A DNA stretch of 60,580 nt, taken from Rhizaria sp. SCN 62-66 (taxonomy: Eukaryota). The stretch lies in the NCBI GenBank assembly GCA_001724265.1, contig MEDY01000156.1, positions 1-60,580 on the forward strand, read 5' to 3'. This document shows, in pieces, positions 1-60,580 of the stretch. The stretch's first letter is position 1. Every line of letters starts with the position of its first letter. The notes under the pieces were generated by a model that ran no database searches, was not told the DNA's origin, and saw only the letters and a program-made list of their open reading frames with translations. Both the position numbers and the translations under genes were made by a program.

Positions 1-1
1 C

Positions 2-229
2 GGCGGCACCACCATGTTCGACGGCATCGACACCCGTATGTCCAAGGAGATCACCGCCCTTGCTCCCCAGTCGATGAACATCAAGGTCATCGCGCCCCCT
101 GAGCGCAAGTTCTCCGTCTGGATCGGTGGCTCCATTCTTGCCTACCTCTCCACCTTCCAGACCATGTGGGTCACCCGCCAGGAGTACGACGAGTCCGGCC
201 CCACCATCGTCCACCGCAAGTGCTTCTAA
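2..229 (+). CDS. ACT: Actin, 3' part (5' truncated by the window edge)
   Basis: GGTTMFDGI...KEITALAP...[20 protein letters not shown]...[15 protein letters not shown] is the actin C-terminus; stop TAA 227-229. Confidence 0.97.
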
Positions 230-649
230 GCACCTAGCGTCATCCCCCTCTCCTCGAAACGATCTGTTATGCCCCGAAGACGACGATGATGGTGGTGACT
301 GTCAGTCTCTCTCTACTCTGTTTCGTTTACAACTCTCTTTCTCGTTTTGCAGCCGCTTTGCGGCACGCCGGCAGTGCAAGGCTCGTGAGGCCCGCTTCCC
401 CGGCTTGTAAAGATTTTCTCACACAACACCCAATACAATGTTGATATTCAACTCTACATGCATGTTTTAATGATATCTCTTCTTGAAACAAACGTACGTA
501 CAGGGACAATTCGATCCATCAATTTGATGTCAGCTGATTCTGTATTATATCATAGCCCATTTTTGGTTTCAAATAAGAACAACTACCACTCCAGAGTGTT
601 GTCGCAGTTGACAACGTAGAATATAAAGACAAACCATATTAATACGAGT

Positions 650-677
650 CCACACACACACACACACAAACACACAC
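650..677. repeat. (CA)n microsatellite, once interrupted, between the convergent actin and AspRS 3' ends
   Basis: cacacacacacacacacaaacacacac read directly. Confidence 0.8.
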
Positions 678-787
678 TTGCAAGTCAGTTGTTAAAGTTA
701 CACGCACACAAGTCCAAGAACAACACCACCATCGTCGCGATACGCACTGCAGCACACTGCGGCTTAACTTAACTTAGGGGTCGGCGC

Positions 788-2743
788 TTAGGGGGCGACG
801 CGGTTGGGGACGCGGGGGAACATGGAGGTCTTGCGGATGTTGTTGAGGCCGAGGAAGAGCATGACGACGCGCTCGAGGCCGACGCCGGCGCCGCCGTGGG
901 GCTGCGCGCCGTACTGGAACGACTTGAGGTAGGCCGTGATGTTGTTCTCGGGGATGCCGCACTCAGCAGCGCGCTGGGCGAGCAGCTTCATGTCATGGAT
1001 GCGCTGGGCGCCCGAGGTGATCTCCTCGCCGCGGAGGAAGACGTCGTACGAATTGGTGTAGTTGGGGTCGTTGGGGCACGGCATGGTGTAGAAGGGGCGG
1101 ATCGCCTTGGGGTACTTGTCGACGATGTAGAGGTCCACGTCGTACTTGGCCTTGACCAGGCGGCCGAGGAGCTTCTCCTGTAAAGCGAGAGAAGAGTAAA
1201 GAAACAAACAAGCACAGAAACAACAAGAGTAAGAAAAAGACTCAAAGAAAAAGCAACTGTTGATATACATGTGGACGTGGAAAAAGATAGAACAATCTAA
1301 ACATCTGATAAAGCGTACCTGGGGAGTACTGGGGTCGGCGAACTCGTCCATGTTCTCGCCGGCCTCAAGCAGCATGCGGCGCGCCTCCTTGAAGTCGAGG
1401 ACGAGCACGTCGGGGTTGTACTTGAGGGGCTGGAACGGGTACTGCGCGTTGACGGCGGCAAGCTCGGCGGCGCAGTTGGCGTTGATCTGGTCGAAGATGT
1501 AGACGAAGACGCCCGAGAGGGTCTTGAGGACCTCGTGGTAGTGCTCCTTGATCTCCATCTCGAAGTCCATGCCGATGAACTCGCACATGTGGCGGTGCGT
1601 GTTGGCGTTCTCGGCGCGGAAAACGTGGCCGATCTCAAACACGTTGCCCAAGTCCGCCGTCACGGCCATCTGCTTGTACAGCTGCGGCGACTGCGCCAGG
1701 CAGCACTCGGTGCCGAAGTAGTTGAGGCGGAACACCTGCGCGCCGCCCTCGGACACGCCGGGGGTGATCTTGGGCGAGTGGATCTCGACGAAGTTCTTGT
1801 TGAGGAAGAAGTCGCGGTAGTATTGGCACACGCGCGACTGCAGGCGGAAGATCGCGTGGTTCGCGTTGGTGCGCAGGTCCAGCCAGCGGTTGTCGAGGCG
1901 GATCTTCTGGAGCACACGGACCTAGAGTGGTGAAACGCAACGAGCACATGTAATGCAGTGTGTTAGAATTAAAATAATAAAAAATGATTTAATATGCGCT
2001 CAATCGTTTTACGTTGTTATCAAGACAAATAAAGTTGAATAAAGTTGAATAGAGGTGGCATAAATGCATTTGAAAAGTTACAACACAACACATACCTGGC
2101 CAGACTCGTTCTTGACTTCCTGGGCGGTGTCCTCAGACTCGTCGTTCTCCTGGCCGTTGTCGGCAGGGTCGAAGCGGTTGGCGTCGGCCATCTGGAAGGG
2201 CAGGATGGGGACGGAAGCGGAGATGACGAAGATCTTGGAGACGTGGATCTCGGCGTCCTTCTGCGTGCACGACTCGATGGGCTGGTCGACCTTGCGGACG
2301 GTACCGTAGATCTCGACGAGCGACTCGGCGGGAATCTTGCCGGCGTACTTGACGAGGTCCACGGACGGCTCGCCGGGGTTGCCGAAGGCGAACATGGCAG
2401 CCTGCGCGGAGCAGAGGCCGGAGCGGAGCTGGATGAAGCACGTCTTGCCCTTAGCGCGGATGGTGGAGATACGGGCGCGGACGAGCACCTGCTGCTCGTT
2501 CTTGGCGGCCGAGATGTCCTTGATCTCGGTCCACACGCGGTCCGTCTTGAAGGCGGAGCAGATGAGCGGGAGGTCGCCGAAGTCGGCGGCGTCGACGTTC
2601 GCCACGGGCACGGGCACGTAGGACGGGACGGGAGCGGGGGCGGGGGCCTTCTTCTCCTTCTTGGGCTTGCCGACGGCGGCGGCGGCGGCCGCGCCCTCGG
2701 GGGTCGCGACGGCGGGCTGGGTGGTCTCAGGCTCAGCAGACAT
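788..2743 (-). CDS. DARS1: Aspartyl-tRNA synthetase, cytosolic type; exons 2743-2096, 1921-1319, 1177-788
   Basis: OB-fold N-terminus (VLVRARISTIRAKGKTCFIQLR), RLDNRWLDLRT, CLAQSPQLYKQM, FRAENANTHRHMCEF, YDVFLRGEEITSGAQRIHD, PHGGAGVGLERVVMLFLGL. Introns 2095-1922 (gtatgt..tag) and 1318-1178 (gtacgc..cag) keep the frame; stop TAA. Confidence 0.96.
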
Positions 2744-3427
2744 CTAAACCACGTGACATATTGAGAAACAAAACGCGGTAAAGAGCAGGGGAGTGAGACA
2801 AAGGGATGCATGGCGGGTGGGGTTTGGGAACCAAGTGACCGTTGTTACGGCTCTGCTCAACGGCACTAAAAGCGCATCGGCACATGTTAAATCAAAACAA
2901 AAAAGTAGTTCATTGTATACTTTGCCCGCGAGAACGATCCGAACCCCTTTTGCACTTGTGGGTACCTCAAACAAACGGTCTCTTTATGTTCGCGCAGGTC
3001 GACCGCTGTCACCATGCTGCTTGTGGCTGGCCAGGACCAAGCTGCTCACAGTCACCTGACCTTGATCCCCAAACCAGTATGTGGACAGATTAGAAAAGCG
3101 AAGATATATGCACAAAGAATAAGTCGGACTATAAATGCGCATTTCAGATATCAACTTAGACGGAGTCATGTACATGTAATGTATTCCCGCGCCATGAACT
3201 TGCGTTTCCAACATCCCAATCACTCCTCCTGCGTAGTACAACACAGCACAACAACTGAAAGACACGAACAAACTGAATTATGTTCAGTTTCTCGGCATCA
3301 TAGTTGAGTTTTACACTGCGTAATATATGAAAACATTGATTGCATTGCAGATTGTAGCTTGTGGAGAGCATGTATGGTGCGAAACCAAGGCCTTGTCTCA
3401 CACCAACATCACAGTATAGCAACGCGC

Positions 3428-4716
3428 TTACTTCTGGCGGCCGTGGACGCGCTTGACGATGTCAGTGAAGAGCTCGGGCGCAATGAGGTCCTTCTTGGCC
3501 TCGAGAAGGTCGTTGATACGCTTGAGCGACTCCTCCTCCTGCTTGGCGTATATGGCGGGGATGCCGACCTCGTTATACAGGGCCTTGATCTTGGCGATCT
3601 TCTCAGGCTCCTCGTGACCGTAGTTCTCCTCGATCACCTTGCGCTGCTCGGGCGTGCACACCTCGAGCGCCTTAACGACGAGCCACGAGCACTTGTGGTC
3701 CTGGATGTCGGTGCCGATCTTGCCGATCATCTCGGGCAGGCCATAGCAGTCAAGGTAGTCGTCCTGAATCTGGAACTTGGTGCCGATCTCGACGCAGATG
3801 TCCGAGACGGCCTTAAGCACGGCCGCGTCGGTCACGCCCGCGAGCGCGAGGCCGGCAGCAATGGGGAGGAAGAAGGTGTAGAAGGCCGTCTTGTACTTGA
3901 CGATGCGCGCGTGGACGTCGAGCGAGAAGGAGTTGAGAACCTCGAGGCCCTTCTTGCCCTGGGGCTGCGAGAGCAGGTCGGTCATCTGGCCGATCTGCGT
4001 CTTGAGGCAGGTGTCGGCAAACAGGTCGAGCACGTGGTACTTGACCTCCTTGTCCGTGATGTACTCGCGGATGAGGAAGTACATGAACGACTCGAGGATG
4101 AGTGCGTCGTTGACGGCGTCCATCTGCACCGAAGGAACGAGGTACCAGCACGGCTGGCCGCGGCGCGTCTGCGACTTGTCCATGATATCGTCGGCTGGAA
4201 ACAGGGGGAAAAAAACCAGCAACAATGCACAGCAAGATAAGAAAGTAGAGTACAGAAAAAGGAAAATGAGCAACATAGTGCGCAAATATTCGCGTGTGGT
4301 GCGAAAAACAAGTTGGCATGCAGATCGGGAAGCGGAAGAACAGTGCAATAATTGAATTCAGCGGGGGGTTGAGCATGTTACGAGTGTCATTAAGGGTGAG
4401 ATATGCACCGATGTGGCTAGATATTGGACGTACCGACGAGGAAGCAGGCCTGGAGGACCTCAACAGCCCACGCAAGGGCGAAAGCAGACTTCTCGATGTC
4501 AGCGTAGTTCTTGCCCTTGATGGCGGCCATCTGGCGGGAGTAGGTAAGGACCTGGATGCCGCGGAAAACCTTGCCACCAACGCAGTTGTAGTTGAACATC
4601 TCGCGCAGGCGGTCCGCGTTAGAGTCGGTGATCTCGTTCTCGGTCTTCATCTTGGTGACGAAATCCTCCACAAACGCAGGGAAACGCTCATTCATCTGGG
4701 CAATGTAGTCAGTCAT
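3428..4716 (-). CDS. FDPS: Farnesyl diphosphate synthase (trans-prenyltransferase); exons 4716-4434, 4194-3428
   Basis: GGKVFRG, EVLQACFLV|ADDIMDKSQTRRGQPCWY (first Asp-rich motif), GQMTDL, KYKTAFYTF, FQIQDDYLD (second Asp-rich motif), GKIGTDIQDHKCSW. Intron 4433-4195 gtacgt..cag; stop TAA. Confidence 0.95.
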
Positions 4717-5314
4717 GACAGGGATGTCTGAAGAAACCGCGGGGTAGCGCAACAGCAACACAACGAAAAGAGAAAAGGTAGTGAGTCTAAGTAGGCTGCC
4801 TCGAAGGGGGTGCAGGAAAATCTGCCCCTCGAGCTGTTAGGGCAAGGCTCTAGGACCGGATCCCGCCACGAAAAAGACGGAATGAAATAATTGAACAGAT
4901 ACACTTTAGTGGGGTAATAAAATGCAGCACAGTGTCATCCCGTCACACTCTTTTGGGATATCGCACACTCACTTCAAAGAAACGAAAGGAGCACTCAGGG
5001 CAGCCACACCACTTTGAGAGGGCAATACCATACCAAACTCGCTCTCACCTCAAAGCTCCTCATCGCTCCCATCGGCCCACTCGTTGATAGAAAATAAATT
5101 TGTGGTTGGATTGAATAAATGATTTACTGCTTTTTCACGAACTACAGTCGTAATAGTGAGGGGCAGGGGGATTGAGGTTAGGCCGCGCCCACGGTCCTTC
5201 ACGCGAACAGGGCGGCTCCGAGGTGCTCGGCGCTGGGAGCCTGGCCCCCTGAGAGACAAGACGCGGTGTGGGGGCCGTCTTGTTTGATCATCCAATTCGC
5301 TCAGACGAATCAAT

Positions 5315-6116
5315 ATGGGTACGTAATTCTTCATATAGCTTTTATGCGCTCTATTCTCTCTTGCTTGTTATTCCGCAGTTTCCGTGATGGTCGATTTGTG
5401 TCGCACTAGACGCCTGCAAACGAGGTCTTCTTCGCTCTCTCGGCCACAGTGTTGCTGTCCTTGACTGTCGTGCTCTGCCCCGCGCGACGCCTGTCTTGTC
5501 TCGTTCTCGCTCTGCTGCTTTCTCGTGCATCTGCTCACTCTCTCTCTTCTTCTCTGCTTCGCTCTCGTGCTCACTCTCTGGTTTGCGTCGTACAGGTAAG
5601 GTTCACGGTTCTCTCGCTCGTGCCGGTAAGGTGAAGGGTCAGACCCCTAAGGTCGAGAAGGCCCCCAAGGTTCGCCACCCCCAAGGTACGTCCTCTTGTC
5701 TCTCTCTCTCTCTCGCTCTCGCTCTCTCTCATTCTTCCTCGCTCTATTTTTCTCTCGCCCAGCTCTACCTTGGTTCGCTCGCACACAGTCGCACAGCTTC
5801 TTGCTTCTGAACTCACCCACTCACTCGCTTTCACCACTCTTTGCCCTGCTCTCATTCTCTTCTCTCCAGGCCGCGCTGGCAAGCGCAAGCTCTACGTTGA
5901 TCGCTTCGTTAAGTGCATCTACGGCCCCAACAAGAAGAAGTCCTACAACACCCAGGTATGTGTCTTAACCCGCCCCTTTCTACTACAATTGCGTGAATGC
6001 TATGGCTCCGCAGTCCGACTCCGCACTTCCTTCTTCCCCTCGCTGAATCCCCTCTCTCATTCCTTAATTTCCTCTTTTCTATCTTTGTTACACTTTTCTC
6101 TACCCAGGCCGTCTAA
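5315..6116 (+). CDS. RPS30: 40S ribosomal protein eS30; exons 5315-5318, 5596-5685, 5870-5955, 6108-6116
   Basis: Spliced product [62 protein letters not shown]; three GTAYG..CAG introns; stop TAA. Confidence 0.95.
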
Positions 6117-6862
6117 ATTCGTCCACCGTGTTGTCGACACTGATGCCTTTACAAGCATCTTAATACATCTTTATGTCTGAGACCAATCCACCCGTTCGTA
6201 TCCCTTGCAATGCTCTCACTTTGCTCTCGTGAATGCGTTTGCTTTATGTGTTACTCAACCTTAACCCCGATGAAATTGTACTATAGCACCAGCTGATTCT
6301 TTTACTCACTCTTCGGAGTGCTTCTATGCTTGTTTATGACGTGGAATGCTCTCGAATTGCAAGCTCGTAGCAACTTTTGGACTTACGATCGCCTCCCACC
6401 TCAAAAGATTTCGAGCTCTTAAGCTTCCAACTTACGAACTCTCTGACCTAGCTAAAACCGTTGATCGGTCTCGCTGTAGCTCTCAGGCATTAGCAGTATC
6501 GAATTATATCTAACGTAACCTTTAAATCTGCATAACACTTGCGTTGTAACACGTATCGAGGCTAAGTCTGCGTTACGCCTTCCCGCCTCACAACAGCAAC
6601 AAGTCACCTCCCTTACGCACTCTCTGTAGTCTTACCATTGCACTTGTTCCGAATGATTTGGGAAACAGCTGATATTAAAATGGTATGTCTATCGTCTGTG
6701 GTGGTTTCAATACTCACATAATGCATCGATCTTCTCCTGTACCTCATTTTCATCTTAGCGCCCATCCTCTTGGGACCGTATCTACCAGTCGCAACCCGCG
6801 CCCTACGTCAACAGCGACCTTATTGACCTTCCCGGCTCTCTGTCGCCCCCCACTGCCGCTCC

Positions 6863-9800
6863 ATGTCGAGCCTTCCCCACTCCACGTTGTCGGTTATGGC
6901 GCTGTACAACGACATCCGCGACGTCGGCATCAACCGCTTTATCGACCACATCGAGTCCGAGCGCCGCTCCCACCTCCTCGCCTCCGAGCTCAGCGAGCTC
7001 TACCAGAAGGCCTACACCATCGCGACCTACTCGGACCCGTTGCAGCTCTCGTCGCACCTGGCGGCCGCGATGGGCTGCGGCGACAACAGCGTGGAGCCCT
7101 CCGAGTGGCTCTGCATCCACTACATCCACGAGATCATGGCCTACGTACGCGACACCGTGCTGCCCAACCTCCGCGCCGCCACCACGGCCGCCAAGGCCGC
7201 CGCGTCCGCCGGCGGCGGCGGCCCCGAGGCGCTGCTGCGCGAGTGGGTCAAGCGCTGGAAGAACTTCCGTCAGTTCATCAAGGGTACTTACACTATCTAC
7301 ATGTACCTCGACCGCTACCACACACAGACGCTCGACATGAACATCAAGGAAGCCGCGTACAACATCTACTACCGCGCGCTCTGGACCGGGCTCGACGAGT
7401 TCGTCGCCGCTAACAGCCCCGTCGAAGTGAATGCCGCAAATGCCGCAAATGCTGCCTGTGAAGGTCGGAGCAGCAGTGCCACTGCCAGTGCCGCCAGCGC
7501 GTGCGCCAGTGCGTCTGGTGACATCCCTCTGAGAGTGTTTGTGCCCATTGCGCGCACGCCTCCGACCGCTTTAAACGGCTACAACGCCGGCCGGCACCCC
7601 CCGATGAACCCCAACAACACGCAGTACGCCCATTCCGCCGCCGCCCAGTCCGCCGCCGCCAACACCCGCTTCACGGCCTCCCGCGACCTCGCCAGCGGCG
7701 CCCCGCTGCGCGGCGGCGCGGCGGCCAAGAGCGCCGCGGCCTCTGCGGAGGCCCTGGCGCTGGGCCATGTCACCGTGGGCGGCTTTGCGCACAGCGCGAT
7801 CGACGCGCTGTGCCGGCTGATCGAGAGCGACCGCATGGCCACCGTGGCGGCGACCGTCACGACCGCGGACGCTGTCTCCGCCGCCGCCGCCGCGGGCGCC
7901 GGTGCGGGCGCGGGCGCAGCCGCCAACACCGCTGCTGGCGCGGGCGCCAGCGTTGCTGACGGCGCGGGCGTGGGCGAAAGTGCGGTGCCGCTTGTGGGCT
8001 CCACGGTCGACGGCGCGCTGATCCGGCAGGCCGTGAACGTGTTTGTGGAGCTGGCGCAGGAGCTGCGTGACGTCAAGAACGAGAACACGCCCCTGGTGCT
8101 CTACAACGAGCTGCAGTCGCGGCTCAACGAGACGACGTCGCAGTACTATACGGCGCTGGCCGCGGACAAGCTCGCCACGCATAGCCTCAACGGCGCGGGC
8201 TACTTCGCCCTTGTGGCCGACGCGCTGGCGTGCGAGGATGAGCGCGTGCGCATGTTCCTCCACAAGACTGCGCAGCAGTCGGTGTTTGAGGCCACGTACG
8301 GGCCGCTGGTGTCGTCGCAGATCCAGATCCTGCTGGAGCGTTCGCATCTGGTGCCCAAGCTGCTGCACGACGATAACCCGAATGACTACAACAACATGTT
8401 CCGCATCTTTGCCCGCAACAAGGACTGCCTCGTTGCCTTCGCCAAACGCCTCCACACGCACATCCGCGACTCCGGCGCCGCGCTGATCAAGCGCGCGGCC
8501 GCGGACGAGACTGTGGCGCAGGCCGAACGCGAGCGGCTCATCCAGCTTCGCAAGCAGGCCGCCGACCGGTTCAACACCGAGAAGGCCGCCGCCGCCGCCA
8601 ACGGGCTCCCCGCGCCCGCGCCGCCAAACTTTGCGGCGATGGGCGTGATCCGCTCTCCCGAGGACCTGGACCAGGCCGCCGTGCGCAACCTGGTGACGAA
8701 GCTCATCGCCTTTTATCACCACCACATGCACTCGGCGCAGGCACTCGGCGCCGAGCCGTCGGCGCTGCAGCAGCTCAACGAGCAGGTCCGCCTCGGCTTC
8801 GAGTCGTTCATCAACGTCGACGAGCGCGTGGCGCGCGCGCTGGCCGAGTACGCTGGCGCGCTGCTGGGCAAGAAGGGCGCTGCGCAGACGATCGGCGGCG
8901 TCAAACCGCTCGAGACGCTCGCCAACATCGTCAGTCTGTACGGCTTTGTGCGCGAGAAGGACGTGTTCGAGTCGGTGTACACGCGCGCGCTGCACCTGCG
9001 TCTGCTCGAAGGCACGTCAAACAGCGAGAGCGAAGAGAAGGAATTCATCCAGCTCCTTAAGTCCAAGTCCGGATACGATTGGATCAACAGCGCCGAGGTC
9101 ATGTTTAGCGACATGCTGGCGTCGCGCTCCTTTGGCGCGACCTTTGTCAACGCCCGCGCCACCGCCAGCCGCGGCCCGCTCCGCACGGCTAACGGCGACG
9201 ATTTCGCACTCGAGGTCCAGGTACGCAACCAATCTTTGTTGGCATCATCATTCATAATGTGCTCATTCAAAATGTGCAAGTATTTCGTAATGGCCTGCAA
9301 AGCAACTTTTGTTATTTTTCACACTGTTTATGTTTATTTTTTTCTTTTTCATTTCTTCACAGCTCTGCACGGCGGGCTCATGGCCTCTGGCTCCGGCCCC
9401 CGCTGGCCCCGGCGCGAACCTGCCGCCTGCTGACCTGCGCGCTGCGGCCAGCGAATTCGCCACGGCTTACACGCAGAAGCACCAGGGTCGCAAGCTGCAG
9501 TGGCGCCTTGACCTGGGTTCGGCTGAGGTTGCGGTCACGTTTTCGGAGGGCGTGACGCGCACGCTGGTGGTGACGACTCTGATGATGATGACGCTCGCCG
9601 CCTTCAACGCGGGCAAGATCCAGACGTACCGCCAAGTCGTCGCCTCTGTGGGCATCGCCTCCGAGACGCTGGCGCCGCACGTTATGTCGCTGCTGCAGGC
9701 CAGCGTGCTCGTGTCGCGCCAGCCCGGCAAGCTGGTGGACGAGAGCGCGCTCATGATCAACCCCCGGTACAACCCCACGAGCCACAAGATTGTGGTGCCG

Positions 9801-10076
9801 TTCATGCGGCCCGTGGTGACGCAGAAGCAGGTCGAGGCCGAGAAGACAGAGATCAACGTCAAGCGCAACATGGCCGCCAACGCCGCGATTGTGCGCATTC
9901 TCAAGGCGCGCAAGGAGATCGAGCATAACGATCTCATCGCCGAGGTCACTCGCCAGCTCGCGCCGCAGTTCTCGGCCGACCCGGTGATGCTGAAGAAGCG
10001 CATCGAGGATATGATCGGACAGGAGTACCTCAAGCGTGATGAGACGAATCGCTCTAAGTACCTGTACATCGCGTAA
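6863..10076 (+). CDS. Cullin family protein; exons 6863-9220, 9363-10076
   Basis: IYMYLDRYH, EKDVFESVYTRALHLRLL, MFSDM, LCTAGSWP, YTQKHQGRKLQW, neddylation region AAIVRILKARKEIEHNDLIAEV...KKRIEDMIGQEYLKRD...YLYIA; intron 9221-9362 gtacgc..cag; stop TAA. Subfamily not assignable by eye. Confidence 0.93.
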
Positions 10077-10793
10077 ATAGATAGAGATAATGGTGGTGGC
10101 GTGCAAGAGCACAAAGCGTGTCCAAGGAGGACACTGAAGACTTTTGTTTTTAATGATATGATCTGTGGGGTATACCGATGTTTTTCTGAGTAAATATTTC
10201 GTATTTACAGAAAAATGTTATTTTATTATTTGTTTTTATTGTTTTCATCTTTTCAAGCTTTCAATAAAAACTTATATTTTGACATTTTTATACCATTGCA
10301 CTCTTAGGAATAGTTGGACAACAGAGAATACTTTTTGAGATTTTGGGCGATCAATTATTTTATCGCCCAAAATCGATTTGAACAAACTCGTTTATGATAA
10401 CTGTTCGCGCAATGAAGATTACAATAAAGATCACAAGATCAAAGTGTTAAAATAAACAGAGCTGTATTGAGATATGGTGCGTGACATGAAACAAGTGTCA
10501 CAGTGTGTTTTCGTTTTAATAAAGGAGGATATAGGGGGAATTTAGCTAGTTACACGTTAACGCATTGGGTTTCGTTGATAATTGGGGTTCAATTAAGTTC
10601 TAAATAGCACATAGGCAGTGTGTTTTCTCTTCTTCTTTGTCATCCTTTGCTGGATATTCATGCACTATTCGGATCGTTTTTGTTCGGTTTGAAGATTTAA
10701 CAGTTAGCTACTCGTAGAACATGAGACAATCACCCGCTGCACTCGACCGGACAGCCCAATCGCAGCAATATGAGCGTCACATGTACACTTGTT

Positions 10794-13700
10794 TCAGGCA
10801 TTATCGCTGTCACTGTCGCCCATTGTTACGACGACCTCGGCCGCGACCGGCGAAGAGGCAATGCATGCAGTGGCCGTGGGGGCACCGGGCGTGACCATGG
10901 GCACGGGAGACAGCGACGGCATCATCGGGGGCCGACGGTGGTGTGCTTGGAGCTGCTGCTGATACATCGACACCTGCGACTGCACAGTTGCGAGCTGCGG
11001 GTGGGGGCCACTGACCGTGTTGCTAAGCGAGTGCGGGAGCGGCAGCGGCACGACCACAGCTTCCTTCGCCTTGGCACTCATTTCAGCAAGAAACGCGGCC
11101 TTGGCATGCGCAGTGGGCTGGAAAGCAGACCCATCAACGCGGCCAGTCATGTTGACACCGCCCTGCTTAACGGGAGAATGAACGACGCCGCCGTTTGCAG
11201 CGGCTGCGGCCGCAGCGGCGTCGGCGGCGGCGGCGGCCGTAGCGGCAGCAGCGGCGGCGATGAGTGGCGCCGGGACCACACACGGCGTCGTGGTGCGTGT
11301 CAGGGCCTCGCTAGCAGATGTAAGGGCCGCGATGGGAGAGCCGGAGCGGGAGACGGAGGGTGACGAGGCCGAGAAAGTCAATACCGTAGCAGGAAACTTC
11401 CTGTTGACACTGTTGATGTTCCCGGCGGCGGGGTTAGCGCTGAGACTCATGCCCATGACGCCGGCACCGAGGTTGGTGACGGGACTCGCAGCGGCGAACG
11501 CGACACCAGCAGTTGCATTACTGTTACTGTTGTTTGCAAGAGTGTTGTTGTTGATGTTGTTGCCGTTGATGCTGCTGTTTGCGATGCGGGGACTAGGATC
11601 CGCGCTGTTGCTGCTGCCAACAGAGTTGCTGAGAGGCGGCTTGCCAGTGTTGATGTAGTGACCGTGGCCGCCCAGCGCCGCCGTTGGCGGGAGAGGCGCG
11701 CCGCTCGTGCGCCAGTGGCCGTTAAACGCGCTTGCATGACTCGTATTCGGCACACTTGCAGCAGCGTTCGCGCTGAAGCTTGTGCTAACGTTACTATGCG
11801 TCACGATCGATGCCATGATAAGCGCGCGCGCAGTCAGCGGCGACCCCTGACGCGGCTGCGACGCCGCGTCGATGATCGGCACCGGCGTGCGCGGTGTGAC
11901 GTTGAGCAGACGGCCTCTCGCGTGCGCCGCGGACGCGCTGAGGTTCGAGGCTTGCGACAGCGACGGGGACGCGGAGTGGCCGCGAGCAGCATTCGCCGCA
12001 GCGGCAGCAGCAGTGACGGCGGAGTGGCCGTGGGCCTGTGGGACCGGCCTGACGCAAGTAGTTGCGGGATTGCAGTTGCTGTTGCTGTTGCTCTTGCTGT
12101 TGATGTTGTGGGCGGCAGTGACCGTGGGGTGCGCGGGCGAGCTGTAGGGTGTCGGCATGGCAGACGCCGCGGCGGAAGCGGCAGCAGAGGCAGCAGCGGA
12201 GGCAAAGGCTCGCGGCTGTGGGCGCGGGAGCATCGGCGCAGCCGCGAGGTTGCTGAAGCCACTGCCGCTGTTGTCCGCGTCGTTGCTCGCTCTCGCGGTG
12301 AAAAACGACGGAATGAGCAGGCAGACGTCGTCGCTGTTGTTGGTGCAGCTGACGCCCTTAGACTTGCCGCTGTGCCCGTGGGTACCCTTAGACTTGCTGT
12401 GGCCGCGGCGAGCGCGAGCGTGCTCGTTGTCGCTGTCAGCATCGTCACTACTGTCGCTGTGGCTGTTGCTGTTGTCGCTGCCAGTGCAATCGGAGTCGCT
12501 TGTGTGGTCACTGCCGTCCATGCTGCTACTTAGGCTGTCGCGGTGAGAGTGCACACGGGAGCGGAGAGCCCTGCGCTTGGAGCTGTAGGGGGCCGCACCA
12601 CCGGTGTACGTCCTGCCGATGTAAGTGCCCGCGTTGTAAGGGGCTGGGGCGGCGGGGCGAGGGCGCATAACGACTGCGTCGACGTCGGCGTCAGAGTCGG
12701 TGCCCGCAGAGGCGTCAATAGCGCGGGCATGAGCAGCAGGAGTAACGGTGACTGCGTTCACGTTGACAGAAGTACTGTCACTGGTATCAATCTTCGTGTG
12801 ACTGAGGCTTTTGGCGCTGGGGTGGCTGTTGCCGTCCAAGGCCGAGGAGGACTCAAACACTGCCATTGCGTTTCTAACGGACGCGGCGAGCGCAGCCGCA
12901 GTCGACGGAGTGACTGTGGGCGTGTGAAACACAACGCTGCCGCTGCCGGCGCCGTAGCCCTGCTGACTGTGGCTGTGGTGGTCACGGTGGCCGTGGGAAT
13001 GAGTGCGGACGTGGCTGTTAGACAGAGCGCGCTTGTGCCTCGTTGTTGTCGCCGTCGCCGCCGCCGGGTTTATGAGCGAGGTTTGCGGCAGCGCGTGTGA
13101 CGGAGGAGGGTACACGCAGTCAGTCGAGGGGTACGTTGTGAGCTCGTCAGAATCAAGGCTCTGGAGACCGCTTACATTCGCAGTCGTGGCATTGATACCG
13201 TGCACAGTCACACACATACCATTGGCATCAATGCTGTTGTTCTTACCGAGCGGTACACTTACATCTTCGATCGCACCGGAGCCGTGTAAGGGGGGAAACG
13301 CAGCGTACGAGTGTCTGGCAATGGTGCTTTGGGGGACGGGCCCAGCGGCAGTGCGCGCAGCGGGAAACGAGGCGCTGGGGACGGCAAAAGTCTGGAGTGC
13401 GTGCGCGGTTGCCGGTGCTGGGGCTGCTGTCGCTGTTCTTGCGGGGTTCACAGCGGTCGGAGGCGGCGAGACTGAGAGCCACGAGCGCGGACTTGAGACA
13501 CGCAGTGCACCGAAACGCGGACTGGGGCGGGAGCGCTGAGCCTGCAAAGTGTTCACAGTCGGCGACAACAGCGACAGCGGGGTTCTGGTTGATTAGGCAG
13601 GTTTTGTACGCGTTACAACACTCGCTGGCAGCAGGTGTGCCGCTGCTGACAGAGCAGTTGCGGGGATTATAAGTGTTGTTACGGTGGGCACAACTGTGTC

Positions 13701-13929
13701 CAACGGAACAATAAGAAGCAGCAAAAGGGTCAGCAACCACAGAGAGTGCGGGCGCTGCTGTCGAGGCTGCTGCAGTTAGAACGGAGGTTGGTGAGTGCGG
13801 CTGCAAGGCTGGGGCTGAGACTGCTGCTCCTGCTCCTGCGGCTGTGGGAGTACCAAGAGCGGTCACAAACGAGGACAAGCCAGGATCAGAGTTATTTTGC
13901 AATTGCAAAGGAGAAATCAAGGTAAACAT
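10794..13929 (-). CDS. Hypothetical Ala/Ser/Asn/His-rich low-complexity protein; 5' structure uncertain
   Basis: 924-codon open frame (13568-10794, stop TGA) with the composition of other genes here but no ATG at its 5' end; the likely start ATG 13929 lies in an overlapping frame. No domain recognised. Confidence 0.6.
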
Positions 13930-14695
13930 CGGGTTTTGCGTTGTTTTGATTGATATGGGAGTGGTTAGCGACGGAAAGCGGCCGAGATACGACGCGAGGA
14001 ACAGCACCGAAGATTAGGGACCGTGAGCGCGAGTGCGCAAAATCGCGAAATGCGGGGAGAGTCAGGCGCAGGAGCACGCCAGAGTCGAGGGGGGAACAAG
14101 AAGGGAAGGGAATACGGGGACGGGTTAGGGAGCGAAAACAAGAGAGGAACGAGCGCCAGATGCCGAGCTTAGGAAAGTGCTGGGGTCTGGATGAGGGTGG
14201 CAACACCGGGGAACTGGGACACCAAAGGAACGATTTATATGCGATCACCCTCAGTGAAAGCAAGTTTTGTTTTAATAAACAAGTTTAGCAGTGACACTTA
14301 TACCAAGAACACGTGTTTAAAACGTGTTTGTAATTGAGGACGCACGTCAAATGGCAGGGACAAATGCATCACTCGGCTCATTCTTTGAGACTGCGTGCGC
14401 AGTCCCAGCGCAGCAACCACAAATCAGATTCGGGAACAAACAGGTTGCATTTTGCCCCTGACCGTGAGCACCTGAGCGATTAAAAATACAATATCGGCAT
14501 AAATCACGCAACTTTCTGCGTGAGTGTATCTTTATTTTTGCTAAATACCAATAAATCAGTGCTAAATCCCCATCAGAACGCGAGATGAATCCGAATCAAC
14601 CACAACTCGCACCCATGGCTCCCTCTCGCGCCTTGCTCACTGCCCGCACACAGTCAAAACACAGTGTTTCCTGTTTCCGCGCCAAGCTGCGTCGC

Positions 14696-15986
14696 TTAGT
14701 TGATCTTCTTCGACGTGAAGAAGCTGCGGAGCTTGTAGACCTGATACGCCGTGGAGAGCACGACGACGAGCATCTGGAACATGGACCAGTACACGACCAT
14801 TGCGTTGACGCTCTCACTTTCGTCACGGAAGCTGGCCTCGAGGCGCTGCTGGTACTCCTGCTCGGCCTTGCGCGCGTTGACGCGGTCGGTGAGCTTGCGC
14901 ATCTCGACGACGATGGCGGACAGGTGCTCCTGCTTCGCCATCTCGGCGTAGTTCACGGCCTGGGACAACGCACGCACGCAAAACAAGGCAAACGCATCGA
15001 TGAGGAGAGTTGTGAGCATGGATGTCGTGAAAAAGAATAGAAAACATGACACCGAATAGATAGTTGCATGGCGGACTATATATTGTCATATGTGATGGTT
15101 AGACAGAGATGTGTGGTTTGATGTCGCGTTTAAAGAAGAAGTGTAAGTGCGTACCTGGTCAGCGGCAGCGAAAGTGAGGCCAAACTTGAACGTGCGGCCT
15201 CGGGGAGTGAGGTTCTGAGTCGCCACGCACACCTCGTACTCACCCTCGCGGGAAGAAGTCTGTACACGGGGAAATAGCGCAGTTGTGAGTGATACAGAAG
15301 AAAGAGGAACACACAGGAAACCGGAGGAGGAAGGAAACCGGAGGAGGAAGCAAGGCAAAGTGCGTGAGAAAGATACACGAGCGGATGGTATTAACATCAA
15401 ACGTATATTCAAAACAAATTGCAGACATTATATGACAGAATGTCTCATCAGACAAAGATACTATGCGACTGCTGGCTCGTAGTGAGTAAATGTACGTACC
15501 CAAGCGATGCGTCCCTTCGCGTTGGCCTCATGGCGCGAGACGAGCTGCTTCTCGGGGTCCGTCACCGTGATCTCGACGTACGCAGGGCGGCCGTCCAGAC
15601 CGGGGCCCAGGTGGTCGATGTCAATGTTGGCGTACTTGACCAGGATCGCGGTGTCCTCGGGAACTAAAGTTGATGAGAGAACAGAGACGGAGTAGAAGGG
15701 GAGTCGTTGAGTGGATGTGTGAGCGGGGGAGCGTGGTGGAATAAAGGTGGTGGTTTAAGAAGAGCGACGTGGGCAGGGAAAGACACCATTGCAACATATT
15801 ATGTAGCAACTCAATTTCAATCCCAATACTATTGTTTCAGCCCAGCTGGTATTGACGGTAAAGTAAGAGCGTACCTTCTTGAAGGAAGCACGACTTAGAC
15901 GTGTCGGCGAGGTAGAAGTAGACGGCCTGAGAAGTCAGCGTGGTGGCAAGCAGCAGCGTCGCCAGCAGCACAAGAGTCCTCCTCAT
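14696..15986 (-). CDS. p24/emp24/gp25L (TMED, GOLD domain) cargo receptor; exons 15986-15875, 15663-15500, 15259-15155, 14959-14696
   Basis: Signal peptide MRRTLVLLATLLLATTLTSQA, VYFYL..SCFLQE, EGEYEVC, coiled coil EQEYQQRLEASFRDESESVNAMVVYWS, TM helix, tail LRSFFTSKKIN; three gtacg..ag introns in frame; stop TAA. Confidence 0.93.
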
Positions 15987-16487
15987 GTGTGTCTATTGTT
16001 GCGGATCAAAACGATTGGGTAAGGCAAGCAATGTTAGGTGTGAGACAGAGGTGAATCATCATGTGACCGAGTTGCTGACATGACTGGTCGGTAGTCGGGC
16101 TGAAAGTCAATGCAGAGCCGCACATTCATCGTCAGTCCAACATCTGAAAAGCAAAATAGTCTCTCTACACTATATACAATAAATATCGTTATTAGCATTC
16201 CCAAAAAATGACGGGATTCATACGGATTTCATCTTCAATATGTGCATCAGCTCGAGACTTTGCTCGGTCGCTGGCCAGATTCAGATTCGCCGTTGCCCAC
16301 AGTCAGTCAGCAACCCGTAGCACACAGTTTCAGGACATATGAGGATGACACAAGATAATCTGGGATCAACAAATCACTGGAAATGTATATCAAATCAACA
16401 CCATCTACAGATCATAACAACAATATTACATCAAAAGTCGAACACCTATATCTTTGCTTAGCGAATAATACGATTTCACGCGTCCCT

Positions 16488-19008
16488 TCATGCGATGAGC
16501 TTGACCTTGGCCTCGAGCTCGCCCCAAGCCTGCGCCTTGGCGCGCGCCGCGGCCGCCATCGCCGCCGCAAACTCGCGCACGGCGCGCATGTTCTCCCCGC
16601 GGCGCGTCTGGCGCCAGCGCGCGATGTCGGCCATGAGCTCGCCGGTCATGGCCTCGACATAAGCGCGCTGCACCGCGGCGGCCTCGCGCACGCCGATCAG
16701 GTCGACCTGTAGCGCGCGCACCACGGGCTCCGTCACCGACGCAAAGCCCGCCCAGTCGGCGCCGGCGCCCGCGGGCGGGACCGACGCGCCGGGCTTGCCG
16801 CGCAGCTTCGCCTCCATGTCGCGACCCTCCTTGCACAGCGACTTGACTTTGTCCACAGCAGCCTGAGGGCGAGAGGAAGCAAGAGGCAAGATATAGTCAA
16901 GATGACGTGAGATAATTTTCATGAAGAAAAAAAATTAAATATAAAATACAGTTAAATACACATATATAAACGTGAAATATCATTATCAAGTAATATTCGA
17001 GATAAATAGTCAAGAAATTTGAGCAACGTACCTGGCGCCTGGCGAGCGCGGCCCCCATGGCGAGGACGAGTGCAGCGTGGTCAGACAGGTGCTCCTTGAG
17101 CCCGCGAGCGGCGAGCGCGGCGCCCGTGGGCGCGGCCTGCACCATGCTCATGGCGGCGGCGCCGCCCGCCGCGCCGCTGCCGGGGCTAGCGCTGCTGATG
17201 CCGACCTTTGACAGGAGCGCGGCGACTCGGCCGGCGCCGGGGTTGGTGCCGCTGGCCGACAGCCCGGCATCGGAGTCGGCGTCGACGGGCTGCGCGACAG
17301 CCGCCGCGGGGTCCTCGGAGACCGCGGCGCGCACGACCTTCTCCGTCGCCGTGGCGAGCATGTCGAACACCTTGGCGATGTCCGGGGAGCCGAAGAGCGC
17401 GTCATCAACGCCAGCGCCCGCCTGCATGTGCGAAGCGGGCAGCGGCGGCGGGGAGGGCGCGATGGCGGCCCCTGTGGCGTCGGTGGCCGCCGTGATGGCG
17501 TTAGTGATGAGGATCTCGCCGCCACGGCCCTCGCGAGACTGGATCGTCTCGTAGCGGGCGAAGGCGCGCGACACGACCGAGACGTCACCCAACGCACCCG
17601 TGGCCTGCTGCTCGCCCTTGACGAGGCAGTCGACGGCGTCCTTGGTGCGCCGGATCTCCTTCTCCACGTGCACAGCGTAGTCGGCCAGGCGCGCGCATAG
17701 TACGTCCCCGGGGGTGATGGCAGCGGGGTCCACCAGCGCGCCGCCCGCGCCGGCGCCAGAGCCGTTGCTGTGGCTGTTGCTGTAGTCATGCGGGGAGAGC
17801 GAGGTCGCGCCCGCACCGCCGCCGCCCGCGGCCGCGTTGTCGGTGCGGACGAAGACCTTAGCGCCGATGCTCGTGACGGCGCCCTGGACGCCCTCGAACA
17901 TGCCCGAGAGCAGGTTGAGCGCCGCGGTGGCGGCCGCAGATGACGCGTGCACGGCCGAGGCGACATGCGAGGGCGTGGCCGTGCCCGAGGTCGAGGCCGC
18001 CGTGACGCCCGCGGCGGCGGCGGCGGCCGCGGTGGGCGATGCCGCGCCGGGTGTGGGCTGCAGGAATGGGTTCGCCGGCTGCGTGAAGGTGTCGGCCGAG
18101 GCCGAGGCGTCGACCAGCCCGCCGCGCGCAAGCAGCAACCAGATGTGCGGCAGGTGCAGCAGCGCCGTCGCGGGATCGAACGTCGCCGAGGAAGACGGCA
18201 GCGTCGACGAGGCCGTGCCGCTGTTGAGGGCAGCCGCGGAGCCGCCGCCCTTAACCACGGTCGCGGTCTACGCAGAGAGCAAAGCAAAAGAGATAGCAAA
18301 AGAGATAGCGATTAGAGAGAATATTGGGCGAGTGTGAGTGATTATCAGAACATGATAAATGGTACACATGTGTGTGTACACATGAGTGTGTGAAGTTGAT
18401 ATTGGTTCTGATTAGAAAAGGCAACGTACGAGGATGGCGGAGGATACGGGTGTTTGCAGGGGGTTGTCAAGCCGGTCGTCGTTGGGTGTGTATGTGAGCG
18501 TCACGGCGGCGCGGCGGAAGCGGTCCAGCGCGAGCAGCGTCTGCGCGCACGTGAGGTCGGGCAGCTTCTGGTCCTGGGCCGCCTTGAGCGTCGCGTCGTC
18601 GGCGGCGTAGATGAAGACGTGAAAGGCCGGCGACAGAGACAGCAGCGGGTGGCGCGCCACGCGGGCGAGGAAAAAGTGCAGAAAGCGGCAGCGCTTCTCG
18701 ACGAAGACCTGGTCGGACTTGGAGGTGAGGACCTTGTAGGCCTCCTTGGGCGGCAGCGGGGGGATGATGCAGAACGGGAACGTCCTGGTCAGCGCCGTCT
18801 GCAACCACTCGAAGTCCGAGTAGCGGCGCTCCACGACAGTGAGCTCGGTGAGGTCGTCAGGAGAGCGCGCGGCCGGGTCCGCGCGGCGGGACGTGTTGAC
18901 CGAGACGTCGTAGACGACGTGGGAGCCCTTGAGGTGGGGGTTGGCGACGGTGGTGGAGTAGCAAAGCACGCCACCGGGCGCGGCGCCGGAGACGGGGGAG
19001 AAAGACAT
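16488..19008 (-). CDS. Sorting nexin, PX domain plus divergent BAR-like C-terminus; exons 19008-18430, 18267-17032, 16862-16488
   Basis: PX motifs HVVYDV, VERRYSDFEWL, IIPPLPPKE, FVEKRCRFLHFFLARVARHPLL; helical C-terminus (ELMADIARWRQTRRGENMRAVREFA...AWGEL); introns 18429-18268 and 17031-16863; stop TGA. Confidence 0.88.
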
Positions 19009-19840
19009 CGCCGCGGGTGCGCGCTCGGGGAGAGGTGCAGGGGTGCGGGAGAAAAGGGTGGGGTTGGGTGCTGGTGGAAGAGCAAGACGGGGGTTGAGTG
19101 GAGCGAGTCTGCGAGAGGGCGGGGCCGGGCGGAGAATCGAGAGATTGGGAAACAGACAGAAGGTTATGAGAAAGGAGTTTGCGGAGAACATCAAGTTCGT
19201 TAAGCAAAAAAACAAGGAATCCGCATGAAAAACACAAGGTCGTCTTTGTGAAGAGCGCAGTATCTGAATTGGCGGTGGCTGGGGACATGAAAAACGTGCT
19301 TCCAGGGAATTAGAACCGACGAGAGTGATGTCTTGTCGAAAGAGATCGCCAGAAACGTTCTGCGCGACACAAACACAACCTGGCATTACAGAAGTTAATG
19401 AATATACATATGCGCTCACAGGCAACTTGGAAACCCAGCAGCACTGAATCTGGGCGTTGGGATAGTACGTTTACAATCGCTCGAAATCTCGGTCAGCAGG
19501 AGGCATCCCATGCTCTGGTTGTGGTGGCCGCGCCTCAGCCCCGCTCGCGGCCGACTGGTCTGCGACTGTGGGCGCCTCCCGACTGTGAGCAGGGTGTGGT
19601 TGGCTAACTTTCACGTCTCTGTGTGACGTATCCTGATCGTCAAGCGCACTGTTTTTGAATTTCCGAGTATACGCGCATCTAATCTCTCACCTCTTCTTAT
19701 TAAATCTCCACCGCTATATGTATAGATCTTGCTTGCGACTTGGCGCCAACCCTTGTCTCCCCTCTGTTTCCCCTCTCCATCCCCTCCTCCCCAGCAGCCT
19801 CGCGCGCCTCGCCCGCGGGCCAGCCCTTGCCGACCTCACC

Positions 19841-22458
19841 ATGGCGTCCTACGTCATTAACGGCCCCGAGTCCGCCTCGTCCTCGATCGTGAGCCTCGCC
19901 TCCGTTGCCGCGTGGCAGGCGTCGTCGTCCTCGGCCGCAGCGGGGGCAGAGCACGCTGCCGACGCCAACGCGGGCGCCCTTGCGTCCGCTCGCAGCGCAA
20001 CAGAGTCGGCGACAGATTCCGCCCGTACCGCGCCGCGCCGGGGTGCGTTTCTTGACGACGACTACGACTACAACGACCACGAATACAATTATACCGACGA
20101 CCACAACGAGAGCGGATTCGGCACCTACAGCGGCCGCCGCAACGGCGGCGACAGTCACCGTCACGACGAGAGCGTCCGCTCCCGGGAGCAGGAGCAGCAG
20201 GGGCGTGACGCGCACTATGATGAAGGTAGCAGCTACGCCTACTCGCCCCGCGGCGGCGACGGCGACACAGGTTCGAGCCATGCTGCTATCGCCCCGACTG
20301 AAGTTGACATTGATAGCGCAGCTGCTGCTGATGTTACTGACGACATCAGTCGCGACGACCGTGCTGATTATGGCGATGACGACTACGCTGACGAGTTTGA
20401 CGAGTACGAGAAAAGCCCCGGCGGCGGCGGCCCAAGTGAGGACCGCGACAACGGTCCGAGTGACCGGCAATACTACACAGATGCACAGCACAACAACGAT
20501 CAGCATGATGGTGATGATGATGATATTCACGACGATGACCACGACGATGCCGGCCACTACATTGCGCAGCCTGAGAGCTCCGGCGCGCTTGCTGCGGACT
20601 TTGCTGAGTCGGAGCGCGAGATCGTCGTGACGCCTGCGTCTGAGGCAGAGGATGTCGTTGACGCTGAGGCTGCTAACACCGAGTCTGAGACTGGTGTTGA
20701 GGCTGAGCCTGAGGCTACGGCTGCTATCCGCAGTCACTCCCCAACTGCATCGACACAGAGTCAATCCCCTGCCCCTGCCCCTGCTCCTGCGTCTGCGCCG
20801 CCCGCTCCCGCTGCCGCCTCTGCCCTCGGTCGCCCGATCATGCCCACCGCCGCTTCCAAGCTTGCCGCCGCACCGGTCCTGCCGGCCGCTGCGCCAGCTC
20901 TGTCTGCCGCCGCACCGGTCCTGCCGGCCGCCCCGTCGGCGCGCACCGCCGCAGCGCCAGCGCGCGTGCCGCACGTGCGCGTGGCGACGGTGCCGCTGCG
21001 GTCCGTCGCGGCGCTGGCGGGCACCGTCTTCCGCTCTCTGCTGGCGCTCGAGGCCAAACACGCTGCCGCGGTTAGGGTGTTCGACGCGCACGCGCGCGAC
21101 GTCATGGCCGATGCCCTGCTCACCGCTCCCCGCGCTGGCGGCAACACCAGCAAGGCCACGCTGGGCGCTGCCAGTGCGGGGAGCGAGCTGGTCTCCGCAG
21201 CGAAGGCCAAGGTCAAGCGTGAGCGTAGGCACTTGCTGCGGAGCTTGGCCCAGCGCGCGACCGTGGTCGTGGCCAAGGCCAAGGCGCGCGCGACGGCGGC
21301 GATGGCCGAGGCCGCCGCCAAGGCCGAGGCGGCGGCGATGGTGATGAGCAATAACCACAGCCACAGTCGTCACAGCGCGGCGATGGACTCGAGTGTAGGT
21401 GCCCGCGAGGCCGATGTCAGCGTCGTCCCGGAGGGCGCGTGCCTCTGGTGCGGCTGGCTCGACTGCACAAGCTCTTCGTCGCCCGCTGCGCGTGCTACTA
21501 ATGAGTCACTCGGCCCTCGCAGCGACTGCGAGCGCGTGCCGCTGAGCGAGGTGGGGGAGCTTGTGGACGCGGCCGTCGCGACGATGGCGCAGGACCGCAC
21601 GCTCATCGCGTCTGAGGGCGGGGGTGGGGCTCAGAGCAACGGGACTGACGTCGAGGATGATGACGGCGGGTTTGAGGAGGAGCTGGCGGAGTATTTCGCT
21701 GCGACTGCCGCTCTTGCCCCGAACAATAACAAGATTCAACATGACAGCAATCCCAACAGCGACGTTGATGCTGCCGCCGTTGATGACACCGACGCCGGCA
21801 ACAACAATATTTATGACGCAACCACGACTGCAAATGCTATCTATTCTGACGACGATGCCAACGGTGACTACGACACTGACGGCGACACCGACGAAAGGAC
21901 TGGGTACAACGAGGCGGTCGCGACCGCTGCTGCGACAGCCGCCGCCGTTGCCACCGCTGCCGCCGCTGCCCAAGACCGTGAGCACGAGTATAACGAGGAG
22001 CAGCACAACTATGACGACTACGAGCAACATCAGCAACAACAGTATGAGGCACAACCGCAGCCGCAGCAGCCGCAAGAAATCGTGTCGATTCGCCCCGGCG
22101 AGCTTACTGCGCTCTACGACCGCTATGTTGCGATCGCGCTGGCCGCGACGCATAATAAAAATGCGCGCACCGCGAGCAGCAGCAGCGGTAGCACGAGTGC
22201 CGATGACAGCCGCAGCTCTGGCAGCACCGCGAGTCCTACACGCTCTCACCACAGCCGGAGTGACAGTCATGCACAGCTCAACAACACCAGCAGCAGTCGC
22301 GGCCGCGACCGGAGTACCCGCGACCCGCAACAACAACAGCATCACCGTCACAGCGACCGTGGGCAATATCATCAGCAGCAGCAGGAGGAGTATGAGCAGC
22401 AGCCACGTGACTCGTCTCGCTCTCGCTCCGGTTCCCGCTCTCGTTCCCGCTCCCGCTC

Positions 22459-22534
<76 letters not shown>

Positions 22535-25500
22535 GCGCCGCTCTCAGTCACGCTGCCGCACTCCAACTCCAGCTCCAACACGGACCCACGCCCCCTGAGC
22601 ACCCGCAGCAACAGCGGCAACAGGAGCACTCGCAACAGCAACAGTAACGGTACCAGCAGCACCAGCGGCTCAAGTAAGAAGCAGGAGACGGACGCTGTCG
22701 CTGCCTACGCCAACAAGCGCCGGCCGTGGGTGTCCAACCTGCGCTCGCCGTCGCTGAACCAGGGCGTGTTCGGCGACCCGCCCCCCGTGGACTACACCAC
22801 CACGTTCCACTTCAAGCTCAACGTCGCCGAGTCGCCCGCGGCGGCGGCGGCGGCGGCGGCGGCCTCGGCGGCTACGGCGGCGGCCGCCGCGCGCCGGGCG
22901 CGGCTGTTTGGCAGCGGCGGCGCCTCGGGCAACACGGCGGCCGTTCACGCGTCGGGCTTCGCGCTTAAGGGCGCGGCGGCCGACAAGCACTGGCGCGATG
23001 TCACCAAGCAGCGGCTTGAGGCGGCGCAGCGCGCGTTGGGCGTGGGCAAGTACAACCAGGACCGGTTCGGCGTGTGGGCCAAGGCAGAGATTGACCCCGA
23101 GACGGCGCAGCTGCTGCAGACGGGCGTCGACATGGGGCGCGAAGTCAAGCCTCGTGAGGACGAGGTTAAGCCGCCGCCGAGGGAGGACTTCGGCGCCGGT
23201 AAGGGGTACTTGCAGCGGATGATTCTGCACCAGGTGGGCGCCTACATGGCGCGGGCATGGGGCACTTACAGCACGCAGCAGGAGCTCACTGCCACTGTGG
23301 GCGACTTCGTGACTGCGCTGTTGACGCTGCCATATCTGTCAGAGCACGAGCTCGACGTGCTCGCTGGCACTGCACTTGCCACCTCTACCGAGCACGGTGC
23401 TCCTGCGGCTATGTCGTCCTCAAAGGGCGCAATTGCGTTGCCGCCGAGGCCGAACATGAGTGCTCGCCCTCCGTGGGACCCTCGATTCATTCTCCACAAC
23501 TCCGCAGCTGAACAAAACAACAACAGCGGCCAGACCCAGCTTTCGGCCGCCGCGCTGTCGTCGTCGGCTTCATTTTCACTGTTGTCGCAGTCAACGTCGC
23601 GTGACAGCGCTGCCCCCTCGCGCTCTCGTTCGCGGTCCCGCACTGTCGCCGGCCACAACAACTGCGACTTGCAGTCGCGTTCTCGCTCCCGCTCGCAGTC
23701 GCGCGAGCCCGTTGTCGCGTCCTCCGCCGGCTTCCCCGCGTTCACAACCTCGGCCGCCTCCACGCTCGTGACCGCGTTCTGCACCAACCTCCCCGCGTCT
23801 GCTCTCGCCAACGCGCGCGCGGATTCGCGCTCGCGCTCTCGCTCCACCAGCCGCTCGCGCGGCGGTGCGGGTGGCGTGGCGGGCAAGGGCTGCGTGAGCT
23901 GCGGCTGCCCGTCGGCCGCGTCGTCCGCTCTCACGGGCAAGAGCAAGAGCTCTAACAGCAGCAACGGCGATGATGAGACTAACGTGACGGTGAGCGACGT
24001 CCGTGCTGGTTTCGCGAGTCTGCTGCGCTTTATTGCTGGGAACAAGCATGCACGCCGCGTGCTGGCGCTGTATGCGCAGTGGATCACCGCGCAAGATGAG
24101 CGCATTAGCTACTCAAGGCAGAACAACGAGCGTAAGCAGCAACAACACCACCAACATCAGCAGCAGCAGCGCGATGCAAGCGCCTCGGGGGCGACTGGAA
24201 ACACTGCGCGGACGAGCACTCGTAAGAACAATGCGCCCGTCTACGAAATCAAGGGCGGCAGCGGCCGCACGTGGGACGTGCGCCGTGGCAGCAGTCGCGA
24301 CCGCCGTGGCTATGCCATTGCCACGGAGCACGCGCATGCGATGAGCGACGAGTCGTTTGAACTGCAGCGCGCCGCTGCTGCCCACAATCGTAGTGTGCAG
24401 CCTAATTCTAACCTCGACACGGACTCGAACGACGACTGGAGGCAGGAGCAAAAGCAGCAGCAACAGCAGTCTGCGTCACTGCCACCGGCTGCTCTGAGTC
24501 GCCTCGGCGCCCCGCAGGTGACCGCGACTGCGAGCCTCTTGCCCGCGCACACGTGCAGGTGGTCGCACTCGAAGTCAAGCCGCATTCCGGACCTGCACTG
24601 CCGCGCGTGTTACACCTCGACTGTGGGCACCAATAACAGCGGCCACAACGGTGGCCACAGTCTCGGCGCCAACAACAGCGGCGGCGCGGTGAACAACAGC
24701 TGCAGCAACAACACGCGCTATAACACGGGCCGCGACAACGCGGGGCAGCGCTGCGGCGACTGCGGGTGCGACTGTGGCCGCGGTGGCGTCGGCAGCGGCG
24801 TTGGCGCGAACGCTCTGAGTAACGCTAGCAGTGTCGGGTTCAGCTCGCAGGCGCAGTCGCAATTCTCGCGCTCGCACGTACAGGCGCGCTCATGCGAGGT
24901 CGCGCGGGTCAGCAGTCGTGGCCGCTACGCCGAGGATTACCAGCTGCGGGCCGCGCACCTTAGGGCTTGCGCGCGCAACGAGGGAAGTCAAGCCGCATCT
25001 GGCGATGACACCGCGCAGAGTGGCAGCGACAATGAGTCTGGCCCGAACAACATGGTTCTCACGGTCATTGTTCCCGCGCTGCCTCTGCCACCGGGCACTT
25101 TGTTCCCCTCGATGCCGCCCAGCGACCGTGAGCAGCGCTCTCACCGTGGTCACCCTGATGGCGACGATGACTGTGAGCCGGGTGACCGTGAGCACGTGTG
25201 TACGCTGTTCGGCGGCATCACAGAGCGCTCTCCTGCTCTCGACTCGCCGCACCTCAACGTCGCACTCTCCGTCCCGCTCGCCACGCTCGTCCGTCTTGCC
25301 TTTGCCGGCATCTACTCGCAGAAGACGGCGACGGCCAGCAACGGCAGCGACGGCCGCGTTAGTGGCACGCACAGTCGCACGCCTTCACTGTCGCGGACGC
25401 AATCAGCGTTTGCGTACCAGAGCAACATGAGTCTGAGCCAGAGCCAGAGCCAGTACCAGAGCCATGCGCAGCGCGAGCGCGAGCGGTGGCGGCAGAGCGG

Positions 25501-28500
25501 CGCCGCGGCGGAGGAGGTTGAGGCTGCGGAGTCCGCGTGCGACGTGGTGCTGCGGCTGCTGGCGCTCTTCTACCGTCTGCCGTATGTTGCACTCGCGAGC
25601 AACGGTAAGAGCGCAACGAACATCTACGCTAACGCCCCCGACGCTGACTCTGTGAACGCCCGTCCTTGCTACAGTCGTAGAAACAGTCGTGGTGACGACA
25701 GTGCTGGTGGCGGCAACTCTCGGACTCACGACGACCATTCGCGCGCCATTTCTGACCGTGACAGCGCACGTAGCAGTGGTCGCGACAAAGATCGCAGTCA
25801 CGCTCGCAACAGTTCCAACTGCGGTCGTGGCAGTGCACGTGGCTACAATGATGATGATGCTGGCGCGGCTTCTTCGGTTCTCAACGACAATCGTCGTTCT
25901 GCCAATGCCACTCACACTCGGGCGGGCAGTAGTCGTGCGGTTGATAGCCGGAGCAGTCACAACTCGTCTCGCGTTGTTGCAAACCATGATGAGAGCTGGG
26001 GACCGAGCGTTACCACGACTCACGGAGCTTCACAGTCGACGCAGCGTGGATCTGATGTACAACGCAATGCTGCCAATCCCAATATCAACACTAGTGCTGT
26101 TGCAAGCTCTACCAGCAATGCTGTTCCTGCTGGAACCGTATCTGCTGCTGCTGCTACTGCTGCTGCTGAGCCAGAGAGCGCTACCGAGAGCAGCGCGGTT
26201 GACGACAGTGCTGTGCACCGTTGGAACGAGTATGTAGCTTCTCTCCACGACCACCATAACCGCATCGACCACGCCCACCCTTACAACGCTGACCCCAGCG
26301 CGAACGACGTCTCTACGCACAGGCACAGCGGCCGCTGCGACACCGCCGCTGACCTCGCGGCGACCTTTACCGCCGCAGCCGCGTCTGTGCGCGCTGCCAG
26401 CTTTGCGAACACCAATCTTGCCAACGCTAACGCCGATGTGGCTCCTGCGGAGGCCAGTGCAGGTCTTCCGAGTGCTGGTGACGGTGACGAGGCGTTCTTT
26501 GCTGCTTATAACGAAGTATGCCGTCGCTCTGACGCGATCATTCGCGGTGAGGCTAGCTCAATGGACGACGCCGCCACGCGCGAGAGCAAAAACGCCTTCT
26601 GGACTGCGCTCGGCGTCGCTCCGAGGCATCTCTCGCAACCGGCGCTTGCGACTGCGAATCAGAACGGTCACGCCGTCGCGAGGCCCGCGGAGCCGATGCC
26701 GTTGACACGGGCCCCCGCCGTGTCGACAACGCTGAACCCGATCAAAGCGGCCCACGTCGGCACGCAGATCTTCGGCCACCCGCTGCCGTTTAGCGTTACC
26801 ACGAGCAGCTCCTCGGTGCTCTCCGGCGCCGCGAACGCCGCGACTGCTGCCGCGGCGTCGCCGAGTGCGATGCAGAGCATGCAGACGTCTGCCCGCGGCG
26901 GCGTCGTGCTCCCCAGTGGCCACATCCACAACCGGGTGATGCTGTGCTCCGAGCGCGAGAACCCGCTCTTTAGCGCGTCGCTGACGTCTGTCGTCGGCAA
27001 CAACGCGCTGAGCAGCAAGGCAGCGCTGGACGGCCCGAGCCCTCTGCACCCGAAGCCTGCCACGTACACGCGCAAGAGCGACTCTGATGATGCCAGTCAG
27101 TCTCGTCACGCGCGCGGCGGCAGCAGCGGCGGCGCTGCACTGCACCTGGACTCTGTGCTGTCGCCGAGGGAGCGGCTTAACTTAGAGGCCGCGTCGGTGC
27201 ACAAGGAGCACTGGGAGAAGGCGCACGCAGGGGCGCGCATTGAGGACTGGGGCATCGGAGACACGATCAAGAATAAGTCGAATAGTCCAACCGCAAGTGA
27301 CGCCAACTTGAAGAGTGCTAGTAAGGAGCCCCGCGCGTTTGTGACCGACGACGCTGATGCTCGCTCCACCCGGTATTCCCACAATCGCGGCAACAGCAAC
27401 GACGCGGACGCGAGGACTCGTGCCCGTGCGACCGTTGTGTCGCCCGCTCGCTTCGGCTCCAGCACGGCTTCTTCAACGACCCACGGCAGCAGTGGTGGGA
27501 GCACAACCACGAGCAGCTCGAGCACGACTGTGCAGCAGAGCTCACAAGCACACCAGGCTGTAGCGTCCGAGCATGACATGTATGTCGACTCGCAGTTGCT
27601 ACACCAGCACGCGCCCCTCTTCACCGACAACGACGCGCCCTACTTAGCCGCTGCGGCTGCGCGCGTGCGTGGCGGGGCCACGTCCTCCAACGGCCTGACT
27701 TCGCGCCCCGATGGCGGAGGCTTCGTCGACGCTGACGGCCACTGGCATCGCGGGTACACAACGACCAACGCAGCATCAAACTCTCGTTCCAGCGCGAGTT
27801 CTGCTACTGCTGCATACGGCGGCAGTGGGGAAGGACTGACTAGTCCTGACCGTTTTGTAAACCCTACTCGTGCACTTGATGCTGACCGCTTCGGCGCCCG
27901 CGAGTACTTGGACATCAACAGTGATCGCGGCAACACGCTCACGTACGCAAATCCCCGCCATCAACAGGCTCACACCGACGAGGAGGAGCACCGGCGGCTC
28001 GAGTCCGACCACGCGGCGCGGCTTGACTTCGAGCTCGCGCGCGAGGTCCAGGCGTACCACAGCCGCAACCTCAACACGGGCCGCTGGTTAGACACCGCCG
28101 AGGCCCTCCTGGAGCCGGATCACATCGCGGCGCAATCGAGGTTTAACCGCTACGGCGTGGCTTCCCCGTCGTCGCCCGGTTTGAGCAAGGGATCCGTGGG
28201 CCACCCCAGAAAGCTGCGGTACCTCGGCGCGCCGCAGGGTGTGCGGGCCAGCCCTGCCCACGGCCACTTGAGCCACGAGGGCCACGCGTCTTCGCATTCG
28301 CACTCGCACGGCCACCGCGACGGTCGTCGCGACGGTCGCCGCGAGTTCCACTCCGGCGGCGGCCGCGTGTCGTCGCTGAGCGAGACTGAGGCCGCCGCCA
28401 TGGGGCTCGCCTCGCACCCGCGCTACACGCGCGGCATCGACAGCGCCAGCACGCTGGGCGTCGACCCCGTGTCCGGCATCCACCGCGGCCGCGGCTTCGG

Positions 28501-28747
28501 CACGGGCCACGAGGCGTATCTGCACGACCGTGACCACGACATCACAGGAGCTGGCGCTGACGTGGAAGTGAGCAGGGGCCGCGGGTGGGCGCGCGGCGAC
28601 CCCGTGTCCGAGGCCATTGCGCGTGGCGGGGTGACTGTCAGCAGCCCGCCCAGCCAGTATAACTACTCGGGCAACGGTAGCAGTGACACCAGCCGTGGCC
28701 GCGACTATGGCTACGAGGGTCTGCGTAACCAGAAGCCTTATTACTAA
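19841..28747 (+). CDS. Very large intronless low-complexity hypothetical protein (about 2970 aa)
   Basis: Uninterrupted frame from ATG 19841 (caccATGG) to TAA 28745-28747; acidic tracts, poly-Ala, poly-Gln and RSRSRS tracts; no recognised domain. Confidence 0.8.
22460..22531 (+). repeat. Pure (CAG)24 repeat encoding poly-Gln
   Basis: Read directly; in frame within the 19841-28747 ORF. Confidence 0.95.
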
Positions 28748-29033
28748 AGATCATCATTCAAGCTCATTTTATGTTTTATAGTATTCTTCCATCATGCATG
28801 TTTGATCGTGCTTTCTTTTACATTTTACTATCTAGCCTTCCAATGTTCACTCCTCTTCCCGCTTAAAAACAATACACAGTCAATTTCCCGTTCTTTGAGC
28901 TCAATAATGAAGCAGTGACAAATTGTGAACGTGGAAGAGAAAGAACAATAGACTATGTATTTTGAATCATTGTCAAATTATATTAAACTAAATCGCGATA
29001 AAACTATATAGTTCAGACAACGTCATTTTGCAG

Positions 29034-30124
29034 TTACTTGCTCGCCTCAGACCCAGCCGCAGCTGCAGCGGCCGGACTTGCGGCGCTACTGGCAGTCGCA
29101 CCAGCATCCGCCGCACTGGCAGTCGGCGTCGCGGCTGCAGAAGCGGCCGCAGCAGCAGCGGCGGCGGCGGCGCGCGCGGCGTTCTTGCGCCAGGCGGCGA
29201 TGACCCCCGGCGTGACCGCGACGGCGTCGGTGGTGGGGCCGATGGTCCGGCTGCCCAGCGCGCGCCACTGCTTGCCCGCGCTGTCGTACCGGTAGCTCTC
29301 CACCACGCCGCCGCTGCCGCTGCCACTCGCCCCGGCGGCGGCAGCGGCGGCGCCCGTCGCGCCGCCGGCGCCGTCGTCGCCGTTAGCGTGGCTGCCCAGG
29401 ATGGTCTGGGGCCCGTCGCCGATGATCCGCACGGCGCCACCCGCGCCCCCCGCCGCGGCCGCGTCGGCCACATACAGCCCCGCGAATGAGAGGCTCGCGT
29501 TGGCCTTGAGCACGACGACGAAGTGCAGCGCGGGGCACGCGGCGAGCTCGGCCAGCACGGCCGCGCGCTGCGGTGCGAGTGCGGCGCCCGCGAGCGCCAG
29601 GTGCGTGACGGCGTTGGCGATGAGCTTGCGGTTCGAGACCTGGCGCGGCGGCGGCACGGGCGCCGGCGACGGGTGGTGAAACAGACGCGGCGCGGCGGCG
29701 GCGGCCGCGGGCGGACGGTAGCCGCTCGACGCCAGCGAGGTCAGGATGTGCGCCAGCGAGTCGATGCTTGCGTGCGAGGGCGCGGGGGACGCTGACCGCG
29801 TGTTGGCCTTGCCAGCGTTCGCACTGCTGTTGTTGTTGTTGCTGTTGGAGTTTGCGGGGCTGGGGAGCGCGCCGGTGATGGCGGGCAGCGAGGCCGGCGC
29901 GCGGCCGCGGCCACGGGAATTTCCTCCGGACTGAGCGTCAGCGCTATTGCCAGTGTTGTCATGGGACTGCGAGAGCGACTGTGAGAGATGCGACGAGGCC
30001 GACTGCGGGCGCCGCGAGCTGCTCGCGCCCCTTACACCGCTTGGGGTACTTACATTAGCCCCACCAGCGCTACTGCCACCACTGGAGGCGCCCGCACTGC
30101 CCTGCTTACTCGGAGTGCCACTGC

Positions 30125-30155
<31 letters not shown>

Positions 30156-31599
30156 GCTGCTGTTGCGCAGAGCATGGCTCAGCGACGCCTGTGACTGCGA
30201 GCTACTCATCCCACCTCCAGAAGCAGAAGTTAGGCCGCCGCCCCCGCCGCCAGACTGCGGTCGCCCCCGCGACGGCGTGCGCATCCGAGCAGCCCCCGCA
30301 TCCTTACTATGCTGCTTGTTGTTGGTGTTGTTGTTGGAGTTGGCCACTGACGCGAGCGGCGCCTTGACGACCCCCGGGACGGCGTGCTGTTGCGCCGACT
30401 GGGCTCGCCGCAGCGCGCGCTGGGCGTCAAACGAGGCGCGGCGCCGCAGGATCGATGCGGGCACGCCGGCGAAGCGCGAGGCCTCGGCGTCGGGGCCCTG
30501 CGAGTCGGTGTCGCCGCCGCCGGGGCCGTCGTAAGCGTTCCCATTCCCATTCCCGTTGCTGGCATTGTTGTTGTTGTTGTTGCTATTGTTAGCAGGGGCG
30601 GGGTTGGCTTGAGTGAGAGGGACAAAGAACGCAGCCGCCTTCGCGTGCCCCCCTTTGCCTGCACTGACATTAGCGTCGATAGTAGTGTTGCTGTTGTTGC
30701 TCTCCGCGTTGGGCACCGTGGGCACCGGGGTGGGGATCGACGGCGGACCCCAGCGGCGCCGTTGCTGTGATTGGGTCGAGTGCGTTGAGTGCACCGAGCC
30801 CGTGTCGGACCCGTTGCCGTCGTCGTCATCGTCGTCATCGTCAGCGTTGGCGTTATTCCTCTCGTTGTCGCTGTTGCGGCCGCGATTAGCGTCGCCACCG
30901 ATGCGTTGTTGTTGCCGGAGCTGTTGTTGCTGCACCTGGAGCAGCTGCTCCTGCTGCAGCTGGTGGAATTGGCTCTGGAGCTGGCTCTGCTGCTGCTGGT
31001 ACAGCGCGGACCGCGGCGACAGTGGCGGCGCAGCTGTCTGGGACTCAACACTCTCGGTCAAGGCAGCGTTGTGAAGAGCGCTGACGGGGGCAGCAACAGG
31101 TCCGGCAGCAGGAGCGACTGCAGCGGCACTCGGCATGACAACACCTGATGAAGACGACGCTTGTTGCTGGTGAACATAATTGTTGTTGTTATTGCTGTGA
31201 TTTTGTGAGTGTGAAGGCTGTGCGGGGCCGTACTGCGCGCCGGGCAGCGCCGCGGCGGCCGAGGCTGCGGCCGCAGCGCGCGCGGCAGCAACGGCGGCCT
31301 GCTCTTCCTTGAGGCGCGTGATCACGGCGACGCCGAGGTGGCGGCGGATGGCCAGGGCCGCTGCGTGCTAGCGGGCAGCGTCGGCCTGAAAGCATGCGAA
31401 GGAGGCCTGCAGCGACGATAGCAGGTCGCTGCCAGGGTCCACATCAAAGCGAACACGCTTCTCACGCTATACAAAATCGTTATGTGTTATGTAGAGTGAA
31501 GAGTGAGCTATGACAGTGACTTGGAAGGATGAGTGAACGAACAAACGCAACGTAGTGTGAACAGACACTGAAGGAGGAGCGTACCGTGACTTCTGCCAT
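29034..31599 (-). CDS. CKK-domain (CAMSAP/Patronin-like) microtubule-binding protein; exons 31599-31585, 31466-29034; in-frame TAG at 31370-31368
   Basis: C-terminal SNRKLIANAVTHLALAG...HFVVVLK...FAGLY...IIGDGPQTI...YRYDSAGKQW...TTDAVAV matches the CKK pattern (SN..II.NA..H..LAG; F..LY; G.GP..I; Y.Y.S..K.F; DA). Exon 1 MAEVT, intron 31584-31467 gtacgc..tatag; stop TAA. Confidence 0.82.
30126..30155 (-). repeat. (AAC)n poly-Asn microsatellite in the CKK gene
   Basis: Run of ttg on the + strand. Confidence 0.85.
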
Positions 31600-32132
31600 T
31601 GCGTTGAAGCAAAACTAAATTTAAAAATAAAAGTATACGCTCTTGGTGGGTTCCAAGTCAGGTTATGATGCCGGTTTGTCGACGGCGATATCCGATTCTG
31701 CATCGACTTCAAGTGCCCTCGGTTTAAACAAACCACCAAAATCCAAGATCGGTCGCAGATCGATCAAAATTTGACCGACTGTGGGTCGGTGGCCCTAAAA
31801 GTTAGGCCGGCTCACAGTCGCTGTGGAGCCAGTCGAGCTCGACCGACCGAGTCGAAAGGAGGTTTGTCCCCCACTCGAGGCCAGCTTTGGCGTCGTAGAA
31901 CCGTCGTGAGGAAATGGCGTAAAATGAGTACATTACCCAGGTCAGGTTGTGTCCTGGAAACCATTTGGCTTGTCGGTCTGACGAGTTATTGCCGTAGATT
32001 TGTTATCTTTAGGCCCGCTTCCATGGGACCTCACCACTGCTCGTTCACCTTGTCTTTGTGCTTTCCCCACGGGTCCCCATCTCACTCTTTCATATTCTTG
32101 CCCTCTTTTCCTTCTTGCCCAATTACAGAGGA

Positions 32133-33594
32133 ATGCCCTCAGGCAATTTGATTTGCTTGCTGGTCCTCCTTTCGGTGGCTCTCGCGCTTGGCGAGGTACG
32201 TTCCCGTCTCACTCCCTCCCACCCCCTTGCTTCCTTGCTTTCCGTCTCCTTCCTGCTCCCTCACTCGCCCACTTACGACCCCCAACTCACCTATCGCACT
32301 TTGCACGCCTTTCTCTTTCCCCACCTCTTTCTCACAGCCCGTCGACATGAGCAAGCTTGCTCATGAGACGGCTGCAGTCCAGAGCGAGCTCGACAGCATC
32401 CTGGCGCAGGCCAAGGTTGATCCCCTGTCTCGCGTCGGCGCCCGTCCCCTGGCGCCGCGCCCCCAGACCGCCGCTGAGCGCCGCATGCTTCGTCCGATCC
32501 TTGTCGAGCACTCTGCGTCTCAGAAGGCGTCGCCGTTCCCGGCCTTCCCGTCGCTCATCGAGTCGACGTCCACGGCCTCTGCCAAGACTGTGCCCAACAT
32601 CTTCCCCACCGAGGGCGGCTACATTCACCCCGACCTCAACCTCCCGGCCCCCGAGGAGGCCGTGTTCCAGCAGGAGCGTCGCCGCTTCAACTCGACGGCG
32701 CCCACAGACCTGGAGCTGCGTCTGCGCAAGGTCTACCCGAAGCAGGTCGTGCTCGAGTCTCACCCCGGTCAGGTCGAGGCCGACATGATGATCAACGCCA
32801 ACGAGATCATGCCGCGCGATCCTAACACCGAGGCCATGCTCCAGCGCTTTAACGTCAAGTACGGCGTTGCCGAGGGCGGCTCTGGCGTGCCCAACACTGA
32901 CCTCCCCGCCTCTGACCTGCAGGACATCGAGGACCGCGAAGGCATCAACGAGGTCCAGTCCGACTACCGCTCCATCTACGACTCGATGAACCAGAACATC
33001 TTCGACGTCGACTCCATCTCGGTCGAGGACATCGACAAGCGCCTCGGCGCGCTGTGGAACAAGCGCTGGGAGTACCTTGAGGCTGAGCGCGTCAAGGCCA
33101 ACGAGCTCGTCGCCAAGGGTGCCATGGGCGAGTCCACGGTCGACACGTACGCCGTCGACCCGCTCTTCGTCTCCGAGGTCAAGTTCGAGGACGAGGGCGC
33201 ATCGATCAACAGCATCATCACCCGCAACGAGATGCCTCAGCAGCACCCCGTCGTGGACCACATCCCTGACCGCACCAACTTCGTCCCCGAGATCAACATC
33301 GAGGGCCCCAACGTCATCGCCGTGTCCGTCGACCGCGACTCGATTCCGGACCCCGCGAAGGAGTTCTTCACTCCCGACTACAACGCGCCGTTCAAGCACG
33401 AGGCGGGCAAGATGACCATCATCCCGTCCAACCGCGTGTTGCGCAACCGCTTCCGCAAGCTCGGCTTCCGCAACCCCGAGTTCAAGGCGGGCGACGAGTT
33501 CGACTTCAACGCGGCAGTCAACCCCGCGATCGAGGGCAAGGACGCGCCGTTCTCGTTCAAGCAGAACGACCACCTTGTCGACACCAACTACTAA
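32133..33594 (+). CDS. Secreted acidic hypothetical protein (about 439 aa); exons 32133-32195, 32338-33594
   Basis: Signal peptide MPSGNLICLLVLLSVALALGE, intron 32196-32337 gtacgt..cag, strongly C/G-ending codons as in the housekeeping genes; stop TAA. No family recognised. Confidence 0.82.
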
Positions 33595-34180
33595 GCACTC
33601 ACTTGAGTTGTGATTTGATGGTAGGGTGGTGATGTGTTTTGGTAGGAGGTGTTTGTTCTTGGTTTGATGATTGAACTTGTTAGCAACTCAAGTTGTCGTT
33701 GCTTGTTTGTTGTAAACACGCAAATGTTCGTCTCCGTCCCGCAGCTTGATGATAATACACAATTTAAACTTATAAACATTGCTCATTGTCGGTGCATTAA
33801 GTGCTTATGCAAGTGGCTGTGGATGAGATAGGAGTAAATTGATGTTAGATTGTTGATTGTTCTTGTTGATACGTATACGTATACGTGTGTGTATTGTCTA
33901 GCCATAACAACAATTGCTTTCAGACACTAAGACTATGTTTTGTCACAGCCGTGATAAATCAGTGCGTCAACCCTGTGCGCGGCTGCTATGTAAGTCATAA
34001 CTTACAGAAAAAAAATACAGCTAAAAATATGATATATATTGAAGAATTACAATGACTATGGTGAAATGAACTCAAATTACTACAAACTAACATATGGTTG
34101 TTTGCCATTGCTCAGCATTTAGCAGACAGCAGGGTTGCAAGGAGAAGGCGAAGGCGATGAGATTGCGTATCGTATATTCA

Positions 34181-37100
34181 TTACGCCTTGGGGATGCCGT
34201 AATAGACCATGACGAGCACGCGGACGGGGCAGATCTGGCCGGCCAGGCGCTCCACGTCGACGAAGAGCTGGAACCGGGGCTGCATGGCGTCGGGGAAAGC
34301 GAGCAAGTCGGCGCACTGCGTGCGGATCTGGTCGCCGATGCGGTTCGCGTCCGTGTGCTTGAAGTGGAAGAGGCGCTCCTGATACTCGATGCCGTCCTTG
34401 AGGTTGCGCATCACCTTTGCGCGCAGCTTGTTGGCCGCCTTGGCCGGGTTCTCGCGCAGCCGCGCAAGCGCCGTGGGGTCCGCGCCACGGTCGGCGTCGA
34501 GCATGCGCAGCGACTCGTCGCGCATGCCCAGGCGCTGCTCCGACTGCAGGCGCTGGCGCGCATAATCCTCGGCCGTCTCAAGGCCGACGACGGTGCCCGA
34601 GAAGTCGAACTTGTCGAAGTACACCGTCTCGAACTGGTGCAGGTAGGACCGGTGCGTCACGAGGCCGTCCTTGAGCCGCGCCGTCATGTCCGCCGCCAGC
34701 GCGATGATCTCGCGCTCCGGGGCCAGGATCGACACGATGGCGCGCTCCTTAAAGAAGGGCGCGAGCGCGTTGAACTCAAAGCATTCGTGCCACGAGGCCT
34801 CGGAGAACTCGACCCAGCGCTTCTCGCGGTCCAGCTCGTACATGATCACCTCGGGGTTGGCGTGCTGCAGGTTCGCAAACAGACACTCGTGGTTGAACAC
34901 GACGTCGATCGACTCGTAGGGCGTCACGCGGCGCTTCGGCCGGCCGTCGGTGGCCTCCCAGAACTTGTCCTTGGGGTCCGGAAAGCGCGTCTCTTGCTCC
35001 TGGAGGAATTCGCGGAGCAGCGCGAGGCGGTGCTGCGCACCTTCACGGTCGACCTCGACCTGCGCCTCGACCTGTGCGCTATACACGGAGCCCGAGACGG
35101 CACCTGTGGAGACCTGCACGGGCGCGTCAGAGACGAGGTCGAGCAGCGCCGCGTCGTCATCGGGGTTGAACTTGCCCAGCTCTTCCTCCATCTTGCGGCC
35201 CACTCTGTCCCACGACATGTCCTTGAGCGGTTTGCCGTCAGGGCCCAGCTTCTCCACGGGGGCGCCGTCCTCGCCCGTGGCGCCGTCGCCGTTCTCGGCC
35301 AGCGTCGCGCCCACGCGCGTCTTCTTGAACGCGTCCTCCTCGGCCTTGATCTTCTCGGCGCGCGCCACGTCGTGCTGGTATACGCGCGAGAAGCGCGGGC
35401 CTTCGAGAGCGAAGGTCTCTCCCGACTTGAGCTCCCAGAAGCGCACCACGGGCCGCTTCTGGTGCGGGAACAGCTCCTGCGTCATGACCCAGACGTGCGG
35501 CACAGGCAGCGAGCCCTTCTTGGTGCGCGCGGTGCCGATGCACACGAACGCGTTGAACTGGTCCTTGGGGAGGCCGAGCCCAGTGAGGAAGTTGCACAGC
35601 AGCACGGCGTGGTCCTTGACGTCACCGCGCTTCTTCTCGAAAAAAAAGTATGGGTCGGCCCAGACCCAGACGTCGTTGTGGAGGATGGGCGAGCAGGGGT
35701 CGCCCGACGCGATCGCGCGCTTGCGCTTGGCGTCGTCGGCCTCGACCATGGGCTTCTGCGCGACCTCCATGGAGAAGACGTAGTAGAAGATCTCCGACAG
35801 GTCCTTCATGTTGGCCGGCGGGTGCATGGGCTTGAGGAACGTGGGCAGGAAGTGGAACTCGCCGGTGTACTCGTCCTTGCCGAAGAAGGAGAAAAAGCGC
35901 CGGTCACGGTTCTCGACGTGGCGCAGCGACTCGTTCCACAGCGCACGCGCGCGGGAGAACTGCTGGAAGCGCTTGCGCTCGGCCAGCGCCACGGGCGTCT
36001 CTTTCTTCTCGGCGTTGATGCGCCGGTTGTCGATGTTGAAGCTGTCGACGCGGTCGAAGTACATCATCACCTCGAGGTACTTGTGCTCGGCCTCGAGCAG
36101 CTTCTTGCTCTCGCGCGAGCGCCGGTCCTCGGCGACCTGCGTGTAGGGCACCTCGAGCGGCAACTTGGCCTCGTAGACCAGGTGGTGGACCTTGGCGTCG
36201 GAGCTGAAGGTCACGATGCTCTTTTCCTCGCGCTTCTCGTACACGGTGCGGAAGTCGACCTCTGCGAAGCCAAGCACGGAGCGCGAGAGCCCTTCCTCGT
36301 CCCAGATCGAGAGCGTGATCTTGCTGTTGCGCGCCTGCTCGGGGAAGTCCTCGTAGCGCCGCGGGAGTCCGTTCTCGTCGCGGATCTTGAAGAAGACGTC
36401 GTAATCCCAGTACGGGGAGACAGAGTTGATGACGGTCTTGGTGCGCTTCTGGATGCCGAGCCACTCGACGCTGACGCACGGGTTGAGCATCTCCTTGAAG
36501 TCGTCGACGGAGCTGAGGCCCTTTGCGCGGATGATCTTGACGACGAGGAACGTGGCCGCGTCCCGCGACTGCGTGAACGAGAGCAGCGCGGACCGCCGCG
36601 CGGGGTCAACTGAGCCCTGCTGCCGGTGGCGCGGCACCGTGTCGCAGGTCACCACGCCCGACAGAGACATGTTGACGAAGCGCTCCTTCTTGTTGAGATC
36701 GTCGCGCAGACGCTGCTCCTCGCTGGCGTTCTTGCTCAGCTCGAAGCCGAGCGCCGAGTAGCCCGAGCGGCAGCAGTTGCACGTGGGGCCGAAGCAGACC
36801 TGCGTGAGGGAGAAGCACGAGTACAGGCACGCGCGCGTGAGGCTGCCACAACAGTACAGCGAGCAGGCCTCGCGCCGCACGTTAAGGTGCGTGAGAATGT
36901 ACCCGTAGTCGAGCGTGCCCTGCAGCGGCACGCGCGTCTGCGCGACCGTGGTGTAGCAGCAAAGGCGACCGCCGCAGATGCCCTTGTTCCAGCGGATGTC
37001 GAGCTCTTCGTCCTCGAGCCAGTTGCGCGTGCCGGGGTACGTCAGCACGGCGACGGCGTCTTTGCCGGCACCAGAGAAGGTCTTGAGGTTGTTCCGCACT

Positions 37101-38014
37101 TCGAGCGAGGCGTAGTCGGTGCGCAGGCAGCACAGCAGCGCGTTGCAGAGCGTCTGCGTAAACGAGGCCTGCGAGCGCGCAACGAAGAACTCGAGGCGCG
37201 TGCTGTAGCACGGTGAGGGGCAGTCCGAGTCGATAACGCGGCGCTTGGCCTCGATCTCCTCCTTGGTGTAGCTCAGGTCCCAGTTCTGGAATTTGATGTG
37301 GAACTGGAACCACTCTTGCAGCTCGCACTTGAAGCGCACCACACACACCGTTTCCTCGCGCGCAGTGCCACCGCGCTTGCGGATGTCGAGCGCGCGGTCC
37401 ACCTTACTGTCGGCGATGTCGAGGAAGCGTTCGCGGGCCTCGCCGACGAGCATGTTGCCGCCGATCACGCGCGACGTCCATACGCGCACCGTCACGTACT
37501 CATTCAGCAGGTCCGCGTAGGAACCGTGCCAGTAGCCGTCGATGCGGTCGAAGTTAAACTTCTCAGTGTTTTTGGCCTTGATGACGCGCTTCTGGTACGA
37601 CATGTAGCGCATGATGGGCGGCTTCTTGACGCGCAGCATCTTGAGGTTCACGGCCTCGAGCACCTCCTTCTCTTCCACCGTGCCGTCGGGCTTGCGGTGC
37701 TTCTTCATGCGGGGCTTCTCGATCACCTCTTCGGTCTCGTCCTCGATCGACTGGCCGCCAATCTCGAACTCAATGAAGCACTGGTCGATCTTAGCCTCAC
37801 ATGTGACTGCGATCTTGTCCACCGCGAAGTGGAAGGTGCGCAGCTTCGTCTCCTCGTCCTCCACGTCCACCTCGGGGATGCCCGCGGCAACCGCGGCCGC
37901 CGCGCCGGGGGTCATGGCGTCGTAGTCGGCCTCGGCGTTGGGCGAGTTGGCGGTAGCGCTGGCGCTCGTCGGAGACGGCTGCGGGCCGTCGTTGTCCTCG
38001 CCGCGGGAGCTCAT
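34181..38014 (-). CDS. C2-domain protein with CEP76/CC2D2A-like transglutaminase-fold C-terminus (1277 aa, intronless)
   Basis: C2 (FLVVKIIRAKGL...NPCVSVEWLGIQKRTKTVINSVSPYWD...ITLSIWDE...VLGFAEVDF) followed by KRGDVKDHAVLLCNFL, AFVCIGT, HVWVMT, RFWE, PYESIDVVFNHECLFANLQ, paralleling CEP76 GDCEDHA.LLC / AFVCVGT / HAWVMT / FWE / PYRTIGCVFNH; stop TAA. Confidence 0.8.
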   Translation of the reverse strand: MSSRGEDNDGPQPSPTSASATANSPNAEADYDAMTPGAAAAVAAGIPEVDVEDEETKLRTFHFAVDKIAVTCEAKIDQCFIEFEIGGQSIEDETEEVIEKPRMKKHRKPDGTVEEKEVLEAVNLKMLRVKKPPIMRYMSYQKRVIKAKNTEKFNFDRIDGYWHGSYADLLNEYVTVRVWTSRVIGGNMLVGEARERFLDIADSKVDRALDIRKRGGTAREETVCVVRFKCELQEWFQFHIKFQNWDLSYTKEEIEAKRRVIDSDCPSPCYSTRLEFFVARSQASFTQTLCNALLCCLRTDYASLEVRNNLKTFSGAGKDAVAVLTYPGTRNWLEDEELDIRWNKGICGGRLCCYTTVAQTRVPLQGTLDYGYILTHLNVRREACSLYCCGSLTRACLYSCFSLTQVCFGPTCNCCRSGYSALGFELSKNASEEQRLRDDLNKKERFVNMSLSGVVTCDTVPRHRQQGSVDPARRSALLSFTQSRDAATFLVVKIIRAKGLSSVDDFKEMLNPCVSVEWLGIQKRTKTVINSVSPYWDYDVFFKIRDENGLPRRYEDFPEQARNSKITLSIWDEEGLSRSVLGFAEVDFRTVYEKREEKSIVTFSSDAKVHHLVYEAKLPLEVPYTQVAEDRRSRESKKLLEAEHKYLEVMMYFDRVDSFNIDNRRINAEKKETPVALAERKRFQQFSRARALWNESLRHVENRDRRFFSFFGKDEYTGEFHFLPTFLKPMHPPANMKDLSEIFYYVFSMEVAQKPMVEADDAKRKRAIASGDPCSPILHNDVWVWADPYFFFEKKRGDVKDHAVLLCNFLTGLGLPKDQFNAFVCIGTARTKKGSLPVPHVWVMTQELFPHQKRPVVRFWELKSGETFALEGPRFSRVYQHDVARAEKIKAEEDAFKKTRVGATLAENGDGATGEDGAPVEKLGPDGKPLKDMSWDRVGRKMEEELGKFNPDDDAALLDLVSDAPVQVSTGAVSGSVYSAQVEAQVEVDREGAQHRLALLREFLQEQETRFPDPKDKFWEATDGRPKRRVTPYESIDVVFNHECLFANLQHANPEVIMYELDREKRWVEFSEASWHECFEFNALAPFFKERAIVSILAPEREIIALAADMTARLKDGLVTHRSYLHQFETVYFDKFDFSGTVVGLETAEDYARQRLQSEQRLGMRDESLRMLDADRGADPTALARLRENPAKAANKLRAKVMRNLKDGIEYQERLFHFKHTDANRIGDQIRTQCADLLAFPDAMQPRFQLFVDVERLAGQICPVRVLVMVYYGIPKA

Positions 38015-39054
38015 TGCGGAAGCAAAGGCAGACGTACAAGCAGGAGCGCGCGGAGCGTAGGCCTGTGTTGTGTGTGTGCGGACTGTGGCTGCTGTTTGCG
38101 AGTCTCAGCAAAAGCAGGCTGTGAGCGCGAGAGAGGGAAACCTCAAGCGACCGGAGCGGGAGCGGCGGCGGCTCTGTTTGTGCGGAACAAGGCCTAGCAA
38201 AGGCCAATGTGCGCGTAAAAGAAACGATACAAGTACTTATACCCTTATGTATCGGGCTCGAGTGAATGAAGTGAGGGCTGTTGCCTGGGTAGGCGACTGT
38301 ATGCATGCGCGAGAGGAGAGCGGGCGAGAGAAAGGAGTAAAGAAGAAGGTCAGATTTAAAGCACTTGGACATAGAATTTTGAAACATGAGCATGTGCATG
38401 CAACAGAAACCACTGCGTTGTTGCATCATATGCAACTCTTGTATCTTGCAGAGACGCATGAGCTGTGCTGCGGTGATTGAGATATTTGTCATAGGTGCTC
38501 CTTTTCGAGTGTTGCATCCGCCAAGGCGGGTTACTGGGTCTACCGGGCCTGCCAGTAACCGTCCTTGATGTCCGATAGACCAAACATAGATCAAAACAAT
38601 CGCGTTTGAGATAATACCAAATATATAGAGCTACAACTAAACGCTGCGATGCTAGGCAGATGGGAATACAGCTTGCTCAGAGGCCACACTGGTGAGGTTG
38701 GCTCAATTTTTGCGAACCGGGGCAAATTACATTTCGTCATTCATCCAACGGACGACTGCCGCATCACCCCAACTTCTAAGCCGATTATCTCCACTTCCAT
38801 TCGTTATCGTCATGATTGGCAATCTTTCGCGGACTGCACGCTGCCGAAAAAACTATTTTTGTTAATCATTCTCCGAGGGAAGTTTTTTTGATCATGGACT
38901 GATCCCCTCCCTGCCATCATCCAGTTCGGTTCTCAACTCAACTCACTCTTTTGGGGCGCTCCACCACTTTCCGCCGTCGCTCTATTCGATGTTTGTACTC
39001 ATCAACGTGCTATTTCCGATGTAATGCCATTTTCTGTGCGTAGACTTAACTACA

Positions 39055-40531
39055 ATGTCTCTCGCTGATATTGTTCAGCAGGTGTACGCCGCTGTGCCCT
39101 TCAACGTCGAGCTCGGTATCATCTGCGGTTCCGGCCTCGGCGGCCTCGCCAGCGAGATTACCAACAAGATTGAGATCTCGTACAACACCATCAAGGGCTT
39201 CCCCCAGTCCGATGTCATCGGCCACGCCAATAAGCTCGTTTTCGGCGACCTCGGCGGCAAGAAGGTCGTGGCCATGCAGGGCCGCTTCCATTTCTACGAG
39301 GGCTGGAAGCCCAAGGACTGCGTTAAGGGTGTCGAGCTCATGGCCGCGCTCGGCGTCAAGGCCATCATTGTCACCAACGCTGCGGGCGGCCTTGACCGCT
39401 CGTTCAAGGTCGGCGACATCATGCTGATCGAGGACCACATCAACCTCCTCGGCCTCGCCGGCAACCACCCGCTGGTGGGCCACAACGACGACGCCATGGG
39501 CCCCCGCTTCCCCTCCACCTCCTCGGTCTACGACGCCAAGTTCGGCGAGCTCTTTGCTAAGTGCCACGCCGAGCGCAAGGAGGCCATGGGTCACGACCAC
39601 GAGCTCCGCAAGGGCTGCTACATCGGTCTTTCCGGCCCCACGTACGAGTCCCGCCACGAGGTCGAGGTACGCTACAAAGCACATCTTCTATTTGCTTAGT
39701 ATCTTAATCTCTGAAGATGAGTTCTGTACTTTACATACATGTCACGCGTGTTGTCATGTATACTATATTCAAATTTCACGGTTGGAAGCTAACATCTTTA
39801 TGCTTATTTTTGTCATATTGTACTCTGCTGCACCTCTCCAGCTCTGTCGCGTTGTTGGCGCCCACGCCTGCGGCATGTCCACCGTGATGGAGGCCGCCGC
39901 GGCCGCGCACGCTGGCCTCAAGATCCTCGGTCTGTCGCTCATCACCAACTCGTGCCTCGGCACCCACCCCGACGAGTACAACCTCCCCGAGCCCAACCAC
40001 GCCGAGGTCGTCGCCGAGACCAAGAAGTACGTGCAGGACACTAAAACATAGCTAAGCGATTCTAGTGTGACTCAATTAACACGCTTCTTCTTTCCAATGC
40101 TTAAACGTGTCTCATCTATATTTTGTTTGTTTCCGACTCTGTCTCACTCATTTCAATCTTCAACTTATCTTTTATACAACTTATCTTTTATATCATTTTG
40201 TTTCCACACTTTCAGGGTCGAGAAGTTCGTCCAGTCCGTCGTGACCACGTTCGTGTCCCAGGTCGACCTCTCTGACCGCGCCCCGGCTCAGATCTCCGCG
40301 CTCTACACCCGTGCCACCGTCGCCGAGACGGGCGCGGCCCTCGCCGCCAAGGCCGCCGCCTCGGGCTGCGCCTCCAAGTGCGACAAGCGTAAGCTTTGCC
40401 GCGGCAACATCTACAAGAAGCTCGGCTTCTTCGGCGTCACCTTCATCACCGGCCTTCTCGGCGGCCTCGCTGGCGCCGCCATCTTCGGCGCCGCGGCCTG
40501 CCGCCACAAGAACAGCGGCAACAGCCAGTAA
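39055..40531 (+). CDS. PNP: Purine nucleoside phosphorylase (trimeric type) with hydrophobic C-terminal extension; exons 39055-39666, 39842-40026, 40216-40531
   Basis: GIICGSGLGG, MQGRFHFYEG, IVTNAAGG, DHINL, GPRFP, GPTYES, GMSTV, SLITN, NHAEV; introns 39667-39841 and 40027-40215; stop TAA. Confidence 0.95.
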
Positions 40532-40902
40532 GCGGTCCACGGGCGACATTGTAGGCAAATGTGGTGGCTTGTTGTGAATGTGCTGTGAGCGCGTGATCTA
40601 GATGACAGTCAGAGATAGAGTAACAGTTTGGATAGTAAGCGTATCAAAATAAAGAATAATGCTTTTACACAACACATTCGCAGTGGTGGCGCAATTACAA
40701 TATGTTCTGAGGTCGTGTGCTACATGGTGTGTTTGAAATTAGTCGATGTATTGCAAAACGGAATCTTATTTACAACACAATTCATATTCAACTATGTAAC
40801 TCGAATTTCCTCGATTTCTTGAGTTTTAAGTTCTTAACACGTCAAGCCCTGCGACTCGAACTCGCGCTCGCGTAGCTTCAGCTTGTTTGCTTGCTCAGCC
40901 TT

Positions 40903-43900
40903 TCACTTGTTCCCCCCCATGGCGGCCGCCGCGCGCTCGCTGAGCGACGACGTCTGACTCGCGCGGCCCCAGCGCCCGCCCTTCTCGGCCGCCGCCTTAG
41001 CCGCGCGCTCGCGCTGGCGCTGCAGCTTGGCGGCGCGCGCCGCCTTGGCCGCGAGCAGGGCCATGTTCTCGCCGCGGGGGCCTGGGTAGGCGGAGATGAC
41101 TGAGCCCGCGAGCAGACGGGACGGGGCGTCGCCCTCGCCCAGCGCGGGTGGCGGCGCCGCGGCCTCGTCGGGGCCCGGCGGCGGCGCGAGATACGAGTCG
41201 CCCATGCGAGACAGGCGCAGCGGGGCGCGCAGCGGCGGCAGCTGCGGCACGGACACGGCCTGTTGAGACTGCGCCTGTGCCTGCGAGGGCGGGTGCGATA
41301 ATGCGTTGGGTAGAGACTGAGAGAGCGGGAGACCAGAGAAACCGGCGTGCATGGCGCCACCTGCTCCTGCAGTAGCACTGTTCGCACCGCTGTTGCCACT
41401 TGCAACCATGCCCATACTCGCACTGGAGCTCGAGCCGCTATCGCCGCTTGATGCAGCAGCCTGAGTCTGACTCAGCTGCCTCGCCAGCGCAACGCGGTAC
41501 GCCTCGATCGCGGCGTTATTGGTCCGCGCGATTTCCTCCGCAGAGGGCTTCGGCGGCGGCTTGCCCCTGTGGAGCGTCGGCGTTACCGTCGCGTTAGGCA
41601 CGCGGCCGTACTTCTCGTCCTTGTACCGGTTCGCGGCGTCGAGCGCGGCCTTTTTGCGCGCCGCCTGCCACTCGGCCACCGCGGCGGCCTTGAGCACGGC
41701 CACCTGCGCCTGCGCCGCGCCGGCCACGGGCGCAATCGCCGGGTCCGCCAGCGAGTAGCTCAAGTACCCCTTAGAGCCCAGCTCCACGGGCTCGGGGTTC
41801 GTGAACAAGTCGCCCACAGCAGGTCCGCCGGCAGAGGCGCCAGTGGCCCCCGCCTCGCTACTATGCATATGCGGGGCCGACGGGTGCAGGTGCAGCGTGA
41901 GCGACGCCGACGCGGGCGCGGCGGGGGTCAACGCGGCCGCAAGAGACAGAGGCACGCCATTCCACTTCGGGCCCGAAGTCACGCCGTTCCCAGCGCTCGA
42001 AGCTAAGCCGCCCGCGGGCAGCGTGGGATAGCTGGCAGTGCCAGCATTCTTGGTCGCGGCCGTGATCGCAGTCGCCGAGTACACCGGCGGCGACAGCAGC
42101 AGCGTTGTGGCCTGCGCGGACGCGGCGCCCGCGGCGGCGGCAGACGGGGGCGCCTTGCCAATCATCGTCGTCGTCGACTGGTACTGGTGGCGGCCCGCGT
42201 TCAGCGACGACTGCAGCGACGCGCCGTACAGCGCGCTGAGCGCGTGCGTCGTGAGTGTGTGGCGCTTCGTCGCTGCGTCGGCCTCGGCTGCGGCGGCGGA
42301 CGCTGCGGCTGCAGCGGCAGCGGCAGCGGCTGCGGCGGCTGCGGCTGATGCGGAGGCCTTCGAGCCACCTGGCGAGGTCAACCCGCCGTTGTACTCATCA
42401 TCGTCGTCGTCGTTGTTGTTTCTGCTGTTCTCTGAGCCATCACTGTTGCCGTCGTCGTCGTCATCGTCCCCCGCAGTGGCCGCCGCGGCGGCAGCAGCGG
42501 CCGCGGACGCCGCGCGACCGCCGCGCCCAGCCCCGACGCGGCCAGCGCCGCCACGCTTGCCGCCGCCATGCGCCTGCTGGCCCGGCTGCCACTGCGCACC
42601 CGGCGCCTGCGCGGCTGCGGACGAGAGCGCGGCGGCGGCGGCCGCAGCGGCGTAGTCGTCGTAGTCGCGCTCGAGCTTGCTCTGCACGTACGCGCGCATG
42701 TTGGCCGGGATGGCGACGCCGATGTGGCGCAGATGGCCGTCGACGTGACGCATCTTAGCGTCAAGCGCGGCCATCGCCGCCTGCGAGCGCGCGGACGCGT
42801 GCGCCTGCATCGTGTGGACGTTGACGTTCGACGCCGCCGCCTTGGCCAGCGCGGCCGAGCCCGCCGCCGCGGCCGCGATCACGTTGTAGTCGAGCGGGGC
42901 CGGGACCGCGCTAGCGCCCGGCGCGGCGGCGGCCACGGCGGCCGCGGTCGCGGCGGCCACGGCGGCCGGCACTGGCAACAGCTTGTCGTACGCCGCAACG
43001 AGCGTGTGGTGCGTGTCCGAGGACATGTAAGTGCCCGGCGCAGCAGAGTCTAAGGGGTACGGCGTCGAGAAGCGGTCGCGGCGGGTCGCGGTCGCCGCGG
43101 CGGCCACGGCGGCGGCGGCGACTGCGGCTGCGGCGGCACCGCGGATGCGGCGTTCGCGGCGCTTTTGCCTCCGCTGCTGCTGCTTGTTGCCGCTACTCAA
43201 TTGCGACGGAGACTGCGATTGACTGAAGAAGTCGCCAGCGTTGGCCAAGTCGTCTTTGTCGTCGATGCTGGCGTTGTTATTGCGCTGCTGTTCCTGGCCC
43301 TGGCGCAGCGCCGCCAAGCCGCGACGGGCGTAGATGCGCGCGAGCTGCTTTTCCGACAAGCGGGCAGCAACCTTCTTCGGTCCAGTCCCCACAGCTCTCG
43401 CACCAGCACCAGCAGCGGAGGCGCTACTGCCCGCGCTTCTGGCGTAGGAGGCGGCGCCGGCGACAGCAGTGCCCGTCTTCGTGCCGTTGACCGACAGAGC
43501 GTCGCCGCCGCCGCCGTTGGCGGGCCCAGCGCCGCTCCCCGCGCCCTCGCCGGCGTCACCGTGCGGCTGGCCCGTCTGCAGCAGCTGCTGCTGCTGCGCG
43601 GCGAGCGCGACGGCGGACGCGGCCGACACCGCCGCGACGGCCGCGCCCGCGCCGTGCGAGCCGTAGAGCGCGTTCACGGCCGCGGGGGGCACAAAGGCGG
43701 CGAACTCGGCAAAGGCGGGCGGGACAACGGCCGTGGCGGCGGGTCGCTGCAACAGCATCGGGCCGTCGCTGGGTGTGCGGCCATGTGCGTCGGCCGCGAT
43801 CGCCGCCAGTGCAGTCTCAGCAGTGAACGTCGGCGTCGGCGGGCTCGTCGTGTCGCCGGTGTAGCCGATGGCGGCGCTGTTCACGTTGAGGCTTGCGTTA

Positions 43901-44877
43901 GAGCCGGCGTTAAAGCTAGATGAAGAGGATGAGGAGGATGATGACTCGATGACCTTCATCTTGGTCAGGTCCGACAGGTACACGGGGATAAACACACCCT
44001 CCGTGGCCTTCTTCACGCGCGCCACGTCCGCGGCAACCCCCGCGACGGCGCCGAAGGTCAGCCCGGGCGCGCGGCGGCGCATGAGTGCGGCCGAGGCCCA
44101 GTCTGCGGGCGCGGCGAGTGTGCTGGCGCCCGCCGTGTGCGCGACTGCGGTGTGCGGGTGCGTTGTCACGAGCCGCGGCGTCGGCCGCGACGACGAGTAC
44201 GTCGCAGACAGGGCCGCGGTCGCCGCGGCCGCGGCAGAGGACGCCGAAAAGGACGGCGCGGCGGGCTCGTAGTAGGTGGCGGCGCGCGAGCTGGAGCTGG
44301 AGCAGCGCGCGTCGGCAGCGAAACCACCACCGCCGCCGCCGAAGCCGTTGCTGCTGCTGCTGTTCGAGGTGAGAAAGTGGGTCCGCGGGGCCACGGGGGA
44401 CGCGTGTGCCGAAAAGCCTCCGTGTCCGTGCGAGTGCGCAGCGCTCCTGCCTGTGAGCGTCCGTCGCGTCGACGCAGTCGAGGCCGAAGTAGCCGAGACA
44501 GGGGCTTGGTCCGAGTCAACCGTGTCTGCGCTCTCGGCGACCGTGTCGGGGTCGGCCAGCGCCGCCGTGAACGCAAACGCGCCCGCGGACTGGTACACGC
44601 GGGCGCGGACGCGCTCGGAGATCGAGCTGGGCTGGTTCGAGGAGGCAGCGTTTGCAGCAGCGGCGGCGGCGGCGGCGGCCGCCGCTGTGGAGGTCAGGGG
44701 ACGGGAGGAGGATGAGGTTGACATGGGCGAGCGGAGGCCGGTCATGCTAGGAGAGGCAAGGCCACTCGGGAAGGTCGGACGAGGGCTCGACGGTAAGTTG
44801 TCATGGGGCGCAAAGGCCAGGCTGGATGTCCGGGCGACTGCAGGCATGGCTGCAGTGCCAGGCGCGGCGGCCGACAT
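40903..44877 (-). CDS. Ala/Ser-rich low-complexity hypothetical protein (1324 aa, intronless)
   Basis: Long ATG-to-TGA frame with coding-like codon use; no domain recognised. Confidence 0.75.
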   Translation of the reverse strand: MSAAAPGTAAMPAVARTSSLAFAPHDNLPSSPRPTFPSGLASPSMTGLRSPMSTSSSSRPLTSTAAAAAAAAAAANAASSNQPSSISERVRARVYQSAGAFAFTAALADPDTVAESADTVDSDQAPVSATSASTASTRRTLTGRSAAHSHGHGGFSAHASPVAPRTHFLTSNSSSSNGFGGGGGGFAADARCSSSSSRAATYYEPAAPSFSASSAAAAATAALSATYSSSRPTPRLVTTHPHTAVAHTAGASTLAAPADWASAALMRRRAPGLTFGAVAGVAADVARVKKATEGVFIPVYLSDLTKMKVIESSSSSSSSSSFNAGSNASLNVNSAAIGYTGDTTSPPTPTFTAETALAAIAADAHGRTPSDGPMLLQRPAATAVVPPAFAEFAAFVPPAAVNALYGSHGAGAAVAAVSAASAVALAAQQQQLLQTGQPHGDAGEGAGSGAGPANGGGGDALSVNGTKTGTAVAGAASYARSAGSSASAAGAGARAVGTGPKKVAARLSEKQLARIYARRGLAALRQGQEQQRNNNASIDDKDDLANAGDFFSQSQSPSQLSSGNKQQQRRQKRRERRIRGAAAAAVAAAAVAAAATATRRDRFSTPYPLDSAAPGTYMSSDTHHTLVAAYDKLLPVPAAVAAATAAAVAAAAPGASAVPAPLDYNVIAAAAAGSAALAKAAASNVNVHTMQAHASARSQAAMAALDAKMRHVDGHLRHIGVAIPANMRAYVQSKLERDYDDYAAAAAAAALSSAAAQAPGAQWQPGQQAHGGGKRGGAGRVGAGRGGRAASAAAAAAAAATAGDDDDDDGNSDGSENSRNNNDDDDDEYNGGLTSPGGSKASASAAAAAAAAAAAAAAASAAAAEADAATKRHTLTTHALSALYGASLQSSLNAGRHQYQSTTTMIGKAPPSAAAAGAASAQATTLLLSPPVYSATAITAATKNAGTASYPTLPAGGLASSAGNGVTSGPKWNGVPLSLAAALTPAAPASASLTLHLHPSAPHMHSSEAGATGASAGGPAVGDLFTNPEPVELGSKGYLSYSLADPAIAPVAGAAQAQVAVLKAAAVAEWQAARKKAALDAANRYKDEKYGRVPNATVTPTLHRGKPPPKPSAEEIARTNNAAIEAYRVALARQLSQTQAAASSGDSGSSSSASMGMVASGNSGANSATAGAGGAMHAGFSGLPLSQSLPNALSHPPSQAQAQSQQAVSVPQLPPLRAPLRLSRMGDSYLAPPPGPDEAAAPPPALGEGDAPSRLLAGSVISAYPGPRGENMALLAAKAARAAKLQRQRERAAKAAAEKGGRWGRASQTSSLSERAAAAMGGNK

Positions 44878-45203
44878 GTTGTACAGACCGCTTTAGAGGA
44901 AGGCAGAAAACAAGAGGAAAAGTTTAATAAAGGATTAATATACACGCGAAATTTTTCAAATTCATACTCTAGCTGCATTTGCACTGACGGAAGTGTGAAT
45001 GAGATGTACGCGAGTAACGACAGCCAACTTCGGAAACGCTCGCTGTCGCCCGACTTCCTCTGGCGCCTCACTGTGCAACGATTTTACATCTATATCTCGC
45101 TATAAACATCGTCGCATAGACTGCATGCACAATATCCATATGATATTTGCGATTTTAACTCGACTCACGGGATTATTCTTCTTGTGCACTATGTCTCTGC
45201 AGC

Positions 45204-48200
45204 ATGTCGGCGGAATCCCCGCTCGACTCAACGTCCACGGCTCTCGAGCGAGCTCTCGCTGCTCGCGACCTCGCCGCTCTCGGCAAAATGTTGACATCTA
45301 TCGACTCTTTGACAAAAGCCGCTACTGGCACAGCTAGCTTACATACTGTGCTTGCGTTCTTGCACAAGACGTTTGTCTGTGGTGCTGACGCTCCACATTC
45401 GGTCATCGGATTGAAGTCCGAGTCAGGATGTCGCGACTCAACGAAGGCCACTGCTAGCGCCACAACAAGCAACACGACTGACAATGACGTGGTGTTTGCT
45501 TTTAAGCTTATGCAGCTCGCGCGTCCGCTGCTGCGCAGTGGTTCTTCGCGCGATCTCACTGCTGGTGGCGACGGTAAGCCCACTGACTCCGTCTTCGTAC
45601 CCCCCACACTGCTCCACTTCGCCACTGCGTGCGTCAGCAGCGGCTCGCCAGACTACATCGACGCCCTGGTCGCCGCATTTTTTACTTTCACCAACACGCA
45701 GAGCACTTGCACGATTGCAGCTGTAGACCCTAACTCTGATATCTCGGCGAGTAGCATTGTTGGAGCAGCGTCGGCAATCGCGACTGCTGCATACAGTCGC
45801 CCGCAAGAGCACCAGGAGATGCTGCAGTTGCTTTCTTCCGCAGCAGCTGCAGCTATGAACAGCGCCGACTATAATGCCGTTGTTGCGCGCGGTGTCGCAT
45901 ACACTGTTGCCCGCTTCGGCCTCTCCGTGACTTCACCGTTGCCCTCAGCTGACTCCATTACACCTGAGTCGCTGTTGGCTCAAGCGATCACGGTCTCGGC
46001 AAACACGACAACGACGGAACACGGTCTCACTTTGCCCTTGTGGATGACGTTAGACATGCAGTGCGACCAACAGAGGACATTGCTCAGCGCTGACAAGAGT
46101 TCGGCCAAGACCCCCGTCGCCAACAACAGCTCAGCTGAGAGTGCAGGTGCGAGTGTTGGCGCCCGGTTCGCTGCTCTTGTCCGCGACGGCGATGACGACG
46201 GGAACAATGGTGATGACGATGACGATGATGACGACGGCGATGATGTCAACCGCATTGTTCGCAGCATCAACAAGAGCAAAGCGAGCCCTGCAGCGAGTCT
46301 TAGCTCACAGCCCATCCCCGGTGCGTGCTTCACTCGTGACTCTGCAATCGCTGTTGCAAATGATGTTGTTCGCTCTGTCAACACCCATAACAGTGCAATT
46401 AACAATATAGGGTTTTTTGTCGTTTTGATGACAATCTTCACTCTTTCTCAGGCGCACCAGAAGAATCAGGCTGATAACACTCAATTGCTCACAGTTTCCG
46501 TATCAGACGCTTTAATCAGTTCCCACCTTGCATCTTTTCTTGCATCTGTTGATTCCCAAGCTCTCACGCCACCAGCCGTGTCATTAGCCTTGCTGGCAGT
46601 CACACATCTCGCCAACCGCGCATTGCGTGTCGGTGCATTCGCTGTCGCGAGTGCGCTGGTCGACAACGCAATTAGGACTGATTCTCTCAGTCAGGCGCAG
46701 TTGAAAGACTTGTTCAATGAGAGTATCAGTGCTGGTGCACCGATGATCGCTGCCATCATTGCCAGGAAGTTTGATTCCCGTCGCAGTGCAGGGTCAGGTT
46801 ACCTTCCGGGCCTCGCAATGTCTGCCCCGTCAGCGCAATCGCCGTCCCCACTATTTGCAACTGACGCTGACACAGAGGCCGTTGCGACTGCTATTTCTCG
46901 CATCAACAGTACTTGGTACTACCGGTTTCAACGGCAGCCCCAGCTTCTGAGTAGCACAACGTGTAAGTGCCACCACAAGCGCGAGCAGCTGCGGCCGCAA
47001 GCGAAAACGGATTCTTGCTTTGTGTGCGCACATCGTACTTCTATCAAGGCCACTCTTGGTGCGATTCTTTCAGTCTTAGTCCCTCATATCGCGACCCTGG
47101 CTCTCGTCAAGCAACACACATTCTTCATGATGCTCGTGCGCAACTTGTGTTCCCTCAATGCTCGCTCTGAGTCGAAACCACCCCTGCACGGCTTCTTCAT
47201 TGGCTCTGTGCTTTTGACAACACACGCCGCCATGTTCGCTCGCGCTGCGGCCTCAAGCGTTTAGAGCCAAGCTGCGCTGTGTGAGGCGTTGCTAGTCTCC
47301 GTTAACAGCGACTGCGGGCCACTGGTGGCAGCGTGTCTCTTAGCAGGCGCAGACGCGATGCTTGCGCTTGAGTCCAACCCGCTTAAGTCATCTCTTAGCA
47401 GCACAAGCAACATCAATATGAACGCGCTGTCAGATAAGATTAAGAAGATGAGTGGCAAGCGCGTGTGGCATGCTGCCGCAGCAACAGGCGCCACTGAGGC
47501 AGCGCGTGTTCTCCGCCTCTGCTGCTTTCTCGACAACAACTCTGGCTCTACACCTGCTCTTGATGTTGACCTTGACACTCACTGTACGTCTGTTGATTGT
47601 TTCTTCGACACGACATCCACGGCGACGCAGCTGTGCTTCGATCGCGACACCGCATCTATGTCGCTCAATGTCGCCTCTCTGCGGGAGAGTCTGCACGCAC
47701 CCTCCGAGGACGGCGACACCGCGCTGCACACGGCCTGCGGCACCGCCGCGTCCGCAACCGCGGCTGTCTCCTCTCTGCTCGGCAGCGCTAGCAGTACCAA
47801 CGCCGCCGTTGCGCTGGCGGAGGCGCTCGCGGCCCGCGCGTGGTCGGCCGTGACGGAGCTGCTGAAGGCTGGGGCCAATGTTCACCTGACTCCCGTCGCC
47901 GCGACGTATGCGCTTGAGAACAGTCTCCTGCCGATGATTGCGCCCGATCCACGCGACCATGCAAGTCGTTCATATTCGCTCAAGCCCGTTGTCATTCGCC
48001 CTGACTGCAGTGATATCAATGATCCGACCAGTACGAGTGATTTCGTGGCCACCTTGCCCTCTGCCCCGGTCCGCATTGGCTCCGGCAACACTCTGACCCC
48101 GTCCTGGGCCGTGGCCACCGTGCCTGCCCTGCCCGCGCTGGCCACGTACCTCGCCCTTGTCCACTCTCTGCGCGGACCCCGTGCCGCGCGCGCGTGCGCG

Positions 48201-48458
48201 GAGGACGCGCTCGAGGCTCTCGCGCTGCCGCTGCTCACGGTCACTGCGGAACACGCACGCGCTGCCGCCGAGGTGTGCTTTGGCGAGTATGGCGCAAAGT
48301 GCGACTTTGCACCGAGGTCGGCGATGTTTGAGAGCATCTACGACAGTTTGGACTCGAAGGACTCTGTTGTCACAAACCACGACGTCGTAATGGACAGCGG
48401 CTGTCTGAACACTGAGCTCTTGTCAACGTATCTGAACTCGACGTATGCATCACATTGC

Positions 48459-48489
<31 letters not shown>

Positions 48490-49718
48490 GCGACAACGAA
48501 ACTGCTGCGAAGAAGAGTGATGAATGCATTGTGCTTCATTTAGACTCGGTTATTGCATATTCGGAGTCAATCTCGAGCATGTCGAATTCTAGTTCAACGA
48601 ATACTGCGGAGAAAAACCGCCCCTTGGTGGTTCCGCCTCTCTGGTATTGCGCACACGTCACGTGCCGTGCATTTTCACCTCTCTGGTGGCTCCATAATGC
48701 GCTCACACAGGCAAGTGCAGATCTCAGCGAGTTTAACTCTAGCTCTAGCTCTGACATTTTAACAGCTGTAGCTGACATCGAGCACTGGCGTACGCGTCGC
48801 TCACTGTTCCCGTTGCTATTTCCATGCAACAAGCCCGCTCTAGTGCCAATCTTCCTCAGCTACGGTGCGTCGCCTAACGGCTTCAGCGGCGTTTGCCCGA
48901 CTCCCCTGTCGCTCGTCGCATCGGCCCCTCCACCAAGTCACAATAACGGCGCAGCCTCGCAGCAGAAGACCGGCTTAACTTCCGCGGCTGCGGCGCCGAG
49001 CGTGCACCCGTACCACTCCATGGCCATTCTCGCCCTGTCGCTCGGCGCCGACGCGAACGCGGTGTTCTCCACTTTGTCGCCACTGACGCCGCTGATCGCA
49101 GCGAGCGCGGCGGGCAACGTTTCGCTGTGCCGCGCGCTCGTCCGGGCTGGCGCAAAGGCTGTGGCCGTCAGCACCGGGCTTACTGTGAGCCACCCCGTTG
49201 TATGGAGCAAGCAGTTAGTGCGTGACCTGAAGAAGATGACTCGTGATACGAGCACGGTGAGTGAAGTGCACGCGAGTCGTAGCGTGTCAAGCTACACCAT
49301 CCGCGGGCTCTGGCCCCGCGGCCGCTCGCTGTTGCACTGGCTTGCGCTTGCGCCCGCCACCGCGGAGGCGTCCTACGCCGCGTCCCCGCGCTCTGCACGC
49401 GAGGACCTGCTCGAGTGGGCGCTCTACTGCGCTCTCGATGAGGCAGACGCTGCGGCGAAGGGGGACGCAGAGTGCACCCGGAGCGGACCTAAGGGCTCTG
49501 CAGCGACATCTAAGGGAGATTGGGAGGTGGTTACACCGTCGGAGCTTGCGGAGCGTGTTGCGGAGAGCGAGGGCCGTGATCCGGAGACTGGGTTTGTCGT
49601 GGCAGCGTTGCGGACGTGCGAGAAGGAGATGGGCAAGCGGTCGAGGCGCGTCGGTGCAGGGTGGCTGGGGCGCATGTGGTACTCGCTTGTGGAGTTCACA
49701 GAGGATTACATCATTTAA
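45204..49718 (+). CDS. Ankyrin-repeat-containing protein (about 1504 aa if TAG 47262-47264 is read as sense)
   Basis: ORFs 45204-47264 and 47289-49718 share a frame and are separated only by one TAG. Ankyrin-like motifs DGDTALHTAC, LLKAGANVH, FLSYGASPN, LSLGADAN, LTPLIAASAAGNVSLCRALVRAGA, GRSLLHWLA; terminal stop TAA. Confidence 0.72.
48459..48488 (+). repeat. (AAC)10 poly-Asn microsatellite
   Basis: Read directly, in frame. Confidence 0.9.
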
Positions 49719-50373
49719 AAATATGTTTACTTAGTAAATTACCTCATAGTAGCAGTCTATTTATTCGAAATACAAGTTCATCTTGGAAGGTACGAGCGTG
49801 ATGGGACTGTGTCAATACTGACCCTTTGCATTCGGAAGTCTCATAGTTGTTGAGTGCGCAAAAAATATGAAAAGCCCAATGTACTATTGATAAGTTAAAG
49901 AATTAGCCAAGTTTGCTCTTCATTTAAGGTCTTCTAAAACTCCTCGAGTGACGACGCATAATTTTGTAGTTGGTGGGGCTCATGGGTACCAGTCGATTGC
50001 AGCGCCCGAAAAATCCTGCTCACAGTCATGTCTTGGCACCACAAGTGGTCTTCCTTTGAAAGGATACTGTGTCTCAAACGATCGTTTCATTGTACTAGAG
50101 TTTGAATCTTTGTGCTTTACGTTGACTTTCCTGCGCTGAAATCTTATTGAAACCTCACCCGCCTCTGCCTGGACTGACTTGTGGGCTATCTCTTCCACAC
50201 CACTTCGCACCTATCTCGGCCCTCCTCATTCGTCGCTTCCTCACACCCCTGACTCTTGTATACTGTTTGCTTCCCGATATAGACTCGCTTTTCGCGTCGA
50301 TTGTTCACTGTTTTACATTATATTAGACTTGATCTACGTTTGCAAAGCTTCTTAAGCTTCAACACCAAGCACA

Positions 50374-51903
50374 ATGTTCGGCGGAGGTACGGCCCTTGCT
50401 CTTTACACTTTATCTAATCCAATCTCCATCTTCACAACATCAAGCTACAAAACTAATTTGTCACGTCTTCTTGTTTTTCACATTGTCGTTGCCTCTATCA
50501 CAGATGAGGTTGGCGCGCTGGTCATGGACCTGGGCAGCAGCACCGTCAAGGCCGGTTTCGCCGGCGAGGACACCCCCAAGGCCTACTTCCCGACCCCGTG
50601 CGGTGTGATCTTCCCCCAGATCGACAACGCGTCCTCCTACGTCGGCAAGGGCGAGATGGCCGACACCGACCCTGTTGCGTCGTCCGGTTCCTCTTCTTCC
50701 GCGGCGCAGAGTGAGAACAAAGTGAACCCGCACGCCGTGGCCACCGCGGGCATGTCCCCCACGGAGCTTGCGGCGTACATGATGTCACACCGGCGCATTC
50801 TCACCGGCCACGAGCAGGCAAGCTACCGCGAGGGCCAGGAAATTATGACGCCCGTGCAGCACGGCCTCATCATGGACTGGGACGCCGTGGAGACCATCTG
50901 GGACTACGCCTTCAAGAACCGCCTCCGTTCCGACCCGCGCAACCACCCGATCGTGATGGCCGAGCCGGTGTACAACACGCAGTCGCGCCGCGAGAAAACC
51001 GTCGAGCTGGCCTTCGAGTCGCTGCAGACGCCCGCGTTCTTCCTCGCCAAGGACGCCGTGCTCTCTGCCTTCTCGCAGGGGCGCCCCACCGCGCTGGTGG
51101 TCTCCTCGGGCGCGGGCGCGACGACCGTGGTGCCCGTTTACGACGGCTACGTGCTGCACAAGTCGACTTTCAAGACCAAGATTGCGGGCGACAGCGTCGA
51201 CGCGCTGGTGGACCGCCTCGTGTTCGCGCCCAAGGGCGTGACGGACATTCCCCCCGGGTTCGAGTGGAAGCGCCACCCGCTGCCCCATAACACCAGCGCC
51301 GTCTCGCGAGTCCCGCTGCCCGCCCCCGCCACGGCGAGCTTCCGCGCGTACGCGCAGCACCAGGTGCTCCGCGCGCTAAAGGAGGACCTGTGTCGGTGCC
51401 ACGACCAGGCGTTCGACACGGAGGTGTACGCGCGCATCCCCGCGCGGCCTTTCCTGCTGCCCGACGGCAACGTGCTCGACGTGGGCGTGGAACGCATGGT
51501 CGTCGGCGAGGCGCTCTTCGACCCCGCGCTGGGGCTGGGGCAAGAGGTCGTCGAGGACCTGGACGCCGGGTTCGTCTTCCCGGGGCTGCACAAGATGGTC
51601 TGCAACGCCGTGGACCTATGCGACGTCGACGTGCGCCGCGATATGTACAACAGCATCATTCTCACGGGCGGAAACACGCTCATGAAGGACGTGCACGTGC
51701 GGCTGTCCAAGGAGGTCAACGCTATGCTGCCCATGGGGCTCAAGGCCAAGGTCTCGGTGCCCTCGGTGACGGCGGAGCGGCTCTTTTCGACTTGGATTGG
51801 CGGCTCCGTCCTCACGACACTGGGTACCTTCCACCAGCTCTGGCTCTCCAAGGAGGAGTACGAGGAGTTCGGCGCCTCCATCGTGCTCCGCAAGTGCGCG
51901 TAA
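50374..51903 (+). CDS. ARP4: Nuclear actin-related protein 4 (BAF53/ACTL6); exons 50374-50386, 50504-51903
   Basis: Spliced N-terminus [31 protein letters not shown] is typical of Arp4; [55 protein letters not shown]; intron 50387-50503; stop TAA. Confidence 0.92.
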   Translation: [509 protein letters not shown]

Positions 51904-52409
51904 GGATGCAAGTTGCGAGCATTAACCGACGCCATCGAACGCATTGGACGCGTTTGCGATGGCAGTTTGGTTTGCCTTGAGTCGATGGCTGGCGGCGGAT
52001 TTATTGTTGAGAAGTGTATGCTCGGTATATGTTTATAGAGAAGATAAAGTATAGTTTATATAATTGCCTCAGTACTCTAACTGACGTTGGAAATACAATA
52101 ATTGATTTTGAAAACGTTTATACTGTACAATTTTTAACTCTGTTTTTGCAGTCTCGCGCCGGTCTTTACTGGCGCCGACCGGCAACTGTGGACTGGAGGG
52201 CGAGCGAAACGCGGCAAAGTTTCATAGGAATGTGTGTTGTCATTTTGTCGATCCGTTTTAATTTTATGTAACTTCTATATAGAAATTGTGTCGATTTATA
52301 ACCTCTGTTAATTACACTCCCAGAACACTCACCACTGCTGTCTGTATCTTTCCTTCCCGGTCTCCGGCCCGCTTGCGCCGCTTCTTTCTCCGCACCTGCA
52401 GCGACCAAG

Positions 52410-55400
52410 ATGAGCAGTCCCCCTCGCCGCAACAACCGCGGCGCTGCCGGACGTCAGGGCCGCTTCTCCCCGTCTTCGCCGGGTGACCTTAACTCTTCAT
52501 CCCGCCGCGATGGCAGCGACAGCAACAACAATAACAATAACAACAACAACCGCCGCGGTGGCAACCGCCGCGACAGCGACGACGATGACGACGACGACGA
52601 CAACGAGGAGGAGGAGGAAGAGGAGGAGGACGGCGAGGCACGTCCCCGCCGCCGCCGTCTCGCCGGCTCCGCCGCGGACAACGACGAGGAGGAGGACGGC
52701 GAGGACGTGTACGGCGAGAACTACCGCGACGACTACCGACCCATCGCCGCGCTCGACCGCTACGACTCGGACGACGTGGCATCTGACGAAGACGTCGAGA
52801 ACGACTACGCCGCGCGCGCCGCCGCAGAGGCCGCGCTCGCTCGCCAGGAGGAGCAGGAGCGCCAGCGCAATCGCGGTGCCGGCGCGCTCCGCCGCTTCGG
52901 CAACGACGACGGCTACGACGAGCTTCAGCGTCTCCGCGATGAGCGTAAGGTACGACGGATACCTTGACTTGAAATCAATCATGACGACATAGTATTCAAT
53001 GGAGTATTATTATATGCATTTATTTACTTTTATGCCATGTTTTTATTCTAATTTCTGAAACGTGCGCGTCTCTAACTGCTCTTCTTTGTTCCACTCCCTT
53101 GCTTTGCACGTACCCCTTCCCATCTTCAGCGTGCCGCACAGGCCGCCGCTGCCGCGGAGCAGGGCGACGACGACGACGACCACGCGCTGGATGATGTTGG
53201 CGCCGTGAATCTGGCCGATGTGCCGGGCCCCGTGCGCGAGTTCCTCGCGCTGCCTACGACACAGATCGAGGTCCGCAGGCAGTTCAACCGCTTCCTAACA
53301 CAGTACAAGGACGACAGCAAGACACAGGTACGCATCTGATCCTCTCCAGCACCCTTAATCTCACTCATGGCATGTGTAGTGTACACGCACGACGGTTTTT
53401 ATCTAATCGCTGTCTGATTGTGTTCTCACTCCTGCTCTGTCTCTTTATTCCAATGTTGTTTCTTATCCTTTGTTTAGGTGTACATCAAGGGTATCCAGAA
53501 GATGTGCGGCGACAACAAGCAGAGCCTCGAGATCTCCTACGTGCACCTCTCCTCGACCGTGCCGCCGCTGGCGCGCTTCATCGTCGAGCACCCCGACCTC
53601 ATCCTGCCGCTGCTGCACAAGGAGCTCATGTCGGTCACGAGTACGCTCGCGCCCAACTACGAGGACATCCACCCCGAGGTGTTTGTGCGCGTATTCAACA
53701 TGCCGCTGCGCGACTCGATCCGCGACCTGCGCCAGTTTCACGTCAACTCGCTCATCCGCGTCTGGGGTGTCGCCGTGCGCCGGTCGGGTGTGTTTCCGCA
53801 GCTCGCCATCGCCCACTACCGCTGCTCGTGCGGCGAGTCGATCGGGCCCGTGACCGTGGGCAGCGACGCACCGGCCATCGCGCGCTGCCCCGCGTGCCAG
53901 CGCCAGGCCACCAACATGGCGCTTGACACTTCGGAGACCATCTTCCGCAATTACCAGAAGGTGACGCTGCAAGAGGCGCCCGGTTCTGTGCCCGCAGGCC
54001 GCGTGCCCCGTCAGGTCGAGGTGATCCTGCTCAACGACCTCATCGACAAGTGCGCGCCGGGCGAGGAGATCGAGGTCACGGGCGTGTTCAAGCACGCGCC
54101 GATGCAGAACAACCACAAGGCGTTCGGCTCCCCCACGTTCGCGACGATCCTCGAGGCCAACCACGTGGGCAAGAGCGCCATTATCGCCAGCTCCGTGACG
54201 CCGACGGCAGCGGACGAGAGCGAGATCCTCTCGCTGTCGCGCATGCCCAAGATTGATGACATGATCGCGCGGTCCATCGCGCCCTCGATTCACGGCCACG
54301 AGCACATCAAGCGGTCCATCGCGCTCTCGCTTTTCGGCGGCGTCCCCAAGGAAAACGACGAGACCAAGAACCGGCTCCGCGGCGACATCAACGTGCTGCT
54401 GCTCGGTGATCCTGGTACGGCCAAGAGCCAGTTCCTCAAGTACACGCAGAAGATCGCCACGCGCGCCGTCTTCACCACGGGCAAGGGCGCCTCCGCCGTC
54501 GGTCTCACGGCCTCGGTCCGCACCGATCCCATGACCGGCCAGTTCACGCTCGAAGGCGGCGCAATGGTCCTCTCCGACCAGGTACGCTTTATCCGCAAAA
54601 GATCGTTGATAAATTACGAATATGAAATGATTATTATTCCATATCTTATTGTTTATTCTGCCACAATCAGTTGTTCTCGCAGATATTTTTCTCTTTCTTG
54701 TTTCGCTTTGCTCATTGCCATTATTATTGCCATCGCCATTGTTTTCATTGCGGCACTTGCGATTGCGACTGCAGGGCATGTGTCTGATCGACGAGTTCGA
54801 CAAAATGTCCGACCAGGACCGCACCTCGATCCACGAGGCCATGGAGCAGCAGACGATCTCGATCGCCAAGGCCGGCATCGTGTGCACGCTCAAGGCGCGC
54901 TGCTCCGTCATCGCCGCCGCCAACCCCGTATCGGGACGGTACAACCCCACGCTGTCGTTCCAGGAGCAGGTCAACCTGTCGGACCCCATTCTGTCGCGTT
55001 TCGACGTGCTCTGCGTGGTGCGCGACGTGGCGAACCGCGAGGACGACCGCCGCCTGGCTTTCTTCATCGCCAACTCACATAAGCGCGCCACGGCCGTCAA
55101 CGGCGACGGCACGCCCTCGGACCCTGCTGCCGCGGCCGCCGCGGCGAGCCCGTTCGGAGGCGCGGCGACGCTAGGGCTGGGCCCCGGCGAGATCCCCGTG
55201 TCGACGCGCGAGGAGCGCGACGCCGCCTACGCAGCGGGCATCATCCCGCAGGACATCCTGCGCAAGTACATCGCGTACGCGCGCGCGCACTGCCGGCCCG
55301 TACTGGCCAACATCTCCGAGGACTACGTGACCAAGTTCTACGCCGAGATGCGCCTGCACGCGCGCAATAGCGGCGGCAACCCGATGACGCTGCGCCAGGT

Positions 55401-55836
55401 CGCGGGCATCATCCGCATGGCCGAGGCGCACGCCAAGATGTTCCTGCGCGCCTCGGTTGAGGACTCTGACGTGCGGTATGCGATCCGCATCATGCTGACG
55501 TCGTTCATCAGCACGCAGAAGGCCAACGTGCAGCTGACGCTGGGCCGCGAGTTCACGCGCTACCTCATCGATGGGCGCGACCGCTTCGAGCTCCTGCGCG
55601 ACACGCTGGTGGCGATGCGCGACGAGATCATCATGCTGCGCATGCACGCGTACAAGATGACCGTGGCCACCGCGCGGTCCATCCCCGTTGAGCTCGACTA
55701 CAACACGTACCGCACGCGCGCCGCCGCGCTGCAGATCAGCAACTACGACGACTTCCTCACCACGCCCGCCTTCGCCGAGGCCGGGTTCGCGTACTCGGCC
55801 GCAACGCAGAAGATCACCAGCACCAACGCCGTGTGA
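52410..55836 (+). CDS. MCM2: DNA replication licensing factor MCM2; exons 52410-52949, 53130-53327, 53478-54581, 54775-55836
   Basis: Acidic N-terminus with DYRPIAALDRYD (MCM2 histone-binding region), Zn finger (CSC..CPAC), NYQKVTLQEAPGSVPAGRVPR, RGDINVLLLGDPGTAKSQFLKY, IDEFDKM, IHEAMEQQTISIAKAGI, ILSRFD; stop TGA. Confidence 0.96.
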
Positions 55837-56251
55837 GCAGAACAACTCTGCGGTGTCGGAGCTATATAGGCGTTGTCGACAAGTTACCGGAAGGCCAGTG
55901 TCTGTTTTTCTGACTGACTGTTTGGAGATATGTGTCTCTGTTGTCTTGGTGTTTGATCTTGCTGTGTGCGTTTTGTGTGGGGTTCTTCTGGTGTATATTA
56001 CGAACTCTTTTCTACTATAGCTATTTTGCATTTCCTGCGCTGATGATAGGTTTCTTCGTCTTAGCAACAAACAACATTACGAATACAATCCATTCTGAAT
56101 CAATCAAATGTTGATGTATCACTTTAAAGTCTGTAAATACATTGTATGTTGTTCATATGAGCGCAAAATTGCACACATCTGGCCCCGATTTCGCTGGATA
56201 TACAAACGTCACTGTTGCATTTGCATAACACGTCGACACTTTTCACACCAT

Positions 56252-56749
56252 TCAGTTGTCGCTGTTGTTGTTGGCTGCAGCGGTGCGGCGCGGAGGCTTC
56301 TTGAAGGCCCAGTCGACCTGAATGGTCTTGCCGAGCAGCTCGGCGCCGTTGAGCCGCAGAATGGCGTCGCGCGCAGAGGTGAAGTCGGCGTACTCGATGA
56401 GCGCGTAGCCCATGGTATAGCCGGTGCGCCGGTTGAGGTTCAGGTGGCACTGCTTGATCGAGCCGAACTCGCCGAAGACGTCCGTCACGTCGTCCTCCTG
56501 CGCCTCCTCGTGCACGTTGCTGACGATGATAACCCAGCCCTCGACGGAGCGCTGTGCGTCCGACGCGCGCGCCGCGGCGTCGGCAGCAGTCTCGGCGGCC
56601 GAGGCCGTGTAGGTATCGAAAGTCGAGCCAGCGTAACGGGTCTCGTTGTCGTCCTGGCGGTGCTCGGTGCCAAAGCCGCGGCCGCGGGTCACGACAGTCA
56701 CCGAGGGCTTCGCGCTGAAGGGGTTCTCGCTGCCGATGAAGCTCTGCAT
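56252..56749 (-). CDS. RBM8A: Exon junction complex subunit Y14 / RBM8A
   Basis: RGRGF, QRSVEGWVIIVSNVHEEAQEDDV..FGEFG.IK..HLNLNRRTGY..GYALIEY...VDWAF; stop TGA. Confidence 0.93.
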   Translation of the reverse strand: MQSFIGSENPFSAKPSVTVVTRGRGFGTEHRQDDNETRYAGSTFDTYTASAAETAADAAARASDAQRSVEGWVIIVSNVHEEAQEDDVTDVFGEFGSIKQCHLNLNRRTGYTMGYALIEYADFTSARDAILRLNGAELLGKTIQVDWAFKKPPRRTAAANNNSDN

Positions 56750-57286
56750 CGTCTGTGGGAGAGGATACCGGGAAAGGGCGCAAGATAGAGGGAAGATAAG
56801 GCTGGGTGTGCGTGCGGAAAGACGTCGGGTACAGTACAGATAATGACCTATAGTGTTTAATTAAGAGAACGTCGCAATGAGATTATTTAAAATCTCGTTA
56901 TATCTGTCGTTTCGCTAGTGGTCGGACTGTTGACGCGGGACGACTCGACAAAGTTAACCCACTCGTTTCGAAAATCATGCCACGAAGCAAGAATAAGGTC
57001 CTGTCTTTGTCGGACGACTTCCCTTCGAAGGACTCACTTTGTGAACGCATAACACAACCATACTTCCGTCATTGGAGGTGTTGGTCTACAACAGCACTGT
57101 AACAATAGTTTCCTTCGCGGTATCTTTGTTATTTATTTTAAGATATTCATCACGCCTCACAGTATCCCCCGACATCCTTGCACTCTCCACTCGCCGATCA
57201 AGTTTTTTTTCTGGCCGTCTAAATCTCCGCGCCACACACTACAACGCTTGTTGCGCTCTCCGCGAGGCCGACCCTGTTCTTGCCGA

Positions 57287-59971
57287 ATGCGTCTCCTAGC
57301 CCTTGCGCTAGCGAGCCTGGCTGCCGCGGTGACCGCACTGTCTTTCGCGCCCGTGTCTGTCCCGCTCACGGCGAGCGCCAACGGACTGCAGTACACACTC
57401 TCGCTGGGCGTGTCGAACCCGGCGGGCGGCTCTCCGCAGACGCTCGCGGGGCTTGTGCTCGACACCTCGACGTTGGACATTGTGGTGACCACAACGGTGG
57501 GCTGTGCCGCCATGGGGGTTCCGGCGTAGTCGCCGTGTTTGAACAGGACCGCGTTTGGTAATCTCAACGCTGAAGGGGATTCCACCGGGTGGGGACTGTA
57601 TCTCGACGGTACCGGCGTTCTGTGTGTTGTTAGCAGTCCGAACTATTCGTCAACTGATTCCTGTGAGGCGTACAAGCTTACGCCTACAGTCTCTGCAACC
57701 ATCGTCGTACGTTGTTTCATTGACACATTTCGGTCACCTCACTACGTGTACATGATACGCTAAGGATTTATCGTGTCACACTTCTTGATTCCGTCTGCTA
57801 TTTTTGTCACTGCGCTCTATTTATAGAACTCCCTGACGCCATTCCCGCTGCAACCCAGCTCGCCCTCTGACGTCTTCATCACCGACGGTTATAAGTTCAC
57901 CCCTTCCATCAACAACTCGGGCGATGACCCGTACGTCCCTACATACTTCGCCAAGCCCTCCCTGCGCGGCTTTGTCGGCATCACCCCACTGACCTCGACC
58001 TTCTGGGGCCTCGTCTCCGCATCTTTGCCTGCCGCCAGTGGCACCACCTCGACAGCGACAGTCGGCACGTACGCGCTGCTGCTGTCGCCGCCCGCGAGCA
58101 TCTACTCTGCACCCTTTCTCCCCGCGCCGGGATTGGTCGCCGGCGAGTCCACGCTCTACCTCGGCGGCGCACCCCCGGCCACCGCGGTGCTGCCTCCCAA
58201 CTCAAACCCAAACACAGACTCTAGTTCTAGCTCCAGCTCTGGCTCTACTGACGAGGATGCCACCGCGCCCGGCGCGGGGCTGCTGAGCGGCGTACCGCTG
58301 GCGACCGACTTGCCGTACGCATCGGTCTACGCGCCCTCGGTCTGCGGCCGCCGCCTGCCGTTCGCGTACACGTCGTCGACGTCAGGCGTGGCCAAGGAGC
58401 CCGTGGCGACCGAGAGTATGACCACGGGGCTGCTCGACACCGCGAGCAGTTGCCTCACGCTGCCCGCGGCTACTTTTGACGCCCTCGTCTCCTGGCTTCC
58501 GCTCCAGTGCATCACGCGCCCCGTGGACGCGCTCGACATGCTGTCGTCGACGGCGCGCATTTGCCGTTATCTGTACGCGAGCGCGGCGCAGGCGACGGCC
58601 AAGGCGACGCCGCTACCCTCGCTTGACTTCGCGTTGACGCCCGCGACGGCTGTGTCGACGTACCTGACCGATGACCACGACAACGACCTCGACGAGGACT
58701 GGGGGTCCGCGGCCGGGTACTTACACCTGCCCTTAGAGCGGCTGCTGCTGCCGTTCAGCGCGATCTCTGACGACCCCGCCGCGGCGACGGCGGCAGCGCT
58801 GGCGTAGACTGCGCTGAACCCTGACGCCAACCTCACGGGGCTGCTCTACGGGGACTGGACGTCCGACACGCCCGTGCTGTGCATGGTCCGCGGCACGCGG
58901 CTTAGCTTCGGCGCGATGGCCGTCTCGGCGTTCCAGGTCCAGGTCGAGACCGTTGAGGTCTCGACAAACGCAGCGACCACTGGGGGCGGCAAGGCCTCTT
59001 ACTCCACCAAGGTGAGCTTGGCCAACCGCGCGACGGCGGGCATTGCGGCATCGGTGGGCGCGGGCGCGGCCAACGCGACGACGAGCGCGACCGCCGGGAA
59101 CCCTTGGGCACTTGTGGTGGGCAGCGGGTCGGTCCGCACGCAGTGCCGGCCCGTGCGCGCGTGCCGCGGCATGCAGACCAGCACGTTTGGCTTCAACGTG
59201 TGCTTCGACCCGCCGTGTGACACGTACTTCTTCATGTCGACCGACGACGACACCAAGAAGTGCTACCTCGCGCCGGGCTTCTACGTCATCATCGCCATTG
59301 TCGTCGCCGCGTTCATCTTCGCCGAGCTAGGTTGGCTCTGCTGCTTCGAGCGCCTCTCGCGCAACGTACACTCGGACTCGATCGTTATCGGCATCCCGCA
59401 CCGCTCCTCGCTTGCCTCCGCGGCTGCCATTGCCGACGGCGCCGCGCCCCCGCAGCAGCAACAGTATGGCAACGGTGGCGGCAACGGCGGCGGCAGCAAC
59501 GCGGCGTCGTCGTCGTTCCCACACGTGGGACTGAACGACCCCATTCATAACCTTGCCGACGCCCTTCGCGCGGTCGATAGCAACCCGCGAGCGCAGCAAC
59601 AGGCGGGTTCCGCGCGCTCCGCAGCTTCCGGCTCCTCATCGTCGTCGTCAGCGTCGTCGTTTGCGGCCGCTGCGAGCGCGGGTGGCGCGGGCGCGGGCGC
59701 GATCCCCGGGCAGCGGCGCGGGGGGCGGCAGCGGCTGGCGAACGCGGACTCAAACTCGATTTCACAGCAGCAGCAACAGAGCGAGGCCGCTATGCTGCAG
59801 CAAAGGTACCAGCAGCAACAGCAGCGCGAGCAGCCACAGCAACAACAGCAGCGGCACAGCGCCAACGGAGAGGAGTCGGCGCGCGCGGCGGCCAATTTCG
59901 GCGCTGAAAGGGCTCGAATGGCGGCGAGTGAAGCTGCGGCGTATAACGAGCACTGGAACAACATGACCTGA
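57287..59971 (+). CDS. Type I membrane pepsin-like (A1) aspartic protease homolog (about 854 aa); exons 57287-57706, 57827-59971; in-frame TAG at 57527-57529 and 58805-58807
   Basis: Signal peptide MRLLALALASLAAAVTA; pepsin landmarks in order: QYTLSLGVSNP..QTL..VLDTSTLDIVV, RGFVGI, STLYLGG, LLDTASSCLTLP, LPSLDF, LCM..SFGAMAVSAF; Cys-rich stalk, TM helix (FYVIIAIVVAAFIFAELGWLCC), Q/A-rich tail; intron 57707-57826 gtacgt..tag; terminal stop TGA. Confidence 0.78.
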
Positions 59972-60485
59972 GATCAGAGTTTCAAACCTGAGTCATGCAT
60001 TGATCTTGTTGTAAGAGACATGTCTACCTAGATTTAAGACACATATGATCATTATGCAGTTTAATAATATATTATCTAGCTCACTTTGTTTTAATTTTAA
60101 TCGAGACAATCAATATTGATTGGACATTATTTCATTCACGATCTCATTTCAACATCAACAACGCAAGGTAAAAGGAGGAGACTAGGACTTTGTGAAGTGT
60201 TAACTTTTGTTTTTATTGAGTCACATGACGCTATTAACGCAGATAAGCAGTGTAAATAGTCATGTATGACTATATTTAGGTAAAATACACCACGTACGTT
60301 TGCGTAACAAAACTATTACACGTAAATGGCGCACGGTGAGCGTACGCATTACGCGTTCAGCTCTAAGTAGATTCGGCTCGTGCGCATCCAAGCTGTTTGA
60401 CGACTGTCACACGCACGAGTACTTAGATATAGTAAATAAGTCAGTCTACGTTGCCTCTGGGGAGAAGCTACAATAGCTGGTGCAT

Positions 60486-60580
60486 TTACTCGTCGATGAC
60501 GTTGCCGCGGTAGCAGACGTAGATACCGTCGAGGAACTTACGGATATCCTTGTCGCGGACGAGGGTGCAGGTGTGGATGT
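60486..60580 (-). CDS. RPL9: 60S ribosomal protein uL6 (RPL9), 3' end; not in the ORF track
   Basis: Reverse strand reads IHTCTLVRDKDIRKFLDGIYVCYRGNVIDE*, the conserved KDIRKFLDGIYV C-terminus; stop TAA. Confidence 0.93.
   Translation of the reverse strand, partial: IHTCTLVRDKDIRKFLDGIYVCYRGNVIDE

Follow-up and report, generated by a model that had tools for sequence, protein, structure and literature searches.

The window, the whole 60,580-nt stretch of DNA analysed here, carries on its forward strand a two-exon gene interrupted by two in-frame TAG codons. The reading that probably describes it best, held with modest confidence, is that the gene is intact, encodes a divergent pepsin-like type I membrane protein, and has both of its UAGs translated. 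In this scheme, the luminal part of the protein would be a divergent pepsin-like (peptidase A1) domain, followed by a Cys-rich module and one transmembrane (TM) helix, and the low-complexity tail would be cytoplasmic. UAG would not act as a terminator in this uncultured GC-rich wastewater protist but would be a sense codon used very rarely (∼0.3 per 1000 codons, much like ATA) and tolerated chiefly where fast-evolving genes have weakly constrained loops, with UAA as the major and UGA as the minor terminator. Such decoding would presumably involve a UAG-reading tRNA, lost or weakened recognition of UAG by the release factor, and actual production of the protein. A preliminary description of the locus had proposed that TAG is read as sense; this is still the best explanation, but its support comes mainly from evidence across the window that the description did not cite, and that evidence favours TAG decoding. 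A literature search for a published report of the organism's genetic code found none, which does not prove that none exists.

Structure of the interrupted gene

The stop-to-stop list of open reading frames divides the locus into four same-frame pieces (57053-57529, 57530-57763, 57827-58807 and 58808-59971), which one GTACGT..TAG intron and the reading of TAG as sense join into a single gene on the + strand. Exon 1 (57287-57706, 140 codons) encodes the predicted signal peptide, the beginning of the N-lobe with its first Asp motif (LDTST), and a Cys..Cys loop in which the first TAG (TAG1) falls. The intron (57707-57826, 120 nt, GC 0.41) begins with GTACGT, ends with TATAG, and includes in-frame TAA and TAG codons at 57761 and 57824, respectively. 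Exon 2 (57827-59971, 714 codons plus the terminal TGA) completes the N-lobe and goes on to encode the C-lobe (with LLDTASSCLTLP) and the last fold motif, then a juxtamembrane module rich in Cys, the TM helix and finally the low-complexity tail. The intron resembles those of the window's conserved genes, which have GTACG[CT] or GTATGT donors and, where cleanly delimited, measure 141-189 nt, with a GC content of 0.32-0.40 and a pyrimidine tract plus YAG. The frame is otherwise intact, with no frameshift, TAA or TGA over 854 codons.

A 19-residue hydropathy scan of the spliced protein reveals exactly two strong hydrophobic segments, residues 3-21 and 627-645, predicted to be the signal peptide and the TM helix, respectively. 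The TM segment (approximately 59285-59341, + strand) holds the protein's maximum Kyte-Doolittle 19-residue mean (2.56), and the Cys-rich juxtamembrane module (QCRP..C.GMQ..NVCFDPPC..YFF..KC, 59144-59263, + strand) is common to ∼100 relatives. Profiles of relatives and hydropathy together bear out the architecture first proposed for the locus, namely a signal peptide, two pepsin lobes, a TM helix and a tail, and every position that the preliminary description assigned is correct. This includes its observation that neither TAG is flanked by a usable GTAYG donor: none occurs between the ATG and TAG1, and the nearest one 5' of the second TAG (TAG2), at 58573, lies in GC-rich, homolog-conserved sequence, from which an intron reaching TAG2 would measure 235 nt and break the frame.

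A divergent pepsin-like fold

The target protein connects to the pepsins only through profiles of many relatives. An HMM built from 15 relatives positive for the Pfam Asp family (PF00026) aligns to the spliced protein as one domain (HMM positions 7-370, residues 23-512, 87 bits) that runs across both TAGs and the exon junction, in agreement with the claim that both TAGs lie inside a single pepsin-like domain. With the same HMM, exon 1 by itself reaches 20.3 bits, whereas the highest-scoring of 2000 shuffles gives 4.3. An hhalign comparison of the target and two homologs with the 15 Asp-positive relatives gives a probability of 100% (E = 6e-44), and the family profile, which has the target among its members, matches gastricsin (3e-22), BACE2 (1e-19) and pepsin (3e-18). 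A full HMMER search returned 115 matches, including the homologs P0003 and P0006, which are continuous through the TAG2 column. PF00026 is found in 16 of the 30 relatives scanned (above the curated cut-off in 15), and the language-model neighbors of the target are PF00026 clusters (top score 0.93). A Pfam scan of the target protein itself gave no pepsin match at E ≤ 1, and neither the protein nor a two-row profile matched any sequence in the PDB. By its profile match over both lobes, the protein is predicted to have a peptidase A1 (pepsin-like) fold.

The target shares with the peptidase A1 family (pepsin, gastricsin, BACE/memapsin) a bilobal layout in which each lobe has an Asp at the D-T/S-G position, a Cys pair past the first of these and a hydrophobic C-terminal motif, FG..L..Y. 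A C-terminal TM helix is also predicted, which would make it, as BACE is, a type I membrane protein. The codon for the first catalytic-position Asp (GAC in LVLDTST, 57461-57463, + strand) aligns to the family DTGS column, where relatives have DTG, and TAG1 follows 22 codons later, as previously described. The second (GAC in LLDTAS, 58436-58438, + strand) corresponds to the family consensus VDTGxxCLxLP. The last fold motif, LSFGAMAVSAF (approximately 58901-58933, + strand), corresponds to IxFGxxALxSLY in the family and ILGDVFLRSYY in pepsin, and TAG2 does fall between it and the second Asp codon. Unlike canonical members, the target carries long Ser/Ala-rich insertions, is not itself reached by PF00026, and has the extra Cys-rich juxtamembrane module, which is common only to its ∼100 metagenomic relatives.

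Both Asp residues are kept, yet the two canonical catalytic D-T/S-G motifs are not: the motif Gly is replaced at both sites, giving D-T-S (57461) and D-T-A (58436) in place of DTG, the family consensus for each. The loss of these glycines could be taken as a sign that the gene is decaying. However, the second motif is altered likewise in P0003 (DTS) and P0006 (DTA), whose gene models are without the first lobe, and because the DT[SA]S replacement is common to these conserved homologs, it is read as a subfamily trait rather than decay. With both D-T-G glycines replaced, the target may be a protease of non-canonical type or one without activity.

The two in-frame TAG codons

TAG1 (57527-57529, + strand, codon 81) falls between two family-conserved Cys residues, in a loop that is variable; in an 82-row MAFFT alignment, its column is filled in 43 of the 81 relatives, by S, T, N, R, L or P. 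TAG2 (58805-58807, + strand, codon 467 after splicing) belongs to a loop of low occupancy flanked by HLPLERLLLP and TPVLC. At its column the residue is L in P0003 and R in P0006; both homologs are conserved through TAG2 and beyond. The preliminary description had looked to the residues of relatives at these two columns: they do align at both, but they are variable, without a single residue at either. Neither TAG sits at a conserved column, and neither column identifies one amino acid. Loop lengths at both TAGs are equal to or shorter than those of the relatives, which argues that the TAG codons are not spliced out.

Both TAGs are present in a second assembly, L001, which is 99.987% identical to the window, represents the same DNA, and was the sole contig returned by a scan of metagenome contigs. 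Contigs of the run X4 differ from the window by 0-3% and have no listed change at either TAG; the contig covering TAG1 (56900-57635) has no listed change there, with one of its 10 differences not itemised. TAG2 is spanned unchanged by contigs of the RNA library X6 and of the unrelated study X5, the latter with a 5' flank of only 30 nt, one nt under the bridging rule. The recurrence of both TAGs in metagenomes assembled independently excludes assembly error. A look-up of 90% clusters gave no longer, TAG-spanning variants with a sense codon, and scans of genome contigs and viral contigs for DNA of the relatives gave no match.

A possible third in-frame TAG distinguishes another strain at 58505-58507 (+ strand), where the window has CAG (Gln) and X5 has TAG (C>T); the difference comes from one low-depth X5 contig (depth 2.7) and may be an error. 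As a single CAG/TAG strain difference, it hints faintly at Gln as the residue inserted at UAG. TAG 58805 is also the sole stop with clearly positive codon-usage log-odds on both sides. As a general test, these log-odds, which were trained on conserved genes, were set aside, as they do not separate low-complexity genes from non-coding frames.

TAG as codon and terminator across the window

The 17 gene ends in the window, about half of them defined by homology and the rest as the end of a long ORF, terminate in TAA (11) or TGA (6) and never in TAG; UAG is thus never a bona fide terminator in this small sample. One apparent exception, TAG 40049 as terminator of the nucleoside phosphorylase (PNP) gene, was rejected, as this TAG is intronic, downstream of a GTACGT donor at 40027. 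The fornicate Euthynema mutabile provides a reference point, being a low-UAG, standard-code relative of recoded lineages with UAG at 7 of 170 gene ends and no in-frame UAG in coding sequences (PMC9161772). UAG is rare as a terminator in both organisms, and because P(0/17) at the Euthynema rate is ∼0.5, the count of zero is weak evidence alone. Unlike Euthynema, the window has four in-frame TAGs.

These four internal TAGs occur in three genes among 14,034 codons, and no gene of the window contains an internal TAA, TGA or frameshift. The count excludes four in-frame TAGs that are intron acceptors (1924, 18270, 31469 and 53475), as well as TAG 39697, within the first PNP intron, and TAG 2746, in a 5' UTR. 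The second TAG gene encodes an ankyrin-repeat protein (ORF 45159-49718, + strand) with its TAG at 47262-47264, flanked in the same frame by 701 stop-free codons upstream and 817 downstream, with no AT-rich spacer; a search for its relatives gave just the two fragments, P0238 and P0239, into which gene callers divide it at that TAG. The third encodes a CKK-domain (CAMSAP-like) protein on the - strand, with its TAG at 31368-31370, codon 38 under a gene model that starts with an ATG at 31599 and has a 5-codon first exon, a GTACGC intron and exon 2 in frame. In-frame UAG thus appears in genes that look intact, with conservation downstream of it indicated by the target gene.

Although TAG is rare, its rarity is within the range of real sense codons, because the same 14,034 codons contain 3 ATA and 13 AGA. 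No TAG is found in the 4,807 codons of the window's Pfam-supported conserved genes, which is expected, as rare codons avoid conserved genes (5 of the 73 TTG codons occur there). TAG is nevertheless far under its free-drift level, with ∼83 expected from the TTG:CTG ratio against 4 observed. It is also unevenly spread: the target gene has two fixed TAGs and one strain-specific TAG in 855 codons, against two in the other ∼13,179, a clustering that decay of the gene would produce equally well. Scans for tRNA genes and Rfam families found none in the window, and no eRF1 gene was seen there.

Alternative explanations

The main alternative, judged unlikely, is that the target is a young pseudogene under the standard code, which acquired one TAG nonsense mutation, then a second, and in one strain a third, with no frameshifts yet. 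The preliminary description considered two separate lesions that are both TAG improbable in a pseudogene. This argument fails: TAG makes up 54-67% of the possible nonsense changes here, and 60-63% of those in this GC3-rich gene, and an all-TAG set is unremarkable, with p ∼0.38 for two of two and ∼0.14 for the window's four. The clustering of TAGs in the target and the additional CAG>TAG change of the X5 contig also fit a gene in decay. GC3 falls from 0.85 to 0.60 immediately past TAG1.

Strain variation over the target gene, which the preliminary description had named as a check, gives a mixed picture. Among the 27 strain differences listed (5 more are not shown), 11 are synonymous and 16 non-synonymous, where the neutral synonymous share would be 0.285; the resulting dN/dS of ∼0.6 overall is not clearly below 1 (estimated p ∼0.1 against neutrality), and between the two TAGs it is ∼0.8, close to neutrality, as a pseudogene would show. 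Past TAG2, however, synonymous differences outnumber non-synonymous ones by 3 to 1, which speaks against a pseudogene. The complete absence of X4 differences over 58323-59249 was rejected as a sign of purifying selection, since synonymous sites are identical too; X4 holds two alleles elsewhere, and the identity is explained by a window-like strain in that run. The RNA library is likewise compatible with a dead gene: the X6 polyA contig 57568-57864, the sole RNA-library contig over the intron, passes through it unspliced, and no spliced forms across the intron were seen among the X6 contigs. These contigs may be DNA carry-over or pre-mRNA. They leave some parts uncovered, among them the flanks, and no conclusion is drawn from these gaps.

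Against a pseudogene stands the amount of death by TAG that it would require, with 3 of ∼22 genes in a 60-kb window inactivated by this codon alone and no internal TAA, TGA or frameshift in ∼3,170 codons. A second neutral nonsense mutation would take ∼38 substitutions (1/0.026) to arise, and, if indels occur at 10-20% of the substitution rate, several of them would be expected alongside. Instead, the coding DNA contigs of the runs compared contain no indel or frameshift, and the 387-nt upstream spacer contains one indel. The absence of TAG from all 17 terminators, together with the shared DT[SA]S replacement described above, also runs counter to a dead gene under the standard code.

A less probable alternative is leaky termination, in which UAG remains a stop of the standard code but is read through by a near-cognate or weak suppressor tRNA, so that a few weakly selected genes tolerate it; this would be an ambiguous-intermediate state rather than a completed reassignment. 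The sparseness of in-frame TAG (4 in 14,034 codons, far short of the free-drift expectation) and its confinement to variable loops and poorly conserved genes are what such a state would produce. However, two TAGs in one ORF would multiply the inefficiency, and the lack of TAG among terminators fits a lost stop function. The hallmarks of programmed read-through, a shared 3' context or a stimulatory RNA structure, are not found at the four TAGs: they are followed by different bases (T, A, A and C) with no motif in common, and the 100 nt downstream form no stable RNA structure (z = 0.61, 0.37, 1.32 and 1.26 against shuffles).

Finally, repair at the RNA level is very improbable: A-to-I editing of UAG to UGG occurs in some filamentous fungi, and TAG is the codon favored by fungal A-to-I stop-loss editing, so that the exclusive use of TAG as interrupting codon is the one point in favor, but the X6 contig 58671-59136 keeps TAG2 unchanged with 0 differences (with possible DNA carry-over, and in contigs, which drop minority variants), Trp occurs at neither TAG column in homologs, and unconventional splicing finds no space for excision in the loop lengths of homologs, the sole GT..AG pair ending at TAG2 being 55 nt long, GC-rich and out of frame.

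Comparison with known UAG-only codes

Translation of UAG, the preferred reading, would place the organism beside a handful of lineages in which UAG alone has been reassigned in the nucleus and UAA is kept as a stop. These include Iotanema spirale (UAG = Gln) and Rhizaria sp. exLh (UAG = Leu) (PMC5304391), as well as phyllopharyngean ciliates (UAG = Leu or Gln) (PMC11687900). The terminator counts (UAA/UGA/UAG) are 104/15/0 in Iotanema and 56/15/0 in exLh, and in-frame UAGs number 204 (126 genes) and 384 (71 genes), respectively, or 1.6-5 per gene, conserved genes included (PMC5304391). The window resembles these published examples in that UAA dominates, UGA is minor and UAG is absent as a terminator (11/6/0), and in that in-frame UAG occurs alone, never UAA or UGA. 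It differs in distribution: whereas the UAGs of Iotanema and exLh include some at hyperconserved Gln or Leu columns, the window has 4 in ∼22 genes, in no conserved gene and at no conserved column. The organism itself is a GC-rich, intron-bearing protist whose Arp4 is ≤40% identical to that of any named species, with taxonomically scattered matches.

This sparse usage raises the possibility, which is doubtful at present, that the lineage is at an early point of UAG stop-to-sense reassignment, with the codon purged from gene ends and only beginning to reappear as a sense codon, far below mutational equilibrium and at weakly constrained positions. The known UAG-only lineages are all long past the change, with UAG already abundant. 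If UAG is decoded here, an independent lineage is added in which the codon is almost unused, the stage at which codon capture and an ambiguous intermediate make different, testable predictions; if the reassignment is indeed early, it would offer a natural snapshot of the codon-capture route in a lineage without sequenced relatives. At the level of annotation, metagenome gene callers truncate the organism's genes at TAG, and public protein collections list three fragments for the target gene and two for the ankyrin-repeat gene.

Gene model and fold assignment

The plus-strand frame running from ATG 57287 to TGA 59971 is open except at TAG 57527, TAA 57761, TAG 57824 and TAG 58805. The middle two fall within a 120-nt segment (57707-57826, GTACGT...TATAG), which corresponds to the single GTACGT..TAG intron proposed in the preliminary description. 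As a candidate intron it fits the pattern of the window's conserved genes: nearly all donors are GTACG[CT] or GTATGT, and the cleanly delimited conserved-gene introns measure 141-189 nt, with a GC content of 0.32-0.40 and a 3' end made of a pyrimidine tract and YAG. Only residues 3-21 and 627-645 of the predicted 854-residue spliced product stand out as strong segments in hydropathy analysis. The reading frame places the first TAG 22 codons past the first Asp (57461) and the second between the second Asp (58436) and the last fold motif (~58901), both as originally described.

A Pfam scan of the protein gave no match at E<=1, and PDB sequence searches, with the protein or a two-row profile as query, returned nothing relevant. 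HMMER, run in full against 1.84 billion representatives, recovered 115 proteins at E<=0.001. Three are the target's own fragments from metagenome gene callers (residues 1-80, 247-506 and 533-end), two stopping at the TAGs and the third starting shortly past the second TAG. The two closest relatives, P0003 (518 aa, 45% identity over the best stretch) and P0006 (547 aa, 38%), are true homologs, while ~100 further matches share the surroundings of the second Asp together with a module made up of a Cys-rich juxtamembrane segment and a TM helix. The peptidase A1 domain (PF00026) is found in 16 of 30 relatives scanned, 15 of them above the Pfam cut-off, and is absent from P0003 and P0006. A profile of 82 family members, target included, matches gastricsin (3e-22), BACE2 (1e-19) and pepsin (3e-18) across the full domain. 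Aligned by hhalign with the 15 Asp-positive relatives, the target and its two homologs reach a probability of 100% (E 6e-44). An HMM built from these 15, target excluded, finds one domain of 87 bits in the spliced protein (HMM 7-370, residues 23-512), a span that takes in the junction of the exons and both TAGs. With exon 1 by itself the score is 20.3 bits, whereas the highest among 2000 shuffles is 4.3. In a language-model atlas, the middle piece of the target falls among PF00026 clusters.

Because this sequence-profile evidence is strong, the pepsin fold assignment stands, and the profiles of relatives likewise support the predicted gene model. The observation of two in-frame TAGs inside one pepsin-like fold is upheld at the coordinates originally given, the fold being supported by profiles and not by direct Pfam or PDB matches. 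The catalytic positions carry LDTST and LDTAS, the family consensus being DTG, and the second replacement is common to the target, P0003 and P0006; with these motifs replaced, the protein may be a protease of non-canonical type or an inactive one. The Cys-rich module and its TM helix (59144-59341; C..C.G.Q..N.C.DP.C..Y.F...C) have no Pfam model and are joined to divergent pepsin-like domains in ~100 metagenomic proteins.

The two TAG positions

The first TAG lies in a loop between two family-conserved Cys (C-x10-C in the target, x9-x15 in relatives), where relatives carry S, T, N, R, L or P. The second lies in a low-occupancy loop that is four residues longer in P0003 and P0006, which have Leu and Arg, respectively. 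The TAG codons therefore occupy real chain positions. The ortholog alignment, suggested in the preliminary description as a check, yields variable residues and no single amino acid at either column, and so does not tell which residue would be inserted. At 58505, a CAG codon in the window, one contig of metagenome run X5 reads TAG; this may hint that TAG is equivalent to Gln, or it may be a further lesion.

Neither TAG is an assembly error. Both are present in L001, a second assembly of the same DNA that is 99.987% identical but may share the window's source and may therefore not be independent; X1 was left out of the support, being probably the source of the window. An X4 contig (56900-57635) shows 10 differences, none listed at the first TAG among the 9 shown. 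The second TAG is spanned with 0 differences by an X4 contig (58636-59000) and a contig from X6, a polyA RNA library (58671-59136), and with one synonymous difference by X5, from another study, which has only 30 nt on the 5' side. Only one RNA-library contig (57568-57864) covers the intron, which it retains; it may stem from carried-over DNA or from pre-mRNA. Were it mature RNA, translation would stop at TAA 57761 whatever the code. In an X6 contig the G-run at 59719 is longer by one G, an insertion that would put the tail out of frame and that is lacking in the companion run X4.

TAG usage across the window

The 17 gene ends counted, a small sample, comprise 11 TAA, 6 TGA and 0 TAG, despite a GC3 of 0.8-0.9. 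The count leaves out two ORF ends that fall inside introns (at 16897 and 18412) and an ORF that is uncertain (13243, TAA). Among 14,034 codons in 22 coding segments, the internal stops are four TAG, 0 TAA and 0 TGA. Two of the four lie in the target gene. The third, TAG 47262, interrupts a plus-strand ORF (45159-49718; 1,520 codons) with a weak ankyrin-repeat match, flanked by 701 and 817 stop-free codons with no AT-rich spacer; public protein collections show two fragments cut at the TAG, and a search of them found no relatives. The fourth, TAG 31370, is codon 38 of a minus-strand CKK/CAMSAP-like gene (29034-31599), modeled with a first exon of five codons from ATG 31599, then a GTACGC intron of 118 nt and exon 2 in frame. 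The remaining in-frame TAGs were rejected as sense codons, being intron acceptors, intron-internal or 5' UTR.

At 0.29 per 1000 codons, TAG is as infrequent as ATA (3 occurrences), while AGA (13) is commoner. Conserved genes are poor in rare codons (TTG 5/73, ATA 1/3), so the 0 TAG among 4,807 conserved-gene codons is expected of a disfavoured sense codon. Were TAG drifting with CAG as TTG does with CTG, ~83 would be expected; four were observed, which implies that a reassignment, if real, is recent or that the codon is read inefficiently.

Weighing the explanations

Reading TAG as sense is the best explanation, albeit unproven, and we lean slightly towards UAG being decoded; it would then not be a terminator in this organism. 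The argument of the preliminary description that a pseudogene would hardly acquire two lesions that are both TAG does not hold, because TAG accounts for 54-67% of possible nonsense substitutions: under this codon usage, an all-TAG set has p ~0.38 for two of two and ~0.14 for all four in the window. A young pseudogene, to which we give a minor share of the probability, would also fit the unspliced RNA-library contig, the possible lesion at 58505, the fall in GC3 from 0.85 to 0.60 directly past the first TAG and the strain differences. Of these, 27 of 32 were classified, several from single contigs at depth <5. The whole gene has 11 synonymous and 16 non-synonymous differences (neutral synonymous share 0.285; dN/dS ~0.6). 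The comparison around the TAGs named in the preliminary description gives 7 and 14 between them (dN/dS ~0.8), and 3 and 1 after the second. A hypervariable patch of 50 nt in exon 1 (57636-57685) contains seven strain differences (4 synonymous, 3 non-synonymous), which X4 and X6 contigs have in common. However, for a neutral pseudogene, acquiring a second nonsense codon needs ~38 substitutions (1/0.026). On the assumption that indels arise at 10-20% of the substitution rate, several would be expected alongside, yet the 854-codon frame is unbroken in comparison with two homologs. The DNA contigs of the runs compared show no frameshift in the gene, and the 387-nt upstream spacer carries one indel. 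Moreover, 3 of ~22 neighbouring genes would all need to have lost their function through TAG and nothing else.

Read-through of a functional but leaky stop, an ambiguous state, is less probable still and on the whole unlikely, because a single ORF contains two of the sites, the TAGs have no context in common, and no downstream RNA structure was found (z 0.37-1.32). RNA-level repair by editing or cryptic splicing finds no support in RNA contigs or homolog loops and is highly improbable; other explanations take the remainder.

Comparison with known codes

Low UAG usage at gene ends also occurs under the standard code: a fornicate has 7/170 (PMC9161772), compared with 0/17 here. Iotanema spirale and the rhizarian exLh (PMC5304391) and phyllopharyngean ciliates (PMC11687900) share the window's pattern of in-frame UAG only, dominant UAA, minor UGA and no UAG ends. 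These organisms have 1.6-5 UAG per gene, hyperconserved columns included, whereas the window has 4 in ~22 genes, none informative. A literature search found no report of such a wastewater organism, which does not prove that none exists.

Genomic setting

The 60.6-kb window is eukaryotic nuclear DNA, with coding GC3 of ~0.8-0.9 and AT-rich short introns and spacers, and its DNA occurs in metagenomes from bioreactor, wastewater and activated sludge. Recognisable genes encode aspartyl-tRNA synthetase, farnesyl-diphosphate synthase, cullin, CEP76-like and CKK/CAMSAP-like proteins, purine nucleoside phosphorylase, Arp4, MCM2, Y14, a p24 protein and a PX-domain protein. Arp4 shares 78% and 71% identity with unnamed metagenomic proteins and <=40% with any named species, which indicates a lineage without a sequenced close relative. 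A putative ribosomal protein eS30 gene (5388-5960, plus strand), recognised by eye, has GTACGT and GTATGT introns; its final recognisable codons lead directly into a GTATGT donor. A plus-strand ORF at 19637-28747 is stop-free over 3,037 codons, has no Pfam match and abounds in Ala, Ser, Gln, Asn and Asp runs, and further long low-complexity ORFs without a family include 10794-13592 and 40903-44892.
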